This document shows positions 1 to 64,000 of a stretch of 64,000 nt of DNA, piece after piece. The notes beneath the pieces were generated by a model. The model was given only the letters and a program-made list of their open reading frames with translations, ran no database searches and had not been told where the DNA came from. The stretch lies in NCBI GenBank assembly GCA_035495615.1, contig DATJFP010000041.1, positions 857 through 64,856 on the forward strand. The letters are read 5' to 3'. The stretch comes from Verrucomicrobiia bacterium. GTDB lineage: Bacteria; Omnitrophota; Omnitrophia; Omnitrophales; Aquincolibacteriaceae. Position 1 is the stretch's first letter, and every line of letters starts with the position of its first letter. The position numbers were made by a program, and so were the translations under genes.

Positions 1-182
1 ATCTCCGTAGGGATCTGAAACCTTTTTCACCGTTTAGGGGAAAAGCACTCTGTCTAATTGTGGTGAAAGGGTAACATGGGAGAAAGTGGATTTCAAGGGA
101 GTTAATAATATTTTTTAATAAGTTATAACTAATTAATTTTATTGAAGTTACACTTTTTAAATATATTAAAATAAGTATTTTG

Positions 183-695
183 CTAATGAAGGAGGTTGGA
201 TTCGAAGACAAGATCGTTTAAAGCTACGCCGATGGCCGATTCAGAGATGGGATAAAGCGTGACCTGATTGGTGCGGTTGAGCGCGGCTGCAATGCCGGAA
301 ACAAACCCATTTTCGAAAGCAAGAAACTCAACTCCTTGGACATCATCCGCTTTTTTTTGCAAAAGAGATTTAAACTGTTTCAATTCTGCTTCGGTCGTCT
401 TCAGAAAAATGAGGCGGCCGCGGCGCATTTTTTTTGTGACATTCTGGGCTTTGAGAATGCTCACATACCCGCAATCGATCCAAAGGAGCGGTTCCCCCCT
501 ATCCCCCGTCACGACAAGATCGGGTTTGTAATGCATGCCTACGTCCACTTCGATTTGCAGCTTGGGATCATAGAACAGAATGTAGGCAAGCATCTTCAAA
601 ACGACATGCTCACGCAACTCGCTGTCCTCTTTGACGAGGATCATCTTTTTATGGAATTTTTTAAATTGGATATCCAGCGTAAATTTTTCAATCAT
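183..695 (-). CDS. yaeQ: YaeQ family protein (PD-(D/E)XK-like fold)
   Basis: 170 aa. Motifs KPDLVV...EPLLWIDCG and LKMLAYILF match the remembered E. coli YaeQ EPDAWL...IDLWIELG and MLRLLAWL blocks; the size also fits. Confidence 0.5.
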   Translation of the reverse strand: MIEKFTLDIQFKKFHKKMILVKEDSELREHVVLKMLAYILFYDPKLQIEVDVGMHYKPDLVVTGDRGEPLLWIDCGYVSILKAQNVTKKMRRGRLIFLKTTEAELKQFKSLLQKKADDVQGVEFLAFENGFVSGIAAALNRTNQVTLYPISESAIGVALNDLVFESNLLH

Positions 696-1002
696 GCCAG
701 GATTTTATAAGAAAGGCGCGGGAAATACGAATATCTTAGAGGATGGGAAATTACAGTAAGAACCGTAGCCCCGCTAGATGTCGTTTTGCCCCCGCACCTG
801 AACAGGGCTACGGTCTTACCATAAGGAAGAACGTCGTCATCCTTGCAAGTCAGATGCCAAATGGAGCCTTCGCTCTTAAAATCATAACACCATAAAAATC
901 AAAGACTTAGAATTTACGAGCTAAGATTTCAGGGGCTTCGGCGACAGAATTGTGCGGGTGGAGACGCTTTTGTTGCCTCGGCGTCGTTCTCAATAATTAT
1001 AT

Positions 1003-1030
1003 TTGACATTGAAAAGGTCGGGCGTATACT
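1003..1030 (+). promoter_or_regulatory. sigma-70 type promoter for csp (TTGACA-16 nt-TATACT)
   Basis: TTGACA at 1003-1008 and TATACT at 1025-1030, about 115 nt upstream of the csp ATG. Long 5' leaders are typical of cold-shock genes. Confidence 0.5.
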
Positions 1031-1070
1031 ACGGAACAAACAAGCTAGGTGTGAAGCTTTAGGGTTATAC

Positions 1071-1102
1071 AACCGCAAGTTTTGATAGCTTGCGGTTTTT
1101 TT
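1071..1102 (+). promoter_or_regulatory. leader hairpin followed by U7 (candidate attenuator) in the csp 5' UTR
   Basis: AACCGCAAG-TTTTGATAG-CTTGCGGTT is a perfect 9-bp stem followed by TTTTTTT. It lies between the promoter and the csp start codon. Confidence 0.4.
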
Positions 1103-1144
1103 ATCGAAGGCTGCCTGTTGTTTCACAAGAAAGGAACATGCAAG

Positions 1145-1348
1145 ATGCCCCAAGGAACTGTTAAGTGGTTCGATAATAAAAAAGGTTATGGTTTTATCAC
1201 GCCTCAGGGAAGCGGCAAAGATGTGTTCGTCCATCACACCGCGATCCAGGGGGATGGATTCAAAACCCTTAACGAAGGTGACTCGGTCGAATTTGAAATC
1301 GTTCCCGGTCCCAAAGGCGACCAGGCCGCTAACGTCGTTAAACGTTAA
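1145..1348 (+). CDS. cspA: cold-shock protein, CspA family
   Basis: [20 protein letters not shown]...VFVHHTAI carries the canonical CSD RNP1/RNP2 motifs. 67 aa. I trimmed the track ORF 1082..1348 to the internal ATG. Confidence 0.9.
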
Positions 1349-1366
1349 GCCTCAATCGTCCAACGA

Positions 1367-1405
1367 ATCCCCCACTTCGAAAAAACGAGTGGGGGATTTG
1401 TTTTT
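1367..1405 (+). terminator. Rho-independent terminator after csp
   Basis: AATCCCCCACTTCG-AAAAA-CGAGTGGGGGATT stem followed by TTGTTTTT. Confidence 0.7.
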
Positions 1406-1583
1406 ATAAAAATTAAAGCAGAGAGAAGCAAATGTTGTTCACGAAGATTAAACTCCATTATCCGCGCTTTGTAAAAACCATGGCGATTGCCATGGCATGG
1501 GAAACGTCCATGTGTTCCCATGAAAGCGTCGTGGGTTTAAGGAGGTCTTCGGAGATTTAGCAGGCAACAAAATAGGCAACCTT

Positions 1584-1625
1584 AAGCCCACGACTGAGAA
1601 ATCGGTCGTGGGCTTTTTTTTTGAT
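1584..1625 (+). terminator. second Rho-independent terminator
   Basis: AAGCCCACGAC-TGAGAAATCG-GTCGTGGGCTT followed by a T9 run. It lies about 180 nt after the first terminator and immediately upstream of the next RBS. Confidence 0.65.
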
Positions 1626-1656
1626 TTTTTTCACAACAACCCAACAAGGAGGGGTT

Positions 1657-1869
1657 ATGAAACCGCAGTACATAGAAAAACCCAGGAACAGATTTGCGTT
1701 CAAAAGGAACAAGGATCCGGTCAAGTTGACGGCCCTCTTGTACCTGAAGGAAGCCTTACAGGGAGAGCGCTACGAGGAATGCGCCGAGTTTATCGCTACG
1801 GCTCAGGAATTCGGCGCGACTCAGCGGGAAATTCAAAATCTCCTCGAAGATCCGCGGAGGATTCCTTAA
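1657..1869 (+). CDS. small hypothetical protein (70 aa)
   Basis: RBS AAGGAGGGG precedes the ATG at 1657. The product is hydrophilic and helical-looking, and I recognise no family. Confidence 0.4.
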   Translation: MKPQYIEKPRNRFAFKRNKDPVKLTALLYLKEALQGERYEECAEFIATAQEFGATQREIQNLLEDPRRIP

Positions 1870-1911
1870 ATGACGGGAGAAAACGACGGAATGTGTCCGG
1901 AAAAACGAGGG

Positions 1912-2397
1912 TCAGGAGGATATGGGGGGTTTGCCTATCGATTCTTTGGCGATTCTTCTTCGTATCTCTCCTGCCCTCATCCGTCTCTTTTCTTCTTCGG
2001 TTTCGGCGATGAGGCGGGGAACCTCTTTGGGTTTACCCGTCACAGGATCCAGATTGACCATCGTAAAGTAACAGGAATTCGTGTGCCGCTTGCGGCCCGT
2101 CTTCAAATTCTCAGCGACGATTTTGATGCCGATTTCCATCGAGCTTCTCCCGACGTAATTCACGGAAGCCAGAAAAGTCACGAGCTCGCCAATGAGGATA
2201 GGTTCGTGGAAATCCACGCGGTCGACGGATACCGTCACGCAATTCGGGTCCGAATGCCGGGACGCGCAGACATACGCCACGCTGTCCGCAATCGATAAGA
2301 TCGTCCCGCCATAAATCGTGCCGCCGAGATTGGCGTGCTGCGGCATCATCAGCTGGTTCATTTCGGTTTTGGAATCACTTACTTTTTTTGCGGTCAC
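1912..2397 (-). CDS. acyl-CoA thioesterase, hotdog fold (YciA/4HBT-like)
   Basis: ANLGGTIYGGTILSIADSVAYVCASRH...VTVSVDRVDFHEPILIGELV is the typical hotdog thioesterase core. The 3' end overlaps the next gene by 23 nt. Confidence 0.8.
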   Translation of the reverse strand: MTAKKVSDSKTEMNQLMMPQHANLGGTIYGGTILSIADSVAYVCASRHSDPNCVTVSVDRVDFHEPILIGELVTFLASVNYVGRSSMEIGIKIVAENLKTGRKRHTNSCYFTMVNLDPVTGKPKEVPRLIAETEEEKRRMRAGEIRRRIAKESIGKPPISS

Positions 2398-2758
2398 TTT
2401 TCTTTCTCCGCTTTTCTTTTTTGTTCTTTACGGAAGATTTGGGCAATGCCTCCCCGACAACAAGCCTTTCCTTGAATTTCTTGGAATAAGCTTTCACTTC
2501 GCATTCGCGGACAAGGGCCCGGGCACGTCCGCCACAAGGTTCCTGATAAAGAAGCTCGACGGGAAGGCGCGTCCGCGTGTAGCGCGAGGCTTTTCCTTTC
2601 TGATGCATCTGAAGACGGCGGTCCATGTTTTTGGTCACTCCCGTGTAGAGAGAGCCGTCGTTGCAGCGCAGGATGTACAGCGTCCAGGGATCCTCCGCCA
2701 CGGTACCCCGGTCTTTTTCCAGCATCTTATAGATCATCTTCTTATAGGTAGAATGCAT
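2375..2758 (-). CDS. GIY-YIG nuclease superfamily protein (UPF0213/YhbQ-like) with a lysine-rich tail
   Basis: WTLYILRCNDGSLYTGVTKNMDRRLQMHQKG is a GIY...YIG signature. The C-terminus is a KKEKRRKKSDRKKSK basic tail. Confidence 0.75.
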   Translation of the reverse strand: MHSTYKKMIYKMLEKDRGTVAEDPWTLYILRCNDGSLYTGVTKNMDRRLQMHQKGKASRYTRTRLPVELLYQEPCGGRARALVRECEVKAYSKKFKERLVVGEALPKSSVKNKKEKRRKKSDRKKSK

Positions 2759-2805
2759 ACGGTTCTTTTATCGGATTTATCCGGACAAATTTGATGCACG
2801 GAAAA

Positions 2806-4344
2806 CTACGCGCGTGCTTTGTGGGGGGCCGCGCCGGCGCCCAGGAGCACATCCAAAGCTGCCGCAATTTGGGCGTGCCGGAATCCAAAAGCGTGGGCAT
2901 ACAGAATTCCGGAACCGAGAAATTCATGGTCATAGGGATTTCGGAGGAAAAGGACTTCCAACCCCCGGACCTTGGCCTGGAGGCTTTCGAGGAGCCGGCG
3001 ATTGCCCGGGAAAAGATGCGCGTCAAAACAAAAGAAAAGTACGCGTCCGCCTGAAACTTTTTCGAGACATTCCCGGACCTGGCCTTCATCGGGATCCAAA
3101 GGAAGTAAAACCGTCGTTTTAGGCATGATGCCGTGTCTTGCGAGGAGTTCCGCCACGCATTTTGCATCGTTCTCTAGTTCAGGTTCGAGTGCAAACTTGA
3201 CGCCGATCTCGGAAAGCCGGGGAAAGATTACCGTGACTTCTCGTGCATTCTCTTCCCTGCTCCTGGACGGCGGATTTCCCTTGGCGACCCCTTCACGGGC
3301 GATTTTTTCAGCCAGGGTTTTTCCGTCTTTTTCGGGCAAGGGAATTCCCTGTAAAAAACGCTCGGGCCGGAGTTTTTTAAGCGCTTCTATTCTTGCGGCG
3401 CTTTTTTCCAGCTCCTCGGAATCCAGCCTGCCGTCTTCATAAGCTTTTTTGAGCTCATGAAATGCCTCGCGCTGATCTTTGGCGCTGGAACAAATGAGAA
3501 TCACGTCATGGCCGGCCGCGGCCGTCTGCACTGCGGCTTCCGCCACGCTGCCGCGTTGGCGAAGCGCGCCCATCTCGAGGTCATCGCTCAATATCAAACC
3601 CCGATAACCGAGTTCCTTCCTTAAATAATCGTGGATGATTTTTCTGGAAAAGGTAGCTGGAATGTTTTGCGGGTCGAGATTGGGATACACGGGATGCGAG
3701 GACATTACCGAATGGACTCCGGCCTGAAACGCCGCGAGGAAGGGCTTCAGATGGATTTTTTTCATTTCCTCCCACGTCGTCGGCAGAACGGGAAGGCCCA
3801 GATGCGCGTCCAGCGGCGACTGCCCTTGTCCCGGAAAATGCTTTGCGCATGCGGAGACCCCGGCTTCCTGCATTGCGGCAATGCGGGCGGCGCCGAGGCG
3901 CGCTGTAAGGTCCGGATTCCGTCCGTAAGAACGGATGCCGATGTTCGGGCTGTGAACTTCCGTCAGAACGTCGAGAGTTGGGGCAAGATTCAGGTCAATT
4001 CCCAGGCGCCGGAGTTCCAAAGCCTCGATGCGCCCCTGTTCCCGCACGTACTTTTCGCGGCCCGCATAGCCGGCCGCCAGATTATCGGGAAAAAAGGTAA
4101 TGCCTTCCTTCAAATGGATGACGCGCCCGCCCTCATGGTCCACAGCGATGAGAAGCTTCCGCTGCAAGGCGCCTTCGAGCGAAGCAAGAAAAGTGCGAAG
4201 CTGCTCCGTGGAATGGAAATTCCTGCGGAAAAGGATCAAACCTCCCGCGAAGGTTTCGCGGAAAAGGGCGACAAGCTCGGGCGTCACCTCCTGCCCGGCA
4301 ACGCCGATCATCAAAGTCTGGCCGATACGTTCTTCCAGTTTCAT
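2806..4344 (-). CDS. nagZ: beta-N-acetylhexosaminidase NagZ (GH3) with a C-terminal domain
   Basis: LMIGVAG...LIAVDHEGGRV...KHFPGQGQSPLDAHLGLP...ILSDDLEMGA are GH3 NagZ motifs. 512 aa, the long form as in Bacillus YbbD. Confidence 0.85.
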   Translation of the reverse strand: MKLEERIGQTLMIGVAGQEVTPELVALFRETFAGGLILFRRNFHSTEQLRTFLASLEGALQRKLLIAVDHEGGRVIHLKEGITFFPDNLAAGYAGREKYVREQGRIEALELRRLGIDLNLAPTLDVLTEVHSPNIGIRSYGRNPDLTARLGAARIAAMQEAGVSACAKHFPGQGQSPLDAHLGLPVLPTTWEEMKKIHLKPFLAAFQAGVHSVMSSHPVYPNLDPQNIPATFSRKIIHDYLRKELGYRGLILSDDLEMGALRQRGSVAEAAVQTAAAGHDVILICSSAKDQREAFHELKKAYEDGRLDSEELEKSAARIEALKKLRPERFLQGIPLPEKDGKTLAEKIAREGVAKGNPPSRSREENAREVTVIFPRLSEIGVKFALEPELENDAKCVAELLARHGIMPKTTVLLPLDPDEGQVRECLEKVSGGRVLFFCFDAHLFPGNRRLLESLQAKVRGLEVLFLRNPYDHEFLGSGILYAHAFGFRHAQIAAALDVLLGAGAAPHKARA

Positions 4345-4494
4345 CGCGGCGATTTTATCACAATTGCCGCGGGCATCCTATCTCCCGGTCCCGGATCGGA
4401 CCGGGACTGAGAAAACCGTTTCGGCGTAAAGCCGGAATCGCTGCCGGTCCCCGTTGTCACGGCGGCTCCTAATATGTTATGCTCCCTCACTTCT

Positions 4495-5391
4495 ATGAAA
4501 AAAATCGACTACGCCAAATTGCTGACCGAGCAGCGCAACCCGCGCACGCGGAACCTGGACCGGCTCGACACCGCAGGAATTCTCCGGCTCATGCACCATG
4601 AAGACATGAGCGTTCCACGCGCGGTGTGGAAAGTGCGCAAGCAGGTCGCGCGCGGGGTGGACATGGTCGTGGCGGCCGTACGGGCCAAAGGCCGCGTTTT
4701 CTTCGCCGGCGCCGGCACGAGCGGAAGGCTCGGAGTGCTCGAGGCGGCTGAATGCCCGCCGACGTTCAACACGCCGCCGGGTCTCTTCCAGGCCGTCATC
4801 GCGGGCGGTAAAAAGGCCGTGTTCCGTTCCCAGGAAGGCGCGGAAGACCGCGAACAGGAAGCCTTCCGCATTTTTTCCAAAAAACTGCGCCGGGGAGATC
4901 TTGTCATCGGCATTGCGGCCAGCGGCGTCACGCCTTTCGTGCGCGGGGCCCTGCGAGCCGCGCGCAAAAAGCAGAACAAGACGATTCTCGTCTCCTGCAA
5001 CAAGAAAACACTTCCCCGCGAACTTGTCGACTGCCTCATCGTTCCGGAAACCGGCCCTGAAGTCATTTCCGGATCCACGCGCCTCAAAGCGGGAACGGCG
5101 ACGAAACTTGTCTTGAACATGCTCACCGCAGCCTCGATGGTCCGCCTCGGAAAAGTCTATGAAAACTGGATGGTCGACCTCCAGCCCAAGTCCAAAAAGC
5201 TGCGCAGCCGCGCCCTCCGGATCATCCAGCATCTCGGCGAAGTCTCGCCGCGCGAGGCCGAAAACTGCCTCGCCGAGTCGCGCAGGAATGTAAAAGTGGC
5301 GATTCTCATGGCGAAGAAAGGCTGGGATTACGAACAGGCCCGTTCCCGTCTGAAAGAAACCGCGGGCTTTCTCGGCAAGGCCCTGTCCTGA
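4495..5391 (+). CDS. murQ: N-acetylmuramic acid 6-phosphate etherase MurQ
   Basis: TEQRNPRTRNLDRLDTAGILRLMHHED...FFAGAGTSGRLGVLEAAECPPTF shows SIS domain and MurQ signatures. The start is set at MKKID by N-terminal alignment logic; track ORF is 4474..5391. Confidence 0.85.
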   Translation: MKKIDYAKLLTEQRNPRTRNLDRLDTAGILRLMHHEDMSVPRAVWKVRKQVARGVDMVVAAVRAKGRVFFAGAGTSGRLGVLEAAECPPTFNTPPGLFQAVIAGGKKAVFRSQEGAEDREQEAFRIFSKKLRRGDLVIGIAASGVTPFVRGALRAARKKQNKTILVSCNKKTLPRELVDCLIVPETGPEVISGSTRLKAGTATKLVLNMLTAASMVRLGKVYENWMVDLQPKSKKLRSRALRIIQHLGEVSPREAENCLAESRRNVKVAILMAKKGWDYEQARSRLKETAGFLGKALS

Positions 5392-6497
5392 TGGGGAAAC
5401 TCGCGCTGGGGCTCATGTCCGGCACCTCCGCAGACGGAGTTTCTGTCGCGGCCGGAAGCTTTGGCGGCGATTTCAAAATTTACGGGTACGAAACCTACGA
5501 TTTTCCTCCCGCTCTCGCGCTTCAAATCAAGCGAGCCCGTTCGCTTAAGATTGACGAGTTCTCGCGGCTGAACGTTTCCCTCGGAAAATTCTTCGGGCGG
5601 TGCGCGCTTTCTTTCATCACGAAAAACAAATTAAGCCGTTCACGGATCGCGGTCATCGGCTCTCACGGACAAACCCTCTACCATGGACCCGCGGACAATC
5701 CCCCTAACACCCTGCAGGCCGGCGAACCGAGCGAAATCGCGGAGATCACCGGCCTTCCCGTGGTCGCGGACTTCCGGCCCCGTGACATCGCGGCAGGCGG
5801 CGAGGGAGCCCCGCTCATTCCTTTCTTCGACCAGTTCTTTTTCGGCAAGGGGCGGCCACGCGCCTTGCAAAACATTGGCGGAATCGGAAACGTTTCGCTT
5901 GTCGGGAAACCGGTACGGCCGCTGGCCTTTGATACGGGGCCGGGCAATTGCCTGATGGATTTGGCAGCCGCAAGATTTTCGCGCGGGAAGAGTTCCTGCG
6001 ATCGAAACGGCATTCTCGCTTCACGCGGGAAAGTGGATTTCAAAGCCGTGAACGAAATGATGCGCCATCCTTTCTTCCGCCGGAAGCCTCCCAAATCCAC
6101 GGGACTGGAACTTTTCAATGAACGTTTCGTCCCCGCGCGCCTGTGGCGCCAGGAGAGAGAAGACTGCCTGGCGACGCTGACGTATTTCACGGCGCATGCG
6201 ATCCGCCAAAGCTATGAGGCATTTCTTCCCCGCGGCGTCGCGGAAGTCATCGTGAGCGGCGGCGGCGCTTTCAACAAGACGCTGATGAAATTTCTCCGAC
6301 AACTCCTCGCGCCCGTACCCGTCCGGTCCATCGCCGACTACGGCATGCACCCGCAGGCCAAAGAACCTCTGGCATTTGCTTTTTTTGCGTGGGAAGCGAT
6401 CCACGGCAGAATCAATCATTTTCCCGCAGGGACGGGAGCTCAAAAAACGCGCGTGCTGGGAAAAATCATTCCGGGAGGACGTGGTGCATCTCATTGA
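5391..6497 (+). CDS. anmK: anhydro-N-acetylmuramic acid kinase AnmK
   Basis: MGKLALGLMSGTSADGVS...IGSHGQTLYH are AnmK N-terminal and ATPase motifs. The ATG overlaps the murQ stop in TGATG, indicating translational coupling. Confidence 0.9.
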   Translation: MGKLALGLMSGTSADGVSVAAGSFGGDFKIYGYETYDFPPALALQIKRARSLKIDEFSRLNVSLGKFFGRCALSFITKNKLSRSRIAVIGSHGQTLYHGPADNPPNTLQAGEPSEIAEITGLPVVADFRPRDIAAGGEGAPLIPFFDQFFFGKGRPRALQNIGGIGNVSLVGKPVRPLAFDTGPGNCLMDLAAARFSRGKSSCDRNGILASRGKVDFKAVNEMMRHPFFRRKPPKSTGLELFNERFVPARLWRQEREDCLATLTYFTAHAIRQSYEAFLPRGVAEVIVSGGGAFNKTLMKFLRQLLAPVPVRSIADYGMHPQAKEPLAFAFFAWEAIHGRINHFPAGTGAQKTRVLGKIIPGGRGASH

Positions 6498-8187
6498 TTG
6501 GCTTGTCATCCTCGTTTATACCGTCATTACTCTGGGGCTGGGCTTTCTTCTAACCCGAAAAGCTTCCAAGGGCATTGAGTCTTATTTTGCTTCGGACCGC
6601 AAACTCGCATGGTGGCTGGCGGGAACCTCCATGGCAGCCACGGCATTTTCTTCGGATACTCCCCTTCTTGTCACGGGTATCGTGAGAAGAAAAGGCATCT
6701 GGGGCAACTGGGAAATATGGGCGCTGGCGATCAGCACCATGTTTTCCGTTTTCTTCTTTTCGCGGCTGTGGAAACGCGCTGGCGTCCTGACCGAAGTCGA
6801 GCTCGTGGAATTACGCTACAGCGGCAAGCCCGCGGCTTTTCTGCGCGGCTTCAAGGCGATTTACTGGGGCATGATTTACAACGCCTTCATCATGGGGGCC
6901 TGGCCCATGACCGGACTCGTCAAAGTGATGCAGGAGACGACGGACTGGTCCAAAGTCACTTCGATCATTTTTTGCATGGCCATCACCATGATCTATTGCC
7001 ATTTTTCCGGCTACTGGGGCGTGGTGGTTACGGACTTTTTTCAGTACATCACGGCCATGGCGGGCGCCATTCTGCTGGCTTTCTATGCGGTCCACGCGGC
7101 CGGCGGCATGCAGGCCATGCTTCATCAATTGAGCCCGGAAAAGCTTATGATCATCCCGCCGGCTTCGGGACATGCGCCTCTAGAATACCTGCAGTCCCCT
7201 TTCGGATGGTTTCTCGCTCTTCTTACGATCCAGTGGTGGGCCTGGAAAAATACGGACGGCGGCGGCATCCTGGTCCAGAGAATCGCCTCCTGCAAAAACG
7301 AGCGCCATGCGGTGCTGGCCACGCTGTGGTTCAACATCGCGCAGTATGCGCTGCGGTCCTGGCCCTGGATCATTACCGCGCTTGCCTCGCTCGTCCTTAT
7401 CCCGGACCTGGCGGACCATGAGCGCGCTTATCCCCGCTTGATCGCCATGCTGCTTCCCACGGGCCTGAAAGGCATGATGATCGCTTCATTCTTTGCCGCC
7501 TTCATGTCGACCATGAGCACGCATCTGAACTGGGGGGCTTCCTATTTCGTGAATGATTTTTACAAGCGTTTCATACGTCCCGAAGCCTCGGAGAAACATC
7601 TGGTGACCGTCGCGCGCCTGGCCCAGATATTTCTCGCCTGCGCGGCCATGGGCGTGGCTTTTTTTACAAGCAGCATTTCCGGCGTTTTCACGTTTGTCCT
7701 GAACCTGAGCGCGGCCATCGGCCCGGTTTATCTTCTGCGGTGGTTTTGGTGGCGGACCAATGCCTGGAGCGAAGTCCTGGCGCTGGCTTCAAGCCTTCCG
7801 GTGATTTTGCTGCGGCCGCACTTTTTCCACGCGCTCGGAGTTCCGGAAAATCTGGCCTTTGATCTCCTCTTCATGATCCTGGGCAGCGCGGCGGTCTGGC
7901 TGCCGGTGACTTTGATGACGGCGCCCGCCCCTGACGATCAGCTGCGGCTCTTTTACGCAAAAGTCCGTCCCCCCGGGTTCTGGTCCCGATTTGCGCAGGA
8001 AACGGAAGCCGCGAGCGAATGGACTGAAGCTCTCAAAGTTTGGGGGATTTCGACGGCCGCGATCCTGCTCGTCACGATCGGGCCCTTGAAGCTGCTGCTC
8101 GGTCAAATACTGAGCGGCGCGCTTTTGACGGGATCCGCCGTAATCTTGTGGATCTACGTCGGAACCAAACTGCAGGAAAAGAAATAA
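6481..8187 (+). CDS. sodium:solute symporter family (SSF) transporter
   Basis: About 13 predicted TM helices and typical SSF composition. GTG start after a GGAGGA RBS. The 5' end of the track ORF (6376-6480) overlaps anmK and was trimmed. Confidence 0.75.
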   Translation: MVHLIDWLVILVYTVITLGLGFLLTRKASKGIESYFASDRKLAWWLAGTSMAATAFSSDTPLLVTGIVRRKGIWGNWEIWALAISTMFSVFFFSRLWKRAGVLTEVELVELRYSGKPAAFLRGFKAIYWGMIYNAFIMGAWPMTGLVKVMQETTDWSKVTSIIFCMAITMIYCHFSGYWGVVVTDFFQYITAMAGAILLAFYAVHAAGGMQAMLHQLSPEKLMIIPPASGHAPLEYLQSPFGWFLALLTIQWWAWKNTDGGGILVQRIASCKNERHAVLATLWFNIAQYALRSWPWIITALASLVLIPDLADHERAYPRLIAMLLPTGLKGMMIASFFAAFMSTMSTHLNWGASYFVNDFYKRFIRPEASEKHLVTVARLAQIFLACAAMGVAFFTSSISGVFTFVLNLSAAIGPVYLLRWFWWRTNAWSEVLALASSLPVILLRPHFFHALGVPENLAFDLLFMILGSAAVWLPVTLMTAPAPDDQLRLFYAKVRPPGFWSRFAQETEAASEWTEALKVWGISTAAILLVTIGPLKLLLGQILSGALLTGSAVILWIYVGTKLQEKK

Positions 8188-8475
8188 TTACAAATACCCT
8201 CTTAGGATCCGCCACGCGTTTTGCCGTAAAGCCATAAGATCGGAACGCAGGTCCGGCTGTTCACCTGCGATCAAATCTTCAAAATCCTTTTGCGGAAGAT
8301 CGAGCGACGCGACCGCGGCCATGGTGCGCCGGTCCGTTTCCGAACGAAGCGTTCCCATGATTTCCCCGGTGCTTCTCCCGTCGACAAAGCGGAGGCGCAC
8401 GAATTCGGCGATCCTGTTAAGGGCCCTACGGAACGAAGATCGGTGCTTTTTGGGGTGTCCCTCTTTTTTCTTCAT
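8188..8475 (-). CDS. hypothetical basic protein (95 aa)
   Basis: ORF with plausible codon usage and no recognisable family. It is divergent from the TPR lipoprotein gene. Confidence 0.4.
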   Translation of the reverse strand: MKKKEGHPKKHRSSFRRALNRIAEFVRLRFVDGRSTGEIMGTLRSETDRRTMAAVASLDLPQKDFEDLIAGEQPDLRSDLMALRQNAWRILRGYL

Positions 8476-8714
8476 GATTCCCTCTTTCAGAATTCGAACT
8501 TACTAAAGCTTAATAGAAAGGTACTTCCCCCTTATTGAGGGAACAAGTGCTTCTTACTAGCAACAGATAGCCTGCTATCCTTTGACAATTTTTTGATGAA
8601 ATTGATTCAATTTATTTTTGAATGCTTTTCTTGAATTTCGCCCATTTTGAGGTTAGTTTTGTTAGTACTAATTGTCACCACCTCAAACGAGACGGCTAAT
8701 AAAGGGAATCCTTC

Positions 8715-9311
8715 ATGAAAACGATGCATGCGCGAAACGTCCTCATTCTCATTACCGGGTTACTATTGGCGGGATGCGGCGGCCAGGTAGACCCCGCGGC
8801 ATCGGTGAAAACGCCCAATTCGCTGGAAGCGGCCATGTCGCTTTTAAATCAGGGAAAAACCCTGGAAGCCGTGGGCAACCTTACGGAAATCATCAAAGCG
8901 GATCCGAACAATGCCGAAGCGTTCCGGATGATGGGCGATATCTTTTTCGCGAAAAACGAGATTCAGCGGGCGGAATCGTTCTACATGCGTGCGGTGGAAC
9001 TGAACACGCCGAACGGCGCGGTGTACGACAGCCTCGGGCAGCTCTACATTAAAAAGGGAGACGCGCCGGGCGCGGTGCAGTTTTTTCTCAAGGCCGCCGA
9101 AAAATCTCCGAATCTTCCCGACCCTTACTATCACCTTGGCGTGCTCGCGCTGGCTTCGAAGGAAACCGAGGCCGCCATCAACTTCTTCAAGAAAGCTTTG
9201 GCCGTGGATCCGAACCATCAGCCGACGCTCGTGATGGTGGCGCAATTGGAAGAAGCGGCCAAAAAAGTGGAAGCCGCCGGTGGCCAGCAGCAACAGCCGC
9301 CGCAGCAGTAA
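8715..9311 (+). CDS. TPR-repeat lipoprotein
   Basis: Signal peptide with lipobox LLAGC and several TPR-like 34-mers (AEAFRMMGDIFFAKNE..., YYHLGVLAL...). RBS AAAGGGAA. The C-terminus is Q/P rich. Confidence 0.75.
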   Translation: MKTMHARNVLILITGLLLAGCGGQVDPAASVKTPNSLEAAMSLLNQGKTLEAVGNLTEIIKADPNNAEAFRMMGDIFFAKNEIQRAESFYMRAVELNTPNGAVYDSLGQLYIKKGDAPGAVQFFLKAAEKSPNLPDPYYHLGVLALASKETEAAINFFKKALAVDPNHQPTLVMVAQLEEAAKKVEAAGGQQQQPPQQ

Positions 9312-9314
9312 CCC

Positions 9315-9893
9315 TCAGGAATCGGTCAACTCCGGCAGAAGGATCACTCGCAGAGTCTCGCTATTTTCGTTCCGGAAGAATTTGGTCTCGAATTCCGATT
9401 TGCGCCCCCCCACTTCCACGGGCTCACCCGGCGGCACTTGGTAGGTGGCAGCCAGCCGGCTGACCGCGACAACGCCTTTCCCTTCCTCGGTCTGATAAGA
9501 AATTCCCGGTACGACCTCGATTTGGATCACGGCTCCCTCCACTTTAGGGTGAAGCAGGAGAACCGATTCCACTCCGCTGAGCGGGACGGAGCTGGCGAGA
9601 TAGCCTTCCTTTTTGAGATAACCCTCATACCATTCAGGCTCTGCGGTTTTGGAAAGGGGAAGTTTTATCTCCTCGCCTTCTTTGACCTGGAAGAAAAGCA
9701 TGGCGTCCGGCGGTTGAGGCTTAGAAGACGCGGGCGCGTCCGGAGCGCCGACCGGTTCCATGATTTTGATTTTGGCGACGAGCTGGATTTTTTCGCCGGC
9801 TGCGCGGCAAGGAGAGGAATAGAAAAAGACCGCGCAAAAGACGGCGGCCAGCAGGCCTGCGGAAAAGTATTTTTTTGCCGCATCAAGAGACAT
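9315..9893 (-). CDS. secreted hypothetical protein
   Basis: Start set at MSLDAAKKYFSAGLLAAVFCAVFF, a signal peptide. No recognisable family. Confidence 0.5.
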   Translation of the reverse strand: MSLDAAKKYFSAGLLAAVFCAVFFYSSPCRAAGEKIQLVAKIKIMEPVGAPDAPASSKPQPPDAMLFFQVKEGEEIKLPLSKTAEPEWYEGYLKKEGYLASSVPLSGVESVLLLHPKVEGAVIQIEVVPGISYQTEEGKGVVAVSRLAATYQVPPGEPVEVGGRKSEFETKFFRNENSETLRVILLPELTDS

Positions 9894-9897
9894 GAAT

Positions 9898-10071
9898 CTA
9901 CCGTCCCGACAGCTTGGCAAAACAGCCGCAGGCAATCAGGCCTGTTCCTACGATATAGATGTTGATGGCCTGGAACTCAAAAACCGCCGCCTGGTGCAAG
10001 AACCTGCCGATGACGCTCGCAATGCACACCACGATCCCCAGCACTCCGATAAAATTTCCGATGTGTTTCAT
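9898..10071 (-). CDS. small membrane protein (57 aa), not in the ORF track
   Basis: I translated the minus strand manually: MKHIGNFIGVLGIVVCIASVIGRFLHQAAVFEFQAINIYIVGTGLIACGCFAKLSGR. It has two hydrophobic helices and sits in a gap between annotated genes. Confidence 0.4.
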   Translation of the reverse strand: MKHIGNFIGVLGIVVCIASVIGRFLHQAAVFEFQAINIYIVGTGLIACGCFAKLSGR

Positions 10072-10099
10072 GGAAGCCTTCCTTTCGAGAAAGGGTTGT

Positions 10100-10276
10100 T
10101 TAGGCCTTTTTGACCGTCATGCGGGCCTGGCTTTTTTCCCGTAGGCGGCGTTCATGTTCGACGGCGGCGCGGAGATCCAGGGCTTCCGCCAGAGGATCGT
10201 AATTCCGGTCGTAGGCCACCGTCTCTTCGGCATTGTCTTTTTCATGAATGGGCTGGATGCTGTTTTTCGTTTTCAC
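10100..10276 (-). CDS. small hydrophilic protein (58 aa), not in the ORF track
   Basis: GTG start preceded by a GGGAGG RBS and overlapping the stop of the upstream MBL-fold gene (GTGA), consistent with translational coupling. Product: VKTKNSIQPIHEKDNAEETVAYDRNYDPLAEALDLRAAVEHERRLREKSQARMTVKKA. Confidence 0.4.
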   Translation of the reverse strand: MKTKNSIQPIHEKDNAEETVAYDRNYDPLAEALDLRAAVEHERRLREKSQARMTVKKA

Positions 10277-10917
10277 GTTTCCTCCCGTTTGCTTTTTAAG
10301 CCTTGGACTGCCGCGAGCTTCTCCTTCAAAAAAAATTGCTCCAAAATGTCATGCGCCTGCACGAGGACCGGCTCGCCGTCCCCGACCAGAATGATCTCAA
10401 AAAAAAGCGCCCGGAGCCGTTCCAATCCGAGCCGCGCTTTGGCGGCATCCTTGTATTTTGCCGCCGGAAGCAGATTGAGCCGCCCCGCGGGCACGCCGAT
10501 AAGCGCATCGCCCAGAATCAAAAGGCCGCGGTTCCGCGCGTAAAAAGCACATTCGCCCGGCGATTTCTGGTCCGGCAAATGCAGCACTTCCAGGCCGCAG
10601 GCCAGCCTTTCGCCTTCCCTGAAAACGTGATCCGGCGCTTCCTTCAGAAACGGTTTGTCCTTTTCGTGGATCGCGACAGGTATTTTCCAATCGCGCCGCA
10701 AGTCATAGGCCGTGCGCTCATGATCTTTGTTGGTCAGATAAATGGCTTGGAAAGGCCCCAGCGCTTCCACCTGCCCGCGCTCCTCGTCCGACATCACCGC
10801 GGGATCGACGAGGACTCTCTCCTGGCCCGCGGCCAACACGGTTCCGTTGAACGCGTAGCCTTTTTCGGGAGACCTCCACGACCACGTCCAGACGTCTTTG
10901 ACGATTTGCCTGAGCAC
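10273..10917 (-). CDS. MBL-fold metallo-hydrolase-like protein (degenerate His motif)
   Basis: About 210 aa with a beta-lactamase-fold-like pattern (LTNKDHERT..., ILGDALIG...HLPD). The canonical HxHxDH is not intact, so the family assignment is tentative. Confidence 0.45.
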   Translation of the reverse strand: MLRQIVKDVWTWSWRSPEKGYAFNGTVLAAGQERVLVDPAVMSDEERGQVEALGPFQAIYLTNKDHERTAYDLRRDWKIPVAIHEKDKPFLKEAPDHVFREGERLACGLEVLHLPDQKSPGECAFYARNRGLLILGDALIGVPAGRLNLLPAAKYKDAAKARLGLERLRALFFEIILVGDGEPVLVQAHDILEQFFLKEKLAAVQGLKSKREET

Positions 10918-10932
10918 GGCAAGCTCCGGTTC

Positions 10933-11406
10933 TCAGCCCGCGGCGGCCGGGACAAGGGGCGCGAAAACATGACTGCCATTTTCCAGTTCCCAGCGCCTTT
11001 TGCCTTTGTGTTCGAGATAAAGGGACCTTAGGGAAGCGATGAGACCGCCATTTTCCTCGCGGATCCAGGGAAACGTGCTGCCCGACGATCTGAGATTTTT
11101 CTTCTTGTCGCAGGGATAGCCCAGGAGGATCGTGTCCCCTTCGTTCAAATCCAGGCCTTCGGGCTTGCGGATGATTTTTTTTACCTGATACTTTGCCTCG
11201 CAGCGGCAGGCAAGATGCGCCAGGGATTTGGCGCCGCAAAAAGATTCGCTTCCGGATTTCAAATAAGTGAGCTCGGCCTCGACATCCACACGCTTGACAT
11301 AGCCCTGGACCCAGGAATCGTAAACCGCCGAAGGCACCGCAGCCTGCGCGCCGGCAGGAAGAACGAGAAGGATGGAGAGCATCGCAAGAAAACCACGGCG
11401 TTTCAT
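10933..11406 (-). CDS. secreted hypothetical protein (157 aa)
   Basis: N-terminal signal peptide MKRRGFLAMLSILLVLPAGAQA and several Cys. No recognisable family. Confidence 0.5.
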   Translation of the reverse strand: MKRRGFLAMLSILLVLPAGAQAAVPSAVYDSWVQGYVKRVDVEAELTYLKSGSESFCGAKSLAHLACRCEAKYQVKKIIRKPEGLDLNEGDTILLGYPCDKKKNLRSSGSTFPWIREENGGLIASLRSLYLEHKGKRRWELENGSHVFAPLVPAAAG

Positions 11407-11442
11407 TTTTCCTCCCTGGGATGGGCCGATCGATCCGCGGGT

Positions 11443-12753
11443 TTACTGCCCGGGCATCGACAATTCGGCATAAGGGCTGTCGTCCGTATTTGGATCCGGC
11501 GCTTTTTCCACCTTTTCCTTAGGCGGGGCGGCAGGCCGGCTTTTTTGCTTCATGATTTTTTCGATCCGCTTGCGCGTCGAAGGATGCTGAAAGGACATTT
11601 TGGCTTTGATCAAGAACGGAGAAAAGTCGTAATACTCCTCGTATAAATAAGGCTCCAGGTAAGAAACAAAAACCGCCCTTTCCACCCGCTCGTCCTCGTT
11701 TTGCGCGGCCGCGGTGAATTTATCCACGGCACGCTGGAGAAAATCCGCTTTCCAGCGCGGAAAAAAATCGCTTTCGACGACCGAGGGTTCGTGGATGAAG
11801 ACTTGCGTCTGGCTCGATTTCGGAGCGTCCTTGTAAGCGATCAGCAGCGTGAAGATGGTCCGGAATTTTCCGGAAGGCAGCGCGGCAGTCGCCACGTAAT
11901 ATTCGATTTTCGCGAGCGGAACACGGCGTCCCGCGGCATCGATGTCGCTCAAACCAAACGAGGTGCCCTGGATGCGCTCGGGAACCGGGAATTCGCGGCC
12001 CTCTTCGGATTCGCTGACGATGTTCAACTCTTCGTCCCTGCGGTAATCTTCCTGGCGCACGGTCATTGCCGTTTTGGAAGATCCGCGGGCCTTGCGCGCG
12101 GAAGGCGCGGACACGGCGGCGGATTGTTTTGCCCTGTCTTCCGCGGCATCTTTATCGATCATGGCCTTGATGACCGCCGGCAGCTCCCGCAGGGTTTTTT
12201 CCACGTAACGTGACGAAAATTCAACGAGTGCCTGCGCGAAATCGCCGCCGTACTGCGCTTCGAGAGCGAAAAACTGGCCCCGGACCAGCGACGAGAAACG
12301 GTCGCGGAAATTGCGCACGAAAACCGGATCAAAGGCGAAATCGCCGCTTCCGACCGTGGTCGACATCCTCAGACTTTTCGTGCCGCCGTCCGGCATGCGC
12401 AGGGTAATAGATACGCGCACTTCGTAAAATCCCTGTTTGAACGGCTTGAGCACGACCTCCGAATCGAAATGGCCGAGGTTCAAGGCCGTACCGTCGGGAT
12501 TGAGCCCGCTTTTGATCTTGGCGGAGATCTGGGAAGACCCGGTGGTGACGATTTCCCGGGCTTTCAAAAGCGGCGCGCCGTCCGGGACAAGAAGGCCGGC
12601 CTGCGGCAGGGCGCGGACGGACATTTGGTATTCCGAAGGGCTGTTGTGGATGTCGATGGCAGTCAGCCTCGAGTCTTCGGCATGCGCGGAAACCGCAGCC
12701 GAAAAAATCAAAATGGCAGCCATCCAGATTTTTTTTTGAGCCATTGTTTTCAT
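11443..12753 (-). CDS. secreted hypothetical protein (436 aa)
   Basis: Signal peptide MKTMAQKKIWMAAILIFSAAVSAHA. No recognisable domain by eye. Confidence 0.55.
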   Translation of the reverse strand: MKTMAQKKIWMAAILIFSAAVSAHAEDSRLTAIDIHNSPSEYQMSVRALPQAGLLVPDGAPLLKAREIVTTGSSQISAKIKSGLNPDGTALNLGHFDSEVVLKPFKQGFYEVRVSITLRMPDGGTKSLRMSTTVGSGDFAFDPVFVRNFRDRFSSLVRGQFFALEAQYGGDFAQALVEFSSRYVEKTLRELPAVIKAMIDKDAAEDRAKQSAAVSAPSARKARGSSKTAMTVRQEDYRRDEELNIVSESEEGREFPVPERIQGTSFGLSDIDAAGRRVPLAKIEYYVATAALPSGKFRTIFTLLIAYKDAPKSSQTQVFIHEPSVVESDFFPRWKADFLQRAVDKFTAAAQNEDERVERAVFVSYLEPYLYEEYYDFSPFLIKAKMSFQHPSTRKRIEKIMKQKSRPAAPPKEKVEKAPDPNTDDSPYAELSMPGQ

Positions 12754-12839
12754 GGGAAGCCTGTTAGGGGCTGGCGGATTATACTATGCCTGACTCAAAA
12801 TCCCAAGGTCCCGGACCTTGAAATCTCCGCATCTTTCTA

Positions 12840-12866
12840 TTGCTCCGAATCGTTTTCAGGTATAAT
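12840..12866 (+). promoter_or_regulatory. candidate promoter for the exbB operon (TTGCTC-15 nt-TATAAT)
   Basis: A perfect -10 TATAAT at 12861-12866 lies about 34 nt upstream of the exbB ATG. The -35 is weak. Confidence 0.35.
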
Positions 12867-12899
12867 ACGGGCGCCTTTCGAAAAAAAGAGGGAGAACCC

Positions 12900-13604
12900 A
12901 TGAAGATCTTGTCTTACCTTACTCTCTTCGGCATTTTTTTGGAAAAAAACGCCTGGGCTGCGGAAGCTCAGAGCTCCCATTCGGGCATGACGCTCTGGCA
13001 GACCCTCCAGTCGGGCGGCGTGGTGATGGTCATTCTCGGGATTCTGTCCCTGATCATCCTTTCCCTCATGATTTTCCTGCTTCTTTACCTGGATCCGCTC
13101 AAGCTCGTGCCTTCGGAGCTCACGCACAAATGCCTCCAATACGTGACCCAGAAAAAATACGATCTCGCGCGCAAGGCCATTTCCGGCAACGAGAGCCTGG
13201 TCAAAAACATCATCCTGGCCGGCCTGGACCGGGTGAACCTCGGCGAAGAGGCGGTGCATGAAACCGTGGAGCTGACCGCCCGCAAAGAAGTAACGACCTT
13301 GTGGAGCTTCCTCAACTACATTTCCGACATCGGGCAGGTCGCGCCCATGCTGGGACTGCTCGGCAACGTGCTGGGCATGATCCGCGCTTTCAATAACGTG
13401 GCCTTCGAAACCGGCGTCGTCAAGCCCATCGCGCTTGCCGGCGGCGTGGCCGAAGCCATGATCACGACCGCGGGCGGACTTTCCATCGGCATTCTGGCCA
13501 TGATCATCTACCCTATCATCCGCGCGCGCGTGCAGAACATCACGAACCTTCTCGAAACCGAAACCTCCGTCATCCTCAAGGCCTTCAGCCATGGCACGGC
13601 TTGA
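12900..13604 (+). CDS. exbB: MotA/TolQ/ExbB proton-channel family protein
   Basis: Three TM helices with a conserved C-terminal region GGVAEAMITTAGGLSIGILAMI typical of ExbB/TolQ. RBS AGAGGGAG precedes the ATG at 12900. Confidence 0.85.
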   Translation: MKILSYLTLFGIFLEKNAWAAEAQSSHSGMTLWQTLQSGGVVMVILGILSLIILSLMIFLLLYLDPLKLVPSELTHKCLQYVTQKKYDLARKAISGNESLVKNIILAGLDRVNLGEEAVHETVELTARKEVTTLWSFLNYISDIGQVAPMLGLLGNVLGMIRAFNNVAFETGVVKPIALAGGVAEAMITTAGGLSIGILAMIIYPIIRARVQNITNLLETETSVILKAFSHGTA

Positions 13605-14019
13605 TCCCCCGGAATACAGCAAACGCCCCCCGACGATCCAGATCGCCCCGCTGGTCGATATCGCCTTCATCACGCTCATTTTCTTCATGACCATGTCGGT
13701 CTTCAACCAGCTCGAGAACGAGCTGTCGATCAATGTCCCCAAAGCCAAAGAGTCGAAAGAAATGGAGCGCACCCCGGGCGAGATTGTGATCAACGTCGAC
13801 CGCGAAGGTGCCGTCGTCGTGAACCAGAAGAAATTCGACCCCGCGGAACTGGAGCAGATGCTCAAACGCCTTTCCTCGCTGTACCCCAATCAGCCCGTCA
13901 TCATCCGGGCCGATGCCAAGACCACCCACGAGCATGTCATCCGCGTCCTCGACGCCTGCGCCGGCGCCGGCATCTGGAACATTGCTTTTGCGACTTCAAA
14001 AGAAGAAAAAACTTCTTAA
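13591..14019 (+). CDS. exbD: ExbD/TolR family biopolymer transport protein
   Basis: IAPLVDIAFITLIFFM is a single TM helix with the conserved Asp, followed by a periplasmic domain. It overlaps exbB by 14 nt. Confidence 0.85.
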   Translation: MARLDPPEYSKRPPTIQIAPLVDIAFITLIFFMTMSVFNQLENELSINVPKAKESKEMERTPGEIVINVDREGAVVVNQKKFDPAELEQMLKRLSSLYPNQPVIIRADAKTTHEHVIRVLDACAGAGIWNIAFATSKEEKTS

Positions 14020-14029
14020 AGGAAAAAAC

Positions 14030-16381
14030 ATGAGAATCCGCATTTCCCTTCTCTGTGGCCTGTTGTGTGCCTTGTCTCTGTCCATGCTTCCCGCGGTTCG
14101 GGCCGAAGAGCCGGCCGCGGCTCCGGCACCGGCGGCCTCCGGCATCGATGACCGGTTCGATTTCGCCGATGGCCTTTACGCCCGCAACATGTACGACATG
14201 GCTGCCACCGAATATCAGAACCTTATAAAGGAAGCGCCGGATCATCCCCGCACGCGCGATGCCTCTTACAGGCTGGCCGAGTCGTATTTCTTCCTGAAGC
14301 AATACGACAAGGCCATGGCCGGATACCAGGCTTGGCTTGCGAAATTTCCGTCTGAGGCCCAGGCTGACAGCGCGAAGCTCCGCATCGCGGAAAGCCTTTA
14401 CTATCAAGGTAAAACTGACGAAGCCCTGGCCCAATTCGGAACCATGGCCGGAAGCCCGAAGCCGCTGGTCAAAAGCGCCGCCCATTATTATCTCGGTAAA
14501 ATCCTGCTGGAAACCGGACGCGAGGCGGAAGCCAAGCCGCATTTCGAGGCGCTTCGCGAACCCGGGCCGGACAATGGCTTTTCCGAAATCGCCGTGTACC
14601 ACCTGGGCCAGATCGCCTTGAAAGACAAGGATTACAAAACCGCGGCGGACGAATTCAAAAAACTCGGATCGAGCGAAAAGGCGGATTTAAAAGAGCTGGC
14701 CGCCTTCGGCCTCGGTCAGGTCTCGTTTCTCTCCGGCGATTACGAACAGGCCCGTCAGGCTTTTCTGCAGACGTTCCAGCTTTCCAAAAAGCCCGAAGTC
14801 CGCCAGGAAGCGCTTTTGAATGCCGCGAAATCGCTTTTCGAACTCAAGCAGTATTCCGGCATCCTCGATCTGATGAAGCCCGAAAATCTGCAGGGACTTC
14901 CGAACGCGGCTCCCCTGAAAATGATGGCGGCCACGGCGCGTTTCGAATTGGGGCAATTCAATGAAGCGCTCGCGCTTTATGACGAAATCCTGGTCCTCCC
15001 GGGAATTACGGCCCAGGAAAAAGAAGCCGCGGAACTGGGAAAGGTCGAGGCGATCCTCCGCAGCGGCGATGCGGCCAAGGCGCTGGCCGCGGCCCAGGCT
15101 ATGCCGCAGGAGCGTTCCTTTTTCAAAGACCGCTGGACGTACCTCATGGCAGAAGTCATGAAGCAGGCCGGAAAATCCGACGAGGCGCTGAAGCTTCTCG
15201 ATTCCCTGCCCCAGGACACGGATCCGGAATTCCGTTCCCGCGCCGAACTCAACCGCGCGCATATTCTCCTGGATTCGGGGGACTTGAAAGGCGCGCGCGC
15301 GCAGATGGACCAATTCCTGAAGGATCATCCGGATCATCCCCTGGCCAAGCAGACGCTGATGAACCGCATCAGCCTGGACATCAAGCTGGGCGAGCTCCAG
15401 GAGGCGACCAAGAGCTCCGACGCCTTTCTCCAGAAATTCGGCGAGACCCCTGAAGGCAAGCAGGTGCGGTACCAGCTGGCGTCCCTTTATCTCTCGCTCA
15501 AAGATTATCCCGGCGCGTTTTCCGCATATGAAAAGTACCTCCAGCTTTATCCGGACGACGAAAAAAAGCACGAGGCACTTTTCTACATGGGCTACGCGAA
15601 GCAGCTCGCGGGCGACATTCAAAAGGCCGTGGAGTATTACACCCAGGTGCAGCAGGGAAAATTGCGGGAGGATCTGTACGCGGGCGCTTTAAAAAATCTC
15701 GCTTACTGTTACGTACGCCTCGAAAAATGGGACGCCGCGGCCGCCGCTTACCGCCAGCTGTTGAAATCGGGTTCCGGCAGCGACGTGGGACCGGACATTT
15801 ATCTGTGGCTGGCGGAATATTACCGCTCGCGTCAGGATGGCCCGGCGCTCACTGAAGTCATGGAGTCCTTCAAGTCCTCGCCCAAGGCCGCGGAAAATGC
15901 CGCGGAGGCGGAATACTTTTCGGGCGAGGCCGCGCGTCTTACGAACCAGCCGGACAAGGCGCTCGCGCATTATGATGCTTGCCTTCAGAAAGAATCCCCG
16001 GTGAAGGCCAAGGCGCTTCTCGGAAAAGCCACAGTCATGCTGGACCGGAATGATCCCGCGGCCGCGGTCCCGATTCTAGAAGACGCCATCCGGCAGTCCA
16101 AAGACGACCAGGAAATGAATCTCGAGGCGCGCATGAAGCTGGCTTCGGTTTATAAAATCCAGAGCAACTTCCTCGAGGCGGCCAAGGCTTATCTGGCTGT
16201 CGCCATTCTTTACGATGATCCCGCCTCCACGCCTGACGCCCTGTGGAACGCCGGGGAAAATTTCGAGAAGGCGGAGCATTCCGATGAAGCGCGCAAGGCC
16301 TATCAGGAACTCACGCAGCGTTATCCCAGCCATCCGCTTGCCGCTCAGGCCCAGAGCAAATTGGGAACCTCGCCGTCATGA
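14030..16381 (+). CDS. large secreted TPR-repeat protein (~784 aa)
   Basis: Signal peptide MRIRISLLCGLLCALSLSMLPAVRA followed by TPR-like repeats throughout. The start was set from track ORF 13913 to the internal ATG preceded by AAAGGAAAAAAC. Confidence 0.8.
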   Translation: MRIRISLLCGLLCALSLSMLPAVRAEEPAAAPAPAASGIDDRFDFADGLYARNMYDMAATEYQNLIKEAPDHPRTRDASYRLAESYFFLKQYDKAMAGYQAWLAKFPSEAQADSAKLRIAESLYYQGKTDEALAQFGTMAGSPKPLVKSAAHYYLGKILLETGREAEAKPHFEALREPGPDNGFSEIAVYHLGQIALKDKDYKTAADEFKKLGSSEKADLKELAAFGLGQVSFLSGDYEQARQAFLQTFQLSKKPEVRQEALLNAAKSLFELKQYSGILDLMKPENLQGLPNAAPLKMMAATARFELGQFNEALALYDEILVLPGITAQEKEAAELGKVEAILRSGDAAKALAAAQAMPQERSFFKDRWTYLMAEVMKQAGKSDEALKLLDSLPQDTDPEFRSRAELNRAHILLDSGDLKGARAQMDQFLKDHPDHPLAKQTLMNRISLDIKLGELQEATKSSDAFLQKFGETPEGKQVRYQLASLYLSLKDYPGAFSAYEKYLQLYPDDEKKHEALFYMGYAKQLAGDIQKAVEYYTQVQQGKLREDLYAGALKNLAYCYVRLEKWDAAAAAYRQLLKSGSGSDVGPDIYLWLAEYYRSRQDGPALTEVMESFKSSPKAAENAAEAEYFSGEAARLTNQPDKALAHYDACLQKESPVKAKALLGKATVMLDRNDPAAAVPILEDAIRQSKDDQEMNLEARMKLASVYKIQSNFLEAAKAYLAVAILYDDPASTPDALWNAGENFEKAEHSDEARKAYQELTQRYPSHPLAAQAQSKLGTSPS

Positions 16382-18066
16382 AAGAAAGAAACATTTTCTT
16401 CCTGTCCGCCGGCGTTTCGCTTTTGGCCCACCTGGCCATCCTCTGCGCCACCTTCTTTATATGGATTCCCGGCGTCACGGGCTCGGCCATGAATGCCGCG
16501 ACCGTCCCTCAAGCCCGCCAGATTTTTCACGTCAAAAGCATCGCGCCTGAAAAGGTCTCCGCTACGGCAGGAAGCGTCCAGGCCGGACGCGTGAGGAAGA
16601 TCAAATTCGAAAATCCCGCGATGGCCGCGGCCGGCAAGGCTGCCGCGGAAAGTTCTTTTTCGCAGGCGCCGCCGCAGATCAAGGCCCCGGACATCCTGGG
16701 AAACGTGCTGCCGGAAAAAATGTCGATGGACACGTCCGCCCCCCTGCCCCAGCCCGAGGCGGCGCCCGAAGTCCTCAAGGAAAAAATCCAGCTCGCGACG
16801 CGGCAGGTCGACCGGAATCAGGCGCTGGGAAAGGCGGAAGTGTTCGTGTCCTCGACAAATCTCACGGAAAGCGCGGGTGCCATGGAGCTGCCGAAAGAAT
16901 TCCGCGAACAGATGCCGGCCTTTACGCCGGAAAAATTTCTGCAGGGAACCCTGACGCCGTCCAACGGCGGCGCGGACTCGGGCGTAGCTTCCGGCATCAT
17001 GAACGGCGAGTTCGGCTTCCAGCCGGACGAACAGAACGAATCGCTCGATGCCTTCCTCAATGTGAGCTTTTTGACTTACCGCGATCCCGCGGACGGGCAG
17101 GGTTATTACCAGATCTCCATTTATTCCTCACCGCAGGCCAAGGATCTGGAAGTTCTGCCCAAGGAAATCATCTTCCTGGTCGACGCGTCACTCAGCATTC
17201 AAAGGCGCCGGCTCAACGGCTTCCGAGAAGGAATCAAGTACGCCCTGCAGCATTTGAATCCCGAAGACAAATTCAACATCTTCGTTTTCAAAAACGAAAT
17301 CATCCCTTTTGCCGAAACGTCCGTCAGCACACGCACGGATTCAATCCTCCGCGCCATGGATTTCATGGACCGTATCGAGCCCAGCAACCGCACGGACATT
17401 TATACCGCGTTCTTTCAGACCATCCAGAAGCCGGCGGCGCTGGAGCCTTCTTACATTGTCCTGCTCAGCGACGGACGTCCGAGCGAAGGCGAGTCGTCGA
17501 CTGGGAAATTGATCTCGGAAATCACGCGCAAGAATGACCAGAAGCGCCCCATTTTCGCGTTCAGCGGAGGCGCGCGCGTCAACCGGTTTCTCCTGGACTT
17601 CCTCGCTTACCCCAACCGCGGATGGTCGGAGTTCGCGCCGTATGATTCCCAGATCCAGGAAAAATTTTCCGCCTTCTACGACAAAATCCAGAATCCCATC
17701 CTCGCAAATTTACGGTACCAGCTCACGCCTCTGGACGAAAAGCAGGCCTATCCCAAAAATCTTCCGGACTTTTACCGAGATACATTGTTCACCGTGTACG
17801 GAACCTTTAAAGACGAGACGAAATTTTCGATTCGGATCCTCGGGGAAGAGGGCGGGAACACCAAAGAATTCATTTTCTCGCACGATCTCAGGCAAGCGCA
17901 GCAGGGAACCTCGGAGATCGCCAAACACTGGGCCTTCAACAAGGTCTATTATTTGATCAGCCAGATGACCTTGCACGGCCCGACGCCGGAACAGAAGGAG
18001 GAGATCCAGAAACTGGTCAAAAAATTCGGACTGGATATCCCCTACAACGTGGACGAACTTATTTAA
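16378..18066 (+). CDS. membrane-anchored protein with a TonB/TolA-like N-terminal anchor (SxxxH), Pro/Ala-rich linker and a C-terminal vWA domain
   Basis: The N-terminal TM helix FFLSAGVSLLAHLAILCATFF contains S-x3-H as in TonB/TolA anchors. The linker is APLPQPEAAPE-rich. The vWA MIDAS motif is IIFLVDASLSIQ with ...VLLSDGRPSEG. The ATG overlaps the TPR gene stop in ATGA. Confidence 0.7.
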   Translation: MKERNIFFLSAGVSLLAHLAILCATFFIWIPGVTGSAMNAATVPQARQIFHVKSIAPEKVSATAGSVQAGRVRKIKFENPAMAAAGKAAAESSFSQAPPQIKAPDILGNVLPEKMSMDTSAPLPQPEAAPEVLKEKIQLATRQVDRNQALGKAEVFVSSTNLTESAGAMELPKEFREQMPAFTPEKFLQGTLTPSNGGADSGVASGIMNGEFGFQPDEQNESLDAFLNVSFLTYRDPADGQGYYQISIYSSPQAKDLEVLPKEIIFLVDASLSIQRRRLNGFREGIKYALQHLNPEDKFNIFVFKNEIIPFAETSVSTRTDSILRAMDFMDRIEPSNRTDIYTAFFQTIQKPAALEPSYIVLLSDGRPSEGESSTGKLISEITRKNDQKRPIFAFSGGARVNRFLLDFLAYPNRGWSEFAPYDSQIQEKFSAFYDKIQNPILANLRYQLTPLDEKQAYPKNLPDFYRDTLFTVYGTFKDETKFSIRILGEEGGNTKEFIFSHDLRQAQQGTSEIAKHWAFNKVYYLISQMTLHGPTPEQKEEIQKLVKKFGLDIPYNVDELI

Positions 18067-18132
18067 ATCCCCCACTTTTGACTTAATTTATGCTTAAAAT
18101 TGGGCTGGTCTCTATCTTTTTGGCTATTTTTC

Positions 18133-19167
18133 TTATTTATCTGGGCGATCATCAAAATAGCTTAAAATAACGCCCTCCAGCCACAAGTCCTGCCTCCAAG
18201 GCCATTTTCCACTCACAAATCCTAAATGACCTCCGCGGGAAACCAGGCAAAGCCGCAGGCTGGCATTGCTCTCGATCGCTTTCAAAGGCAGGTATCGTCC
18301 TTCGAAAAATGGATCGTCCGCAGCATGAATCAAAAGCGTGGGAACGCGAATCGAGTCCAGATAGCGGGCGGAGCTGGACTCCGTCCAATAATGCAGCGCG
18401 CTGTGGAAATGATTCAAGCGCGCGGTCACTTCTTCATCGAATTCGCGAAAAGTCGTGCATTTCAGGACTTTGGCAATATCGATGAGGCCCGGGAAATCTT
18501 TCTCCTTCTCCAGGGACTTGGCCTTGAGCGAACTCAAAAGGCTGCGCGTATAAACGCGGCGGTTGAAACCCTGGTCCATCAATTCCACGGATTTGACGAG
18601 GTCGTATGGTACGGAAACCGCGGCGGCTTTTTTAATTTGGCCGGCGGCGGAGGCTCCCTGCTCCCCCAGCCACTTCAAAACAATGTTGCCGCCGATGGAA
18701 TAGCCGGCGAGATAATAATTTTCCCAGGCGGTCTTTCGCAGGAGATGCTGGACCACCCAGTCGAGATCGTCAGTTTTTCCCGAGTGATACGTCGTGGGCA
18801 GCCGGTTGGGATTTTTTTCAGCGCCCCAATCGTTGAAAAGCCGGCGTCCTTTTCTTTTGACCGCGCTGCATCCCCGGAAATTGACTGCGGCGGCATGCCA
18901 GCCCCTCTTGTGAATCTCACTCAAGAGGCTCCGGACATACGGCGCTTCCGAAGAACCTTCAAGGCCGTGCAGCACGATGACTCCGGGCTTGTCACGCGCG
19001 CCCTCCAGGATTTCGATATCCAGAAAATCACCGTCCGGAGTTTCCAGGCGTTCGAGCGTGAGCTCAAGCGGCGGGGCGGGACGGAAAAAACGGGCGAAGA
19101 TCGTCTGCGCATGCGCGCCGGGGCACCACCATGCAGGCCGGAAAGGACGGGGCTCGAAGCCGGGCAT
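18133..19167 (-). CDS. alpha/beta hydrolase, YheT/ABHD-type
   Basis: PDGDFLDIEI...GVIVLHGLEGSSEAPY...GYSIGGNI matches the YheT-family esterase pattern. Confidence 0.8.
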   Translation of the reverse strand: MPGFEPRPFRPAWWCPGAHAQTIFARFFRPAPPLELTLERLETPDGDFLDIEILEGARDKPGVIVLHGLEGSSEAPYVRSLLSEIHKRGWHAAAVNFRGCSAVKRKGRRLFNDWGAEKNPNRLPTTYHSGKTDDLDWVVQHLLRKTAWENYYLAGYSIGGNIVLKWLGEQGASAAGQIKKAAAVSVPYDLVKSVELMDQGFNRRVYTRSLLSSLKAKSLEKEKDFPGLIDIAKVLKCTTFREFDEEVTARLNHFHSALHYWTESSSARYLDSIRVPTLLIHAADDPFFEGRYLPLKAIESNASLRLCLVSRGGHLGFVSGKWPWRQDLWLEGVILSYFDDRPDK

Positions 19168-19169
19168 TC

Positions 19170-20066
19170 TTAGAGAGGGGCGGAAGTTTCCGCGGCTTTG
19201 GGAGCGGGCGCGGACTCGATGGTGGACGCGTCCGCGGGTTTTGTTTCTACCGGCGGAACTCCAGGCACGGGCGCGGCGGCCGCGGGGGATGAAGGAGTCT
19301 CGGAAACATCGTAGGAATAATTCTGTTCGAATTCCAGTTTGCCTTCGTGGTCGTATTTTTTGCGGTTGACCCGGTTGCCATTGTCGTAGATGTCGATGTA
19401 CTGGATCTCGCCGTCCTCGTAATACGTGATGGCCGGGCCCTGCTTTTTCCCGTCTTTGATCTGCCAGCGCGTCTTGACCGCGCCATTGATATAATACGTT
19501 TCAACCTGCCCATTCTGGGTCCGGGCCAGCATCATTTCGGAATATTCTTTGCGCACGATGACAGGCATGTCGCGAAACGTGACGATGTCAAGCTTGGCTC
19601 CGTTGTCGCCGTCGCGGATGTAAACATCTTCCACGCGCGAGACAAGATCCTCGTATTCCGAAGGACTCAACGAAAGCGGTTTCAGCGCGCTGCGGACATT
19701 GAAATAGAACTGCTGGACCAGCTCGTTCTGTCTTCTCTCGATCTGCTTTTCCTTGACGTAGTCTCCGATGCTTTCGGTCACGGTCTTGGCAAAAGAGCCG
19801 GCCTTTTCCGCGGTTTTGATCAGCGAAAGAGCCAGCTTTTCATTAGCCGTGCTGTCATCGTAGGACAGAGGTGCTGAAGAACCCGCCTGCTGGGCCGTCG
19901 TAGCCGCAGCCGGGGAATCAAGGGCGGAATATTTCGAAGCCAGCGGATTTTGCTGCTGCGCATCGGGCTGGACCGCTTCGGCAACGCCTCGGGGCGGATG
20001 GCAAAACGCGATGAGGAAGACGACAAGAATCAGGAATTCATATTTTCTGCCGAAAGAGGCGCGCAT
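19170..20066 (-). CDS. secreted MORN-repeat (YwqK-like) protein
   Basis: Signal peptide plus repeated YY.NG...G..Y.DG. MORN-like units (TYYINGAVKTRWQIKDGKKQGPAITYYEDGEIQYIDIYDNG). The C-terminus is Pro/Ala rich. Confidence 0.6.
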   Translation of the reverse strand: MRASFGRKYEFLILVVFLIAFCHPPRGVAEAVQPDAQQQNPLASKYSALDSPAAATTAQQAGSSAPLSYDDSTANEKLALSLIKTAEKAGSFAKTVTESIGDYVKEKQIERRQNELVQQFYFNVRSALKPLSLSPSEYEDLVSRVEDVYIRDGDNGAKLDIVTFRDMPVIVRKEYSEMMLARTQNGQVETYYINGAVKTRWQIKDGKKQGPAITYYEDGEIQYIDIYDNGNRVNRKKYDHEGKLEFEQNYSYDVSETPSSPAAAAPVPGVPPVETKPADASTIESAPAPKAAETSAPL

Positions 20067-20157
20067 GGGAGCTCCAGAAAAAAAGTCGATAGAACACGTT
20101 TATTATCGGCAAAAAACAGGTAAGATTAACGCCGGTCCAGGAGGATTTTACAGCCCC

Positions 20158-20991
20158 ATGAAAAAAACAGTCCGCGTTTTCGCGGCGGCCTTTCTCTCTC
20201 TATCCATAATTGTGGCCATGCTTTGGCTTGGCCGCAGGCCTCTCCTGGAAACCCTGATCAATGCCTCGATGGCGGATTTTTTCAAAGGCTCGGTGCGCCT
20301 TTCTTCGGCGGAATTCGACTCGCATCTGCGCCTTTCCTTGAAAGGCATCAGCGGAAACTTCCAGGCCAAGTCCGGCATCGTGGCTTTGCAGTCGCGAGAA
20401 ATCAAGACTCTGGATTCCCTGCTGTACTTGCTCGCGGCAAAACCGGTCCGGTTTGTCATGGACGGCCTGCGGCCGCTGGCTTCGATGCAGGAAGGCATAC
20501 GGGCACGCGGCAGCTATCGCGCCGGCATCCACTGGCGCTTCGAGATGGAGGCGGACATTCTGGGCGTAGGGCTGCAAGACCTCGTGGCCCTCAGTCCGGA
20601 AAATCTCGCGGAGTCTACCGGAACGCTGCAGGGCACCCTGCATTTTGCGACCGACGCCCGGCAGGATCCCGCTTTCGGCCTTATCCTGCGGGCGCCGGAA
20701 CCCGGAGGCCGCGTCCACGCGCATTTTTTTGACATGCTGCTGCCCTACCTGCCGCAGGCCGCGGTGCAGGCCAAGGTCAAGGAGATCAGCGCGGGGGCGA
20801 CGCGCCTTGTATCGTACCGGGATGCGGACTTCCACATGAACCTCGAAACTCCCGACCACATGAAACTTTTTCTGCATATTCTCGTCCCTGAGTATAATAT
20901 GGACTTGAATATCAATATGCAGGTGCACGTCGATAAGAAGAACTCATTTTTTCAAATCGCCCAGATGCTCGGGCTTATCCAGGTTTCGTAA
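20158..20991 (+). CDS. membrane-anchored hypothetical protein; possible short YdbH-like protein by position
   Basis: N-terminal signal-anchor MKKTVRVFAAAFLSLSIIVAML. It lies immediately upstream of ynbE-ydbL, as ydbH does in E. coli. The family assignment is positional only. Confidence 0.4.
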   Translation: MKKTVRVFAAAFLSLSIIVAMLWLGRRPLLETLINASMADFFKGSVRLSSAEFDSHLRLSLKGISGNFQAKSGIVALQSREIKTLDSLLYLLAAKPVRFVMDGLRPLASMQEGIRARGSYRAGIHWRFEMEADILGVGLQDLVALSPENLAESTGTLQGTLHFATDARQDPAFGLILRAPEPGGRVHAHFFDMLLPYLPQAAVQAKVKEISAGATRLVSYRDADFHMNLETPDHMKLFLHILVPEYNMDLNINMQVHVDKKNSFFQIAQMLGLIQVS

Positions 20992-20993
20992 CG

Positions 20994-21176
20994 ATGAATA
21001 AACTGATTTCCGTCTTCGTCCTTGTGTTAGGGTTGGGGTTTGCGGCCGGCTGCACGGTGAAAGCCGTCGGGGATCCGAACCGCCCGATCACGATCAATGC
21101 CAACGTGGTGGTCGACATCCGCGGCCTGAAACAAACCGCCTCGGGCATTGAAGACATGGTTGCCAAAGGGAGATGA
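20994..21176 (+). CDS. ynbE: YnbE family lipoprotein
   Basis: 60 aa with lipobox FAAGC followed by PITINANVVVDIRG, resembling E. coli YnbE (LLAGCTP...PITINMNV...). Confidence 0.7.
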   Translation: MNKLISVFVLVLGLGFAAGCTVKAVGDPNRPITINANVVVDIRGLKQTASGIEDMVAKGR

Positions 21177-21181
21177 TCGCC

Positions 21182-21574
21182 ATGAAAAAGACCTTCTTCG
21201 TAGTCCTTTTTATTCTCGCGAGCATGGGCGCGGTGTGGGCGGCGCAGTACGACATCAAGCACATGACGCCCGAAATCCAACAGGCGCTGCAAAACCGGCA
21301 GAACCGTTACGAGGAATTGGGCCGCCTGAAAGCTTCCGGCGCCGTGGGCGAAAACACCAGCGGCTACGTGGATGCGCTGCAGGGCGGCGGGACTGACCTC
21401 GTTTCCGCGGAGAACGCCGACCGGCGCGTCATCTACAATGCCATCGTGGAACAAAACGGCCTCGGGCCCGGCGGACTTTCCCAGGTGGAAAAAGTCTTTG
21501 CCGAAGTACAGCGGGAAAAGGCCCAGCCCGGCGATCCCATCCAAGTTCCTTCCGGAGCCTGGACCAAGAAATAA
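21182..21574 (+). CDS. ydbL: YdbL family periplasmic protein (DUF1318)
   Basis: Signal peptide, about 130 aa, and position directly after ynbE match the conserved ydbH-ynbE-ydbL arrangement. Confidence 0.6.
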   Translation: MKKTFFVVLFILASMGAVWAAQYDIKHMTPEIQQALQNRQNRYEELGRLKASGAVGENTSGYVDALQGGGTDLVSAENADRRVIYNAIVEQNGLGPGGLSQVEKVFAEVQREKAQPGDPIQVPSGAWTKK

Positions 21575-21643
21575 CCTCCCTTCCCTCCGGCTTCCGCGGC
21601 AAGGTGTATAATACTGCCTTCCATTTTGAGAAGCGGGAGAGCC

Positions 21644-23014
21644 ATGTCTGTCCTCGAAGAAAAAAACGTCAGCCCGGAAAATCCTTACTATAGAAGCCTG
21701 GATGTTTCCTGGAAGGAAGGAATCCCCGCGGCCGTCATGATCGCGGTCACGGATTACTACCTCATCCCGCTGGGGCTTTTTCTAGGCGCCACCTCGCTGC
21801 AAGTCGGCTTACTCGTCGCCATCCCGCAGCTCCTCGGCTCCATCGCCATGCTGATGGCCGTGCGCGCCGTCAAAATGGTGGGCAGCCGGCTGGGTTTTCT
21901 GGTCCGCGCCACCGCGGCCCAGGCCGCGACGCTCGCCCCGCTCGCGCTGCTTCCGTTTTTCCATGTTCCTTACCGCGTGGAATTCATGATCCTGCTGACC
22001 GCGGCCTTCCGCATCCTCGGCAACTTGATCGGAACCGTCTGGGGCAGCCTAGCCAGTGACTACCTGCCCCCGGAAAAGCGCGGCAAATATTTCGGCTGGA
22101 GAAACCAGATCACGGGATTTGCAGGCGTCATGGGTGTCGTCTTCGGGGGGCTTCTTCTCTATAGCTTCAGGCACAACCACGTGCTTGGCTTCGGACTTCT
22201 TTTCGGCGTGACTTCCCTGGCGCGCTTCCTGTCCGCCTTTCTCATGTCCAAAATGCAGGACCCGCCGCTCAATGAAAGTCCGGAAAGCAACTTTTCGTTC
22301 TACCGCTTCATCGCGCAGTTCCGCAAAAGCAATTTCGTGAAGTTCGTGCTCTACGTCACGGCCATCACGTTTGCCACCAACCTGTCCGCTCCCTATTTCA
22401 ACGTTTACATGCTGCGCGATTTAAAGCTGAATTACTTTTTCTACATGGTCATCCATCTCTCGGCCGTGGTGGGAAGCCTGGTTTCATTTCCCGTGTGGGG
22501 CCGCCATGCGGACCATTTCGGCAATGCCAAGATCCTCAAAGTGACGAGCCTGCTCATTCCCGCGGTGCCGGCGCTCTGGCTCCTGCCGCCGAGCATCCCG
22601 GCGCTGATCCTGATCGAGATTTTCGCGGGGTTTGTATGGGGCGGGTTCAACCTCTGCGCGCTCAACTTCATTTACGACGCCGTGTCTCCGGAAAAACGCG
22701 TGCGCTGCCTCGGATATTTCAATCTCATCAACGGCGTCGGGATTTTCGCGGGCGCCACGCTCGGAGGCCTCATCGCGGAAAAACTGCCGGCCCTCATGGG
22801 CTACCGGCTTTTTTCGCTGTTCCTGATTTCCTCGATCCTGCGCATTTTTTCCCATTTCCTGCTCTCCAAGCAGTTCAAGGAAGTGCGCGCTTCGGCCAAA
22901 CAGATTTCGGGCAGTAAACTGCTTTTCAGCGTCGTCGGCATCCGTCCGCTGCTGGGCGGGACGCGCAACTGGAACCTTTTCTCTTTCATCAAACATTCGG
23001 CGTGGGAACAATAA
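21644..23014 (+). CDS. MFS transporter
   Basis: 12 TM helices and MFS-type loop motifs (e.g. GWRNQITGFAG). Start set at MSVLEE. Confidence 0.8.
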   Translation: MSVLEEKNVSPENPYYRSLDVSWKEGIPAAVMIAVTDYYLIPLGLFLGATSLQVGLLVAIPQLLGSIAMLMAVRAVKMVGSRLGFLVRATAAQAATLAPLALLPFFHVPYRVEFMILLTAAFRILGNLIGTVWGSLASDYLPPEKRGKYFGWRNQITGFAGVMGVVFGGLLLYSFRHNHVLGFGLLFGVTSLARFLSAFLMSKMQDPPLNESPESNFSFYRFIAQFRKSNFVKFVLYVTAITFATNLSAPYFNVYMLRDLKLNYFFYMVIHLSAVVGSLVSFPVWGRHADHFGNAKILKVTSLLIPAVPALWLLPPSIPALILIEIFAGFVWGGFNLCALNFIYDAVSPEKRVRCLGYFNLINGVGIFAGATLGGLIAEKLPALMGYRLFSLFLISSILRIFSHFLLSKQFKEVRASAKQISGSKLLFSVVGIRPLLGGTRNWNLFSFIKHSAWEQ

Positions 23015-23052
23015 AGTCTTGATTTGAGAACGCTCTTCTCTAAAATGCGTGC

Positions 23053-23460
23053 ATGGTCAACATCGATCTAACTTATGAAGGCGGGCTGCACTGCCGGCTG
23101 AAGCACGGTCCTTCCGGAATGGAAATCGTGACGGATGCGCCCAAGGACAACATGGGCAAGGGCGCGGCGTTTTCGCCGACGGACCTGACTACGGCTTCCC
23201 TGGGCGCCTGCATGATGACACTCATGGGAATTTACGCACAGCGCCACGGCATCGAGCTGGCGGGCACGAAAGCCCAGATCACCAAAGAAATGGCTTCGGA
23301 TCCGCGCCGCATCGCGCGCGTCACGGTCGTCTTTAAGATGGCCGCGGGCATTCCCGCGGACCAGCGCCCCATCCTGGAACGTGCCGCGCTCACCTGTCCC
23401 GTGCATAAAAGCCTGCATCCGGACATCGACAAGCCCGTCCGATTCGACTATCCCGATTAA
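23053..23460 (+). CDS. osmC: OsmC/Ohr family peroxiredoxin-like protein
   Basis: 135 aa with GLHCRLKHGPSGMEIVTDAPKD...FSPTDLTTASLGACMM...LTCPVHKSL, including the two conserved Cys. Confidence 0.85.
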   Translation: MVNIDLTYEGGLHCRLKHGPSGMEIVTDAPKDNMGKGAAFSPTDLTTASLGACMMTLMGIYAQRHGIELAGTKAQITKEMASDPRRIARVTVVFKMAAGIPADQRPILERAALTCPVHKSLHPDIDKPVRFDYPD

Positions 23461-24707
23461 TTCCGCTTCGCTCCGTATTTCCGCGCCAGGCCCTGCGCCA
23501 CGGCCACGCCGCTCGACCAAGCCCACTGGAAATTAAAGCCGCCGATACGCCCGTCTACGTCCAGGATCTCGCCTGCGAAAAAAAGCCCGGGCACGAGCCG
23601 GGATTCCAGCGTCTTGGAATCCACTTCGTCAAAGCCGACGCCGCCCGCCGTGACTTCCGCTTTTTTGTAACCCAGGGAACCGCTGACCCGAAGCGGCTGC
23701 GCGAGCAGCGCCGCGATCAGCTTGTCCCGATCCTCGCGTTTGGTCTGGCCGAGCGCGGCGTCTTCGGAAAAACGGTTTTTGCGCAGGAAGATTTCGACGA
23801 ACCTTTCGGGCAAGGCCTCGGAGAGAAAGTTTTTGACGCGCTTGGTGGGCGAGCGCTCGGCCGCGCGCACCCATTTGTCCCGGAGTTTCTCGCGGTCCAG
23901 AGACGGAAGAAAGTTCGCGCTCATCTCGGCCTTGGAATTGTCTTCCAGCCGGATCCAGTGACGGCTCATGTCGAGGACGACCGGACCGCTGAAGCCGAAA
24001 TGCGTGAAGAGAAAATCGCCTTCGTACTCGGCCAGGCTTTTGCCTTCGTGCCGCAGCTCCAGCCGGCAAGGCAGCGCCACTCCGGAAAGTTTTTTCCAAT
24101 CGGGATCGTCTGTCAGAAGCGGTGTGAGCGACGGCGTGGTCGCAACAAGACTATGCCCAAGCGATTGGGCCACCCCATAACCCGTTCCGTCGCTGCCTGT
24201 CGACGGAAACGAAAGCCCGCCCGTGCACAGCACCACGGCCTTGGCGGCGTATGAAAAACCTTCGCCCCTGATTTCAAAGCCCGCGGCGGTTTTGCTCACT
24301 GCTTTCACTTTCCGCGGCGTTTTGAGTTCGACGCCCTCTTCGCGCATTTTTCGGACCAGCGCGTCCAGCACGGTTTTCGCCTCGTGCGTGGCCGGGAAAT
24401 ATTTGCCGCCGGGTTCGAGCACGAGATCCACGCCCAGCGTTTTAAAAAATGCCGCGGCCTTGTCCGACGGAAAAGCGGCCAGGACGTTTTTGACCGCGCG
24501 CAGATTTCCGCCGTTAAAATCTTTTTCCGTGACCTTGTGATTGGTGACGTTGCAGCGCGTGCCGCCCGACATGAGGATTTTGGCGCCGATCACTTCGCGG
24601 CCATCGAGGAGAAGGACCTTCGGGAAAAAGGGCTTGGCGGCGATGGCCGTCATGAGGCCTGCGGCACCTGCGCCGATGATGGCGACGTCATAGACGGGAA
24701 CGGTCAT
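23457..24707 (-). CDS. NAD(P)/FAD-dependent oxidoreductase, HI0933/BaiN family
   Basis: YDVAIIGAGAAGLMTAIAA is a dinucleotide-binding GxGxxG. GGTRCNVTN and the C-terminal GEILDVDGRIGGFNFQWAWSSG are typical of this family. Confidence 0.8.
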   Translation of the reverse strand: MTVPVYDVAIIGAGAAGLMTAIAAKPFFPKVLLLDGREVIGAKILMSGGTRCNVTNHKVTEKDFNGGNLRAVKNVLAAFPSDKAAAFFKTLGVDLVLEPGGKYFPATHEAKTVLDALVRKMREEGVELKTPRKVKAVSKTAAGFEIRGEGFSYAAKAVVLCTGGLSFPSTGSDGTGYGVAQSLGHSLVATTPSLTPLLTDDPDWKKLSGVALPCRLELRHEGKSLAEYEGDFLFTHFGFSGPVVLDMSRHWIRLEDNSKAEMSANFLPSLDREKLRDKWVRAAERSPTKRVKNFLSEALPERFVEIFLRKNRFSEDAALGQTKREDRDKLIAALLAQPLRVSGSLGYKKAEVTAGGVGFDEVDSKTLESRLVPGLFFAGEILDVDGRIGGFNFQWAWSSGVAVAQGLARKYGAKRN

Positions 24708-25228
24708 TGTTTCTCGTTCAATTCATGCACGATGACTTCAGATTCGATCTTGGAGTCTTCGCGGTCGGACTTTTGCGCGTGAAGCGCGGCTTCGATCGTG
24801 CCTGTCGCCACGCCAACGCCGGCCACGCCGTATCCCAGGCCTCCGGCCCCCGCGCCAGCGCCTGCCGCGGCCGCGGGAGCAATCGGCGCGAGCGTGCCTG
24901 CCAGGACTCCAGCCGTTGCCAACCCGGCCGCGAAATAATAAACCTTCCGGCGGTCACTGTATGGCCCGTCGTAAGGAATCTCCCCCCTTTTAGCATTGGG
25001 ATCCAGCATACGGTAATCGGGCCGCGAAAACTTTGCCGGGCTGCCATGAAACGGAAAGCCTGCATTCGGGTTTCGCGCGTCCACGACGCTGACAAAAGAT
25101 TTCCCGGTTTTCGGATTCTCGCGCACAACAACGGTTGTGCCTGTTTTCGGGACAACTTCCGACTGTTCCGCGAAAACCGGGGCCTGGAAGGCCATGATTA
25201 AAATCAGCGGAAGAACGATTGTCTTCAT
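24704..25228 (-). CDS. secreted protein with a Gly/Ala-rich C-terminal segment
   Basis: Signal peptide MKTIVLPLILIMAFQAPVFA followed by an AAAGAGAGAGGLGYGVAGVGVATG low-complexity segment. Confidence 0.5.
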   Translation of the reverse strand: MKTIVLPLILIMAFQAPVFAEQSEVVPKTGTTVVVRENPKTGKSFVSVVDARNPNAGFPFHGSPAKFSRPDYRMLDPNAKRGEIPYDGPYSDRRKVYYFAAGLATAGVLAGTLAPIAPAAAAGAGAGAGGLGYGVAGVGVATGTIEAALHAQKSDREDSKIESEVIVHELNEKQ

Positions 25229-25908
25229 ACGCTCGTCTTTCCTTCATGCGCGTTCAAAAAGTCCTGGAGGTATTGGATCGTGACAATGACGTTGTTCTCC
25301 AGCGCCGCATTCAAATTGACTTCGGGGCCGCCTTTTTTGGCAAAGACTTTTTGCGCATCGCTCGAGCCTTTGGCCGTGAAACGCGAAACGAGATTCATGT
25401 TCGTATCGAAAATGCCGTCTTCGGTTTCGTAGACGACCGCCTGGCCTTTCATGGTTTTGTAATTATGAAATTTTCCCAGGTCCACGGCCACAAAGTAAGG
25501 GATCGCGTACTGCCGCAGGATTTCGGGCGTGGGCTCCACTTCCAGATAAATAAATTCTTCGAAGGCCTGCTGGAATCCTTCGACAAGGAGCGGCGTGAGC
25601 GCTTCGCCGATGTGATAATTCTGCGGATCGGAAAAACGAGTGCCCTTATCGGTGGAGATGTAATTCCGCAGGCGCGGGGTTATGTAGAGGCCGACGCGGA
25701 TTTTCGAAGGCGCGACCTGGGTGTAAAAATTCTGGGAGAGAAGGCCCGGGGCGTGGATGTCCCAGCCGAAAAGCCGCGCGCAGCCCGGCAGTAACAGGAG
25801 GCACAGCAAGGCTTTCCGTAAATGCCAAGCGGGGCCGCCGGCCCCTTGAGAAGCGGTTTCGATCACGTTTTCCCTGCTGCGGACGTTGTTAACATCGCTC
25901 ATAATCAC
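25225..25908 (-). CDS. hypothetical lipoprotein
   Basis: Lipobox-like LLLLPGC. The N-terminal extent is uncertain. No recognisable family. Confidence 0.45.
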   Translation of the reverse strand: MIMSDVNNVRSRENVIETASQGAGGPAWHLRKALLCLLLLPGCARLFGWDIHAPGLLSQNFYTQVAPSKIRVGLYITPRLRNYISTDKGTRFSDPQNYHIGEALTPLLVEGFQQAFEEFIYLEVEPTPEILRQYAIPYFVAVDLGKFHNYKTMKGQAVVYETEDGIFDTNMNLVSRFTAKGSSDAQKVFAKKGGPEVNLNAALENNVIVTIQYLQDFLNAHEGKTSV

Positions 25909-26035
25909 GATTTACGCCCGGCCGCGATTTGTATAGAATAGCACAGCTTTCCGGACTTGGAAGAAAAACAAGCCCCCCTGTTTGGCATCCGCGGTCAAGC
26001 TCCGAAGCACATTGGGATCTTCCCAAGGAAATCCT

Positions 26036-29000
26036 ATGGACATGGAAAAAGCGCTGGGTTGGCGCACGGAAAAATCGGGTTCTGCCGTTCAGAACGAAAA
26101 GTTAATCCAGTACATTAACTTGAAGCTGGCGGCCATGGGCTACCCTGTGTACGGCAGCAAAACCGATTCGGAATTTCTCGAGATCGCGCAGCCGCTGCTC
26201 AGCAATTACCAGGAAAAAAGCCGCATCCTCTCCAGCTTCCTTTGCCCGGCCGACCGCAGGATCCAGGACTTCCTCGACGATTATCTCAAAGACGTGGCGC
26301 CGGAAAAGCCCATCCGGCTGCCGGTCAATACGTTCATCCTGGACCGTCATGGGCTGGCACGCACGATGTCGCTGCCTCCCAATAAAGACAGCTTTGAATC
26401 CGACATCGTCAGCTCCTACCGGGTCAAGCAGGGCGTCCTTCACAATCCCAAAAGCGACCGGCGCACCACGCAGGGCGTTTTCCACATCGCCGAAGGCGGC
26501 TTCGCGATTCCCGACGACAAGACCGCGGTACCGAAGCTGGTGTTTGCCAACCTCCTGGCCGAAGCGCTGCGTCCGCCGCAGGACCTGCTGCGTCTGCCGT
26601 TTACTTCGGCGCAGAACGAACAGGCCGAGCTTTTTATTTCCCTGCTGCTGCGCCCGCTCGTCTGTCCCGCCGTGCACGGACGGATTCCGGAAAAAACCAT
26701 GGAGATCCGCTTCTTCGCGCCGGGCAATCTCGTGAGCAATCTGGACTTCGTCGAATCCATATTCGGAAACGCAGGCGACCCTTATCTCCCGGAAAACGAC
26801 GCGGCGCTTGACGCCTGGCACTGGACCGGCCACACCGGCTGCGTGATCCTCGCGCCGCACATGATCCACCTGAAAAAGAAAGACCTCGGGCTCCCCCATT
26901 ACGACCAGGCCACAGAACGCCAGCGGCGCGACCGCATGTGCTGGAAAAAAGAAAACGAGCCTTACAATGACGGTGACGCGTTCAAGATCACCTGCCGCGA
27001 CGAGCGCGGGATCATGGTCACGCTGATCGCGGACAATTATTTCGGGTACTGCAAAAAAGAGGTCAAAACACAGATCAGCTTTTCTTCCAATCTCTACGGC
27101 CTTTCCGAAGAAGAGCACGCCGGCGGCGCCATCGCTTTTCCCAGCTACGATCTCGGCGAAGAATTCTCCCTGGACCCCGCGATCTCGAGCAATGCCCTGA
27201 AATTCGCGGACGTCGTGCGCCTTTACGGTTCTTTCATGGACGTGAAGCCTGAGGGCTATGCCGTGGACAAAAAATACCCGCAGATCATTTACGTGCCCGA
27301 AGGCGCGGTCTTCAATCTCCAGCAGCAGTCGGTCACCTGGACCGTGGACGGCCGGGAACAAAAAATCCGCCTGATCGCGTCCAACCTCTACATGCTTCCT
27401 TCCGGGTATAAGATCCACATCAAGAAGCTGACCGGCGGGCACAACTGGATCCTGATCGGGACCGTGGCCGAGGGCACAACGTGCCACAAGCCGTGCACGG
27501 TGTCCGGCGGCGGCAAATCCGAAATTTCCAAATCCATCGTGGACGCCATGATCCAGGGGCCGATGTTTACCGCGGATTTTCACAAAGACTTCGAGCTCGT
27601 CGCCGAAATCATCGAGCGCGATTTCGGCAGCCGCTTCAAAGAAAAGTACATGAAAAAGCGCCCGAGCCGCCCGATCCTCAGCTCCAAACGCTCGCTGGGC
27701 TCGGTCATCAAGCTCTTCACGCCTTCGGCGGAATTCACGGACGAATACAACGACTGGCTGAAGTCCCTGCCGCCGCACATCAAGGACGTGATCTTCATCG
27801 TCAAGCGCCATTACCGCCGCCACTGGGGCAAGAACTGGCGCGAGCATTTCAGCGTGGACGTGGTCAACGGGCATCTCGGCCACGAGCTCAAATACGCGGG
27901 CCGCGAGCTCGTCTCCAATTACCTGCGCGTGGGCCGTGAAAAAGACGGCTCCTGGCGCATCTACCGCGTGCGCCAGGATTTCAGCCCGGCGCAAAAAGTC
28001 CAGACCGAAGACGACATCTCTACTTCCGTCGTCGTTCCCGGCGAGCACGTTTCCCCGGACCTTGCGGCTTCCGCCAAAAGCGTGAAGCTCGTCGCCAACT
28101 GCGAATACCGCCTCTTTCAAAGGCCCGACGACGCCATCCACCGCGGCTACGACAAACAGGCGGAACTGGATCTCGCCACGCCGGGGACATTCCTTTCCAA
28201 TTACGAGCCGCTCACCGCGAGCGACGCAAAAGAGCTGCTGCTGGATGCCATGGGCTTTGATCTCTACACGCCGCCGATGAAAAACCTGATCCAGGACTTC
28301 GTGGAAAAAGGCAGCCCGACTTATTTCGTGGCTTCCTCGCACCCTCGCGTCGTGGACGGCAAGCCTTCAAAAAATCCGCGCTATCTGCAGAACCGGCCGG
28401 ATCTGGTCAATCCCGTGCAGCGCTACTTCGCGGAAATGGGCGTGCGCCTCTGGCGCAAAATCCCCGAAGGGCAGCCGGTGCAGTTCACGGTAAACGCCGT
28501 GCTGCCGGGCCGCAGGAACAACCCGCGGGATGCCAAGAACAAAATCCCAGCGCTGGCTGTTTACAATCCGATCCATTACCAGGAACTGCCGGAACTCTTC
28601 ATGGATTTCGTCTGCAGCGTCACAGGAAAATCACCGTCCACGACGGGTTTCGGCTCCGAAGGCGCGCTGACGAAGGGCCCCTTCAACGCACTTTGCGCCA
28701 CGGCCGACCTGAACAACGCGCTTGTGTCCTACATCCTGACGGGCTATGCCGCCTTCTCTTCCGCTGCCGGCTATGTGGGCCCGAACTTCCAGGTAGACCA
28801 CGACGTCACGCTTCTCATCCCCGAGGTCTGGTCGCGCATGGCCGTGCATGAACGGGATCCGGAATTCCTGATCAAGAACCGGTATCTCGAAAAGCTGGAG
28901 GATTTTGAACATGAAGGGCGTGTGGTCAAAGCGAGCATCTTGGGCTACAGGATCACGCTCAAATTCATCCACGCATTTCTCGGCCGGATTTTCAGCAACC

Positions 29001-29536
29001 CGAATGCCGTCTTCCACGAAGAAATGCTCAAGCCCGAACAGCAGGACATGAGCATGTTCGCCGAAGGCATCGACAATCTCGTGGCCACGCAGAAAAGAGT
29101 CGCCCAGCATTATTTCAACGACGGCAGCATCGAGTCCGCGTGCCCGCCGCTCGCGGCGCTTCTTCACATCATGGCCCACGGCCATTATAATGGTAAAGAC
29201 CTCAATCATCCGGAAGTGAGGGGCATGTTCACGCACGATTACCTGATCGCGAGCCCATGGTACCAGGAAAGGCTGGCCATGAAGCAGCACCGGGAAGTCG
29301 CGCTATGGCAGCGGCACATCGCGTATCTCGAAAACTTTGTCTCCAAAGACAGCCATTACGAAGCCATTCAGGAGCTGCGGCTCAAAGAACGCCTCGAAGA
29401 AGCGCAGCGGCATCTTGAAATTGTGAAATCGCCTGCTTATCTCAAAATTCTGCACGGCACTATCGGTGCTGATCCTCTGCGGGGGCAGTTCCATGCATCC
29501 CGGCCGAATGTCAGTCTCGCCAAAGAACGAGTCTAA
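26036..29536 (+). CDS. very large conserved-looking cytoplasmic protein of unknown function (1166 aa)
   Basis: A single uninterrupted ORF with good codon usage, no signal peptide and no TM segment. RBS AAGGAAATCCT precedes the ATG at 26036. I recognise no catalytic motif apart from a P-loop-like SGGGKS near aa 490. Confidence 0.6.
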   Translation: MDMEKALGWRTEKSGSAVQNEKLIQYINLKLAAMGYPVYGSKTDSEFLEIAQPLLSNYQEKSRILSSFLCPADRRIQDFLDDYLKDVAPEKPIRLPVNTFILDRHGLARTMSLPPNKDSFESDIVSSYRVKQGVLHNPKSDRRTTQGVFHIAEGGFAIPDDKTAVPKLVFANLLAEALRPPQDLLRLPFTSAQNEQAELFISLLLRPLVCPAVHGRIPEKTMEIRFFAPGNLVSNLDFVESIFGNAGDPYLPENDAALDAWHWTGHTGCVILAPHMIHLKKKDLGLPHYDQATERQRRDRMCWKKENEPYNDGDAFKITCRDERGIMVTLIADNYFGYCKKEVKTQISFSSNLYGLSEEEHAGGAIAFPSYDLGEEFSLDPAISSNALKFADVVRLYGSFMDVKPEGYAVDKKYPQIIYVPEGAVFNLQQQSVTWTVDGREQKIRLIASNLYMLPSGYKIHIKKLTGGHNWILIGTVAEGTTCHKPCTVSGGGKSEISKSIVDAMIQGPMFTADFHKDFELVAEIIERDFGSRFKEKYMKKRPSRPILSSKRSLGSVIKLFTPSAEFTDEYNDWLKSLPPHIKDVIFIVKRHYRRHWGKNWREHFSVDVVNGHLGHELKYAGRELVSNYLRVGREKDGSWRIYRVRQDFSPAQKVQTEDDISTSVVVPGEHVSPDLAASAKSVKLVANCEYRLFQRPDDAIHRGYDKQAELDLATPGTFLSNYEPLTASDAKELLLDAMGFDLYTPPMKNLIQDFVEKGSPTYFVASSHPRVVDGKPSKNPRYLQNRPDLVNPVQRYFAEMGVRLWRKIPEGQPVQFTVNAVLPGRRNNPRDAKNKIPALAVYNPIHYQELPELFMDFVCSVTGKSPSTTGFGSEGALTKGPFNALCATADLNNALVSYILTGYAAFSSAAGYVGPNFQVDHDVTLLIPEVWSRMAVHERDPEFLIKNRYLEKLEDFEHEGRVVKASILGYRITLKFIHAFLGRIFSNPNAVFHEEMLKPEQQDMSMFAEGIDNLVATQKRVAQHYFNDGSIESACPPLAALLHIMAHGHYNGKDLNHPEVRGMFTHDYLIASPWYQERLAMKQHREVALWQRHIAYLENFVSKDSHYEAIQELRLKERLEEAQRHLEIVKSPAYLKILHGTIGADPLRGQFHASRPNVSLAKERV

Positions 29537-29575
29537 GCCGTTCTGCCGGACCTCCGGCCAACAGATAGGAAGCCT

Positions 29576-31195
29576 ATGAAAAAAGCCATTCCGTCTTTCG
29601 CCCGCGTCCTCCTGGCCTTCGCCGTTGTTTTTTTGCCATTTACCCCGTCCGTCCTGCCGCAGGATTCCTATATGCGTTTCCAGGACGCGCCTTTCCTGAG
29701 CTTCGATGACCTGCGCGCGCTCAGCATGGATCCGACGCCGAAGGGGACGCTAAAGGACCGGCTGGAAAAATTCTGGAAGACGCCCCTCATCAGCAATGAG
29801 GCTTACTACAACGGCGCGCGGCCGGAACCCAAGGCAAGCCCCGAGATGGGCCCCTACCTGCGCATCGCCACCTGGAACATTGAAAAGTCCTATCACATTC
29901 CCGAAGCCATCGAGGCCTTTACTTCCTCAGAAAAATTTCAGAGGCAGATCGACCCGCTGAAAGCGCCGGAAGGTTCCAAGAAATGGCACACCGTGATGGA
30001 TCAGCAGCAAAAGCTTATGGGCTCGGATATTATTTTTCTGCAGGAAATGGACATCGGCATCAAGCGATCCGGATACATCGACGCCCCGCGGGAGCTCGCT
30101 AAGGCACTGAACATGAATTACGCTTTTGCCGCGGAGCAGCTGGAAGTCGATCCCGTCATGCTTGGGCTCGAAGATCTGTATTACGACAACAAAAGCCCGG
30201 ACAAAGAAGCCACGGATTATTACCGCGTCGATGCCGCGAAGGAAAAAGGCGCTTTCGGCGTCGCAGTTTTGTCCCGTTACCCCATCAAAAAAGCGGAATG
30301 CTTCCAGCTGGATTACCAGGCCTATCACTGGTACACCATGGAAAAGCAAAAGGCGGGCTTCCTGGAAATCAGCCGTCGTTTCGGGGCCAAGACAGTCCTC
30401 AAAAACGAAGTCACCCGCGAAATGAAAGTCGGGGGCAGGATTTATTTCCGGGTCGACCTTGAAGTGCCGGGGATTCCCGGCAATACCTTGACTCTCATCA
30501 ACATCCACCTCGAAATTAAATGCCTGCCGAAGGCACGCGAGCAGCAGATGCGGGAAATCCTGAGCTACATCCGGGACATCAAAAACCCGGTGATCGTGGC
30601 CGGTGATTTCAATGCCGCGCCGACGGACATCAGCGCCACTTCCTTGCCGCGCGTGATCAAACGCACGGCCAAGAATCCCACGACCTGGTTCGCAGTCGGG
30701 GTTAATTACCTGACACCGCACGGTTTGATCATCAACAGCACGCGCACCGTGTCCAACATGACGAAAAATTTTCAAGACCCTCTTTCGAAAAACATTTCGG
30801 TCGTGGCGCCGAATCCGGTCTATGGGCTTTTCAAGGAGATCGAGGATTTCCGGTTCTCGGACGGCGGGGCGTTTGACTTCCGGGGAGACAAGGAACGTTC
30901 GGTCAATGGGAAACACGGAAAATTGTCTAATTCCAACCAGCGGGACAGGAAAGGATTCAAAACTTCTTTCAGCGTGAAGCGGCCGATCGGGCCTTTCGGC
31001 AAGTACCGCCTGGATTGGATTTTCGTGAAGTCCGTGCTGAAGGATCCGCTGGCCGACGCCGGTTCCTATAAATTATCGCCGCATTTCGGGGAGACGCTGG
31101 AAGAGATGAATACCAGCCTCCGCCAGCCCATTTCCGACCATCATCCGAGCATCGCGATTCTTCCGCTGGAAGAACCCAAGATCAAAAAGTCCTGA
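29576..31195 (+). CDS. secreted endonuclease/exonuclease/phosphatase (EEP) family protein
   Basis: Signal peptide. RIATWNIEK...IIFLQEMD...GDFNA are EEP catalytic motifs. 539 aa with a long C-terminal extension. Confidence 0.7.
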   Translation: MKKAIPSFARVLLAFAVVFLPFTPSVLPQDSYMRFQDAPFLSFDDLRALSMDPTPKGTLKDRLEKFWKTPLISNEAYYNGARPEPKASPEMGPYLRIATWNIEKSYHIPEAIEAFTSSEKFQRQIDPLKAPEGSKKWHTVMDQQQKLMGSDIIFLQEMDIGIKRSGYIDAPRELAKALNMNYAFAAEQLEVDPVMLGLEDLYYDNKSPDKEATDYYRVDAAKEKGAFGVAVLSRYPIKKAECFQLDYQAYHWYTMEKQKAGFLEISRRFGAKTVLKNEVTREMKVGGRIYFRVDLEVPGIPGNTLTLINIHLEIKCLPKAREQQMREILSYIRDIKNPVIVAGDFNAAPTDISATSLPRVIKRTAKNPTTWFAVGVNYLTPHGLIINSTRTVSNMTKNFQDPLSKNISVVAPNPVYGLFKEIEDFRFSDGGAFDFRGDKERSVNGKHGKLSNSNQRDRKGFKTSFSVKRPIGPFGKYRLDWIFVKSVLKDPLADAGSYKLSPHFGETLEEMNTSLRQPISDHHPSIAILPLEEPKIKKS

Positions 31196-31753
31196 TCACG
31201 CCTTCGGCAAAATCTTTTCCACGCTTTGCAGGAACTCCGGCGACAGCGGGTCTACTTTCGAGTCGAACCGCGCCACCACGTTTCCCTTGGGATCCACGAG
31301 GAATTTGTTGAAGTTCCACGTGATGGGACCCTTGAAATCCGTGGCCGTCGTGAGATAGCGGTAAAGCGGGTGCATGGCGTCGCCTTTCACGGGAATCTTG
31401 GAAAAAAGATCGAACGTGACTTTGAAACGCAAGTCACAGAACTTCTTGATTTCCGCGTCCGTGCCCGGCTCCTGTCCCCCGAAATCGTTCGAAGGAAACG
31501 CGAGCACCTTCAGCCCCGCGTCCTTATATTTCTCATACAAGGCTTCCAGCGAAGCGTATTGCGGCGTGTACCCGCACTGGGAAGCGGTATTGACGATGAG
31601 GAGCGCCTTTCCATCATACTGGGCGAGGTCGACCTCCTTGCCGTCAATCGTTTTCGCTTTAAAGTCGTGCACGTTCTGCGGCGCGGCCCCCGCGTTCATG
31701 ACGCCCATGAAGAAAATCGCCCCCATCCAAAGTCCTTTGAGATCCAAGCTCAT
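31196..31753 (-). CDS. gpx: glutathione peroxidase (Cys-type), secreted or membrane-anchored
   Basis: VHDFKAKTIDGKEVDLAQYDGKALLIVNTASQCGYT...FPSNDFGGQEPG is the Gpx signature with a catalytic Cys. There is an N-terminal hydrophobic segment. Confidence 0.85.
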   Translation of the reverse strand: MSLDLKGLWMGAIFFMGVMNAGAAPQNVHDFKAKTIDGKEVDLAQYDGKALLIVNTASQCGYTPQYASLEALYEKYKDAGLKVLAFPSNDFGGQEPGTDAEIKKFCDLRFKVTFDLFSKIPVKGDAMHPLYRYLTTATDFKGPITWNFNKFLVDPKGNVVARFDSKVDPLSPEFLQSVEKILPKA

Positions 31754-31774
31754 GTCGTTCTCCTGCTTTTAATT

Positions 31775-32167
31775 TTATTTGTCCAGCGATGCGCGTATTT
31801 GTTTGTCCAGCTCTTCGGGATTCACGGGCTTGGGAAGCACGGGCTTGGCGTAAAAGGGCCGCCCGTCCACCATGCCGAGAAAAAGTTCTTCCGTTCCCTT
31901 GACCGCAAGCGCGGTCATAAAGACGATCGGGACGTGCTTCAGCTCGTCGTCCGCCTTGATCTGCAGCGCCACGCTGCTGCCCCGCATGTCCGGCATGATC
32001 ACGTCCATCAGGATCAGGTCGGGCCGGAAAGACTTCGCGGCCGCGTGGGCCTTCGCCGCTTCCGTGACGGTCTCCACCTGGTAATTCCCCATGCTCTCCA
32101 GATTTTTTTTGACCATCTTGCAAAACATGGGCTCATCGTCGACCATCAGGATTTTTTTCTTTTCCAT
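31775..32167 (-). CDS. single-domain response regulator (CheY-like receiver)
   Basis: KKILMVDDEPMF...PDLILMDVIMPDM...PIVFMTA contains the receiver-domain Asp pocket and phosphoacceptor D. Confidence 0.85.
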   Translation of the reverse strand: MEKKKILMVDDEPMFCKMVKKNLESMGNYQVETVTEAAKAHAAAKSFRPDLILMDVIMPDMRGSSVALQIKADDELKHVPIVFMTALAVKGTEELFLGMVDGRPFYAKPVLPKPVNPEELDKQIRASLDK

Positions 32168-32170
32168 AAG

Positions 32171-33805
32171 CTACTCTTCCAGCATCCCCGCGTTTCCGCT
32201 TTCCGCAGTGTAGGGAATGGTTTTGAACATTAACGTGACCCGGGCGCCTCCGCCCTCGAGATTGCTCAGCTCGATCCATGCGTGATGCAGTTCGATGATC
32301 GTGCGGACAACCGCCAGGCCGAGCCCCGTGCCTCCGGTATCTCTTTTCGTCGTATAAAACGGATCGAAGATTTTGCTGAGCGCCTCTTCCGGAATGCCGG
32401 GCCCCGTATCGTCAATCTGGGCCACGGCCACTTTTTCTCCGGGCCGGAACAGGTCCGTGCTTCGATATCCCGTATTTTCTCCCACGGCGGCGACCGTATG
32501 CAAGAACGTTCTTACGGTCACGGTTCCCCTTTCTCCTACGGCCTGGGTGGCGTTCATGATCAGGTTGATGAAGACCTGCACGATGCGATTGGCGTCAAGA
32601 TGGATCTCCATGAGCCCGGGGTCCAGCTCCTTCTTGATCCTGATCTGATGCTTGTCGAATTCGTGCTTGGTCAGGCTGAGAGCCTTTTCGATAAGCGTGT
32701 TTAGGTTCTCGGACTTGAGATTCAGGCTGGAGGCCGCGGAAAAACCCAAAAGGTCTTTGACGACCCCGTCCGCTCGCAGCGCCGCTTCTTCCATGTCTTT
32801 GAGGACATCCAGCACGTCTTCCGTGCGGGAATCCGAGGCCGCGAGCCGCCTCAGATAATAAATTCCCTGGATCAAGATCGCGAGCGGATTCTTGACTTCA
32901 TGCGCGGCACCGGCCGCGAGGCGGCCCACCGACTTCATCTTTTCGATCTGGATAAGCTCGTTGGTGCGGCGGATGACTCGCTGCTCCAATTCCTGATTGA
33001 TCCGGTGCAGTTCTTCTTCCGCCCTTTTGCGCTCGGTGATGTCGCGGATGATGCCGATGGAGCCCGTAATGTTTCCCTGCGCGTCTTTCAACACGCTGAT
33101 CGAAATGTCGATGTCGATCACCTCGCCGCTTTTCTTGATCATTTTGGTTTCGAGATGATGCTGCATGCCTTTCTGCCGGATGTTGTAGGAGCGGATCTTC
33201 TTCCATTCCTCTTCGGAATAAAGCGTCTTCACGGGCCTCAGGTAGAGATCGACGTGGCCCATGCCCAGCAGATTCTCCGCGAAAGTGTTCCAGGAGATGA
33301 TGCGTTCCTGCGCGTCGGTCAGCGTGATGGCGACGGCCGAATTATCGAAAACCGTGCGGTATTTTTCTTCAGCCAGCTGCCGTTCGCGCTCGGCGCTGCG
33401 GCGCTCTGTGACGTCGCTCATGAGGCCGATGGAGCCGGTGATATTGCCGTCGGGATCTTTCAGCACGCTGATGGAGATTTCGATGTCGATGATTTCGCCG
33501 TCGTTTTTGATGGCCTTGGTTTCCAGGCGTTCGTGCATGCCCTTGTCGCGGATGTTGTAAGACCGGATTTTCTTCCACTCCGCTTCCGGATACAGCGAGC
33601 TGACCGGCCTGAGATACAAATCCTCCGGCCCCATGCCCAGGAGTTTTTCCGCGAGCTTGTTCCAGGAAATGATGCGTTCCTTCGCGTCGGTGACCGTGAT
33701 GGCCACGGCAGAATTTTCGAAAATGGTCCGGTACTTTTCCTCCGCCGCCCTGAGCTGCCGGATGGCTTCGTCGTCATTCAATTTCTTTTTCGAAGGTGCG
33801 GTCAC
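32171..33805 (-). CDS. sensor histidine kinase with two tandem PAS domains, HisKA and HATPase_c
   Basis: Two ~120-aa PAS units, ~70% identical, are followed by the H-box AAGAAHEVKNPL and N/G boxes (NLIMNATQA, DTGPGIPEE, GGTGLGLAV). It is cytoplasmic with no TM segment. Confidence 0.85.
   Translation of the reverse strand: MTAPSKKKLNDDEAIRQLRAAEEKYRTIFENSAVAITVTDAKERIISWNKLAEKLLGMGPEDLYLRPVSSLYPEAEWKKIRSYNIRDKGMHERLETKAIKNDGEIIDIEISISVLKDPDGNITGSIGLMSDVTERRSAERERQLAEEKYRTVFDNSAVAITLTDAQERIISWNTFAENLLGMGHVDLYLRPVKTLYSEEEWKKIRSYNIRQKGMQHHLETKMIKKSGEVIDIDISISVLKDAQGNITGSIGIIRDITERKRAEEELHRINQELEQRVIRRTNELIQIEKMKSVGRLAAGAAHEVKNPLAILIQGIYYLRRLAASDSRTEDVLDVLKDMEEAALRADGVVKDLLGFSAASSLNLKSENLNTLIEKALSLTKHEFDKHQIRIKKELDPGLMEIHLDANRIVQVFINLIMNATQAVGERGTVTVRTFLHTVAAVGENTGYRSTDLFRPGEKVAVAQIDDTGPGIPEEALSKIFDPFYTTKRDTGGTGLGLAVVRTIIELHHAWIELSNLEGGGARVTLMFKTIPYTAESGNAGMLEE
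33020..33760. repeat. intragenic tandem duplication, two units of ~369 bp at ~75% nt identity, encoding the two PAS domains
   Basis: Comparing 33020-33391 with 33392-33760 directly shows colinear similarity. The corresponding protein repeats are aa 16-138 and 139-262. Confidence 0.7.
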
Positions 33806-35004
33806 GCCGTTTCAGCCCCTTTCTCGCCGGCGGGAATTCGCATGCTGAAGCAGGAGCCTTTGCCGGGCTCGCTTTGAACGCCGACGGAACCGCCGTGGGA
33901 CTCCGTGATTTTTTTGACCAGGCTGAGGCCCAGCCCGGTACTGTCCTGCTTCTGCTGGCGCGATTTCCGTACGTTGTAGAACGGCTCGAAAATGCCGCCC
34001 AGGTCCGCGGTGTCGATACCGATGCCCGTGTCCTCGACGCGGATCAGCAGGAAATCTCCGGCCCTTTCCGCGCCGACCACAATCCTGCCGTTCTCGCGGT
34101 TGTACTTGATGGCATTGCTGATCAGATTGCTCACGGCCTCCTTGATCCAGTCTGGGTCGCAGTAAACCTTTTCCAGGGGCCCTTTGATTTGGAGTGAGAG
34201 ATCGATCTTTCTTGCCTCGGCCTGCGGCTTGAAAAAAATGACTTCCTGCTCGAGCCATTCCGCGGGATCGGTCCACTGCTTGGCCATCTTCAGGCTTTCG
34301 GATTCGATCTTCGCGAGATCGAGAAGATCGTTAAGAAGCCGGTGCAGCCGTTCGGCACCCATGCGCACGCGGCTGAGAAAAGTCGTCTGTTTCTCGTTCA
34401 GCGTGCCAATGTGGCCTTCGAGAAGCATGGAGATGTAACCGTGGATCGATGTGAGCGGAGTGCGCATCTGGTGGGACGCAGTGGACAGGCGCTCGGTCTT
34501 GACGATCTCGTCCTTTCTCAATTTCTCGTGGGCATTTCCCAATTCCTGGGCGAATTTGTAAAGCTCCTGGTTGACGCCCGCGAGTTTCTTAATCGTGAGG
34601 CTGATGTCTTCCCCGGCCGCATTCGCGGACACGACGTGCCGCAGCAGGCGCAAAAAAATTCCCGCATTGCCGTCGCGCGGAACAAAATAATGCCGTGCGC
34701 CTTTTTCCAGGGCGGCGACCGCCTCTTCCTCCCGCGAAGGTTCCGCAAGGATGAATAGCGGCAGCGACGGCGCGGCCACGGCCAATTTGGCCGCAGCTTC
34801 CGCCGCGGAAATTCCCGGAAGGTCGAGCGAGAGGAGCGCGGCATGAAACGTTTCCTGCGGGATAAGTTTCAAGGCGTCTTTGAGCGAAGCCGCGGTGGTC
34901 ATCGCAGGCGCGCCGGGAAGTTCCCGGAGGGATTTCATGAAAAGGCCGGCCGGCCCCTTTTCGGGGGCGATCCAAAGCAGGTTTATCGGTGCAGGTGTTT
35001 CCAT
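33802..35004 (-). CDS. histidine kinase with an N-terminal receiver-like domain
   Basis: C-terminal H-box (HQMRTPLTSIHGY), N box (SNAIKYN), and G boxes (DTGIGI, GLGLSLV) are present. The N-terminal ~120 aa resemble a receiver domain (LLSLDLPGIS). The gene overlaps the downstream PAS-kinase gene by 4 nt. Confidence 0.8.
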   Translation of the reverse strand: METPAPINLLWIAPEKGPAGLFMKSLRELPGAPAMTTAASLKDALKLIPQETFHAALLSLDLPGISAAEAAAKLAVAAPSLPLFILAEPSREEEAVAALEKGARHYFVPRDGNAGIFLRLLRHVVSANAAGEDISLTIKKLAGVNQELYKFAQELGNAHEKLRKDEIVKTERLSTASHQMRTPLTSIHGYISMLLEGHIGTLNEKQTTFLSRVRMGAERLHRLLNDLLDLAKIESESLKMAKQWTDPAEWLEQEVIFFKPQAEARKIDLSLQIKGPLEKVYCDPDWIKEAVSNLISNAIKYNRENGRIVVGAERAGDFLLIRVEDTGIGIDTADLGGIFEPFYNVRKSRQQKQDSTGLGLSLVKKITESHGGSVGVQSEPGKGSCFSMRIPAGEKGAETA

Positions 35005-35130
35005 ATTCTCCCGGCTTCAGGCCGGCCTTCGCTTCTATAAATATATACGCCCCTTGGAGGAAAGCCAAACGGCAGGCCACGATGTTATTGACACTCCCCG
35101 GTAAAAGCCCCATGATGGAACATCTTACCC

Positions 35131-35784
35131 ATGAACCTTTTACCTAAAAATTCGGCCCGCTACGTCCTTCCTTTTCTCGTCTTTCTCCTTCTGACGGAAC
35201 TCCAGCGTTTTGGGACGCCCCAATCCATTTTCTGGATTTACGGCTTTAAAATCGCGGTGACCACGGCCGTTCTCCTGTTCTTGTTTCGCGGCCGCGGGGC
35301 GGAAATATCAGGACGATTCGATCCTGCAGCCGCCGGGCTCGGGCTGATTGTCCTCGCAATCTGGATTGTGCTGGGCAACAGCATACCCGCGGAGCGCGGG
35401 GTTTCTTTTGATCCAGGGGTTTTCGCGAACGTGCCGGTCAAAGCCTTTGCCGTCGGCCTGCGAATCCTGGGAGCTGCTGTCCTCGTGCCCGTGATCGAGG
35501 AACTCTTCTGGCGATCCTTTCTGATGCGCGCGTTCGTCAACCAGGAGGACTTTCTGTCTGTGCCGCTAGGCGCTTATACGCGCCTTTCCTTCTGGGGAAC
35601 CGTGGCCGCTTTCATGCTGGTCCACCGCTCCTGGGAATGGCCGGCCACGTTTCTAACCGGGGCTCTTTACGGCGGTTATCTCCTCAAGACCAAGAACCTC
35701 AAGGGCTGCATCCTGGCCCATGCCGTGACCAATTTCGGCCTTGCCGTCTATGTGCTCCTCACCCACCGGTGGTACTTCTGGTAG
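35131..35784 (+). CDS. CPBP family intramembrane glutamic endopeptidase (CAAX protease-like)
   Basis: Motif 1 EELFWRSF and a later HxxxN/H motif (LVHRSWE...ILAHAVTNF) lie within a polytopic membrane protein. Confidence 0.8.
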   Translation: MNLLPKNSARYVLPFLVFLLLTELQRFGTPQSIFWIYGFKIAVTTAVLLFLFRGRGAEISGRFDPAAAGLGLIVLAIWIVLGNSIPAERGVSFDPGVFANVPVKAFAVGLRILGAAVLVPVIEELFWRSFLMRAFVNQEDFLSVPLGAYTRLSFWGTVAAFMLVHRSWEWPATFLTGALYGGYLLKTKNLKGCILAHAVTNFGLAVYVLLTHRWYFW

Positions 35785-35814
35785 CCTCACGGGGATGCGT
35801 CCCGGGGCCTTTTA

Positions 35815-35823
35815 TGCTATAAT
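35815..35823 (+). promoter_or_regulatory. extended -10 promoter element TGcTATAAT upstream of the ABC-F gene
   Basis: TGCTATAAT at 35815-35823 is a perfect extended -10, about 62 nt upstream of the GTG start. Confidence 0.4.
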
Positions 35824-35885
35824 GCGGCCGCTTTTCCACGGACACCTCCTCGCGGAAAAAATCTGACTTTCAAAGGGTATTCCCC

Positions 35886-37508
35886 GTGATCGCAGCCAAC
35901 GGCGTCACTCTACAATACGGCAAGCGCGTGCTTTTCGAGAAGGTCGGCATCGCCTTTACTCCGGGCAATTGCTACGGCATCATCGGCGCGAACGGCTCCG
36001 GAAAATCGACCTTCCTGAAGATCCTTTCGGGCGAAATCGAGCCCAATGCCGGCGACGTCAGCCTGGCCCCGAATGCGCGGCTTTCCACGCTGAAGCAGGA
36101 TCAATTCGCCTATGACGAATACGACGTGCTCACCACCGTCATCATGGGCCATAAAAAACTCTACGACTGCATCCAGGAGCGCGAAAAGATCTACGCCAAT
36201 TTCAACGAGGACCAGGGACTGCGAGCCGCGGAGCTCGAAGACCAGTTCGCGGAAATGAACGGCTGGAGCGCGGAAGCCGACGCCGCGAAGCTCCTGAGCG
36301 ATCTCGGCATTCAGGAATCGCTCCACAGCATGAAGATGAAGCAGCTCGAAGCGCGGCAGAAAGTCCGTGTGCTCCTGGCCCAGGCGCTGTTCGGAGACCC
36401 GGACGTCCTTCTCCTCGACGAACCCACGAACCAGCTCGACGTGGAAACCAGCATGTGGCTGGAAGAATTCCTCTACGATTTCAAGAACACCGCCATCGTG
36501 GTTTCGCACGACCGCCATTTCCTCGACAAAGTCTGCACGCACATCTGCGACATCGACTTCGGCAAGATCCAGCTGTATGCCGGCAACTATTCTTTCTGGT
36601 ACGAATCCAGCCAGCTCGCCCTGCGGCAGAAACAGGAAGGCAATAAAAAGGTCGAGGAGAAGCGCAAAGAACTGCAGGCGTTCATCTCGCGGTTCAGCGC
36701 CAATGCTTCCAAGTCCCGCCAGGCCACTTCCCGCAAAAAGTTACTGGAAAAACTGACGCTCGAAGATATCCGGCCCTCCTCCCGCAAATATCCTTATGTC
36801 GCGTTCAAATCGGAGCGCGAGGCCGGCAACGATCTTCTCGACATCGAAGGGCTGACCAAGTCCGTAGACGGCAAGGTCATGTTCCGCAATTTCGTGCTTC
36901 ACGTGAATAAGGGCGACAAAATCGCATTCATCGGCCGCAACGACCTGGCCAAGACCACGCTGTTCCAAATCCTCATGGGCGAAACCGCGCAGGACGGCGG
37001 CACCTTCAAATGGGGCGCTTCCACGACGCGGGCCTACTTCCCCAAGGAAAACAGCAAGTACTTCGACACGGACCTCAGCCTTGTGGACTGGCTGCGGCAG
37101 TTCTCGAACGAGAAAGACGAAAACTTCATCCGCGGCTTCCTGGGACGCATGCTCTTTTCCGGGGAAGAATCGCTCAAAAGCGCGCGCGTGCTCTCCGGCG
37201 GCGAGAAAGTGCGCTGCATGCTGTCCAAGATGATGCTGACCGGCTCGAACGTGCTGATCCTCGACGAGCCCACGAACCATCTCGACCTGGAATCCATTAC
37301 CGCGCTCAATACCGGCATGGAGCAATGCAAAGGCACGATCCTCTTTTCCTCGCATGACCATCAGTTCGTCCAGACCGTCGCCAACAGGATCGTCGAGATC
37401 ACGCCGAATGGTTTCATCGACCGCCAGCAGACGACCTTCGACGAATACCTCATGGACGAGCACATCAAGAAGCGCCGCGAAGCGCTCTACTTGCAGCCCC
37501 AGGCCTAA
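35886..37508 (+). CDS. ybiT: ABC-F family ATPase, YbiT-like
   Basis: Two ABC cassettes with Walker A GANGSGKST and GRNDLAKTT and signatures LSGGEK. Strong colinear similarity to remembered E. coli YbiT (RVLLAQALF.DPD.LLLDEPTN.LD, FISRFSANASKSRQATSR). Confidence 0.9.
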   Translation: MIAANGVTLQYGKRVLFEKVGIAFTPGNCYGIIGANGSGKSTFLKILSGEIEPNAGDVSLAPNARLSTLKQDQFAYDEYDVLTTVIMGHKKLYDCIQEREKIYANFNEDQGLRAAELEDQFAEMNGWSAEADAAKLLSDLGIQESLHSMKMKQLEARQKVRVLLAQALFGDPDVLLLDEPTNQLDVETSMWLEEFLYDFKNTAIVVSHDRHFLDKVCTHICDIDFGKIQLYAGNYSFWYESSQLALRQKQEGNKKVEEKRKELQAFISRFSANASKSRQATSRKKLLEKLTLEDIRPSSRKYPYVAFKSEREAGNDLLDIEGLTKSVDGKVMFRNFVLHVNKGDKIAFIGRNDLAKTTLFQILMGETAQDGGTFKWGASTTRAYFPKENSKYFDTDLSLVDWLRQFSNEKDENFIRGFLGRMLFSGEESLKSARVLSGGEKVRCMLSKMMLTGSNVLILDEPTNHLDLESITALNTGMEQCKGTILFSSHDHQFVQTVANRIVEITPNGFIDRQQTTFDEYLMDEHIKKRREALYLQPQA

Positions 37509-37555
37509 AAACTATTCCTGATTTCGGGACAATGCGGTAAGATGATCCCGCCATC

Positions 37556-39535
37556 ATGGACCCTCAAAAAAGTGCTTACATCCGGGAAAATTTCCGCAAG
37601 AAAACCGTCCGCGAGCTTTCGCGCGACCTGAATCTCAGCCGCAAAAAAATCGAAGAAGAAATCGGGCGGCTTTCGGGGAAAGTGAAAACCGGGGAGACCG
37701 CGGCGCCGGCGCCGGCCGCGCCCGCCGAACCCGTTTCCCGCAAGCAGCACCTGATCGCGGCGGGCGTCCTCCTGCTTTTTACCCTTTGCCTGTACGCCCG
37801 GACGATTTCCTACCCGTTCAGCAACTGGGACGACCAGGAATACGTGGTCGACAACCCGGATATCCGCAGCATGTCGTCGGAGAACGTCCACCGCTTTTTT
37901 ACCAAGTCTTACGTCGGCATCTACGCGCCGCTGACCATGCTGAGCCTCGCGGGCGATTACCAGCTTTATCATTTCAATGCCATCGGTTATCACGCGACCA
38001 ACCTCGCGCTCCATGCGGCCAATGCCGTACTGCTTTATCTCATCCTGCTCGCCTTGACCGGACAATGGAACCTGGCTCTCGGCATCGCGCTGCTGTTCGC
38101 GGTCCATCCGGTCCAGCCGGAATCGGTGGTCTGGATTTCCCAACGAAAAAACGTCCTGTCCTTTTTCCTTTTTCTGAGCGCCTTCCTGGCCTACATCCGG
38201 CATTATGAATCGCCGAAGCGGTCTTTGCTTTGGTACGCCGCCTCGTTCGCGCTCTTTGTGCTGTCGTGCATGGCCAAGCCGCTCTCGGTCACGTTGACGG
38301 GCATTTTGTTCGCCTATGACTACTGTTACAAGCGTCTCAATGCCAAGGCCTTCCTGCGCTACCTTCCTTTTGTCGCGATCTCTGTCGTCTTCGGCCTCAT
38401 CTCGATCCACATCGCCCAGAGCGCCACAAAGGGCGATTACATCGGAAACAGCCGCTGGGTGACGTTTCTCACGGTCATGGTGGCCATGATGAAGTACGTA
38501 CAGCTCATTTTCGTCCCGGTCAACCAAAGCATTTTGTATCCGTTTCCGCTCTACAGGACGATTTTCCATCCGCACATCCTGCTTTCCATGGCCGGGCTCG
38601 CGGCGCTCGGCTTTGGATTTTTCCAGCTGTGGAAAAGAGACCGGAAACTTTTTTTCTGGGGCGCATGGTACCTCGTTCTCCTGGCGCCGGTCTTGAACAT
38701 CATCCCCCTTCTCGACTACATGCAGGACCGCTGGCTTTATCTGCCCGTCGCCGGGATCTTCATGATCGTTTTCACGCTGCTGCAAAGAAAGACGGGCAAA
38801 GGCCTGGTGAACACGCTCATGGCGATCCTGGTCTTCGTGTATGCCCTTTTAAATCTGAACCGCCAGCAGGTCTGGGCCAATCCCCAGAACCTGTGGCTGG
38901 AGACGCGGCGCGTGACGGAGAACGTGTGGAGTTCGCCCTATTACAACCTGGGCTATTATTATGTGAAACAGGGAAGGCTGGACGACGCCGTGGCGGAGTT
39001 TCAAAAAACCATCAACCGTTTCAATCTTCCCGGCGCCTGGGGCGGCATCGGCACGGTATTGAGCAAGCAAGGCAAGCTGGACGAAGCCATTCCTTATTTT
39101 CAGAAAGCCCTGGAGCTGGCGCCCGAGGAACCGGTTTTCTACAATGAATTGGGGCTCATTTATAAGGAAAAGCAGCAATACGACCTGGCGCTGGATCAAT
39201 ACGAAAAATCCCTTCAAAGGGACTCGGCGAATCCGGACACTTACAATAATAAGGCCGTAGTCCTGGCTCTGATGAGCCGCAATGACGAGGCGGACCGGGT
39301 TTTCCAGCAGAGCCTGGGAAAAGATCCGGATTTCGCGGAAACGCTGATCAATTATGCCAGCTTCCTTTATAAGACCAGCCGCTTCGATGAATCGGAAAAG
39401 TACGCCCGTAAATTCCTTTCGCTCTATCCCAATTCCGAATACCGCCCCCTGGCCCTGCGGCTCATGCAGAACATCAATGCGGCAAAAAAAACAACGGCTT
39501 CGCTCCAAAAGTCCGAATGGAAAACGGCCCAATAA
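37556..39535 (+). CDS. PMT-family (GT39/ArnT-like) membrane glycosyltransferase fused to C-terminal TPR repeats
   Basis: An N-terminal polytopic domain begins YPFSNWDDQEYV, typical of bacterial PMT-like proteins. The C-terminal ~200 aa are TPR repeats (YYNLGYYYVKQGRLDDAVAEFQKTI...). Confidence 0.75.
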   Translation: MDPQKSAYIRENFRKKTVRELSRDLNLSRKKIEEEIGRLSGKVKTGETAAPAPAAPAEPVSRKQHLIAAGVLLLFTLCLYARTISYPFSNWDDQEYVVDNPDIRSMSSENVHRFFTKSYVGIYAPLTMLSLAGDYQLYHFNAIGYHATNLALHAANAVLLYLILLALTGQWNLALGIALLFAVHPVQPESVVWISQRKNVLSFFLFLSAFLAYIRHYESPKRSLLWYAASFALFVLSCMAKPLSVTLTGILFAYDYCYKRLNAKAFLRYLPFVAISVVFGLISIHIAQSATKGDYIGNSRWVTFLTVMVAMMKYVQLIFVPVNQSILYPFPLYRTIFHPHILLSMAGLAALGFGFFQLWKRDRKLFFWGAWYLVLLAPVLNIIPLLDYMQDRWLYLPVAGIFMIVFTLLQRKTGKGLVNTLMAILVFVYALLNLNRQQVWANPQNLWLETRRVTENVWSSPYYNLGYYYVKQGRLDDAVAEFQKTINRFNLPGAWGGIGTVLSKQGKLDEAIPYFQKALELAPEEPVFYNELGLIYKEKQQYDLALDQYEKSLQRDSANPDTYNNKAVVLALMSRNDEADRVFQQSLGKDPDFAETLINYASFLYKTSRFDESEKYARKFLSLYPNSEYRPLALRLMQNINAAKKTTASLQKSEWKTAQ

Positions 39536-39607
39536 CTTTTCCCGCGGTTTAGATTAGGGCCGGCTTTGTCGAAATATCATCGGAACGCTGTCAACGCGCA
39601 CTCATCC

Positions 39608-40318
39608 ATGAAAACATCGAAACCCATTTGGTTCCGTTATAAATTCATGCTCCCTGCGGGAAAGACGCAGGAATTCCATCTGGAGCTGGATCCGGAAACG
39701 CTCGCGCTTATCCCCCAACCGCGGACCGATTATCCGGACTGGACGCGGCTGTCTCATTTTCAATGCGCGCATTGCCCGCTCAAAGAGGCGGATTCGCCGC
39801 GTTGTCCGATTGCCGCCAACCTCGTCGACGTCATCGAGTTTTTTAAATCGGCGGTTTCCTACGAGGAAATCGACCTGGAAGTCGAAAGCCCTTCGAGAAC
39901 CTATAAGGCGCGCACCGCCCTTCAGTATGCGCTCAGCTCCCTCATCGGCCTTTACATGGTGACGAGCGGCTGTCCGGTCATGGACAAATTGCGGCCGCTG
40001 GCCGCGTTTCATCTTCCGCTGGCCAGCACCGCGGAATCCACGTTCCGCTCGCTTTCGATGTATCTCCTGGCCCAGTGGTTTCTTCAAAGAAAAGGCGAAA
40101 CGCCGGACTGGTCCTTAAAGGACCTGGAAAAAATCTATGCGGACATCCAGACCCTCAACGAATGGTTCCTCAAAAGGGTCCAGGCCGTGCACATTCAGGA
40201 CGCGGGGCTGAATGCGGTTTTCCATCTGGACTGCCACGCCCAGTACACCAATTTATTCCTGACTGCCGAAGGGCTCGACAACATCGTCCGGTTCTTTCAT
40301 CCTTATTTAAATCCTTGA
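39608..40318 (+). CDS. hypothetical protein (236 aa)
   Basis: ORF with good coding statistics and no recognisable family. Start set at MKTSKPIWF. Confidence 0.5.
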   Translation: MKTSKPIWFRYKFMLPAGKTQEFHLELDPETLALIPQPRTDYPDWTRLSHFQCAHCPLKEADSPRCPIAANLVDVIEFFKSAVSYEEIDLEVESPSRTYKARTALQYALSSLIGLYMVTSGCPVMDKLRPLAAFHLPLASTAESTFRSLSMYLLAQWFLQRKGETPDWSLKDLEKIYADIQTLNEWFLKRVQAVHIQDAGLNAVFHLDCHAQYTNLFLTAEGLDNIVRFFHPYLNP

Positions 40319-40451
40319 TCTTCCGCCGGCTCAAGGCCTTGTTTATTTTTTAGTCAGGGCCGTGTGACAAAAAAATTCAGTCCCGTAGAGCCGTCCCTCA
40401 CGGCGCCCCCGCATCTCCAATAAAAACAATGACTTAAGATCTCGTTTTTCG

Positions 40452-40467
40452 TGGCACGCAATTTGAA
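40452..40467 (+). promoter_or_regulatory. candidate sigma-54 (-24/-12) promoter TGGCACG-N4-TTGAA upstream of hsp20
   Basis: TGGCAC at 40452-40457 and TTGAA at 40463-40467 have the correct spacing, with one mismatch to the TTGCW consensus. It lies 45-60 nt upstream of the hsp20 RBS AAGGAGG. Confidence 0.35.
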
Positions 40468-40512
40468 ATTCGCCTCAGCGGAAAAACATCAATCCAAGAA
40501 GGAGGAAATACC

Positions 40513-40959
40513 ATGGAACTCGTCAGAAAAATAAATGGCTGGGATCCGTTCGACATCCTCGAAGATCTTCAAACGGACATGAACCGTGTTTTCAACCGGT
40601 CTCTCCAGAAGAGAGAGGGTTTGGAGAATGCCTTTCAGCCCCATCTCGAAGTGCGGGAAGATGCGGAAGCCTACATTTTAAGCGCGGATCTGCCCGGCTT
40701 GAAGAAAGAAGACTTTTCCATCACGGTGCAAGGAAACCGTCTGGTCTTGAAAGGAGAAAGGAAACAGGAAAAAGAATTGACGGAAAAAGGAATGCATTAC
40801 TCCGAGAGATCCTACGGCTCCTTCATGCGGAGCATGGAGTTTCCGGTCGAAGTGGCCGCCGACAAAGTCAAGGCGAGTTATAAAGACGGCGTCCTCGAGA
40901 TCAACTTGCCCAAGGCTGAGAATGCCAAGCCCAAGCAAGTGTCGGTTGAAGTGAAATAA
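40513..40959 (+). CDS. hsp20: Hsp20/alpha-crystallin family small heat-shock protein
   Basis: Alpha-crystallin domain (AYILSADLPGLKKEDFSITVQGNRLVLKGERK...GSFMRSMEFP...KASYKDGVLEINLPK). Confidence 0.9.
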   Translation: MELVRKINGWDPFDILEDLQTDMNRVFNRSLQKREGLENAFQPHLEVREDAEAYILSADLPGLKKEDFSITVQGNRLVLKGERKQEKELTEKGMHYSERSYGSFMRSMEFPVEVAADKVKASYKDGVLEINLPKAENAKPKQVSVEVK

Positions 40960-41012
40960 TGTTTCCGGAGCCCGGCGGATTACCGCCGGGCTCCGGTTCC
41001 TGGAGGAATACC

Positions 41013-41738
41013 ATGGAAACGCCTAATACAAATGCTGCTCCTGACAAAACAACGATGCCCGGTTGGGCTGTCGCCATTTTGGTATTGCTCGTGGCTTTGC
41101 TATGCCTTCAGTCCGTGCTTTTGGTGAAGACGATCAAAAACGACAGAGCCATCAGAAGGTTTGCGATTCAGAAACAAGTGTGGGATGCCAATCGAGCCGC
41201 GGCCGCGCTTCCGCAAAGAATGAACAGGCAAAGCTCCGCCGCTTATCAGCCTCTCCCAAACCGCTTTTACGGGCCGAGCCCTTACGGTTCTTACAGCGCT
41301 TCTCAGTTGGAAGACAGCATGAATCGGCTTTTCACAAATCTTCTGTCCAATTTTGCAGCGCCCTTATCGAGCATGATGGCAAGCCCGGCCGCGGCAGACT
41401 TTGATTTCATGCCTACCGCAGACATGGAAGAAAAAGACAATCTTTATATTGTGAAAGTGGACCTGCCCGGCTTGGACAAGGACCAGATCAACATCACGGT
41501 GAGAGACGGCTTGCTCACCATCGAAGGCGTTAGGAAATCTGAGTCCGAATCCAAAGACGACAAGACCGGATTTTATTCCCAGGAGCGCAGCTATGGATCG
41601 TTTTCCAGATCACTTCCGCTTCCCGGCCCTGTGGATGATGCCGGAATCAAGGCGGATTATGCCAATGGAGTTCTGACGATCCAGCTCCCCAAGAAGCCGG
41701 GAACCGAAAAAAATGCGACGAAGGTAAGCGTGCAGTGA
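41013..41738 (+). CDS. membrane-anchored Hsp20 family protein
   Basis: An N-terminal TM helix (GWAVAILVLLVALLCLQSVLLV) and a ~90-aa linker precede a canonical alpha-crystallin domain (LYIVKVDLPGLDKDQINITVRDGLLTIEG...GSFSRSLPLP...ADYANGVLTIQLPKK). RBS GGAGGA. Confidence 0.8.
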   Translation: METPNTNAAPDKTTMPGWAVAILVLLVALLCLQSVLLVKTIKNDRAIRRFAIQKQVWDANRAAAALPQRMNRQSSAAYQPLPNRFYGPSPYGSYSASQLEDSMNRLFTNLLSNFAAPLSSMMASPAAADFDFMPTADMEEKDNLYIVKVDLPGLDKDQINITVRDGLLTIEGVRKSESESKDDKTGFYSQERSYGSFSRSLPLPGPVDDAGIKADYANGVLTIQLPKKPGTEKNATKVSVQ

Positions 41739-41761
41739 GTTTCAGAGCGGAGAAATAAAAA

Positions 41762-41795
41762 AGGCCCGGAGGATTTCCTCCGGGCCTTTTTTATT
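41762..41795. terminator. bidirectional Rho-independent terminator between hsp20-2 (+) and glnN (-)
   Basis: The AGGCCCGGAGG-ATTTC-CTCCGGGCCT stem is flanked by an A-run on the left and a T-run on the right. Confidence 0.75.
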
Positions 41796-41805
41796 GAAAC
41801 TATTC

Positions 41806-43989
41806 TTACTTGATGAACAGCATCTCCTGGTACGTCGGAAGCGTCCAGAGATCATCCGCCACAAGCGTTTCCAGCTGGTCCGCGTATTTCCGGACCGTCC
41901 CCATCGCGGGAAGAACTTTGTAGCAGTAATACTCCGCTTCGGCTTCCAGGCTCTTGGCGCCGTGGTGTTCCTTGAGCTTCTCCAGAGCGCTGATGCTGCT
42001 CTGCAGGCCCTTCACGGCGGCCACAACCTCATCCAGCGTCGTGCTGTCGAACTTCACGCCGGCGGTTTTAGCAGCGGCCGCGGCCTGACAGAGTTCGGTC
42101 TGATAGCGGACAGCCGCAGGAAGGATCATGGTCTGGGCCATCTTCACGACGAGGTTGGATTCCAGGTTGATCGTCTTGCAGTACTGTTCCACGTAAATAT
42201 CGTGGCGGCTTTCGAGCTCGCGCTTCGAGAGCACCTTGTACTTGGCAAAAAGATCAGCGGCTTCCTTGGTCTTGGCGGCCTTGATCGCCTCGACCGTGGT
42301 CTTATCGTTCGGAAGACCGCGCTTGGCGGCTTCCTTGTGCCACGCTTCGGAATAGCCGTCGCCGTTGAAAACGACAGCGCCGTGTTCATCGATGATTTCC
42401 TTGAGCAGCTTCTGCACGGCGGCATTCAGCTTCTTGGAATCACCTTTGGTGGCCTTCTCGAGTTCCGTCGCAACGTAATCGAGGGAATCGGTGAGGGCCG
42501 TGAGAAGCATGACCAGCGGACCGGCCAGCGACATGCTGGAACCGACCGCGCGGAACTCAAACCTGTTGCCGGTGAAGGCAAACGGGCTGGTGCGGTTACG
42601 GTCGCCGGCATCCGAGGGAAGCGGCGGCAGCGTGTCGACGCCGACCACGAGCTTGTCTTTCTTCTTGGACGACTTGGCTCCGCCCTTCTTGATCTGATCG
42701 AACACGTCGGCAAGCTGCTCGCCGAGGAAGATCGAGATGATCGCCGGAGGAGCTTCGTTCGCGCCGAGGCGGTGGTCGTTATTGGCCGTGGCGACGGAAG
42801 CGCGCAACAGGTACGAATACTTGTGGACCGCGCGGATCGTGGCGGCGCAGAAAACGAGGAACTGCGCGTTTTCGTGCGGCGTCTCGCCCGGATCGAACAG
42901 GTTACCCTGCGTGCTGTTGCTGATCGAGAAATTCAGGTGCTTGCCCGAGCCGTTGATGCCCGCGAAAGGCTTCTCGTGCAGGAGGCAGGTCATGCCGTAC
43001 TTCTCGGCGACACGCTTCAGGGTATACATGAGGAGCTGCTGGTGGTCCGTGGCGATGTTCGCGCTCTCGTACAGAGGGGCGATTTCGTACTGGGCCGGAG
43101 CAACTTCGTTGTGGCGGGTCTTCACCGGGACGCCGAGCTTGAAGAGCTCACGCTCGCATTCGAGCATGAACGCAAGCACGCGTTCGGGAATCGCGCCGAA
43201 ATAGTGGTCTTCGAATTCCTGGCCGCGCGGCGGCTTGGCGCCGAAGAGCGAACGGCCGCAATTCAGAAGGTCCGGACGGGCGTAGTAGAAATTGCGGTCG
43301 ATCAGGAAGTATTCCTGCTCGGGACCCGCGTTCGCCACGACACGGGAAATCGCCGTGTGGCCGAACAGGCGCAGGATGCGCTGCGCGTGAACATTCATGG
43401 CCTGCTGGGCGCGGAGAAGCGGCGTCTTCTTGTCGAGCGCTTCGCCGGTCCAGGACACGAACGCCGTCGGAATGCAAAGCGTCGTCCCATTCGGATTTTC
43501 GAGGATGTACGCCGGGCTCGTCACGTCCCAAGCCGTATAACCGCGGGCTTCGAACGTCGCGCGGATGCCGCCGCTCGGAAAGCTGGAGGCATCGGGTTCC
43601 CCCTGGATAAGCTGCTTGCCCGTGAATTCCGCGATCGCCGAACCGTCACCCGTCGGCGTGAGGAAGCTGTCATGCTTCTCGGCCGTGGAGCCGGTCAAAG
43701 GATAGAAAACGTGGGCGTAATGCGTGGCGCCCTTTTCGATGGCCCAATCGCGCATGGCCGCAGCCACAACGTCCGCGATCGTGGAATCGATCTTCTCACC
43801 CTTCTCGATCGTCTTCATCAGAGAAATGTAGATGTCTTTAGGCAGCCGGGCCTTCATGACCGACGGACTAAAAACATTCGTTCCAAACAAACTCCCCGTC
43901 GAAGTCTCCGCGAAATTCAGAGGCTCCGAAATGGGCTCGTAACCGGTAACGGCCTTAACAGCCTGTAGACGTGCAGTACTTCCGCTCAT
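41806..43989 (-). CDS. glnN: glutamine synthetase type III (GlnN)
   Basis: 727 aa, GSIII size. The N-terminal MSGS...FGTNVFS...[10 protein letters not shown] and internal GS catalytic-domain motifs (e.g. [10 protein letters not shown]) are present. Confidence 0.9.
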
Positions 43990-44095
43990 TGTTGAAATCT
44001 CCTTCTGATGTGTTGGGATTTTATCCTGCTGCCAGGATTTCCGGGGGCAAATTTGAATAAAGCCGTAAAATTCACGTAAGAAAAAATAGGACCGT

Positions 44096-44122
44096 ATTAT
44101 AGCGGATTCCCTACAGATGCAA
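44096..44122 (-). promoter_or_regulatory. candidate glnN promoter (TTGCAT-15 nt-TATAAT on the minus strand)
   Basis: The reverse complement of 44096-44122 reads TTGCAT...TATAAT, about 105 nt upstream of the glnN ATG. Confidence 0.35.
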
Positions 44123-44235
44123 AGCTCAAAATTCCTCGATTTTTCAAGGCCTGCAGGGCGATAAGATTCTTCGTGTTAGCGTTTGGAGCATATTAAGCAT
44201 GGGTGATAAATAATTTTATGAATTGCTCCCGGATG

Positions 44236-44277
44236 GAGAAATAAATACAAAGGGCCAGAACGAATTCTGGCCCTTTG
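44236..44277 (-). terminator. Rho-independent terminator (minus strand)
   Basis: The minus-strand RNA reads CAAAGGGCCAGAA-UUCG-UUCUGGCCCUUUG followed by UAUUUAUUUCUC. Confidence 0.5.
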
Positions 44278-44438
44278 AAAAAAATGGAATGAGTCCATCT
44301 GCTACGCCTGCGAGATTAGCTCCCCTGGGTTCGGACTGCAGATTATAGCCCGTCTGCCTCGCGGCAAATTCACCCGTAACTGGTTCTCCCGCTCCCCGGA
44401 TGGGAATTAGGCGGCACTTCCGGATACGTTGCCCAGGC

Positions 44439-44732
44439 TTAGTAAGCCGCCGCCTTGGCCGCCGTATCGACGGAAGTCGCTGCACCGGCATCATCCGTGG
44501 CGACAGTCACTTTCTCGCCAACGAGGCTAGCCGGATCCGTAACGCCCGCAGGCCACTTGGTCGTGGCGCTGTAAGCCACCCAAGAAGAACCCGCGTCCGT
44601 CGCGATTTCCAGCTTGCTCTGCTGAGCATCCACAGACTGAACGGTGCCTTCAACGCTAGCCGCGAACGTCACTCCCTGGAGGGAAGCAATCGCCACGAGC
44701 ATCACAACAACGATGAAGAACGCTTTTTTCAT
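44439..44732 (-). CDS. small secreted protein (97 aa)
   Basis: RBS AAGGAGGTG, signal peptide MKKAFFIVVVMLVAIASLQGVTFA, and an Ala/Thr/Ser-rich mature part. Confidence 0.55.
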   Translation of the reverse strand: MKKAFFIVVVMLVAIASLQGVTFAASVEGTVQSVDAQQSKLEIATDAGSSWVAYSATTKWPAGVTDPASLVGEKVTVATDDAGAATSVDTAAKAAAY

Positions 44733-44779
44733 TTGTATCACCTCCTTTCGTTATTGAAATCCCTGGCCTAAGCCAGGCC

Positions 44780-44842
44780 AAAAAAAAAGCCTTCTAATTT
44801 TGTTCGGACCTCCCTTGCGGGCGCCACGCAAAATTAAAAGGC
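44780..44842 (-). terminator. Rho-independent terminator downstream of rlmI (minus strand)
   Basis: The minus-strand RNA has a 14-bp stem (13/14 pairs) of GCCUUUUAAUUUUG...CAAAAUUAGAAGGC, followed by U9. Confidence 0.6.
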
Positions 44843-45061
44843 TCTATTTGTTTGCCGTCAGCGATCGACCTATCGCTGCTACCCAGTCGGCCTCAACGAA
44901 GCCGTTTCCATGTAAGGGGGGCTGGGACTCTTTCGGAAATATGATCTCCGGTTAACTGCCTGAGAATTCTAATAAATTTGTCATGGAATATCAATATGAT
45001 GATAGCGATTGATTGTTAATGCTATATCTGCCTCTGAGGAAGGACCGATTGAAAATGAACT

Positions 45062-46117
45062 TCAACCGAATTTGACGGCGCAGACTTTGAGGTAAGATTC
45101 CTCAACCGGCTGTTTGGGAAAATCCGCAGCCGGTTCATTAAAAAAATCCTGGATACGGGCCGGGAAAGCCGCGATCCCCTTTCGGACTTGATTCAAAAAC
45201 GATTGCCGGGACAACTGGTGCGAATTATTGCAGACCCAGAGAACCCCGCGGGGCTCCACCACGGGAGCGGCCAGCGAAACCAACTTTTCATAATCCCGCT
45301 GCGCCACGAACCGCGACGACGGGCCTGTCGCGTAAGTGGGCGGATCCAGAATCACGCTTTGAAACCGTTCCTGCCGCCGGCCGAACCGCTGCAGCCAGTC
45401 AAAGACGTCGCCCGTGACGAAATCACGGTCCTGCGCCTCGAGCCCGTTGCACCGCATGTTCCGCTTGCCCCATTCCAGGTAACGGCCGGAAAGATCGATG
45501 TTCAAGGCGCGCGCCGCTCCGCCCAGAACCGCCGCTACTCCAAAGCCGCAGGTATAAGAGAAGCAGTTGAGGACCGTCCGGCCCGCGGAAAGCCGGCGTA
45601 TTTTGTTTCGGATTTCCCGCATGTCCAGGAAAAGCCCCGTGCTGAGCCCCTCACCCGGCCGGATTAAAAAACGCATGCCATTTTCCAGGATTTCGAGTTC
45701 GGGAACGGGTTCCCCCCAAAAGGGCGCCGAAGGCGCGTGGGATTCGCGCTCCGCGCCTTTCAGGACGCTGGCTTGTTTCGGACGGTATTTAAGATACACG
45801 GCGGAAGCCTTGCATCGTTCCGCGAGGACTTTCAATAACGGCATCGGTTCCTTGGTTTGCGCGGCCCCATAAAGGTTCGCCACCAGGACACAGGCGTAAC
45901 GGTCCACGGTAATTTCCGGGAAACCGTCCGCCGCGCCGTGGATGAGGCGGAAAGCGTTCGTTTCGCGGCTCCGCATAAGAGCTTCCCTTTTTTTCAAAGC
46001 GGCCTCGATCCAGAATCCGAGAGGCTTTTTCGGGAGCTCGGGCTGAGGGGCGGGACGCGTTGAGAAGCGCTTACGCGGGTAGGAAGGACGCGGCTTTGAT
46101 TTCTTTTTGAATTTCAT
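45062..46117 (-). CDS. rlmI: class I SAM-dependent rRNA methyltransferase, RlmI/RlmK-like
   Basis: GLFLDMREIR...VLNCFSYTCGFGVAAVLGGA...SVILDPPTYA are SAM-binding motifs of the RlmI family. The start was set at MKFKKK, which overlaps the stop of the upstream gene in ATGA. Confidence 0.75.
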   Translation of the reverse strand: MKFKKKSKPRPSYPRKRFSTRPAPQPELPKKPLGFWIEAALKKREALMRSRETNAFRLIHGAADGFPEITVDRYACVLVANLYGAAQTKEPMPLLKVLAERCKASAVYLKYRPKQASVLKGAERESHAPSAPFWGEPVPELEILENGMRFLIRPGEGLSTGLFLDMREIRNKIRRLSAGRTVLNCFSYTCGFGVAAVLGGAARALNIDLSGRYLEWGKRNMRCNGLEAQDRDFVTGDVFDWLQRFGRRQERFQSVILDPPTYATGPSSRFVAQRDYEKLVSLAAPVVEPRGVLWVCNNSHQLSRQSFLNQVRKGIAAFPARIQDFFNEPAADFPKQPVEESYLKVCAVKFG

Positions 46118-46443
46118 GCTTTTTGAAAGATGAAAATCACCGCCAGGACCAGGCAGCCGAAGGCGGCGAAATAATTCCACCGGATCTGTTCTTTGAGATA
46201 CAAGAGGGAAAAGCCGCAGAAGACGACCAGCGTGATGACTTCCTGCATGATCTTAAGCTGCGCCGTGGTGAAAGTATACGAGCCGATGCGGTTGGCCGGG
46301 ACCTGGAAGCAATATTCCACGAAAGCGATCAGCCAGCTTACGAGGATCACTTTCCATAAAGCCTCCTGGCGGAATTTCAAATGCCCGTACCAGGCAAAGG
46401 TCATGAAAATGTTGGAGATCGTGAGAAGCACCAGGGTGATCAT
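46114..46443 (-). CDS. small DMT-superfamily-like membrane protein (DUF486-like), 109 aa
   Basis: Four predicted TM helices. It is the C-terminal part of track ORF 46114..46665; the N-terminal 74 aa of that ORF are Arg/Cys/Pro-rich and implausible. Confidence 0.55.
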   Translation of the reverse strand: MITLVLLTISNIFMTFAWYGHLKFRQEALWKVILVSWLIAFVEYCFQVPANRIGSYTFTTAQLKIMQEVITLVVFCGFSLLYLKEQIRWNYFAAFGCLVLAVIFIFQKA

Positions 46444-46486
46444 GCGAGATTTTCCTCCGCCGGCAGTTAGGGTGCGGGTGATCGAC

Positions 46487-47041
46487 TCAGAAAAAAATGA
46501 ACGTGACTCCCATGAAAATAAAAATCCAGCCGGCCGCTTTGCGCAGGATGGCCGGACGGACGCGCGAAGCCATGGCATGCCCCAGGAACAGGGCAATGCC
46601 TGAAGACAGCGCCAGGGCCGACAGGGTCGCGAGCACGACAAGCGCAAGATTGTACCGCGTGGCAAAAAGCGCGGCGGCGATTTGCGTCTTGTCCGCCCAT
46701 TCCGCCAGGAACGTGAATCCGAAACCCATCAAAAAGGGATGCTGGAAGAGAAATTCCTGCTGCGGTTCCGACTCGCCCACCGAGCGCAGCATGAGGAACC
46801 CGAAGACAAAGAAAATAACCGCGGCCAGGAGTTTCATGATCCACACCGGCACAAACCGCGAGATCCACGCTCCAGCAAAGATGCCGAAGCCGTCGGCCAG
46901 CATGAAGCCGAGCATGGCTCCAAAAAAAAGGACAAGCCGCTTCTGGGTTTTCGAACCCAGCACGAAAAGCGCGAGCTGGGTCTTGTCGCCCAGTTCCGCG
47001 AGGAAAATGGAAATAAACGGAATGATGAAATGAACCAGCAT
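46487..47041 (-). CDS. GDT1/TMEM165 (UPF0016) family cation transporter
   Basis: Two copies of the signature E-x-G-D-(KR)-(TS): ELGDKTQLALFVL and EWADKTQIAAALFA. Confidence 0.8.
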   Translation of the reverse strand: MLVHFIIPFISIFLAELGDKTQLALFVLGSKTQKRLVLFFGAMLGFMLADGFGIFAGAWISRFVPVWIMKLLAAVIFFVFGFLMLRSVGESEPQQEFLFQHPFLMGFGFTFLAEWADKTQIAAALFATRYNLALVVLATLSALALSSGIALFLGHAMASRVRPAILRKAAGWIFIFMGVTFIFF

Positions 47042-47052
47042 AAATTCTCCCG

Positions 47053-47610
47053 TTAAGCCCGGCCGCCCACTTCGCCGGTTTCGGTATTGACGCGCACGAC
47101 AGCGCCTTCCTGAATGTACTGGGGAACGCGGACTTCGAGGCCGGTTTCGAGCGTGGCCTGCTTGTTTCCGCCGCCCGAAGACGCGGGAGGCGTCGAGGTA
47201 ACTTTGAGCTCCACGTAAGGCGGCAGCTCGAGCGAGACCACGTTCCCATTATATTTTAGGGCCTCGAGGATCACGCCCTCTTTCAAATAAGGAAGAAGTT
47301 CGGAAATCTTCCCGGCGGGAAACGAAAATTGCTCGTAGCTTGTTTCATCCATGAAATGATACGTCGAGGATTCCAAGTAAAGGAACGAGGCCTTGGTTTT
47401 TTCGACGTCCGGCTCGTTGAATTTTTCCGCGGTCTTGAAACTTTTCTCGAGCACGGCGTTGGAGAGAAGATTCCGAACCTTGGCCCGCACCATGGTCGAA
47501 GCCCCGCGGGCCGACGGCGAGGCAAAAAAAACTTCCAGCACGAGGTAAGGTTCCCCTTCCACGGAGATAAGCATTTTCCTTTTTAATTCATTGGCGCCGA
47601 TCATTTCCAT
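47053..47610 (-). CDS. efp: elongation factor P
   Basis: It is colinear with E. coli EF-P (GEPY.V...RVKLRRL, C-terminal OB domains). The loop residue corresponding to K34 is Arg (SPSARGAS). Confidence 0.9.
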   Translation of the reverse strand: MEMIGANELKRKMLISVEGEPYLVLEVFFASPSARGASTMVRAKVRNLLSNAVLEKSFKTAEKFNEPDVEKTKASFLYLESSTYHFMDETSYEQFSFPAGKISELLPYLKEGVILEALKYNGNVVSLELPPYVELKVTSTPPASSGGGNKQATLETGLEVRVPQYIQEGAVVRVNTETGEVGGRA

Positions 47611-47749
47611 TCTTCCTTTTTTTCATAAGCTTTCATTGGACAGACATAAGCCATTATAGATATTACAGTTGCGCCTTTCAAACAATCTTTTGTTGACAGA
47701 ACAGTTTTATAAGTTAATATCTCTACTAAATCCATAGAGTAAACATACT

Positions 47750-48202
47750 ATGATTACCAAGAAAACCAAATACGCCATTAAAGCCCTCCTCATGCTGGCC
47801 GGTTCTTCCGGTGCCGAGAAGCCCATGCTCATTTCCGAGCTGGCGCGGAAGGAGCGGCTTCCCAAAAAATTTTTGGAGCTCATTCTTCTAGAGCTCAAAA
47901 AAAGCGGCATCTTGGGCAGCAAGAAAGGAAAAGGCGGCGGCTATTTCCTTGCCAAGGAGCCGGCAAGCATCAAATTGGGCACCGTCATGCGCATCCTGGA
48001 AGGTCCGCTCGCTCCCCTGCCGTGCCTGAGCCGCACGGCGTACCGCAAATGCGAGGAATGCGTCGACGAGCAAACCTGTCCGATCCGCGCCGTGATGAAA
48101 GATATCCACGAAGCGAACATTGCCGTTCTGGACGGGACCAGCCTCCAAAACATGCTGGAAATGGCCGCGCAGCCTGAACGGCAGGAGATGTATTTCATTT
48201 AA
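47750..48202 (+). CDS. Rrf2 family transcriptional regulator with a Cys cluster (likely Fe-S)
   Basis: The N-terminal wHTH is KYAIKALLMLA...ISELARKERLPKKFLELILLELKKSGIL. Cysteines in PCLSRTAYRKCEECVDEQTC are spaced as in IscR/NsrR. Confidence 0.85.
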   Translation: MITKKTKYAIKALLMLAGSSGAEKPMLISELARKERLPKKFLELILLELKKSGILGSKKGKGGGYFLAKEPASIKLGTVMRILEGPLAPLPCLSRTAYRKCEECVDEQTCPIRAVMKDIHEANIAVLDGTSLQNMLEMAAQPERQEMYFI

Positions 48203-48203
48203 C

Positions 48204-48353
48204 ATGGAAACCGAATCTGAAGAACAAGCCGTCGCGAAAATCCGCGAGGCCCTCAAAAAAATAAAGTACGGCGCGGTGGAGATCATCATCCACGATGCCC
48301 AAATTGTGCAGATCGAATGCCGCGAAAAAATAAGGCTCGATAAGACTCAATAA
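48204..48353 (+). CDS. yezD: YezD family small protein (DUF2292)
   Basis: 49 aa. IREALKKIKYGAVEIIIHDAQIVQIECREKIRL matches the YezD pattern. It starts 1 nt after the rrf2 stop. Confidence 0.7.
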   Translation: METESEEQAVAKIREALKKIKYGAVEIIIHDAQIVQIECREKIRLDKTQ

Positions 48354-48421
48354 AGTTTCAAAATAAAAAAAAGAACTGACCGGACCACCGGAGGTTTTCA
48401 TGAATCCAAGGAGGATTTCCC

Positions 48422-49819
48422 ATGAAAATTCCACGGTGGTTCCCGGCAACGGCAATCGTGTTAGTACTCGCTTTGCAAAATTCAACACTAGCGCAGGCCC
48501 AGCTTCCCGCCCCTCCTGCCAAGACAATCGAGGAGCGGCTGGCGGAGCTGGAAAAAGAGATGAGTCTCTTGAAACGCCAGCAGGAAGTGCAGAAAGAAGT
48601 GGATCTGAAAAAAGAAACTGAAACCCCCGTCGTCGTCGCAGGCAAAGACGGATTTGGATTGAAGTCAAAGGACGGCAACTTTCAACTGAAGTTCCGCGGC
48701 CAGATCCAGACTGACGCTCGCTTTTTTGCGAACGACGACCGCAATCCCGGCGTGAATCAATTTTTGCCCCGGCGCATCCGGACCTCGCTCGAAGGAACGG
48801 TTTTCAAGTATTTCGATTTCCGCTTGATGCCGGATTTCGGAAACGGTACCGTGACTTTGCAGGACGCGTGGGTGGATTTCAAATACTGGCCCCAGGCCTC
48901 GCTTCGCGCGGGTAAATTCAAATCGCCCATCGGGCTGGAACGGCTGCAATCGGACCCGAACACGATCTTCGCGGAAACCGCGCTTTCCACGAACCTCGTG
49001 CCGAACCGCGACGTGGGCATCGATCTCCACGGCGATTTCTGGGACGGCACGATCACTTACGACGCGGCCGTCATGAATGGCGTCGTGGACAACGGCAACT
49101 TGGATACGGACCTCGCGGACGACAAAGATTTTGTCGGCAGGATTTTCTCGCACCCGTTCCGCAATACGGACATCGACGCTTTGAATGGCCTCGGAGTCGG
49201 GTTAGGGATGAGTTACGGGGACGTGCACGGCACCGTGGCATCGCCGCAGCTCCCGACCTTCCGCAGCTTCGGACAGCAGACGGTTTACAGTTACCGCTCT
49301 GACGGCACCGCGGCGGGAACGACGATCGCCAATGGCGGCCGCACGCGGTTTGCCCCACAGGCCTACTATTATTGGGGGCCGGTCGGCCTTTTGACCGAAT
49401 TTGTGTGGTCGTCTCAGGACGTGAAACGCAATACCGAACGGTCGAGTTTGAAGAACTGGGGCTGGCAGCTTGCCGGCTCTTATGTGATCACCGGCGAAAA
49501 CGCCAGCTATAACGGCGTGGTTCCCCGTTACAACTTCGACCCGCGCGAAGGAAGATGGGGTGCCCTGGAGATCGTGGGCCGTTTCAGCGAACTCACCGGC
49601 GACAGCGACGCATATGCCCTGTTCGTCAATCCCCAGACTTCCGTCCGGAAGGCGCGCGCATGGACGGCGGGCCTCAACTGGTACTGGAACAAAAACATCA
49701 AGTGGATGCTCGATTACGAACAGACCTTTTTCCAGGACGGCTACGCTTTGAGCGGCGCCGCGGCTCGCGAGCGCGAAATTGAAAACGCTCTGATCGGCCG
49801 CCTCCAAATCGCCTTTTAA
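48422..49819 (+). CDS. outer-membrane porin, phosphate-selective porin O/P (OprO/OprP) family-like
   Basis: A signal peptide and an N-terminal coiled-coil segment ([16 protein letters not shown]) precede a beta-barrel with [14 protein letters not shown] and a C-terminal aromatic residue (...LQIAF). RBS AAGGAGG. Confidence 0.7.
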
Positions 49820-49845
49820 ATTTGCATCGTCAAAGGAGCACCACC

Positions 49846-50868
49846 ATGAACTCGAAATTAAATGTGTTACGCGCCGCAGCCGCGGTGACGGCCGCGCTCG
49901 TTTTGACCGTTTCTCCCGCGGGAGTTGCAGCCGAAAAAATCGCGCTGCTGAACGTTTCGTATGATCCGACCCGCGAACTCTACCAGGAAGTCAACGCGGC
50001 CTTTGCCAAACAGTGGAAGGACAAGACGGGCCAGGACGTCGAGATCAGCCAGTCCCACGACGGCTCCGGCAAACAGGCGCGGGCCATCATCAGCGGCCTG
50101 GATGCGGACGTGGCAACGCTCGCGCTTGGTTACGACATCGACGCGCTGGCGGAAAAGGCCGGCCTGATTTCAAAAAACTGGCAGGGCAAGCTGCCGAACA
50201 ACAGCTCGCCCTACACGTCGACGATCGTTTTCCTGGTCAAGAAAGGCAACCCGCAAAACATCAAAGACTGGGACGATCTGGCGCGCGACGGTATTTCCGT
50301 CATCACGCCGAACCCCAAGACTTCCGGCGGCGCTCGCTGGAATTACCTCGCAGCCTGGGCCTATGCCAGCAAAAAATTCGGGGGCGACGAAAATCAAATC
50401 AAGGAGTTCGTCAAAAAGATTTATAAAAACGTGGCGGTACTCGACACGGGCGCGCGCGGGTCCACGACGACGTTTGTGGAACGCGGCATCGGAGACGTCT
50501 TGATCGCCTGGGAAAACGAGGCGTTCCTGGCGGTCAATAACATCGGCAAAGACCAATTCGAAATCATCGTGCCGTCGCTCAGCATTCTCGCGGAGCCTCC
50601 GGTCACCGTCGTGGATAAGATCGCGAAAAAGCACCACATGGAAGAGGCCGCCAAGGCCTATCTCGAATTCCTTTACACGGACGAAGGCCAGGACATCATC
50701 GCCAGGCACTATTACCGCCCTCGCTCGGAAGCCGTGCTGCAAAAATACGCGGCCCAATTTCCGAAAATCGAGCTCGTGACCATCGACAAGGATTTTGGCG
50801 GCTGGAAAGAAGCGCAGGCCAAACATTTCGCGGACGGCGGCATTTTCGACGAGATCTATCTAAGCTAA
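49846..50868 (+). CDS. sbp: sulfate/thiosulfate ABC transporter substrate-binding protein
   Basis: Signal peptide plus [13 protein letters not shown]...[11 protein letters not shown]...[14 protein letters not shown], the Sbp/CysP signatures. Start set at the ATG after AAAGGAG. Confidence 0.85.
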
Positions 50869-50883
50869 CAAACAGGAAAAGGC

Positions 50884-51711
50884 ATGGGCTTCAAAAAACA
50901 CAGCGTTCTCCCGGGATTCGGACTGACCCTGGGCTTTACCCTCTTTTATTTGAGCGTGGTCGTTCTCTTCCCGCTTTCGCTTCTCTTTTTCAAAACGGCC
51001 GCGCTCACCTGGCCGCAGCTCGTCAAGGCCCTGTCTTCCGCCAGGACGCTGGCCGCGTTCCGCCTGACGTTCAGCGTGTCGCTGGCAAGCGCGCTTGTGA
51101 ACGCTGTTTTCGGGATGCTCGTGGCCTGGGTGCTGGTCCGTTATAATTTCCCGGCCAAAAAAGCCGTGGACGCGCTGGTGGATCTCCCCTTTGCGCTTCC
51201 CACGGCTGTCGCCGGAATTTGTCTCACTGCGATTTACGGCCCCACGGGCTGGGTCGGAAAATGGCTCGCGCCCTGGGGCATCAAAACCGCATACTCGCCG
51301 CTCGGCATCGGCATCGCGCTGGTTTTCATCGGGCTGCCTTTTGTCGTGCGCACGCTGGAACCGGTGCTGCAGGAAATGGACATCGAGCTCGAAGAAGCGG
51401 CGCACAGCCTGGGGGCTTCGGCCTGGCAGACATTCTCGCGCGTCATTTTTCCCACGCTTTTTCCCGCGCTGCTGACCGGCACAGCCATGGCGTTCGCGCG
51501 CGCTCTCGGCGAATACGGCTCGGTAGTTTTCATTTCGGGCAACATGCCGGGCAAAACCGAAATCCTTCCGCTTCTCATCATGACCAAGCTCGAGCAATTC
51601 GATTATCCGGGTGCGACGGCCATCGCAAGCGTCACGCTTTGCATTTCCTTTCTCCTTCTTCTGTTCATCAACATGCTCCAGGCCTGGAGCCGAAGATACC
51701 AGAAGGTGTAG
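50884..51711 (+). CDS. cysT: sulfate ABC transporter permease CysT
   Basis: Six TM helices with the EAA-like loop ([21 protein letters not shown]). Confidence 0.85.
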
Positions 51712-51713
51712 CC

Positions 51714-52598
51714 ATGGCCGGAACCGTTTCATCCTTAACTGCAAGAGCCGTCAAGACTGCGCCGTCGGTTTCCCAGGAATCGCCGGCCGTCAAGGCCGTG
51801 CTGATCACCGCTGCGTTTCTTTTCCTCGGCCTCTTTCTGTTCCTGCCGATCGCGGTGCTCCTGGCCAGCGCTTTTTCAAAAGGGCTGATCGCTTATTTCC
51901 ACGCGCTCGCGGAACCGGATGCCTTTTCCGCGGTCAAGCTCACGCTTCTCGCCGCCGCAATCAGCGTTCCGCTGAATCTGGTCTTTGGCATCGCGGCGTC
52001 CTGGGCCATCGCCAAATTCGATTTCACGGGAAAGAAAGTACTTCTCGCCCTGATCGATCTGCCGTTCACGGTGTCCCCCGTGATCTCGGGCCTGATCTAC
52101 GTGCTTCTTTTTGGGGCGCAAGGGTTGTTCGGTCCCTGGCTCATGGAGCATGACATCAAAATCATCTTCGCGGTTCCGGGCATCGTGCTGGCTACGATCT
52201 TCGTGACGTTTCCGTTTGTCGCGCGGGAACTCATCCCGCTCATGGAAGCGCAGGGCAACGAAGAAGAAATCTCCGCGATCACCCTCGGCGCCAGCGGATG
52301 GCAGACATTCTGGCGCGTGACGCTCCCCAATATCAAATGGGGCTTACTCTACGGCGTGATCCTCTGCAATGCGCGCGCCATGGGCGAATTCGGCGCCGTG
52401 TCGGTTGTGTCAGGCCATATCCGCGGCAAGACCAACACCCTGCCGCTGCACATCGAGATTCTCTATAATGAATACCAATTCATGGCCGCCTTTGCCGTGG
52501 CCTCGCTCCTCATGCTGCTGGCACTCGTCACGCTCGCCCTAAAGACCTGGGTCGAGCTGCGCGCAGGCGCAAGCATGCAGGCCAAAACCCAACTCTAG
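51714..52598 (+). CDS. cysW: sulfate ABC transporter permease CysW
   Basis: A permease with EAA loop (EEISAITLGASGWQTFWRVTLP). The start MAGTVSS at 51714 was derived arithmetically from track ORF 51219..52598, whose N-terminal 165 aa are a spurious overlap with cysT. Confidence 0.85.
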   Translation: MAGTVSSLTARAVKTAPSVSQESPAVKAVLITAAFLFLGLFLFLPIAVLLASAFSKGLIAYFHALAEPDAFSAVKLTLLAAAISVPLNLVFGIAASWAIAKFDFTGKKVLLALIDLPFTVSPVISGLIYVLLFGAQGLFGPWLMEHDIKIIFAVPGIVLATIFVTFPFVARELIPLMEAQGNEEEISAITLGASGWQTFWRVTLPNIKWGLLYGVILCNARAMGEFGAVSVVSGHIRGKTNTLPLHIEILYNEYQFMAAFAVASLLMLLALVTLALKTWVELRAGASMQAKTQL

Positions 52599-52605
52599 GT
52601 GATGC

Positions 52606-53670
52606 GTGAGCATTAAAGTCCAGAACGTAACCAAAAAATTCGGGGATTTCACGGCGCTCAAAAACATCGATCTGGATGTGCCGAACGGCGAACTCGTCGC
52701 GCTTCTGGGACCGTCGGGGTCCGGAAAGACCACGCTGCTGCGCATCATTGCCGGCATCGAGCATCCGGATTCCGGCACCGTGCTTTTTTCCGACGAAGAT
52801 ACGAAGGGGCTCAAAGCCTCGGAACGCCGCGTCGGCTTCGTCTTCCAGCATTACGCGCTTTTCAAGCACATGACCGTTTTCCAAAACGTGGCCTTCGGCC
52901 TCGAGGTGCGTCCTAAGGATTTGCGGCCTTCCCGGCGCGAGATCCAGCGGAGAGTCCTGGAGCTCTTGAAGCTCGTGCAGCTCAACCGCATGGCGCACCG
53001 CTATCCTTCCGAACTCTCGGGCGGCCAGCGCCAGCGCGTGGCCCTGGCGCGCGCGCTCGCCATCGAACCGAAAGTTCTGCTCCTCGACGAGCCGTTCGGA
53101 GCGTTGGATGCGAAGGTCCGCCGCGACCTGCGGCAGTGGCTGCGGCGCCTGCATGACGAGATTCACGTGACGAGCATTTTCGTGACGCATGACCAGGAAG
53201 AGGCGCTGGAAGTTTCGGACCGCGTGGCGGTCATGAACGACGGAAGGATCGAGCAGGTCGGAAGCCCGGACGAAGTTTATCATCACCCGGCCAGTCCCTT
53301 TGTCTACAATTTCCTCGGCAACGTGAACCTGTTCCACGCGCGCATCGAAGACGGCAGGGCCGTCCTGGGCGACGCGTCCCTGAAGCTTCCTTCCAAACAG
53401 GAAGCCGAGACGAAAAAAGCGGCCGTTTACATCCGCCCGCACCTTCTGGACATTGCCCGGGAATCCCGGGACAAAAACAGCCTCAAGGCCACGGTGCAGT
53501 ACATCAACCTGGCCGGCCCCTTCGCGAAAATCGAGCTGACCAACGAAGCCGGCGATCTCATCCGCGTCGAACTCACGCACGACCGCTTCCGCGAACTGGG
53601 CCTGAAGAAAAGCGAGGATGTTTTTCTGGTGCCTCGGGAAATGAAAATCTTCGACGACTTCTCAATCTGA
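52606..53670 (+). CDS. cysA: sulfate ABC transporter ATP-binding protein CysA
   Basis: Walker [10 protein letters not shown], signature [14 protein letters not shown], Walker B LLLDEPF, and the C-terminal TOBE-like domain typical of CysA. Confidence 0.9.
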
Positions 53671-53677
53671 CAAGGTT

Positions 53678-54124
53678 TCAGGAAGAGGCGGCCGGCGGCG
53701 AAGAAATAAATTCCCTTTCCCGCGTCAGCACGTCCGTCAAAAGGCGGGACTCTCCGCCGCAGGTAACGTGGTAAGGCTTGCCGGTCGTTGAAGACCTCGA
53801 GGCCACTTTGGCAATGAACTCTTCGGCTGTCTTATAAGATCCGCGCCATGGCGGCGTCATCATTTTCATGCGGAGAAACCGCGACGCGTCCTGTCCGCGA
53901 TAGAGCTCTCCGTTCCTCTCGAATTCGCACGACGACTCCGTCATCCTTTCCAGGAGGTAATAGATTTTTTCCATTTCACTCTGGCTGAGCCTTGGATGCT
54001 TTTTCTGGTATTCCTCGACGGATGCCGGGCTCGGGGCTGGGTCAAGATACGGCGCCTTTTCCCCCGCGTAAAGCAGCGGGCACAGCGCGAACAAAAAAAG
54101 AATGAGGCTGGTTGATTTTTTCAT
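53678..54124 (-). CDS. secreted hypothetical protein (DUF5329-like)
   Basis: Signal peptide MKKSTSLILFLFALCPLLYA. It is convergent with cysA. Family assignment tentative. Confidence 0.45.
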   Translation of the reverse strand: MKKSTSLILFLFALCPLLYAGEKAPYLDPAPSPASVEEYQKKHPRLSQSEMEKIYYLLERMTESSCEFERNGELYRGQDASRFLRMKMMTPPWRGSYKTAEEFIAKVASRSSTTGKPYHVTCGGESRLLTDVLTREREFISSPPAASS

Positions 54125-54140
54125 CGTTGCTCCGGGGAGT

Positions 54141-55028
54141 TTACGCCCTCAAAGAAGAAGGCTTGTCTTTCCAGCGCCGGTGTCCCCACATCCATTGCTC
54201 CGGATATTTGAGGATTTGGCGCTCGAGAAGGCGGTCCAGCTCGCGCGTCGTCGCGGTTTCCCAATCGCCCTCCGGCTCCTGGACCGGAACTTCCGGATGA
54301 ATCTGGATCTCGTATTTCCACGGCGCGGTACGGACGCAATACGCGGGCACGAGAGCGCATCCGGTCCGCTTCGCAAGGCGCGCGGGAATCGACGTCGTGG
54401 AAGTCTCCGCGCCGAAAAGCGGGCTCCAGATTCCTTCCGGCCCCGCCCACTGGTCGATCAGGATGGCCACGCCGTGGTCTTCTTTCAGTTCCTGCAGCAC
54501 CTTGCGGGTGGAATTATTTTTCAGGATCGGCGTGACGGTCATCACGCGCCGCAGCGCGTCGATTTCGCGGTTCATGAACGGGTTCTTGATGTGCTTCACC
54601 ACGACCGACCAGCGCTGGCCGGTCAGGAAAGGCAGGAACGACAAATATTCCCAGGAACCGATGTGGGAAATGACGAGCACCACGCCGTTCCCCCGCGCAA
54701 AGGCCTTTTCCAGGACTTCATTGCCCATGAGCGAAAAATGTTCCCGGGCGCGCGCCGCGATTCTCCGGACCAGAAACAGCTCGGCAATGGAAAGCGCCGC
54801 GTGCTGGAATGCGGCGCGCACGAGATTTTTTTTCTGCGCATCCGAGAGGCTGCTGCCGAAGGCTTTGTCGATGTTCGCCGCAGCCACTCCCCTTCGCTTC
54901 GGCATGAAAAGGCAGGATAAATCACCGGCGCGGCGCGTGATCCACTCGAGGGCATTCAAAGGAAGCCTTCCGGCGGATGCCACCAGCGCTCTCGCGAGCA
55001 GGGATTGCAGGTAGTAAAGGAACGTCAA
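54141..55028 (-). CDS. lysophospholipid/lipid A acyltransferase, LpxL/HtrB-like (LPLAT superfamily)
   Basis: About 295 aa with an N-terminal membrane-associated segment, an LPLAT catalytic region around VISHIGSWEY (HX4D-like, E in the acidic position) and ...ILIDQ. Confidence 0.7.
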   Translation of the reverse strand: MTFLYYLQSLLARALVASAGRLPLNALEWITRRAGDLSCLFMPKRRGVAAANIDKAFGSSLSDAQKKNLVRAAFQHAALSIAELFLVRRIAARAREHFSLMGNEVLEKAFARGNGVVLVISHIGSWEYLSFLPFLTGQRWSVVVKHIKNPFMNREIDALRRVMTVTPILKNNSTRKVLQELKEDHGVAILIDQWAGPEGIWSPLFGAETSTTSIPARLAKRTGCALVPAYCVRTAPWKYEIQIHPEVPVQEPEGDWETATTRELDRLLERQILKYPEQWMWGHRRWKDKPSSLRA

Positions 55029-55053
55029 AAAAACCCTCCGTCCGCGCGGACGA

Positions 55054-55527
55054 TTATTCCAGGTAAGAACGCAGCATCCAGGCCATTTTTTCGTGCTGCT
55101 CCATGAGGCCGGTCAGGAAATCCTGCGTGCCCATGTCCCCGTATTTTTCCCCGGTGGTCTGGACATCGCCGCGGAGCTGCTGGATGACGGCCTCGTGGTC
55201 TTTGAGAAGATTGTCGATCATGGTCTTGGCCGAAGGCTGCTCCCCCGGCGCTTCGGAAAGCCGCGTCGCCTTCAGGAATTCTTTCAGCGTCCCGAACGCA
55301 AGCCCCCCCAGCGCGCGCGCCCTTTCCGCGGTCTCGTCGATGATCTCGTCGAGCTCTTCGTACTGCGCCTCGAAAAATTTGTGAAGCTCGCTGAAGTCGG
55401 GGCCCACCACGTTCCAATGATAATTGCGGGTCTTGGTATAAAGGACGTATTCGTCCGCCAGCAATTTGTTCAGAATCTCGACCGATCCTTCCCTGTTTTT
55501 TCCCTGCAATCCGATGTCGGGCTTCAT
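55054..55527 (-). CDS. dps: Dps (DNA-binding ferritin-like protein from starved cells)
   Basis: ILNKLLADEYVLYTKTRNYHWNVVGPDFSELHKFFEAQYEELDEIIDETAERARALGG is the Dps ferroxidase-site helix pair. The start was set at the internal Met; the 81-aa N-terminal extension in the track ORF is Arg-rich and implausible. Confidence 0.85.
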   Translation of the reverse strand: MKPDIGLQGKNREGSVEILNKLLADEYVLYTKTRNYHWNVVGPDFSELHKFFEAQYEELDEIIDETAERARALGGLAFGTLKEFLKATRLSEAPGEQPSAKTMIDNLLKDHEAVIQQLRGDVQTTGEKYGDMGTQDFLTGLMEQHEKMAWMLRSYLE

Positions 55528-55538
55528 AACTCTCCTCC

Positions 55539-56204
55539 TTACGACGGTTTGACTTCCAGATCCGGAATGATTTCTTTTTCCCTGCGCGCGGCCGCCACCC
55601 ATTCTCGCACCGCGGGAAGGGAAAGCACGCTCTCGGCATAAGCCCGCGACACGGGATCGAGTTTCACGCCGTAAGTCCTGAAGCGCAGGCAAATGGGCGC
55701 GTACATGGCGTCCGCCGCGGTAAAGGCCCCGAACAGAAACGGGCCTTTTTTGCCGTAACGATTGCGGCATTCTTTCCAGATCGAGGTCACGCGGTTAACG
55801 TCCGCCTGGACCGGCGCGGGAAGCTTCTTCAAAGGGATAGATGCGCGGCAATTCATGGGCATGTGCCGGCGCAGGTTCACGAAGCCCGCGTGCATCTCGT
55901 TGGCGACGGCGCGCGCTTCCGCGCGGGACGCCGGGTCCGCCGGCCAAAGCCGGGCCTGCGGGAATTTTTCCGCGGCATACTCGCAGATAGCCAGCGATTC
56001 CCAGACCTTGACCTTGCCGTCGAAAAGGATGGGCACACGGCCCGCCTTGGAATAGCTGTCGATCTTTTTTCCCGAACCTTTTTGATGGATCGGGATCCTG
56101 ACCTCGCGGAATGGGGCTTTGGCCTGCTTCAACGCCAGCCAGGGGCGCAGCGACCACGACGAATAATTTTTGTTTCCGATCACAAGCGTCAGGTTGTTTT
56201 TCAT
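55539..56204 (-). CDS. gst: glutathione S-transferase (YfcF/GstB-like)
   Basis: A GST N-terminal thioredoxin-like fold (YSSWSLRPWLALK...GRVPIL.DG..VWESLAICEY) and a C-terminal helical domain. Confidence 0.85.
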   Translation of the reverse strand: MKNNLTLVIGNKNYSSWSLRPWLALKQAKAPFREVRIPIHQKGSGKKIDSYSKAGRVPILFDGKVKVWESLAICEYAAEKFPQARLWPADPASRAEARAVANEMHAGFVNLRRHMPMNCRASIPLKKLPAPVQADVNRVTSIWKECRNRYGKKGPFLFGAFTAADAMYAPICLRFRTYGVKLDPVSRAYAESVLSLPAVREWVAAARREKEIIPDLEVKPS

Positions 56205-56272
56205 GCCAAACCCTTTCTCAGGGAGTCAAGTATAGGCCCGGACAACGGGAGGGTCAAGAATTCCGGCGGGGG

Positions 56273-57070
56273 TCAGGCGCCGGCTTTGATGTTCTTCAGG
56301 CGTTCCAAAAAACGGTAAACTTCCGACGGCGATTTGAGGCGGAAGCGCGCCGCAGTCGGCTTTCCGGAGGTTTTCGAGACCCGCACCGCGAGCCCATTGC
56401 CGCGGATGGTCCTGAACGCGGCCTCATCCGTCGCGTCATCGCCGATGTAGATTGGGGCCACGCCGCTTCCGGCCTTGAAACGCTTCAGCAGCCATTTGAC
56501 GATGCAGGCTTTATCCCATGAAACCGCGGGCCGGATCTCCCAGACTTTCTTGCCTTCGGTCAGCACGATCCGGTGCCGGCGGCGCCACTGACGGAAAATT
56601 TCCGAGAACCGCTTTTTAATTTTGGCGACCTCCGCGGCCCGGACCTTGCGGAAATGCACGCTGAGCGTCAGCTTTTTATCTTCGATCCAGAGGCCGGGAA
56701 CGTTCCCGAGTTTTTTTTGCAGATCCCGGGCCAGGTCTTTCATGACCGGGCGCAGCGCGTCGGCGCCGGAATTCACATAGCGGACTTTCGGGCCTTCCAG
56801 CTCGAGGCCGTGATTGCCCGCGACCATAAGCCGGGGAATCCCGATTCTTTTTTTCACGTCGCCGAGCTCGCGGCCGCTGACCACGGCCACTTCGATGAAC
56901 GGCTCGAGCGAAGTCTCGCGGATCAGCCTGCGCTGCTCGCGGGAGATGCGGGCTTTTTTCGGATTCTTGACGATCGGCGTGAGCGTGCCGTCATAATCCA
57001 GGAAAAGGACGATCTTCTTGCCCCGGATGCGCGGCTTGATCTCCGCCCATTTTTCCAGCAAGTCCTGCAT
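56273..57070 (-). CDS. otsB: trehalose-6-phosphate phosphatase OtsB (HAD family)
   Basis: HAD motif I LFLDYDGTLTPIV, motif II AVVSGR, motif III/IV ...YIGDDATDE. The ATG overlaps the otsA stop in ATGA. Confidence 0.85.
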   Translation of the reverse strand: MQDLLEKWAEIKPRIRGKKIVLFLDYDGTLTPIVKNPKKARISREQRRLIRETSLEPFIEVAVVSGRELGDVKKRIGIPRLMVAGNHGLELEGPKVRYVNSGADALRPVMKDLARDLQKKLGNVPGLWIEDKKLTLSVHFRKVRAAEVAKIKKRFSEIFRQWRRRHRIVLTEGKKVWEIRPAVSWDKACIVKWLLKRFKAGSGVAPIYIGDDATDEAAFRTIRGNGLAVRVSKTSGKPTAARFRLKSPSEVYRFLERLKNIKAGA

Positions 57071-58551
57071 CACGCCTCCTGGAATTCGAATTTCAAGAGC
57101 TGGGACAGGACCTTTCCCGCCCAGCGGAAAATGTTGGAGTACGACACGGTCTCGCGCATCTTGCGCATCCTTTTTTCCTGCTCTTCGGCGCTCATCTGAA
57201 GCGCCTGGCAAAGCGTGTCCGCGAGGGACTCGGGATCGAAGGGATTCATGAGCAGCGCCTCGGTCAACTCGCGCGCCGCGCCGGTGAACTGCGAAAGCGC
57301 GAGCACGCCTTTCATGTCGGAGCGGCAGGCCACGAATTCTTTCGCGACCAGGTTCATGCCATCGTGCAGCGAGCCGACCAGGCAGACGTCCGCCATGCGG
57401 TAAAGCGCGAGGATATCCGAATACGGCATGTAGGCGCGCGTGAAGATGACCGGGGTCCAGGCGTCCTGGCCGTGCTTCCAGTTGATGCCTTCGACGAGCG
57501 CGTTGATCTCGTCGTTCAACTGCTTATAGCGCGGGATGTGAAGGCGGCTGATCTGCCCGAGCTGGAAAAAGACGACCTTCTGTTTGAACTCGGGATATTT
57601 TTCCAGGAAGCGGTCGTAGGCCCGCAGCTTTTCGGGAATGCCTTTGGTGTAATCGATGCGGTCCACGCCCACGATGAGTTTCATGCCCTGGAGGGCATGT
57701 TCGTCGCGGATTTCTTCCGCGCGCTTCAGGAAAGGCGCGGACTCGGCGCGGCTGGAGATCGTGTCGAAATCAACCGAGATCGGAAACGGCCGCACCAGCG
57801 TCTCGTGGTTCTGGTAGATGACCGAATTTTTTTCCCGGTCGATGCGGCTTTCCAGTTCGCGGTCCACCGTCGCCATGAAGTTGTCGCTGTGGTATTTGAC
57901 CTGGAAGCCCACCAGGTCGCAGGCGAGAAACCCTTCCAGGATTTCTTTTTTCTGCGGGCAGATGCTGAAGACTTCCGCGTTCGGCCACGGGATGTGCCAG
58001 AAAAGAGAGATGACCAGGTTCGGCTTTCCGGCTTCGCGCAGGTATTTGGCGGCCAGCGCCAGATGAAAATCCTGCAGCCAGACAAAGGCCTTCTGGTCCC
58101 CCACTTCTTCGAGGATGCGGTCGGCGAAAAGGCGGTTGACCTTCTGGTACGCGCGCCAGTCCTGTTCGAGAAAAATCGGGCGGTTGTAAGCGATGTGGCA
58201 AAGCGGCCACAGGCCCTGGTTTGAGTAACCGTAATAGTACTGGTCGCGCTCTTCTTTCGACAGGAAGATGCGCTGTAAAAAATAGGACGGATCTTCGGGC
58301 GGCATCTTGACCTTGCCGTCCGGCCCCACGGTGCGCAGGTCCTGCTCGCTCGTGCCCACGGCCACCCAGGTGCCGTTGACCGCCTGCATAACCGGGTCGA
58401 GAGCGGTGACAAGGCCTCCGGGCTCACGCTGGCACACGATCTTGCCGGCCTTGAGCGTATGATGATACGGCTGGCGGTTGGAGGCGATGACCAGCCGGTA
58501 GTCCGACATCCGTTCCTTGAACGTATTCTGAAGCGTTTCCTTAGTCCACAT
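57070..58551 (-). CDS. otsA: alpha,alpha-trehalose-phosphate synthase OtsA (GT20)
   Basis: 493 aa with GT20 blocks (LVIASNRQPY..., GYSNQGLWPLCH, FLHIPWP, LVGFQ, GVDRIDYTKGI, NPFD). Confidence 0.9.
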   Translation of the reverse strand: MWTKETLQNTFKERMSDYRLVIASNRQPYHHTLKAGKIVCQREPGGLVTALDPVMQAVNGTWVAVGTSEQDLRTVGPDGKVKMPPEDPSYFLQRIFLSKEERDQYYYGYSNQGLWPLCHIAYNRPIFLEQDWRAYQKVNRLFADRILEEVGDQKAFVWLQDFHLALAAKYLREAGKPNLVISLFWHIPWPNAEVFSICPQKKEILEGFLACDLVGFQVKYHSDNFMATVDRELESRIDREKNSVIYQNHETLVRPFPISVDFDTISSRAESAPFLKRAEEIRDEHALQGMKLIVGVDRIDYTKGIPEKLRAYDRFLEKYPEFKQKVVFFQLGQISRLHIPRYKQLNDEINALVEGINWKHGQDAWTPVIFTRAYMPYSDILALYRMADVCLVGSLHDGMNLVAKEFVACRSDMKGVLALSQFTGAARELTEALLMNPFDPESLADTLCQALQMSAEEQEKRMRKMRETVSYSNIFRWAGKVLSQLLKFEFQEA

Positions 58552-58594
58552 GTTGTCCTTTCGGCGAGGGAAAAAGAGAGGAGGCCGGAGAATT

Positions 58595-58731
58595 CCGGAT
58601 GGGAATAGAGCTCTTAATCCCTACGAGGTTAGCTGTCGGGCTCGGTTAAGAGTAACCGCTCCGCCTTTCGGCGGTTCGCCCCTGAACTTGGGTCCCCCGT
58701 TTTCCCGGCAAGCCGGAAAATTCGGTTTTTT
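58595..58731 (-). promoter_or_regulatory. candidate c-di-AMP riboswitch (ydaO/kimA class) in the otsA 5' leader
   Basis: The minus-strand RNA contains ACGGGGGACCCA and GAGCCCGACAGCUAACCUCGUAGGGAUUAAGAGC. These match two blocks I remember as highly conserved in ydaO aptamers (...GGGGGACCCA... and ...CCCGACAGCUAACUCCGGAGG...). It also has a GAAA-capped internal helix (CGCCGAAAGGCG). The element ends about 45 nt upstream of the otsA ATG. Confidence 0.55.
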
Positions 58732-58772
58732 GATTCTAGCTTAAGAGAAGCCGTTTTTCTTCGGGGTTTCCC

Positions 58773-59333
58773 TTAAAAATCGGACGCATCGTCGGGGATT
58801 CCCTTACCCGCGAGGATGGATTCGACGCCTTGCGGGACGTAACGGAAGCGGGCCTGAATGTGCTGGTAATCATTGTCGCGGGAAAGGCTGGAGAGCTGGG
58901 TCAGGATGGTTTGATAATTAGGATCGCCTTCGACTTTCTGCTTCAGCTTGTCGAGCGCCTTCTGCCGTTTTCGGAAGACCTTGCTCCCGGCGGCGATCGC
59001 GGCTTCGTCCTCGCCGGTCCACGGGAAATTCACGAAGGCGTTGAAACCCTGGTTGCGCACGATTCTTTCCGGCGCATGCGTCATCAGATAATAAAACCGT
59101 TCGCTTTTCTGGTCGGCCACGGCAAGCTGGTATTCCAGGCTGTCCTGGATCAGGTCCTTCAGGTCATGCAGATGCAGGCGCACGAGATGATGGAACGCCA
59201 CCTGGATTTTTTTCTGAGACTTGATGTAGTACTCCCAGGCCGGGTCCTGCGGAGCGGGCGCTTCCGCGGCGGCCGCGCGCGCGGCAAGAGAAAGAAAAAC
59301 ACCGAGCATCAAAAAAGAAATCTTCCGGGTCAT
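58773..59333 (-). CDS. secreted hypothetical protein (186 aa)
   Basis: Signal peptide MTRKISFLMLGVFLSLAARAAAA. No recognisable family. Confidence 0.5.
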   Translation of the reverse strand: MTRKISFLMLGVFLSLAARAAAAEAPAPQDPAWEYYIKSQKKIQVAFHHLVRLHLHDLKDLIQDSLEYQLAVADQKSERFYYLMTHAPERIVRNQGFNAFVNFPWTGEDEAAIAAGSKVFRKRQKALDKLKQKVEGDPNYQTILTQLSSLSRDNDYQHIQARFRYVPQGVESILAGKGIPDDASDF

Positions 59334-59926
59334 GGGTTTACCGGCTGCTTGTCATAGACGATTTGCAGCGACGGGTATTCCTTTCCGTCCGGGCCTTTGA
59401 GGAACAACTCGTACGTGTAGCGGTCTGAGTCCACGCTGTGCCACTCGGCGCGGAAATCCGCTTTCTTCCCCTCGGGCAGGTTGATCGTCCCGGTTTCGTA
59501 GATCGTGCGCCGGGTCGCGTCATAGGTGCCGGTGGAAATCTTCATGCCCGTGCCGCGGTTGTCCATGCGCGTGGAAACGTACGCGGCCGCGGCGGAATCG
59601 TAGCCCGTGATGCCGATGCTTTCCAGCTTGTCTTCGTTTCCCTGGATCGGCGCGCCGCGCGACTCCTGATAAAGGAAGCGGCCGCCCAGGACCCAGTAAT
59701 TCGTGTTCTTGCCTTTGGATTGATACGGCTCGGTGACGGACGCATCCGGCCAGAAAAGGACCGTGTTGTTCCAGTTGCCTTCGAAAGCCGCGAGGATCTT
59801 GTGCTGCGGGCCGGGCATGCGCGACTCCTCGGTCTGGGCCGGCGCCGGATCCTGCGCCCGGCCGCTGCCGGCCAGCATTATCGCAAGCACCGCCGCGAAC
59901 GCCAAAATTTTTGTCCCGCGTTTCAT
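59330..59926 (-). CDS. secreted DUF1579-like protein
   Basis: Signal peptide plus ...FEGNWN...VLGGRFL.QE... resembles the DUF1579 pattern. The family assignment is tentative. 4-nt overlap with the downstream gene. Confidence 0.5.
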   Translation of the reverse strand: MKRGTKILAFAAVLAIMLAGSGRAQDPAPAQTEESRMPGPQHKILAAFEGNWNNTVLFWPDASVTEPYQSKGKNTNYWVLGGRFLYQESRGAPIQGNEDKLESIGITGYDSAAAAYVSTRMDNRGTGMKISTGTYDATRRTIYETGTINLPEGKKADFRAEWHSVDSDRYTYELFLKGPDGKEYPSLQIVYDKQPVNP

Positions 59927-59939
59927 GTCGGTTCCTTTC

Positions 59940-60665
59940 TTAGCTCAAAACGTCCAGCACGCCGCGCAGCTTTTCCGGCAGCGGCGACTCGATGCGCACG
60001 CTTCCGGTGCCGGGAAGCTTGAGTTCGAGGCCTTTCGCGTGGAGGAAAAGGCGCCGCAGTCCGACCTGGCTGCGGAGTTTTTTGTTTAGCTCGAAATGGC
60101 CGTAAATTTCGTCTCCCGCGACAGGCCAGCGGCGGGCCGCGGCCTGGACGCGGACCTGGTGCGTCTTTCCCGTGATCAGCTCGATCTCCAGAAGCGAAAG
60201 CGCGTGCCGCGGAAAAAAACGCATCACGCGGTATTTGAGCTTCGCGTTCGGCGGGCCTCCGAGAACGCGCGAACGCACGCGGCCTTTTTGTTTCGCGACG
60301 CCGATCTTGTCGTTCCAGCGCCCCTGGCCCGGCAGGACTTTGCCCGCGACAAGTGCGTCGTAAATTTTCCGGACCTCGCCCGTTTCGAAAAGCTCGCGGC
60401 AGGCGCGCGCCGCGGATTTCTCGCGGGCGGCCAGAAGCACGCCGGACGTATCCTGGTCCAGGCGGTGGATCAGCCAGATCTTCCCGCGCGACGTTTCGAA
60501 AGAGCGCTCTTCGAAATCATACGCGCCCTCGAACGCGGAACGCGCTTTGGCGGTGCCCGGATTCGGATGCGAAAGCACGCCTTCGGGCTTGTCGACGGCC
60601 AGGAGTCCGTGAGCGTCGTAAAGCACGGGGCAGGAGGTCACCGAAGCGGATGGAGCAAGCGTCAT
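59940..60665 (-). CDS. RluA family pseudouridine synthase
   Basis: Catalytic motif HRLDQDTSGVLL and the downstream ...GKTHQVRVQ... block typical of the RluA family. Confidence 0.85.
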   Translation of the reverse strand: MTLAPSASVTSCPVLYDAHGLLAVDKPEGVLSHPNPGTAKARSAFEGAYDFEERSFETSRGKIWLIHRLDQDTSGVLLAAREKSAARACRELFETGEVRKIYDALVAGKVLPGQGRWNDKIGVAKQKGRVRSRVLGGPPNAKLKYRVMRFFPRHALSLLEIELITGKTHQVRVQAAARRWPVAGDEIYGHFELNKKLRSQVGLRRLFLHAKGLELKLPGTGSVRIESPLPEKLRGVLDVLS

Positions 60666-60720
60666 GTCGGCAGTCTAATGAGCCATGGGGCTAAGTCAAA
60701 CTTTTATTTTGCCGGAAAAT

Positions 60721-62367
60721 TCACGCTGCGGCGCCCGGAGGCACGAGGCGGAACCAGTAAAATCCATGCGGGGCAAAGGTCAGAAAATAAGGCAATTCAC
60801 CGATGGGCGGAAAGCTCACGTTGCCCATCAGCTCCACGGGAACGTGGTCTTTGTAGCGCGCCAGATTCAATTCGACCGGCTGCACGAACCTCGAGAGGTT
60901 GTTCACGATGAGAAGGATCTCGTCGCCGTAAGCGCGGACGTAGGCCAGGATCTTCGTGTTCTTCGAGTCCAGGAATTCCATGCCGCCGCGGCTAAACGCC
61001 TTGTGCTTTTTGCGGACGTTGATGAGCCTTTTCATCCAGCTCAGGTACGACGTCGAAGTCCTTTTCTGCGCCTCCATGTTCACGGCCTGGTAACCGTATA
61101 CCGGGTCCACGATGAGCGGCGCGTACAGCCGCGCCGCGTCGGCCGACGAAAACCCTCCGTTGCGTTCCCCGGACCACTGCATGGGCGTGCGCACGCCGTT
61201 GCGGTCGCCGAGGTAGATGTTGTCGCCCATGCCGATCTCGTCCCCGTAATAAACGACAGGCGTTCCCGGAAAGCTGAAGAGGATGCTGTTGAGGAGTTCC
61301 AGCTGCCTGCGCCCGTTGTTCATGAGCGGCGCCAGGCGCCGGCGGATGCCCAGATTGAGTTTCGCCTTGGGATCGGTCGCATATTCCTTGTACATGTAGT
61401 CGCGCTCTTCGTGCGTGACCATTTCCAGCGTGAGCTCGTCGTGATTGCGGAGGAAGATCGCCCACTGGCAGTTTTCGGGAATCTCCGGTGTCTGTTTGAT
61501 GATGTCCACGACCGGCGTCCGGTCCTCTTTGCGGATGGCCATGAAAAGGCGCGGCATCAGCGGGAAATGAAAGGCCATGTGGCATTCGTCGCCGCCGCCG
61601 AAATACGGGCGCACGTCGGCCGGCCACTGGTTGGCCTCGGCCAGCAGGACGCGCCCTGGGAAATCTTTGTCCATCTTCGCGCGAACCGCTTTCAGGTAAG
61701 CGTGGGTCTCCTGCAGGTTTTCGCAATTCGTGCCTTCCCTTTCGAAAAGGTAGGGCACGGCGTCCAGGCGGAACCCGTCGACGCCGGTTTTCATCCAGAA
61801 GGTCAGCACCTGGAACATGGCCCGCCGCACGGCCGCGTGATCGAAATTAAGATCGGGCTGATGGCTGAAAAAACGGTGCCAGTAATATTTCTTGGCTTTT
61901 TCGTCCCAGCTCCAATTGGACGACTCCGTGTCCGTGAAAATAATGCGCGCCTCTTTGAATTTTTTAGGGTCGTCCGTCCAGACGTAATAATCCCTTTCCG
62001 CGGCCTTGGCCGACGCGCGCGCCTTCTGGAACCACGCGTGCTGCTCGGAGGTATGGTTCATGACCAGTTCGATGAGGACGCGGATGCCGCGCTTGTGCGC
62101 CTCGCGCACGAATTCCCGGAAATCCTTGAAGGATCCGTATTCCGGAAGGATCTTGCGATAGTCGGAGATGTCGTAGCCGTCGTCCATGAGCGGCGACTGG
62201 TAGAAAGGAAGGAGCCAGAGGCAGTCGACGCCCAGCCCCTGGAGATAATCGAGCTTCTGAATCAGCCCCTGAAAATCGCCGATGCCGTCCCCGTTCGAAT
62301 CAAAAAACGAACGGACGTGAAGCTCGTAGATGATCGCGTCTTTGTACCACAAAGGGTCGTTTTCCAT
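60721..62367 (-). CDS. treS: trehalose synthase / maltose alpha-D-glucosyltransferase TreS (GH13)
   Basis: WYKDAIIYELHVRSFFDSNGDGIGDF...GVDCLWLLPFYQSP..DDGYDISDY...ELVMNHTS...GFRLDAV are GH13 catalytic blocks, with TreS-like size and N-terminus. Confidence 0.85.
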   Translation of the reverse strand: MENDPLWYKDAIIYELHVRSFFDSNGDGIGDFQGLIQKLDYLQGLGVDCLWLLPFYQSPLMDDGYDISDYRKILPEYGSFKDFREFVREAHKRGIRVLIELVMNHTSEQHAWFQKARASAKAAERDYYVWTDDPKKFKEARIIFTDTESSNWSWDEKAKKYYWHRFFSHQPDLNFDHAAVRRAMFQVLTFWMKTGVDGFRLDAVPYLFEREGTNCENLQETHAYLKAVRAKMDKDFPGRVLLAEANQWPADVRPYFGGGDECHMAFHFPLMPRLFMAIRKEDRTPVVDIIKQTPEIPENCQWAIFLRNHDELTLEMVTHEERDYMYKEYATDPKAKLNLGIRRRLAPLMNNGRRQLELLNSILFSFPGTPVVYYGDEIGMGDNIYLGDRNGVRTPMQWSGERNGGFSSADAARLYAPLIVDPVYGYQAVNMEAQKRTSTSYLSWMKRLINVRKKHKAFSRGGMEFLDSKNTKILAYVRAYGDEILLIVNNLSRFVQPVELNLARYKDHVPVELMGNVSFPPIGELPYFLTFAPHGFYWFRLVPPGAAA

Positions 62368-62512
62368 GATCCTGTCCGCACTGCCTGGAAAAGTTTGTTT
62401 CTATAGTAACACGGCCAGTCAAGCCGGTCTCGCAGCGAACGTCGGGAAAAGGCTCTATTTTCCGGCGGGGATTGCCTTCAAAGGCGGGCAAGCGGGGCGG
62501 AAACCGACAGGA

Positions 62513-62725
62513 TCATTCCCGCAAATCGATCAGTTTTTTGCGGACAAGATAAAGGAGGACTTCGGCAACGATATCCGGCTCATTGAGCACGAAGTCGTTC
62601 AGCCTCACGAAACGCCCCAGAACGCCTCTCAGGGATTCCATGTCATGCTTTTCCCCAGGCATACCCAGGGCTTCGAGGTCTTTGCGCAATTTATCGTTGG
62701 GGTAGGACTTTTCGGTAGGTGTCAT
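62513..62725 (-). CDS. small hypothetical protein (70 aa)
   Basis: Isolated ORF with reasonable composition and no recognisable family. Confidence 0.35.
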   Translation of the reverse strand: MTPTEKSYPNDKLRKDLEALGMPGEKHDMESLRGVLGRFVRLNDFVLNEPDIVAEVLLYLVRKKLIDLRE

Positions 62726-62877
62726 GGCGCCGATGCCTGATGGCCCCTGTCGCGCCCCGGCTTTAGCATGGAGACGTTAGCTTAAAGGGGCATTAAAGAC
62801 CAAATATAAAAATGTTATGTTGGGGATTCGCAATTATGCATGGGAGGCCTGGTTTCTGATTAAGGTATAGTGCGCTG

Positions 62878-63786
62878 ATGCTGCCCTTCAACTTTCATCA
62901 TCTCTATTATTTTTATACGATCGCCAACGAAGGCTCGATCTCAAGGGCTTCGAAATACCTTCGCGTGTCCCAGCCCGCGCTCAGCTCGCAGCTCAAGAAA
63001 TTCGAAAGCAACATGGAGCTGGACCTCTTCCACCGCGAAGGAAAATCGCTCGTTCTTTCGGACCAGGGCCGCATGGTCATGGCGTACGCGAAAACGATTT
63101 TCGATGCCGGGCAGGAGCTGTATGATTGCCTCAGGAACGTGTCGAAGAACGGGAGAATTCATGTACGGATCGGCGTCGCCACGTTTTCGCCTAAGGCCTG
63201 CACCACGTCGCTCGTGAATTTTTTTCTGGATAAGGAGCCGCAGGCCCACATCACGCTGGAAGAAAACAAGCTGGACGTCCTGGCCGAAAAACTGAACGAT
63301 CACGTGCTCGACATCGTCATTTCCGACGTGCCCTTCGCGGCCCGCGCGGGAAGCTCGATCCAGAACAAAATCGTGGCACACGTGCCGATCTTGTTCTGCG
63401 CGCACAAGGAAATCGCGCGCAAAATAAAGAAGCTCCCGGCCGGCTTGAATGGCATCCCGCTCATCCTGCCGCCCAGCATGTCGCCCATTCACGGGGCCGT
63501 GCAGGAATACCTGGTCATGCACAACTTGAAGCCCCACCTGAGGGCGGAGATCGAAGATCCGGAAGTCATCGGCAGGATGCTCGCCGCCAGAAAAGGGGTT
63601 TCGGCGTTGAACTGCTACACTCTCTTCCAGTCGCCCTGGAAGGAAGAACTCGTGCCGATCGGCCCGCCGCTCGAGATCGAAGACACGATTTTCCTGATTA
63701 CGAAAAAAAGAAAAGCGTCCCACCCCCTCCTGCAGCATACCCTCGAAAACTTCACGCTTAAGCTGCCGTCACGCTGCCGTTTTTAG
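62878..63786 (+). CDS. LysR family transcriptional regulator
   Basis: N-terminal HTH LHHLYYFYTIANEGSISRASKYLRVSQPALSSQLKKFE and a C-terminal substrate-binding domain. 302 aa. Confidence 0.85.
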   Translation: MLPFNFHHLYYFYTIANEGSISRASKYLRVSQPALSSQLKKFESNMELDLFHREGKSLVLSDQGRMVMAYAKTIFDAGQELYDCLRNVSKNGRIHVRIGVATFSPKACTTSLVNFFLDKEPQAHITLEENKLDVLAEKLNDHVLDIVISDVPFAARAGSSIQNKIVAHVPILFCAHKEIARKIKKLPAGLNGIPLILPPSMSPIHGAVQEYLVMHNLKPHLRAEIEDPEVIGRMLAARKGVSALNCYTLFQSPWKEELVPIGPPLEIEDTIFLITKKRKASHPLLQHTLENFTLKLPSRCRF

Positions 63787-63842
63787 AGACTCGCCTTCCC
63801 GCCTGCCGCGAAAAAGCCGCCCAGCCTCCCGCAAGGAAACAT

Positions 63843-63870
63843 TTGACGAAAAAAGGCAGTTCCCTATACT
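63843..63870 (+). promoter_or_regulatory. sigma-70 type promoter TTGACG-16 nt-TATACT
   Basis: A near-consensus -35/-10 about 45 nt upstream of the GTG at 63916, which is preceded by RBS AACGGAGG. Confidence 0.45.
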
Positions 63871-63915
63871 AGTCCCCACCTGGAAAGCACCTGAACCCTA
63901 ACAACGGAGGCCCCC

Positions 63916-64000
63916 GTGAAAACACCGTCCTTATGGAGCGCAGGGCTGCTTTCAATCCTCGCGCTTGCCTTGTTCTCTTCACCCCCAGCTCTTTTAGCCG
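63916..64000 (+). CDS. 5' end of a secreted protein gene (partial; runs off the window)
   Basis: GTG start with RBS. The N-terminus VKTPSLWSAGLLSILALALFSSPPALLA is a signal peptide. Confidence 0.4.
   Translation, partial: MKTPSLWSAGLLSILALALFSSPPALLA

Follow-up and report, generated by a model that had tools for sequence, protein, structure and literature searches.

What does a proton-motive-force (PMF) motor of the ExbBD/TolQR type drive when the protein encoded in the place of TonB or TolA ends in a vWA domain? This question is raised by four plus-strand genes in a 64,000-nt stretch of contig DATJFP010000041.1 (assembly GCA_035495615.1, Omnitrophota), hereafter the window, in whose positions all coordinates are given (Table 1). 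The genes, packed tightly or overlapping, encode an ExbB/TolQ-like protein, an ExbD/TolR-like protein, a TPR protein and a 562-aa vWA protein (gene 4). We consider it likely that the operon encodes a PMF-driven, Ton/Tol-type force-transduction machine with a metal-dependent, integrin-like binding domain as its output, a proposal made in silico. A TTG at 12840 was rejected as the start of the exbB-like gene, being merely the mechanical start of the open reading frame; the ATG at 12900 follows a ribosome-binding site. A consensus promoter scan called no plus-strand site around 12861-12894, so the promoter of the operon can only be guessed at.

Table 1. Features of the four-gene operon in the window.
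Feature	Positions	Strand	Remarks
TATAAT hexamer	12861-12866	+	candidate promoter element, read from sequence
Ribosome-binding site GAGGGAG	12888-12894	+	5 nt 5' of ATG 12900, read from sequence
exbB-like gene	12900-13604	+	234 aa, start ATG 12900
exbD-like gene	13591-14019	+	142 aa; 14-nt overlap with exbB-like gene
Codon of ExbD-like Asp23	13657-13659	+	proton-binding residue
TPR gene	14030-16381	+	783 aa; ATG 14030 is 10 nt past the exbD stop
Gene 4, putative TonB/TolA-like force transducer with ITIH-type vWA head	16378-18066	+	562 aa
N-terminal TM anchor, gene 4 residues 2-27	16381-16458	+	predicted helix, pLDDT 83-96
Anchor Ser14	16417-16419	+	VSLLAH, invariant in 47/47 homologues
Anchor His18	16429-16431	+	VSLLAH, invariant in 47/47 homologues
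Disordered, putatively periplasm-spanning linker, gene 4 residues 28-225	16459-17052	+	AlphaFold, ~200 aa
Candidate motor-box beta-strand, gene 4 residues 48-55, QIFHVKSI	16519-16542	+	pattern K-[ML]-F-x-[VI]-K-x-[VI]
Globular ITIH-like head, gene 4 residues 226-555	17053-18042	+	pLDDT >90 over most of the head
MIDAS motif DASLS	17182-17196	+	in the gene 4 head

The initial annotation took the four genes to be translationally coupled, and this was confirmed both by the exbB/exbD overlap and by the overlap of the TPR stop with the gene 4 start in ATGA. In 28 loci the TPR stop and the vWA start share 4 nt, and in most others the overlap is 1-44 nt. Among 85 related loci, 66 preserve the order ExbB-ExbD-TPR-vWA and the strand; of the 19 others, one is a chimeric assembly and the rest run into the end of a contig. 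Because the order recurs in so many independent loci, the arrangement is not a matter of chance. In essentially every locus whose sequence extends far enough upstream, the vWA gene lies 3' of ExbB-ExbD-TPR, and the question posed by the annotation, whether a vWA protein always holds the TonB position, is thus answered in the affirmative for essentially all complete loci. Nearly all named loci with the cassette belong to Omnitrophota. The flanks vary everywhere: even the commonest gene family there reaches at most 10 of 82 loci, and none is conserved. The cassette is a self-contained module conserved across this uncultured phylum. The divergent minus-strand operon (9.3-12.8 kb), once suggested to supply substrates or partners, finds no support in that role: its proteins have no homologue in any of 85 other loci. 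Two distant anchor-vWA relatives (P0059 and P0061) follow rho and have no motor genes in their vicinity, so physical linkage of motor and vWA genes is not obligatory; many tonB genes are likewise unlinked to motor genes.

The products of the first two genes match Pfam MotA_ExbB (E=1.3e-24) and ExbD (E=3.5e-28), in agreement with the ExbB/TolQ-family channel and ExbD/TolR partner first annotated. Asp23, the conserved transmembrane (TM) aspartate of the ExbD-like protein, is invariant (64/64 orthologues), and the cassette holds a single ExbD/TolR gene. In the ExbB-like protein, presumed to form a pentameric stator ring, Ser50 of TM1, which stands in the M-x6-S register of E. coli ExbB Ser34 and TolQ Ser28, and the second pore threonine, Thr190, are each invariant in 62/62 orthologues; at positions that matter for function the window's own protein diverges from the orthologues (pore Thr to Asn, TM3 Pro to Leu). 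The two protein families, the TM Asp and the pore Thr are shared with E. coli TonB-ExbB-ExbD and TolQ-TolR-TolA, from which the ExbB-like protein differs in lacking the TM1 Trp that touches the TonB/TolA His (residue 54 is V, L or T) and in NCBIfam scores far below the equivalog cut-offs (TolQ 53.7 bits, ExbB 42 bits). The ExbD-like product scores 67.1 bits with TolR, below its cut-off, and 39.2 bits with ExbD.

Like E. coli TonB and TolA, the gene 4 protein begins with a TM helix bearing Ser-x3-His, which leads through a disordered linker to a globular head at the C-terminus. Across 47 homologues of 30-56% identity, only Ser14 and His18 are invariant within residues 1-235, and the His is retained in all 79 loci with a readable N-terminus (72 SxxxH, 7 AxxxH); the Leu and second Ser of SHLS are off the canonical spacing. 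By cryo-EM, TonB Ser16/His20 and TolA Ser18/His22 contact ExbB Ser34/Trp38 and TolQ Ser28/Trp32 in TM1 (PMC12215075). This conservation supports Ser14/His18 as a putative motor-docking motif of the TonB/TolA type, as first annotated, and not as a coincidence. AF3 modelling of an analogous vWA-transducer architecture, which we count as independent support, predicted the TM helix at the TonB/TolA site (PMC12204202). Alternatively, the helix could be a plain anchor or a cleaved signal peptide (the GSA-M that follows it is readable from the sequence as a signal-peptidase site) in a static periplasmic vWA-TPR complex, either Bat-like or a simple anchored or secreted vWA, with ExbBD serving an unlinked TonB. 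A plain anchor or signal peptide, however, has no reason to keep Ser-x3-His in 47 diverged sequences while its surroundings vary, and the hydrophobic stretch is ~25 residues long, in keeping with the predicted helix. P0059 and P0061, which are not beside motor genes, would suit a static complex, but ExbBD is linked in essentially all complete loci. As to a Bat-like nature, vWA and TPR membrane proteins do co-occur in Bat aerotolerance operons, where a membrane-anchored vWA (BatA/BatB) is encoded with TPR proteins (BatC/BatE), as in our cassette. MoxR and DUF58 genes, present in Bat operons, are missing from the cassette, while ExbBD is missing from Bat operons; the NCBIfam search gave no BatA/BatB match, and the TPR protein reached only 62 bits with BatC_Lepto (cut-off 175). 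The identity as a Bat operon was rejected on these grounds, and a static complex appears highly improbable.

The annotation had described a Pro/Ala-rich extended linker after the helix. Its disorder is borne out by the AlphaFold2 model (mean pLDDT 78.8 for the protein, below 50 across most of residues 37-168, 81-84 at 170-190), as is its richness in Ala (15% of residues 33-225); with Pro at only 8%, the description fits in part. From the anchor His to the MIDAS the median distance among homologues is 238 aa. Within residues 48-55, F50 is conserved in 42/47, V/I52 in 40/47 and K53 in 25/47 homologues, the surrounding linker being otherwise unconserved. In TonB and TolA a beta-strand at a comparable position binds ExbD/TolR (PMC12204202), and by analogy we infer that this segment is a candidate ExbD-binding motor box. 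Further along, residues 172-184 form another conserved motif, PxxFxExMxAFTP, which the predicted model shows packed against the head.

That the protein ends in a vWA domain with an intact MIDAS was upheld by profile searches. Pfam VWA_3/VWA_2/VWA cover residues 263-419; against PDB sequences the family profile finds ITIH4 (E=3.3e-37) and ITIH1 (E=5.4e-32), and Foldseek retrieves ITIH1 6fpy (E=1.1e-23 over 353 columns). The MIDAS residues D269, S271, S273, T339 and D365 are all invariant among homologues. In the model, the vWA (263-437) interrupts a set of beta-strands, two of them N-terminal and four C-terminal to it, and two helices come after. The head is homologous in sequence and fold to inter-alpha-trypsin-inhibitor heavy chains (ITIH; ITIH1 6fpy, ITIH4 9c4f) and to VIT-vWA proteins of bacteria, with which it shares a MIDAS vWA inserted in a beta-sandwich and C-terminal helices after it; unlike them, gene 4 has a TonB-like anchor and linker in place of the N-terminal VIT, and its product is predicted to be tethered to the inner membrane and linked to the motor. 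There are ~57 full-length homologues, those with a named source being Omnitrophica/Omnitrophota, and the family comprises over 150 cluster representatives 540-610 aa long.

TPR families (TPR_16/TPR_6/TPR_2 and relatives) span the whole third protein, which has an SPase-I-type signal peptide (MRIRISLLCGLLCALSLSMLPAVRA) and no lipobox; the secreted all-TPR protein of the annotation is thereby recovered, at 783 instead of ~784 aa. Its orthologues carry a signal peptide by simple pattern search, with a lipobox in only 2/56, and are uniform in length (745-851 aa in 53 loci); conservation is highest in DFAxGL, at the N-terminus of the mature protein, and in LYDD (residues 727-730). We presume it to be a secreted, non-lipidated periplasmic scaffold or adaptor. 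At roughly three times CpoB's size, it holds six YbgF-like units, with 176.7 bits against TIGR02795 (YbgF; cut-off 90.1) over six stretches. The E. coli tol-pal operon likewise encodes a CpoB-type TPR protein, and CpoB binds TolA. The cassette could then be the Omnitrophota version of Tol, in which TolQ/R-like proteins, an outsized TPR protein of CpoB type and a TolA-like protein whose domain III has given way to a vWA stabilise the outer membrane and assist constriction at division; this concerns the cellular role and is compatible with a force-transduction mechanism. Such a version would fit the TolQ and TolR models slightly outscoring ExbB and ExbD and the phylum-wide presence in housekeeping contexts expected of a core envelope function, but every TolQ/TolR score is far under the equivalog cut-off, no flanking family recurs, and no TolB or Pal was found in or beside the cassette in loci with gene calls and precomputed Pfam hits. 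For the low scores and the lack of TolB and Pal, the identity as a diverged Tol-Pal operon was rejected. The cassette further differs from E. coli Ton/Tol in having no linked TonB-dependent transporter and in its vWA/MIDAS head, where TonB and TolA have TonB_C and TolA-III. Hinthialibacteria OLB16, the Omnitrophica entry of Williams-Jones et al., has tolA, tolB and pal (PMC12204202). We see a Tol version as a possible, if rather unlikely, role.

Motor-coupled vWA transducers have been conceived of before: 'vWA force transducers' in PVC bacteria were proposed in silico by Williams-Jones et al. 2025 (Mol Biol Evol, PMC12204202), with a Tichowtungia aerotolerans (Kiritimatiellota) locus as prototype. 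The annotation, which knew of no characterised system with this exact composition, thus overstated the lack of a precedent, although the precedent is purely computational; Omnitrophota are not named in their text. In Tichowtungia too, a PVC-group bacterium, the transducer genes adjoin tolQ-like, tolR-like and TPR genes. No sequence relationship with gene 4 was detected (BLASTP nothing; hhalign 11.7% probability), and the Tichowtungia transducers have neither a Pfam VWA match nor a DxSxS MIDAS, in contrast to the ITIH-type vWA and invariant MIDAS of gene 4. Their locus holds two heterologous ExbD/TolR genes and two transducers, against one of each in the Omnitrophota cassette, and differs from its motor-TPR-vWA order.

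A further likeness is offered by Myxococcus xanthus Agl-Glt (PMC9946355, PMC11761067), which has a TolQR-type PMF motor, TonB-like inner-membrane proteins and periplasmic TPR proteins, with a MIDAS-containing vWA protein, the adhesin CglB, as the force-bearing output coupled to them. CglB is a separate outer-membrane lipoprotein and Agl-Glt comprises at least 17 proteins, whereas the Omnitrophota cassette is a four-gene module with the vWA fused to a TonB-like anchor. With motor, TPR protein and MIDAS vWA matching, the cassette could be an adhesion, surface-motility or host-attachment device of this kind; gliding was suggested as a possible role of vWA transducers (PMC12204202), and host-dependent or episymbiotic lifestyles are ascribed to Omnitrophota (bioRxiv 10.64898/2026.06.07.730766). 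We find such a device doubtful, since the ~200 disordered residues tether the vWA to the inner membrane, from where the outer membrane is reachable and the cell surface not obviously so, since no Glt-like outer-membrane beta-barrel, other Glt genes or conserved flanking genes are linked, and since the GltE and GltC models match the TPR protein weakly (50 and 17 bits; cut-offs 225 and 450).

A coincidental SxxxH, a C-terminus other than vWA and a Bat or Tol-Pal operon had been named as outcomes that would undo the initial annotation, and none of them was found; its reading of a PMF stator energising a vWA output domain is supported by the anchor, the MIDAS and the linkage. In the force-transduction machine that we favour, the ExbB-like and ExbD-like subunits would form an inner-membrane stator, presumably 5:2 like ExbBD and TolQR, with protons passing via Asp23. 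The TM helix of gene 4 would dock outside the ExbB ring via Ser14/His18 in the fashion of TonB and TolA, and the conserved beta-strand ~30 residues further on would probably bind the periplasmic domain of ExbD. The motor could then pull on the linker that carries the ITIH-type head across the periplasm, where the head may grip its target by a Mg2+/MIDAS-carboxylate bond, whereas TonB_C and TolA domain III bind by beta-strand addition. The co-translated, CpoB-like TPR protein would serve as scaffold or adaptor, most likely either bound by linker motifs or holding or providing the MIDAS ligand. Our best guess, by analogy with Tol-Pal and the Agl-Glt-CglB gliding machine, is that in these bacteria the machine may pull or tether a component associated with the outer membrane.

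The first two products of the cassette matched the stator families in Pfam (MotA_ExbB, E=1.3e-24, for the ExbB-like protein, and ExbD, E=3.5e-28, for the ExbD-like protein), and both are slightly nearer to TolQ/TolR than to ExbB/ExbD in NCBIfam, at scores far below every equivalog cut-off (54 and 67 bits for TolQ and TolR, against cut-offs of 221 and 127). The initial annotation had described an operon of four translationally coupled genes for a channel, its partner, a TPR protein and an anchored vWA protein (gene 4); the genes, overlaps and domains were all borne out by the Pfam and NCBIfam matches and by the junctions listed in the table, except that the gene-4 linker, called Pro/Ala-rich there, has 15% Ala and just 8% Pro. 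Each of the cassettes compared has one ExbD gene. Scans for promoters and terminators returned nothing convincing on the plus strand.

The transmembrane Asp of ExbD, Asp23, is invariant in 64/64 cassette orthologues, and Ser50 in the first transmembrane helix (TM1) of ExbB is invariant in 62/62, in a TM1 register that was set by eye. Ser50 also falls in an M-x6-S register that the E. coli sequences share. Four residues after this serine the orthologues have V, L or T and no Trp, a proline in TM3 is present in 49 of 62 (the window has Leu199 there), and the pore-ring Thr pair (T148/T181 in ExbB, T145/T178 in TolQ) occurs in 61/62 and 62/62 orthologues, whereas the window protein keeps only the second of the two, Thr190, and has Asn156 in place of the first. 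The window ExbB departs from near-invariant TM2/TM3 residues at four sites, N156, E185, G197 and L199; at two of these, Glu185 stands against Lys and Gly197 against Ala, each in 61/62 orthologues. At the position of Glu185, E. coli has Glu as well. Such departures may have arisen as a coupled change, under relaxed constraint or through sequence error.

Coordinates of the cassette genes, of the divergent ExbB codons and of further features in the window
Feature	Position	Strand	Remark
ExbB-like gene	12900-13604	+	most plausible start ATG 12900, GAGGGAG ribosome-binding site 5 nt before
ExbD-like gene	13591-14019	+	14-nt overlap with the ExbB-like gene
TPR gene	14030-16381	+	ATG 10 nt past the exbD stop
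Gene 4	16378-18066	+	ATGA overlap with the TPR stop
ExbB N156 codon	13365-13367	+	
ExbB E185 codon	13452-13454	+	
ExbB G197 codon	13488-13490	+	
ExbB L199 codon	13494-13496	+	
Metallo-beta-lactamase-fold gene	10273-10917		among the minus-strand unknowns
1184-aa ORF	25982-29536	+	no Pfam match
Exo_endo_phos protein	29576-31195		follows the 1184-aa ORF

Gene 4 has a single TM helix at its N-terminus, and this helix bears a conserved Ser-x3-His that makes up the first half of SHLS. When 5.8 billion proteins were searched, some 57 homologues of full length (530-590 aa) were recovered, and every one with a named source is labelled Candidatus Omnitrophica or Omnitrophota; VIT-vWA proteins came next, with much weaker matches. 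Of these homologues, 47 that share 30-56% identity with the window protein were aligned, and over the first 235 residues no positions but Ser14 and His18 are invariant (47/47). The rest of the helix and linker is variable, so that the proposed SxxxH anchor is not a coincidental match. Across 85 loci the motif reads SxxxH in 72 and AxxxH in 7, with the His kept, and 6 have truncated or unreadable N-termini. The AxxxH loci, with Ala in place of Ser at His-4, form a sub-clade (L027, L032, L035, L036, L040, L042 and L063) in which the linker is mostly so diverged that the tblastn match begins at about residues 113-180 (in L040 from residue 13), and they retain the cassette order wherever upstream DNA is present. 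The second half of SHLS (Leu at His+7, Ser at His+11) is absent; in this family a Leu comes at His+4 in 32/47 and a Ser at His+7 in 27/47. In TonB, too, the Leu and second Ser are poorly conserved, the Ser-His pair being the structurally conserved half of the motif (PMC12215075). In E. coli cryo-EM structures, Ser16/His20 of TonB touch Ser34/Trp38 of ExbB and Ser18/His22 of TolA touch Ser28/Trp32 of TolQ, the transducer Ser/His being contacted by a stator network of TM1 Ser-x3-Trp and TM3 Pro (PMC12215075).

The AlphaFold2 model of gene 4 (mean pLDDT 78.8) has a confident helix at residues 2-27, followed by a mostly disordered stretch at residues 37-168. Amid this unconserved disordered segment, about 30 residues past His18, a K-[ML]-F-x-[VI]-K-x-[VI] motif stands at residues 48-55. 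TonB and TolA bind ExbD and TolR through a 'motor box' strand (PMC12204202), and by analogy we infer that this motif is a good candidate for such a strand; the AlphaFold2 monomer has no strand at these residues. A further motif, PxxFxExMxAFTP (172-184), packs against the head in the model.

The C-terminus was predicted from the outset to be a vWA domain with an intact MIDAS and not a TonB_C or TolA domain, and this was borne out. Pfam matches to VWA_3, VWA_2 and VWA cover residues 263-419, the TonB_C, TonB_2 and TolA Pfam domains were not found in gene 4, and the five MIDAS residues (D269, S271, S273, T339 and D365) are invariant among its homologues. In the AlphaFold2 model, the globular domain at 226-555 has a pLDDT above 90 over most of the head, with the vWA fold (263-437) set between two N-terminal and four C-terminal beta-strands, then two helices. 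In Foldseek, heavy chain 1 of inter-alpha-inhibitor (6fpy) is the closest PDB fold, with E=1.1e-23 and 353 columns aligned. By sequence alone, the profile of the family matches ITIH4 (E=3.3e-37) and ITIH1 (E=5.4e-32), at positions 166/244-544 of the profile. The match to the NCBIfam 'marine sortase target' VIT-vWA model is confined to the vWA-containing part and lies below cut-off. A VIT domain (PF08487/PF13757) is absent from gene 4 and its full-length homologues and present in the distant matches P0060-P0083. Given the fold match, the profile matches and the invariant MIDAS, the head is an ITIH/VIT-vWA module that has lost VIT and gained a TonB-like anchor and linker. One distant relative combines ITIH-like and Ton parts the other way round: P0072, a 926-aa protein with a signal peptide, is a VIT-vWA protein with a C-terminal TonB_C (PF03544), a hint that ITIH-like modules and Ton components have been recombined repeatedly in evolution.

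The gene family is large: in a HMMER search of 1.84 billion cluster representatives, the top 150 matches listed all have E<1e-89, and most of these are 540-610 aa long, the shorter ones looking like fragments. When one genome per GTDB species was scanned, 128 species had a relative and 80 loci were kept, nearly all labelled Omnitrophota, with some TPA assemblies labelled 'uncultured Planctomycetia'. Gene-neighbourhood conservation, suggested early on as a check on the operon, was assessed by tblastn with the four window proteins as queries, and 66 of 85 loci have the order ExbB-ExbD-TPR-vWA on a single strand. Of the other 19, 18 lie on contigs that stop before the missing genes. The last, L084, the one apparent exception, has 8 kb of upstream DNA without a cassette; we rejected it as chimeric. 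This contig (region 5185-8049 and the junction near 8040), labelled Deltaproteobacteria, joins a low-GC dnaA-dnaN-gyrB segment to a high-GC truncated Omnitrophota-type vWA gene, and its gyrB ORF, of 954 aa, has a large intein-like insertion. Parts, conservation and linkage of the cassette are direct observations.

The flanks of the cassette vary among lineages. No flanking family occurs in more than 10 of 82 loci, and the recurrent ones, found in 7-11 loci each and including, where recognisable, glycogen phosphorylase, deaminase-like, glycosyltransferase-like and Gly-zipper proteins, look like ordinary housekeeping neighbours and not partners; a T2SS ATPase lies within reach of the cassette in only 7 loci. 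The window proteins encoded at 8715-12753 and 18133-20991 have no homologue in the other 85 loci, bar one generic TPR match. Since the flanks differ and the neighbours in the window are without homologues in other loci, the functional unit is the four genes alone. The initial annotation had also proposed that the divergent minus-strand operon (9.3-12.8 kb) could encode substrates or partners of the motor, and this idea did not hold, there being no homologues in the other loci and no conserved flanking family. Neither Pfam nor NCBIfam matched the three predicted proteins on the minus strand at 9315-12753 (206, 157 and 436 aa), and the 85 loci contain no homologue of them. Two of the three, those of 157 and 436 aa, have signal-peptide-like N-termini, and the set appears to consist of lineage-specific unknowns. 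A DUF6901 gene lies 21 kb downstream of the cassette in the window (39566-40318) and about 1 kb upstream of it in two other loci (L002, 4679-5434; L003, 4681-5436), which is probably coincidental synteny because it is seen in just 3 loci. Elsewhere in the window, GH3 NagZ-like, SIS-domain (MurQ-like), anhydro-MurNAc kinase AnmK and sodium:solute symporter genes at 2806-8187 likely form a peptidoglycan-recycling cluster, and further on there are genes for a sulfate-type ABC transporter, a porin O/P and a lipid A acyltransferase; this gene content is thus that of an ordinary diderm chromosome. Among distant gene-4 relatives, P0059 and P0061 (L087 1042-2802 and L088 763-2481; 26-28% identical) keep the SxxxH anchor, with an intact DxSxS in P0059 and DVSES in P0061; their genes lie directly downstream of rho, in L088 also upstream of trigger factor, and their short contigs hold no ExbBD or TPR genes. 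Another, P0081, has a TPR gene upstream and a degenerate MIDAS.

The third gene is matched by many Pfam TPR families along its entire length. The NCBIfam YbgF/CpoB model reaches 176.7 bits over 6 stretches of its product, which exceeds the cut-off only because there are six such units. The TPR proteins have SPase-I signal peptides, with a lipobox in just 2/56, and their length is 745-851 aa, mostly 780-810, at 22-43% identity (window and 52 orthologous loci). Conservation is highest in two motifs, DFAxGLxxRGMY, with which the signal peptide is directly followed, and VAxLYDD, close to the C-terminal end. Together, the uniform length and the conserved end motifs suggest a ruler-like scaffold with defined ends. 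In 28 loci the vWA start overlaps the TPR stop by 4 nt; in most of the remaining loci the overlap is 1-44 nt.

That the cassette might simply be a diverged Bat/aerotolerance or Tol-Pal operon had been raised as a finding that would refute the proposal, and scores and gene content oppose both. For a Bat operon, the TPR protein gives a BatC_Lepto match of 62 bits against a cut-off of 175, NCBIfam has no BatA/B match for gene 4, and MoxR and DUF58 are not present in the cassettes. A canonical Tol-Pal or Ton system we rejected on the NCBIfam and Pfam scores and on gene content: tolB, pal and TolA-III are absent from the cassette and from the flanks with gene calls and precomputed Pfam matches, and none occurs among the scanned window ORFs. 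We likewise rejected a Zorya-like defence system, for which PADLOC gave no match to ExbB, ExbD or the vWA protein and a generic TPR match only.

The closest comparison is with vWA force transducers, a concept published in 2025 by Williams-Jones et al. (PMC12204202). In the transducer described there, the TM helix bears SHLS and is set by an AF3 model at the TonB/TolA site; a disordered linker that includes a motor box follows, and the C-terminal domain has a vWA fold. The function of this transducer is stated there as open (PMC12204202). Gene 4 of the window answers to that class description in its TM His, its linker, its vWA fold and its adjacent tolQR-like and TPR genes. Omnitrophota are not named in the main text of that paper, and the sole entry under the heading Candidatus Omnitrophica in its supplement is the canonical Tol-Pal locus of Hinthialibacteria OLB16 (PMC12204202); in the literature, we found no paper that links Omnitrophota with vWA/ExbBD systems. 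The Tichowtungia transducer of the same study (PMC12204202) has no significant similarity to the window protein, with no BLASTP match and an hhalign probability of 11.7%, for a query transcribed from a supplement table in which a few residues may be wrong. Homology to the published Tichowtungia transducers was thus not detectable. The Tichowtungia protein has no Pfam VWA match and DANKL in the place of the MIDAS, without DxSxS, whereas the MIDAS of the window protein is intact. The Omnitrophota cassette also differs from the Tichowtungia family in its ITIH-type head, its single ExbD, its single transducer and its order of motor, TPR and transducer. Because the architecture matches without detectable homology, we assign the cassette to the same architectural class as a distinct family, possibly a convergent one. 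The lack of precedent put forward in the initial annotation is accordingly overstated, the general concept having been published in 2025 (PMC12204202).

Within the reach of sequence analysis, structure prediction and genome comparison, the interpretation of a proton-motive-force motor with a vWA output is supported, and a Ton/Tol-type machine is the best-supported reading of the cassette. The ExbB-ExbD stator would draw on the proton gradient, and the gene-4 protein would dock on it through Ser14/His18 and probably through the motor-box strand too, forming the complex through which we infer that force is transmitted. With a linker of about 200 residues, the head would extend across the periplasm as far as its outer-membrane side. 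There it may bind a carboxylate ligand via the MIDAS metal and not by beta-strand addition. The CpoB-like TPR protein is secreted, and its gene is translationally coupled to that of the transducer; the protein would most likely bind the conserved linker motifs or present the ligand, a proposal made because CpoB and TolA offer an analogy for such a pairing and TPR domains usually bind peptides. The vWA domain of gene 4, like that of ITIH and of integrin beta subunits, is inserted in a beta-sandwich, and we speculate that pulling on the beta-sandwich could regulate MIDAS affinity. Candidate cellular roles are Tol-like, in the envelope or division, or adhesion of the Agl-Glt/CglB kind (PMC9946355).

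A further reading, which we regard as unlikely, would make the cassette a bacterial 'integrin with a motor', in which a proton-driven 5:2 stator pulls the beta-sandwich and switches the MIDAS between low and high affinity or loads a catch bond. It would then be the core envelope or host-attachment engine throughout Omnitrophota, which are ultra-small and host-dependent, and its origin would be separate from that of the vWA transducers without a MIDAS in other PVC bacteria, with the giant TPR protein presenting an acidic ligand. The pull of anchor and linker in this reading would act on the same topology as that of the integrin beta-I/hybrid pair and of ITIH.

To our knowledge, Ton and Tol have so far been the two well-understood diderm routes by which energy passes from the inner to the outer membrane, and in both a small C-terminal domain binds its target by beta-strand addition. 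The third class, in which a vWA domain is the output, was put forward as late as 2025 and solely from structure prediction; the cassette is a separate, apparently convergent lineage of it. It has several useful traits, namely a MIDAS-intact ITIH/integrin-like head that is detectable from sequence, a compact set of four genes, phylum-wide conservation and invariant docking residues. His18, ExbD Asp23 and MIDAS Asp269 are mutable handles on whether 5:2 motors can energise metal-dependent adhesion-type bonds, and the cassette may shed light on envelope maintenance or host attachment in Omnitrophota.

Follow-up and report, generated by a model that had tools for sequence, protein, structure and literature searches.

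The locus examined here raises the question of what is encoded by a gene for a 1166-residue protein, which is named "hypothetical protein" at NCBI and lies in a 64,000-nucleotide stretch of DNA (the whole stretch analysed, hereafter the window). The original prediction had described the product as an orphan with no recognisable domains, and had mentioned a PPi-dependent phosphoenolpyruvate carboxykinase (PPi-PEPCK) as a guess from size and context. The analyses described below led us to conclude that the protein is very probably a PPi-PEPCK (EC 4.1.1.38, also known as PEP carboxytransphosphorylase), encoded by a member of the Verrucomicrobiae.

The ORF listing of the whole window contains a real gene of 1166 codons plus a stop codon, encoding a 132-kDa protein. 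Its reading frame runs uninterrupted on the + strand from a TTG at 25982 to 29536, and the ATG at 26036 gives the 1166-residue product. The Met of this ATG is the point at which the N-termini of the homologs align, and M1 is nearly invariant. The gene and its upstream elements are as follows.

26036..29536, + strand: CDS of the very probable PPi-dependent phosphoenolpyruvate carboxykinase (EC 4.1.1.38 family), assigned from full-length matches to 6K31 and 8E1U and from the TM scores of the model
26025..26031, + strand: Shine-Dalgarno-like AAGGAAA, its AGGA separated from the ATG by 6 nt, read from the sequence
25911..25939, + strand: sigma-70-like promoter candidate TTTACG-17-TAGAAT, 9/12, approximately 95 nt upstream of the ATG, a consensus match only

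Five promoter-like sites were counted in the region, compared with 2.4 ± 1.8 in shuffled sequences, which supports the promoter candidate weakly. The single clean ORF and the good ribosome-binding site of the original prediction are thus both present. The protein was also described there as free of a signal peptide, transmembrane segments, and repeats, and this description is borne out: the N-terminus is hydrophilic, the highest 19-residue Kyte-Doolittle mean (1.42) is under the usual transmembrane threshold of 1.6, and self-BLAST found no internal repeats.

PPi-PEPCK acts at the PEP-pyruvate-oxaloacetate node, where it catalyzes the reversible reaction PEP + CO2 + Pi <-> oxaloacetate + PPi with PPi/Pi instead of ATP/ADP or GTP/GDP. 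In the cell, the enzyme may run in the anaplerotic direction, carboxylating PEP with release of PPi, or in the gluconeogenic direction, a decarboxylation at the expense of PPi. A phmmer search against the PDB matched the protein with E = 0 to two crystallised members of this family: 6K31 from A. israelii (AiPEPCK; 1249 bits, query residues 26–1147 on chain residues 19–1150) and 8E1U from P. freudenreichii (1236 bits, residues 17–1147 on 3–1128), the latter being a Propionibacterium enzyme of the kind proposed for comparison in the original prediction. Over approximately 1138 columns, BLASTP gave identities of 52.0% to 6K31 (26 gap positions) and 50.3% to 8E1U (19 gap positions), and the lengths of the crystallised chains (1131 and 1153 residues) agree with the 1166 residues found here. 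These alignments establish full-length orthology to both crystallised PPi-PEPCKs. An AlphaFold2 monomer model (pLDDT 83.4, pTM 0.83) superposed best on the same two structures over approximately 1141 columns, with TMq/TMt of 0.91/0.95 for 8E1U and 0.88/0.93 for 6K31. The next match was the ATP-PEPCK 1YLH (E = 8e-5, TMt 0.59), and nothing significant was found in the structure search beyond these three. The multi-lobe architecture, as modelled, is the same as that of both crystallised PPi-PEPCKs. The guess from size and context was therefore correct in naming the family, whereas the "orphan" of the headline was not.

The reason why the gene escaped recognition lies in the annotation libraries. 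A local copy of Pfam-A gave no family at E ≤ 1, and a local copy of NCBIfam gave nothing meaningful, its only line being a MotB match at the level of noise (E = 0.21). The statement that there are no recognisable domains holds for these local scans, but not for the precomputed record of the identical database protein, which carries PF26300 (PEPCK_PPi_lobe_2), as do all 120 homologs listed. The local Pfam-A copy shows no PF26300 match presumably because it is older than this model. According to a review (PMC8100219), PPi-PEPCK had no InterPro family. This explains why the gene looks like an orphan, as the common annotation libraries contain no model for this enzyme. The empty profile scans are a matter of missing models, that is, an annotation gap and not a biological novelty. 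The gene itself holds no new biology and is an ordinary full-length ortholog of a known enzyme.

The family is large and broadly distributed. In the database protein search, at least 8000 homologous proteins were scored, some of which are titled "phosphoenolpyruvate carboxykinase (diphosphate)" or "PPi-type phosphoenolpyruvate carboxykinase." A tblastn search found at least 592 matching loci in species-representative genomes, indicating that the PPi-PEPCK family is widespread. By record titles, the phyla include Verrucomicrobiota, Acidobacteriota, Bacteroidota, Planctomycetota, Elusimicrobiota, Ignavibacteria-type lineages (Melioribacter), Proteobacteria, and others, and representatives extend down to approximately 32–35% identity. 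The phyletic distribution is accordingly one of numerous, single-gene homologs in many phyla, with one copy per homolog locus among those examined.

Candidate active-site residues were sought in an alignment of 46 sequences, consisting of 44 homologs (the query and its 43 nearest relatives), 6K31, and 8E1U. Of the 1166 columns, 220 were invariant, and these include every candidate catalytic motif (DRRTT, Y-x4-KK, EEEH, the SGGGKSE P-loop, and EDD). The conserved elements, all in the same 46 sequences, are as follows.

26456..26470, + strand: D141-R-R143-T-T145 loop, with D141, R143, T144, and T145 invariant
27038..27067, + strand: Y335-F-G-Y-C-K340-K341-E-V-K344, invariant except F336
27107..27118, + strand: E358-E-E-H361, invariant
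27497..27532, + strand: T488-V-S-G-G-G-K494-S-E-I-S-K499, a P-loop (kinase-1a-like) in an invariant run of 12 residues
28010..28018, + strand: D659-D660-I661, invariant
28622..28684, + strand: T863-GKSPSTTGFGSEGALTKGP-F883, a Gly/Ser/Thr-rich loop, mostly invariant, with pLDDT <50 over residues 863–883

The order and internal spacing of these motifs are as in the active-site motifs of E. coli PckA (R, Y-x4-KK, H, S-G-x-G-K-S/T, and DD), and residue roles were assigned from this colinearity together with the E. coli PckA literature. The D141–T145 loop would be the equivalent of the substrate-binding Arg loop of E. coli PckA (R65 in GRSPKDK); pLDDT is low at residues 144–147, in agreement with a loop that moves. 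Y335 and K340-K341 probably correspond, with identical Y-x4-KK spacing, to Y207-GGEM-K212-K213, which contains the Lys pair for Mn2+ and substrate. H361 is a candidate metal-ligand His; it lies 20 residues past K341, compared with 19 residues from K213 to H232 in E. coli PckA. D659-D660 would likewise match D268-D269 (IGDDEH), the metal-binding pair. The P-loop residues 487–493 have low pLDDT, and the loop T863–F883 is possibly a mobile lid over the active site or a loop that contacts PPi. An hhalign comparison of the family alignment with E. coli ATP-PEPCK gave a probability of 1.1%, which is not significant, and its placement of the P-loop on SGTGKTT is a hint only. Three stretches singled out in the original prediction are indeed found in the protein, SGGGKSEISKS at residue 490, DNYFGYCKKE at 333, and AFPSYDLGEEF at 367. 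The first two are invariant and appear to match the P-loop and the Tyr/Lys-Lys motif, respectively, of nucleotide-dependent PEPCKs, but the crystallised enzymes do not conserve the third.

These assignments suggest a catalytic cycle along the general PEPCK scheme. The Arg loop (R143) and Tyr335 would hold oxaloacetate/PEP, while K341, H361, and D660 would bind the catalytic divalent metal, which would stabilise the enolate. The P-loop (S490–S495), with K494, would position the phosphoryl donor, here PPi. The extra lobes would be made up of two large insertions, one separating H361 from the P-loop and the other separating the P-loop from D659/D660, plus the helical region at the C-terminus, and would account for a size roughly twice that of the ATP enzyme (approximately 540 residues).

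Three other readings of the locus were weighed against a PPi-PEPCK. The empty local Pfam-A and NCBIfam scans and the NCBI name might point to a true orphan of unknown fold and function, but the phmmer matches at E = 0 to two solved and named enzymes (50–52% identity by BLASTP), the TM scores of 0.88–0.95, the at least 8000 homologs and 592 loci, and the PF26300 record led us to reject this reading, which we regard as practically negligible. With such confident full-length matches to a well-characterised family, the claim that no family could be recognised falls. An artefact of assembly, frameshift, or fusion joining two genes is suggested by the numerous database relatives of 200–900 residues and by a 746-residue ORF antisense to the gene (26102–28342, − strand). 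Yet 119 of the 120 listed homologs are 1117–1186 residues long, many of them encoded on contigs that range from tens of kb up to Mb in length, and the crystallised proteins (1131 and 1153 residues) align end to end. Moreover, the 80 tblastn matches listed are single continuous segments, nearly all running from the first approximately 70 residues to approximately residues 1127–1166. The short relatives may be genes cut by the ends of short metagenomic contigs. The antisense ORF was rejected as a shadow of a GC3-rich gene, all homology evidence being on the + strand, where GC3 is 0.76. Full-length single homologs dominate the listing with no sign of frameshift or fusion, and such an artefact, which we also rejected, is extremely improbable.

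A protein that keeps the PPi-PEPCK fold but is a diverged paralog catalyzing a different reaction, for example with a change of phosphoryl donor, acceptor, or 2-oxoacid substrate, would be compatible with the identity of just 50% to the biochemically studied enzyme and with the internal diversity of the family, whose members go down to approximately 32–35% identity. However, all of the motifs proposed for catalysis and phosphate binding are strictly conserved throughout the 46 sequences, and the chain shows no large insertions or deletions relative to the crystallised enzymes, with TM scores of 0.9 and above over its whole length. Each of the examined homolog loci holds a single copy, which fits orthology better than divergence of a paralog, and we consider a diverged paralog very unlikely. 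Within the favoured assignment as a PPi-PEPCK, the metal preference, the regulation, or even the phosphoryl donor may differ at 50–52% identity to the characterised enzymes.

The neighbourhood agrees with its earlier description. Upstream on the − strand are two small ORFs without Pfam matches, of which 24704–25228 has a signal-like hydrophobic start and 25225–25908 contains a hydrophobic segment that ends in Cys. The downstream gene, on the + strand, encodes an Exo_endo_phos (EEP) protein with a hydrophobic N-terminus and is possibly co-transcribed with the PPi-PEPCK gene. The suggested co-occurrence with glycolytic or PPi-metabolism genes was not found within the window, as Pfam scans of 40 ORFs across it revealed no glycolytic or PPi genes, including no PPi-PFK, PPDK, or H+-PPase, and the gene order around two homologs was not conserved. 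The context thus offers no operon clue, as had been stated, and the gene appears to stand alone.

The main value of the result is a correction of annotation: the name PPi-PEPCK (EC 4.1.1.38) can be given with confidence to a 132-kDa "hypothetical protein" from a Verrucomicrobiae MAG, and the renaming extends to many homologs labelled hypothetical at NCBI. Since the local Pfam and NCBIfam libraries are blind to PPi-PEPCK, metabolic reconstructions using them will overlook a connection between PEP and oxaloacetate as well as a reaction that supplies or consumes PPi. It is conceivable, but rather unlikely, that this soil or sediment Verrucomicrobiae lineage relies only or mainly on PPi-PEPCK to interconvert PEP and oxaloacetate in a PPi-economising metabolism, with lineage-specific regulation (e.g., another activating metal or a lost malate allosteric site) compared to the actinobacterial enzymes.

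The ATP PEPCKs (E. coli PckA and A. succinogenes 1YLH) and the GTP PEPCK (animal cPEPCK) have the chemistry and the metabolic node in common with the present protein, and 1YLH also the structural core. No sequence homology to either type (Pfam PEPCK_ATP and PEPCK_GTP) was detectable in the Pfam scan or by hhalign against E. coli PckA, and the protein is approximately twice the size of a nucleotide-dependent PEPCK, with insertions of approximately 110 (H361 to the P-loop) and 150 residues (P-loop to DD). By sequence, it is placed outside the ATP and GTP PEPCK families. The literature assigns to the PPi-PEPCK family E. histolytica PPi-PEPCK1–3, the genes that revealed the family (Chiba et al. 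2015, cited in PMC8100219). The family ranges over limited but diverse lineages of bacteria and unicellular eukaryotes, and archaea are without it (PMC8100219); PMC10441589, citing Chiba 2019, describes PPi-PEPCK as homodimeric. Compared to A. israelii 6K31 (52.0% identity over 1139 columns, TM 0.88/0.93), the indels are small only, with 26 gap positions in total. The P. freudenreichii enzyme (8E1U, a malate complex) has 1131 residues compared with 1166 and superposes with TMq/TMt of 0.91/0.95. Its 2023 structure paper reportedly described activation by Fe2+ and allosteric binding of malate at a separate site. It comes from Actinomycetota and not Verrucomicrobiota, approximately half of the residues differ, and AFPSYDLGEEF is not conserved, but it aligns end to end at 50.3% identity and has all of the invariant motifs in common with the 1166-residue protein.

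A sequence search covering all PDB chains returned two matches to the 1166-residue product of 26036..29536 (+), both with E=0 and both full length: AiPEPCK of Actinomyces israelii (6K31_A; 1249 bits, query 26-1147 against chain 19-1150) and the PPi-dependent PEPCK of Propionibacterium freudenreichii (8E1U_A; 1236 bits, query 17-1147 against 3-1128). BLASTP with the aligned parts of these chains, reconstructed from the search output, gave identities of 52.0% to 6K31 and 50.3% to 8E1U (~1138 columns each, with 26 and 19 gap positions, respectively), compared with 61.8% between the two crystallised enzymes. An AlphaFold2 model built from a 44-sequence alignment (mean pLDDT 83.4, pTM 0.83) matched, in a Foldseek search of the PDB, eight 8E1U chains (TMq/TMt ~0.91/0.95) and two 6K31 chains (0.88/0.93). 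The sole further significant match was 1YLH, the ATP-dependent PEPCK of Actinobacillus succinogenes (E=8e-5, TMt 0.59), below which there was only noise. The outcome for the model agrees with Chiba et al. 2019, who reportedly found the PEPCK classes structurally alike without detectable sequence similarity. A summary in PMC10441589 describes a common tertiary structure and undetectable sequence similarity for the three classes. We conclude with high confidence that the protein is a PPi-PEPCK ortholog. The matches to 6K31 and 8E1U overturn the original prediction of an orphan protein and, in sequence and fold, confirm its tentative guess, from size and context, of a PPi-PEPCK.

The orphan look resulted from the stated lack of an InterPro family for PPi-PEPCK (PMC8100219), the empty domain scans, and the NCBI label of the identical database sequence, 'MAG TPA: hypothetical protein VL688_05725 [Verrucomicrobiae bacterium]'. 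The local Pfam-A scan gave no family at E<=1, and the NCBIfam scan, which has no PPi-PEPCK model, gave nothing useful. The earlier statement that no domain is recognisable thus holds under these scans but not for the identical protein, whose precomputed annotation is PF26300 (PEPCK_PPi_lobe_2); this family was missing from the local hmmscan result, a mismatch of libraries. The biochemistry of the class dates from the 1960s and its genes were identified in 2015 (PMC8100219, PMC10441589); the matched structures have release dates in 2019 and 2023. The enzyme class is therefore known, and the protein is a further, hitherto uncharacterised member.

The family is large. A word-indexed search scored at least 8000 candidates, all at E<=1e-10. 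Among the 120 matches listed, identity was 61-74%, 119 were 1117-1186 aa long, all carried precomputed PF26300, and several were titled 'phosphoenolpyruvate carboxykinase (diphosphate)' or 'PPi-type phosphoenolpyruvate carboxykinase'. An exhaustive search of 50%-identity cluster representatives yielded 2769 clusters at E<=1e-3, of which 777 reached E<=1e-30. Identity fell to ~35% among the full-length representatives, and many shorter entries resembled fragments. Species-representative genomes contained at least 592 confirmed loci, in taxa named in the records as Verrucomicrobiota, Elusimicrobiota, Bacteroidota, Melioribacter-type lineages, Planctomycetota, Acidobacteriota, Abditibacterium, Lentisphaerales, and several Proteobacteria. 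The best 80 of these loci each gave a single continuous match starting in the first ~70 residues and ending at or beyond query residue 1127. Given the uniform homolog lengths and the continuous genomic matches, there is no sign of the frameshift, fusion, or split gene that the original prediction had raised as a possible artefact.

The ORF is unbroken from 25982 (TTG) to 29536 on the + strand in the window ORF listing, and the proposed 1166-aa product (132 kDa) from the ATG at 26036 was borne out, the encoded Met being the point where homolog N-termini align. Two sites precede it:

25911-25939 (+), weak promoter-like site ~95 nt upstream, a consensus match only
26025-26031 (+), Shine-Dalgarno-like AAGGAAA 5' of the ATG, read from the sequence

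As had been stated, the protein contains no TM segment, since its peak 19-residue hydrophobicity is only 1.42, and no internal repeat by self-BLAST; its N-terminus is hydrophilic. A 746-aa antisense ORF (26102-28342, -) lies entirely within the gene, whose + strand GC3 is 0.76. As the homology evidence is exclusively on the + strand, this ORF most probably arose as a shadow of the GC3-rich gene.

On the 5' side, the - strand carries two small ORFs without a Pfam match and an HI0933-like flavoprotein gene. An Exo_endo_phos family gene begins 40 nt past the stop on the + strand, and beyond it lie a glutathione peroxidase gene and a response-regulator/histidine-kinase cluster. No PPi-PFK, PPDK, H+-PPase, or other node enzyme was found among the 40 window ORFs scanned with Pfam, and two homologs, 72% and 62% identical, have neighbourhoods unlike that of the gene in the window. 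The gene therefore appears to stand alone rather than in a conserved cluster, in line with the earlier remark that the context gives no operon clue. Synteny with the contig of the 72%-identical homolog is loose: on both sequences, Abhydrolase_1 and glutathione peroxidase genes lie within ~7 kb of the PPi-PEPCK gene (window 18133-19167, -, and 31196-31753, -; 14227-15841 on the homolog's contig), and the immediate neighbours differ. Consensus matching detected no terminator-like site in the gap downstream of the PPi-PEPCK gene. The top sigma-70-like match of the region (TTCACA-17-TATAAT, 11/12; 29163-29191, +) falls within the 3' end of the PPi-PEPCK gene; the Exo_endo_phos gene, for which it could be an internal promoter, starts ~385 nt downstream, at 29576.

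Elsewhere in the window, the following features were observed:

1-2000 and 46467-47586, low-GC/GC3 stretches (GC 0.447 over the first 2 kb; ORFs at GC3 0.47-0.50 versus ~0.7 elsewhere), which could be foreign or non-coding DNA
11443-13889 (-) and 60685-62406 (+), three ORFs (436, 350, and 573 aa) without a Pfam match at E<=1e-5, the 573-aa ORF having an atypically low GC3 of 0.57
39566-41738 (+), DUF6901 protein (E=7e-75), then two HSP20 small heat-shock genes in tandem, of which the second has a ~150-aa N-terminal extension without a Pfam match
44290-44423 (-), c-di-AMP riboswitch RF00379 (57 bits), ~300 nt upstream of a type III glutamine synthetase ORF (41806-43989, -)
48422-53670 (+), phosphate-selective-porin (Porin_O_P) gene, then a sulfate/molybdate-type ABC transporter (SBP_bac_11, permease, and CysA-like ATPase with a TOBE domain)
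58604-58735 (-), c-di-AMP riboswitch RF00379 (67 bits, full-length model match), directly upstream of a Glyco_transf_20 (trehalose-6-phosphate synthase type) ORF (57070-58551, -)

Through the last riboswitch, c-di-AMP would control production of trehalose, an osmolyte; glutamine synthetase is, to our knowledge, an unusual downstream gene for this class.

In an alignment of the 44 sequences with both crystallised enzymes, 220 of the 1166 columns were invariant, including:

D141 and R143-T-T145
I331-ADNY335 and G337-YCKKEVK344
E358-EEH361
T488-VSGGGKSEISK499
D659-DI661
F694-QRPD698
R782-YLQ785
T863-GKSP867, T869-TG871, and E875-GALTK880
H922-D923

The three motifs quoted in the original prediction (SGGGKSEISKS, DNYFGYCKKE, and AFPSYDLGEEF) lie at aa 490, 333, and 367, respectively. 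For comparison we used E. coli PckA, an ATP-PEPCK, with positions checked in its retrieved sequence; the residues below are those with functional roles in the PckA structural literature.

E. coli PckA residues and their putative counterparts in the window protein
R65: R143
Y207-x4-K212-K213: Y335-x4-K340-K341
H232 (K213 +19 residues): H361 (K341 +20 residues)
P-loop S250-G-T-G-K254-T255: S490-G-G-G-K494-S495
D268-D269: D659-D660

The motif order is common to both proteins and the spacing within each motif is identical; hhalign placed SGGGKSE on SGTGKTT with a probability of 1.1%, which is no evidence by itself. In contrast, the gap from H361 to the P-loop is 133 residues, versus 22 in PckA, and that from the P-loop to DD is 166, versus 15. 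These two long gaps are insertions; they and the C-terminal helical region would form the extra lobes. Of five segments modelled with low confidence, three (144-147, 487-493, and 863-883) coincide with invariant loops; these putative mobile active-site elements may be likened to the R-loop, P-loop, and lid that are mobile in the nucleotide PEPCKs.

Follow-up and report, generated by a model that had tools for sequence, protein, structure and literature searches.

Introduction

In Bacillus subtilis, c-di-AMP riboswitches exert negative control over expression of kimA (ydaO) and ktrAB, as summarised in a review. In Dehalobacter sp. CF, ablA, which encodes lysine-2,3-aminomutase, is associated with a tandem Na+-I/c-di-AMP riboswitch, the c-di-AMP riboswitch turns off this osmolyte-biosynthesis gene in vitro, and the partner-switching nucleotides are P1's right shoulder and the pseudoknot strand (White et al. 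2022, PMC9337991). In Streptomyces, binding of c-di-AMP to the rpfA riboswitch leads to premature termination, and loss of c-di-AMP results in osmosensitivity. Genes near ydaO RNAs have been assigned in reviews to the function category "synthesis and transport of osmoprotectants", and c-di-AMP riboswitches were already predicted in Verrucomicrobia. Trehalose-6-phosphate synthase is an occasional partner gene of Li+-I (nhaA-I) riboswitches (White et al. 2022, PMC9646797). By full-text search, with the primary gene-association surveys (Nelson 2013, PMC3830699; Block 2010, PMC2916388) lying outside its coverage, no paper was found in which otsA, otsB or the synthesis of trehalose is named as a target of c-di-AMP riboswitches.

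The subject of this report is the leader of an otsA-otsB operon on the minus strand of a 64-kb stretch of bacterial DNA, which was analysed as a whole and is referred to below as the window. The reading that we regard as likely is that of a c-di-AMP riboswitch in the otsA-otsB leader, with OFF polarity and an output other than intrinsic termination.

Computational procedures

The whole 64-kb window was scanned with cmscan against all 4227 Rfam families at the gathering threshold. For comparison, a distant sample of 160 otsA-homologue loci from many phyla (45-68% OtsA identity) and a close sample, comprising the nine other closest OtsA lineages (70-74% identity), were assembled, the latter being subjected to an Rfam scan. 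Screening was performed with nhmmer profiles, and base-pair counts were taken from cmscan alignments. MAFFT alignments shifted several helices out of register, so no custom covariance model was built from them. A strict regular-expression screen of 80 loci was discarded, as its single match (L013) was unconfirmed by Rfam and the expression also missed the second aptamer copy of the window.

Aptamer and its conserved parts

Two matches were obtained in the window, both to RF00379 (c-di-AMP riboswitch). The one in the otsA-otsB leader reached 67.1 bits on the minus strand (gathering score 38, E 2.2e-13) and covers the model from position 1 to its end at 134, which bears out the class that the initial annotation had proposed for this leader from sequence blocks. 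All blocks that it quoted were located on the minus strand between 58300 and 59100, and those taken as hallmarks of the family belong to its conserved core. The parts of the aptamer are as follows.

58604-58735, minus strand: full-length c-di-AMP (ydaO-class) riboswitch aptamer, from RF00379 and helix covariation with relatives
58689-58700, minus strand: core block ACGGGGGACCCA, conserved, comprising the junction and the 5' strand of the long-range helix, aligned to gCGgGGGAaCC
58661-58674, minus strand: GNRA-capped helix CCGCCGAAAGGCGG (CCGCC-GAAA-GGCGG), Rfam model positions 57-74, with covarying pairs
58628-58640, minus strand: conserved block CCCGACAGCUAAC, aligned to consensus CCCGuCAGCUAAC
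58611-58621, minus strand: purine tail GGGAUUAAGAG, containing the 3' strands of P1 (GG) and of the pseudoknot (AAGAG)

Six aptamers were placed on the Rfam model via their cmscan alignments; in this model-fitted placement, which is biased towards structure, changes on both sides were found at pairs 30-114 (A-U / G-C), 35-109 (G-C / A-U) and 79-90, and all four pairs of the GNRA-capped helix (58-73, 59-72, 60-71 and 61-70) change on both sides among relatives. The window copy is identical to the consensus at 46 of the 56 upper-case (highly conserved) positions. Four of the ten differences make up two compensatory pairs, 53/96 (U-A to C-G) and 57/74 (to C-G), the former change being common to the otsA-type copies. 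P1 consists of only 2 bp in the window copy.

The AAGAG of the tail pairs with CUCUU of the loop at 58647-58652, forming the pseudoknot; the position of the pseudoknot strand was taken from White et al. 2022 (PMC9337991) and the Rfam consensus, and the exact partner loop is our own reading. In every full-length copy the last hairpin carries a loop with complementarity to the 3' tail, the sequences being CUCUU/AAGAG in the otsA type, and AUCUGC/GCAGAU and UCUGC/GCAGA in the glnN type. The nucleotides published as switching, in P1's right shoulder and in the pseudoknot strand, fit the tail GGGAUUAAGAG of the window copy, which is likely to be the switching segment. Judged from its sequence, this is an unremarkable RF00379 aptamer with c-di-AMP as predicted ligand, and it is held with high confidence that 58604-58735 (minus strand) is an aptamer of the c-di-AMP class acting in cis on otsAB.

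The 9-mer GCCGAAAGG was found twice on the minus strand, at 58661-58672 in the GNRA-capped helix and at 58557-58566 directly before the otsA Shine-Dalgarno sequence. For a leader of this size we estimated the chance of such a repeat at about 0.15, and the repeat was judged compatible with chance; alternative pairing of the GGCGG strand could also result from it.

Downstream operon

The aptamer starts 38 nt past the stop codon of an upstream ORF on the same strand (58773-59333) and is separated by 52 nt from the otsA start codon, likewise on the same strand. No promoter was identified for the otsA-otsB leader. The following features were assigned downstream of the aptamer.

58556-58561, minus strand: Shine-Dalgarno sequence AAAGGA (AAGGA at 58560-58556), 4 nt before the ATG at 58551, from reading of the sequence
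57070-58551, minus strand: otsA-like GT20 trehalose-6-phosphate synthase, 493 aa, from PF00982, TIGR02400 and PDB relatives
56273-57070, minus strand: otsB trehalose-phosphatase (HAD-IIB), about 265 aa, from TIGR00685 (175 bits, cut-off 68)

The predicted OtsA N-terminus, MWTKE, agrees with homologues. PF00982 (Glyco_transf_20) matched residues 19-485 with 434 bits, and the 16 best PDB matches were all trehalose-6-phosphate synthases, aligned over the full length with E-values down to 2e-87. Among NCBIfam models the OtsA ones scored best; the score against TIGR02400 (OtsA, UDP-forming) was 462 bits, below the equivalog cut-off of 565, and that against GgpS (TIGR02398, glucosylglycerol-phosphate synthase) was lower, at 332 bits. 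Because of the TIGR02400 cut-off the protein is called OtsA-like, and its sugar donor is given only as a nucleotide-sugar. Its nearest named relatives come from metagenome-assembled genomes (MAGs) of Candidatus Omnitrophota. Together with the TIGR00685 match of OtsB, these assignments agree with the gene identities of the initial annotation. From glucose-6-phosphate and a nucleotide-sugar, OtsA and OtsB produce trehalose, a compatible solute.

The start of otsB is most likely the ATG at 57070, which follows AGGAGG and overlaps the otsA stop codon, and by this arrangement otsA-otsB is predicted to be translationally coupled. A gap of 68 nt separates otsB from a glutathione S-transferase (GST) gene and contains a sigma70-like site, TTGACC-17-TATACT (56229-56257, minus strand). 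This promoter-like site of its own suggests that GST is transcribed apart from the riboswitch-gated operon, so the gated unit probably comprises otsA-otsB only.

Genomic surroundings and second aptamer

The operon had been described as part of an osmotic and oxidative stress island. Several of the stress genes were indeed recovered:

60721-62367, minus strand: TreS-like alpha-amylase
55539-56204, minus strand: GST
40513-41738, plus strand: two HSP20 genes
31196-31753, minus strand: glutathione peroxidase (Gpx)

They are spread over about 30 kb among housekeeping genes and do not form a tight island; genes for a pseudouridine synthase, an LpxL-like acyltransferase, a sulfate-type ABC transporter, a porin, an Rrf2 regulator, EF-P and TPR proteins are interspersed. 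By motif search, no gene for a diadenylate cyclase (DAC domain) was detected in the 64-kb window. The lone RHRAA motif match in the window was rejected as a DAC, as its ORF encodes a TPR protein.

The other RF00379 match lies near glnN, and with it the organism uses this riboswitch class more than once.

44290-44423, minus strand: second c-di-AMP aptamer, RF00379, 56.9 bits
about 44239-44276, minus strand: terminator after the second aptamer, 12-bp stem AAAGGGCCAGAA/UUCUGGCCCUUU, folded hairpin of -21.9 kcal/mol
41806-43989, minus strand: glnN, type III glutamine synthetase, about 300 nt downstream of the second aptamer

The order methyltransferase, aptamer (RF00379, 59.2 bits), about 375 nt, glnN and hsp20 is kept at locus L172 (GlnN 87% identical), and the glnN-linked aptamer arrangement is absent at L174 (GlnN 79% identical). 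A promoter-like TTGCAT...TATAAT lies between the terminator of the second copy and glnN, which makes the link of this aptamer to glnN less direct.

Expression platform

Between the aptamer and the otsA Shine-Dalgarno sequence, two further elements are present.

58585-58598, minus strand: short hairpin CCGGAAUUCUCCGG (CCGGA-AUUC-UCCGG), at the position of the terminator in relatives
58568-58584, minus strand: C/U-rich tract CCUCCUCUCUUUUUCCC, pairing partner of the purine tail whenever this is free of the aptamer, from minimum free energy (MFE) folds

A hairpin followed by U5 had been noted here, and both components exist: CCGGAAUUCUCCGG forms a hairpin of 5 bp (-6.8 kcal/mol), and CCUCCUCUCUUUUU, quoted as following it, was located at 58584-58571 (minus strand). 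They do not amount to a canonical intrinsic terminator, with 5 bp, the U5 run 9 nt away, and a consensus terminator scan that returned nothing on this strand. The canonical terminator appears to have decayed in the window copy, the homologous position holding a weak hairpin, and the output is therefore probably masking of the Shine-Dalgarno region or Rho entry, not intrinsic termination.

The duplex of the tail GGGAUUAAGAG (58611-58621) with 58568-58578 was calculated at -14.7 kcal/mol, and in the MFE structure of the leader (-15.9 kcal/mol) the small hairpin is enclosed by pairing between GGGAUUAAGAG and CUCUUUUUCCC. This composite stem was rejected as an intrinsic terminator, since its U residues lie within the stem and CCCUCG follows. 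Clean sequestration of the Shine-Dalgarno sequence by the pyrimidine tract was likewise rejected, no convincing helix being found. When the tail was blocked in the thermodynamic model, mimicking the ligand-bound state, the mean unpaired probability of the Shine-Dalgarno sequence fell from 0.67 to 0.41, a modest modelled drop in accessibility in the OFF direction. The freed pyrimidine tract is C-rich and G-poor and would suit Rho loading.

Distribution of the otsA linkage

RF00379 was found in the same position, directly before otsA-otsB, in four of the nine other closest sampled lineages, and two others carry the Li+/Na+ sensor nhaA-I (RF03057) instead. Coordinates refer to the respective loci.

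L161: RF00379 upstream of otsA, 74.3 bits
L163: RF00379 upstream of otsA, 71.7 bits
L169: RF00379 upstream of otsA, 75.8 bits
L162, 2328-2432: RF00379 upstream of otsA, 47.2 bits
L164-166 (one lineage), 2402-2457 (L166: 57-112): nhaA-I upstream of otsA, 42 bits
L170, 122-172: nhaA-I heading a GGDEF-CLC-otsA-otsB operon, 46.1 bits

The Rfam scan detected no element upstream of otsA in L167, L168 and L171. Three of the four RF00379 loci (L162, L163 and L169) have an alpha-amylase/TreS-like gene after otsB. In the distant sample, RF00379 was found near otsA at none of the 160 loci (Rfam on the first 20, nhmmer profiles on all). Since the link recurs in four of the nine closest lineages and in none of the distant loci, the c-di-AMP/otsAB association is a recurring trait of one sub-clade and not an accident of one genome. 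In L161, L162, L163 and L169, a canonical intrinsic terminator follows within 7-12 nt of the aptamer; the stem energies range from -8.5 to -20.9 kcal/mol, and each stem runs directly into a U-rich tract.

The aptamer of L162 lacks both hairpins of its second half (41 model positions) as well as the pseudoknot tail. A GCAA-capped closure of the GGG/CCC helix stands in place of the missing parts, P5/P6 giving way to the GCAA loop, and a canonical terminator still follows. This RF00379 match may be an aptamer in decay or else a minimal variant; if an aptamer of the half-deleted L162 type still binds its ligand, it would represent a c-di-AMP riboswitch in minimal, single-site form.

In further sister lineages, nhaA-I elements were detected before otsA, the RF03057 scores in sister lineages being 39-47 bits.

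L019, 3141-3192: nhaA-I directly before an N-terminally extended OtsA ORF
L014, 3129-3188: nhaA-I at a position equivalent to that in L019
L020, 3114-3164: nhaA-I at a position equivalent to that in L019

The occurrence of nhaA-I in place of the c-di-AMP aptamer suggests that one sensor has replaced another on orthologous operons. The extended ORF of L019 (3236-5476, an Omnitrophota MAG) encodes 746 aa, with the OtsA domain in the C-terminal two thirds and an additional N-terminal region of about 250 aa. On a Candidatus Aminicenantes contig (L009), a c-di-GMP-I riboswitch (RF01051, 80.9 bits) lies at 5790-5874, downstream of the otsA homologue at a distance of about 3 kb.

Proposed switching and alternative readings

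When c-di-AMP is bound, the purine tail GGGAUUAAGAG would be locked in P1 and the pseudoknot, binding being expected to depend on ACGGGGGA and the AAGAG tail; at low c-di-AMP the tail would pair with the downstream C/U-rich tract CUCUUUUUCCC. Ligand binding would lower otsAB expression, either by masking of the ribosome-binding region or by exposure of a C-rich Rho entry site in the freed pyrimidine tract, and trehalose synthesis would rise when c-di-AMP falls, as under hyperosmotic or K+-limited conditions. OFF polarity is favoured, with some reserve, because all characterised members and the canonical terminators of the relatives point this way. The choice of a specific output step, translational or Rho-dependent, is tentative at best.

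The same aptamer could instead work as an ON switch, in which c-di-AMP removes a structure containing the U tract and thereby raises otsAB expression. The U-rich tract takes part in just one stable structure, in which the purine tail is the 5' arm, and the MFE structure of tail and CUCUUUUUCCC (-15.9 kcal/mol) forms only with the tail out of the pseudoknot; moreover, the osmosensitivity of Streptomyces lacking c-di-AMP indicates that the physiological polarity is not universal. A composite stem with its U residues inside and CCCUCG after it, and thus no trailing U tract, should canonically not terminate, however, the independent terminators of the relatives are typical of OFF switches, and the modelled Shine-Dalgarno accessibility is higher, not lower, with the tail free, so that the ON switch is considered unlikely. 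A similarly low probability is given to a broader proposal, by which the aptamer of this lineage has come to act through an output other than a terminator (ribosome access or Rho loading, governed by release of the C/U tract) or even as an ON switch, the otsAB leader being a hot spot of sensor exchange; the sensors exchanged would be c-di-AMP, nhaA-I and the pared-down L162 aptamer without one half.

Loss or weakening of regulation behind an intact aptamer would make the leader a relic, with otsAB constitutive or otherwise regulated. The 2-bp P1 is in line with this, as is the shrinkage of the terminator of four relatives to a 5-bp hairpin away from the U run; yet the intact pseudoknot and the degree of conservation at the consensus positions would be unexpected without selection, and the switching tail has a strong alternative pairing (-14.7 kcal/mol), so a relic leader is judged improbable, somewhat more so than an ON switch. 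Least credible of all is a fold variant with a different ligand: 10 of the 56 conserved positions are off consensus, but most of these deviations form compensatory pairs or fall within P1 and loops, the core blocks equal the consensus, and the score is well above the gathering threshold. The preferred reading thus remains a c-di-AMP riboswitch that would lower otsAB expression upon ligand binding.

Significance and comparison with known systems

Neither a new RNA class nor a new mechanism is revealed by this locus. A less-described regulon link had been suggested for it; otsAB was indeed not found named as a target in the full-text search, and with osmoprotectant synthesis an established category and ablA as a precedent, the link is only mildly new. 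It would be a modest addition at most, the aptamer class being known and the category already described. In an uncultured, little-studied lineage related to PVC/Omnitrophota, the c-di-AMP regulon would be widened from K+ and osmolyte uptake to the de novo synthesis of trehalose. The presence of either a c-di-AMP or a Li+/Na+ riboswitch on orthologous otsAB operons supports an osmotic role of both sensors, and offers a natural comparison of which signal bacteria choose to gate compatible-solute production.

Like the described members of the class, the window riboswitch occupies the 5' leader of a same-strand target gene, which lies within the functional range of the class (osmotic, K+, cell wall). 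It shares with the B. subtilis kimA (ydaO) and ktrAB riboswitches the aptamer family RF00379 and the osmotic/K+ theme; those riboswitches gate K+ transporters in Firmicutes, whereas here a biosynthetic operon is preceded by an aptamer with a 2-bp P1 and no canonical terminator. The Li+-I (nhaA-I, RF03057) riboswitches have the same target gene, trehalose-6-phosphate synthase, but differ in the sensor, nhaA-I being a cation-responsive genetic ON switch, and the window RNA is not nhaA-I. With Dehalobacter ablA, an OFF switch, the osmolyte-biosynthesis target and the switching nucleotides are alike; ablA has two terminators in a tandem arrangement of two inputs and serves N-epsilon-acetyl-beta-lysine, in contrast to the single aptamer, trehalose and the lack of a canonical terminator in the window. 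The ydaO-like riboswitch of Streptomyces rpfA is of the same aptamer class and likewise found outside Firmicutes, but controls cell-wall hydrolases, whereas the window copy is linked to compatible-solute synthesis.
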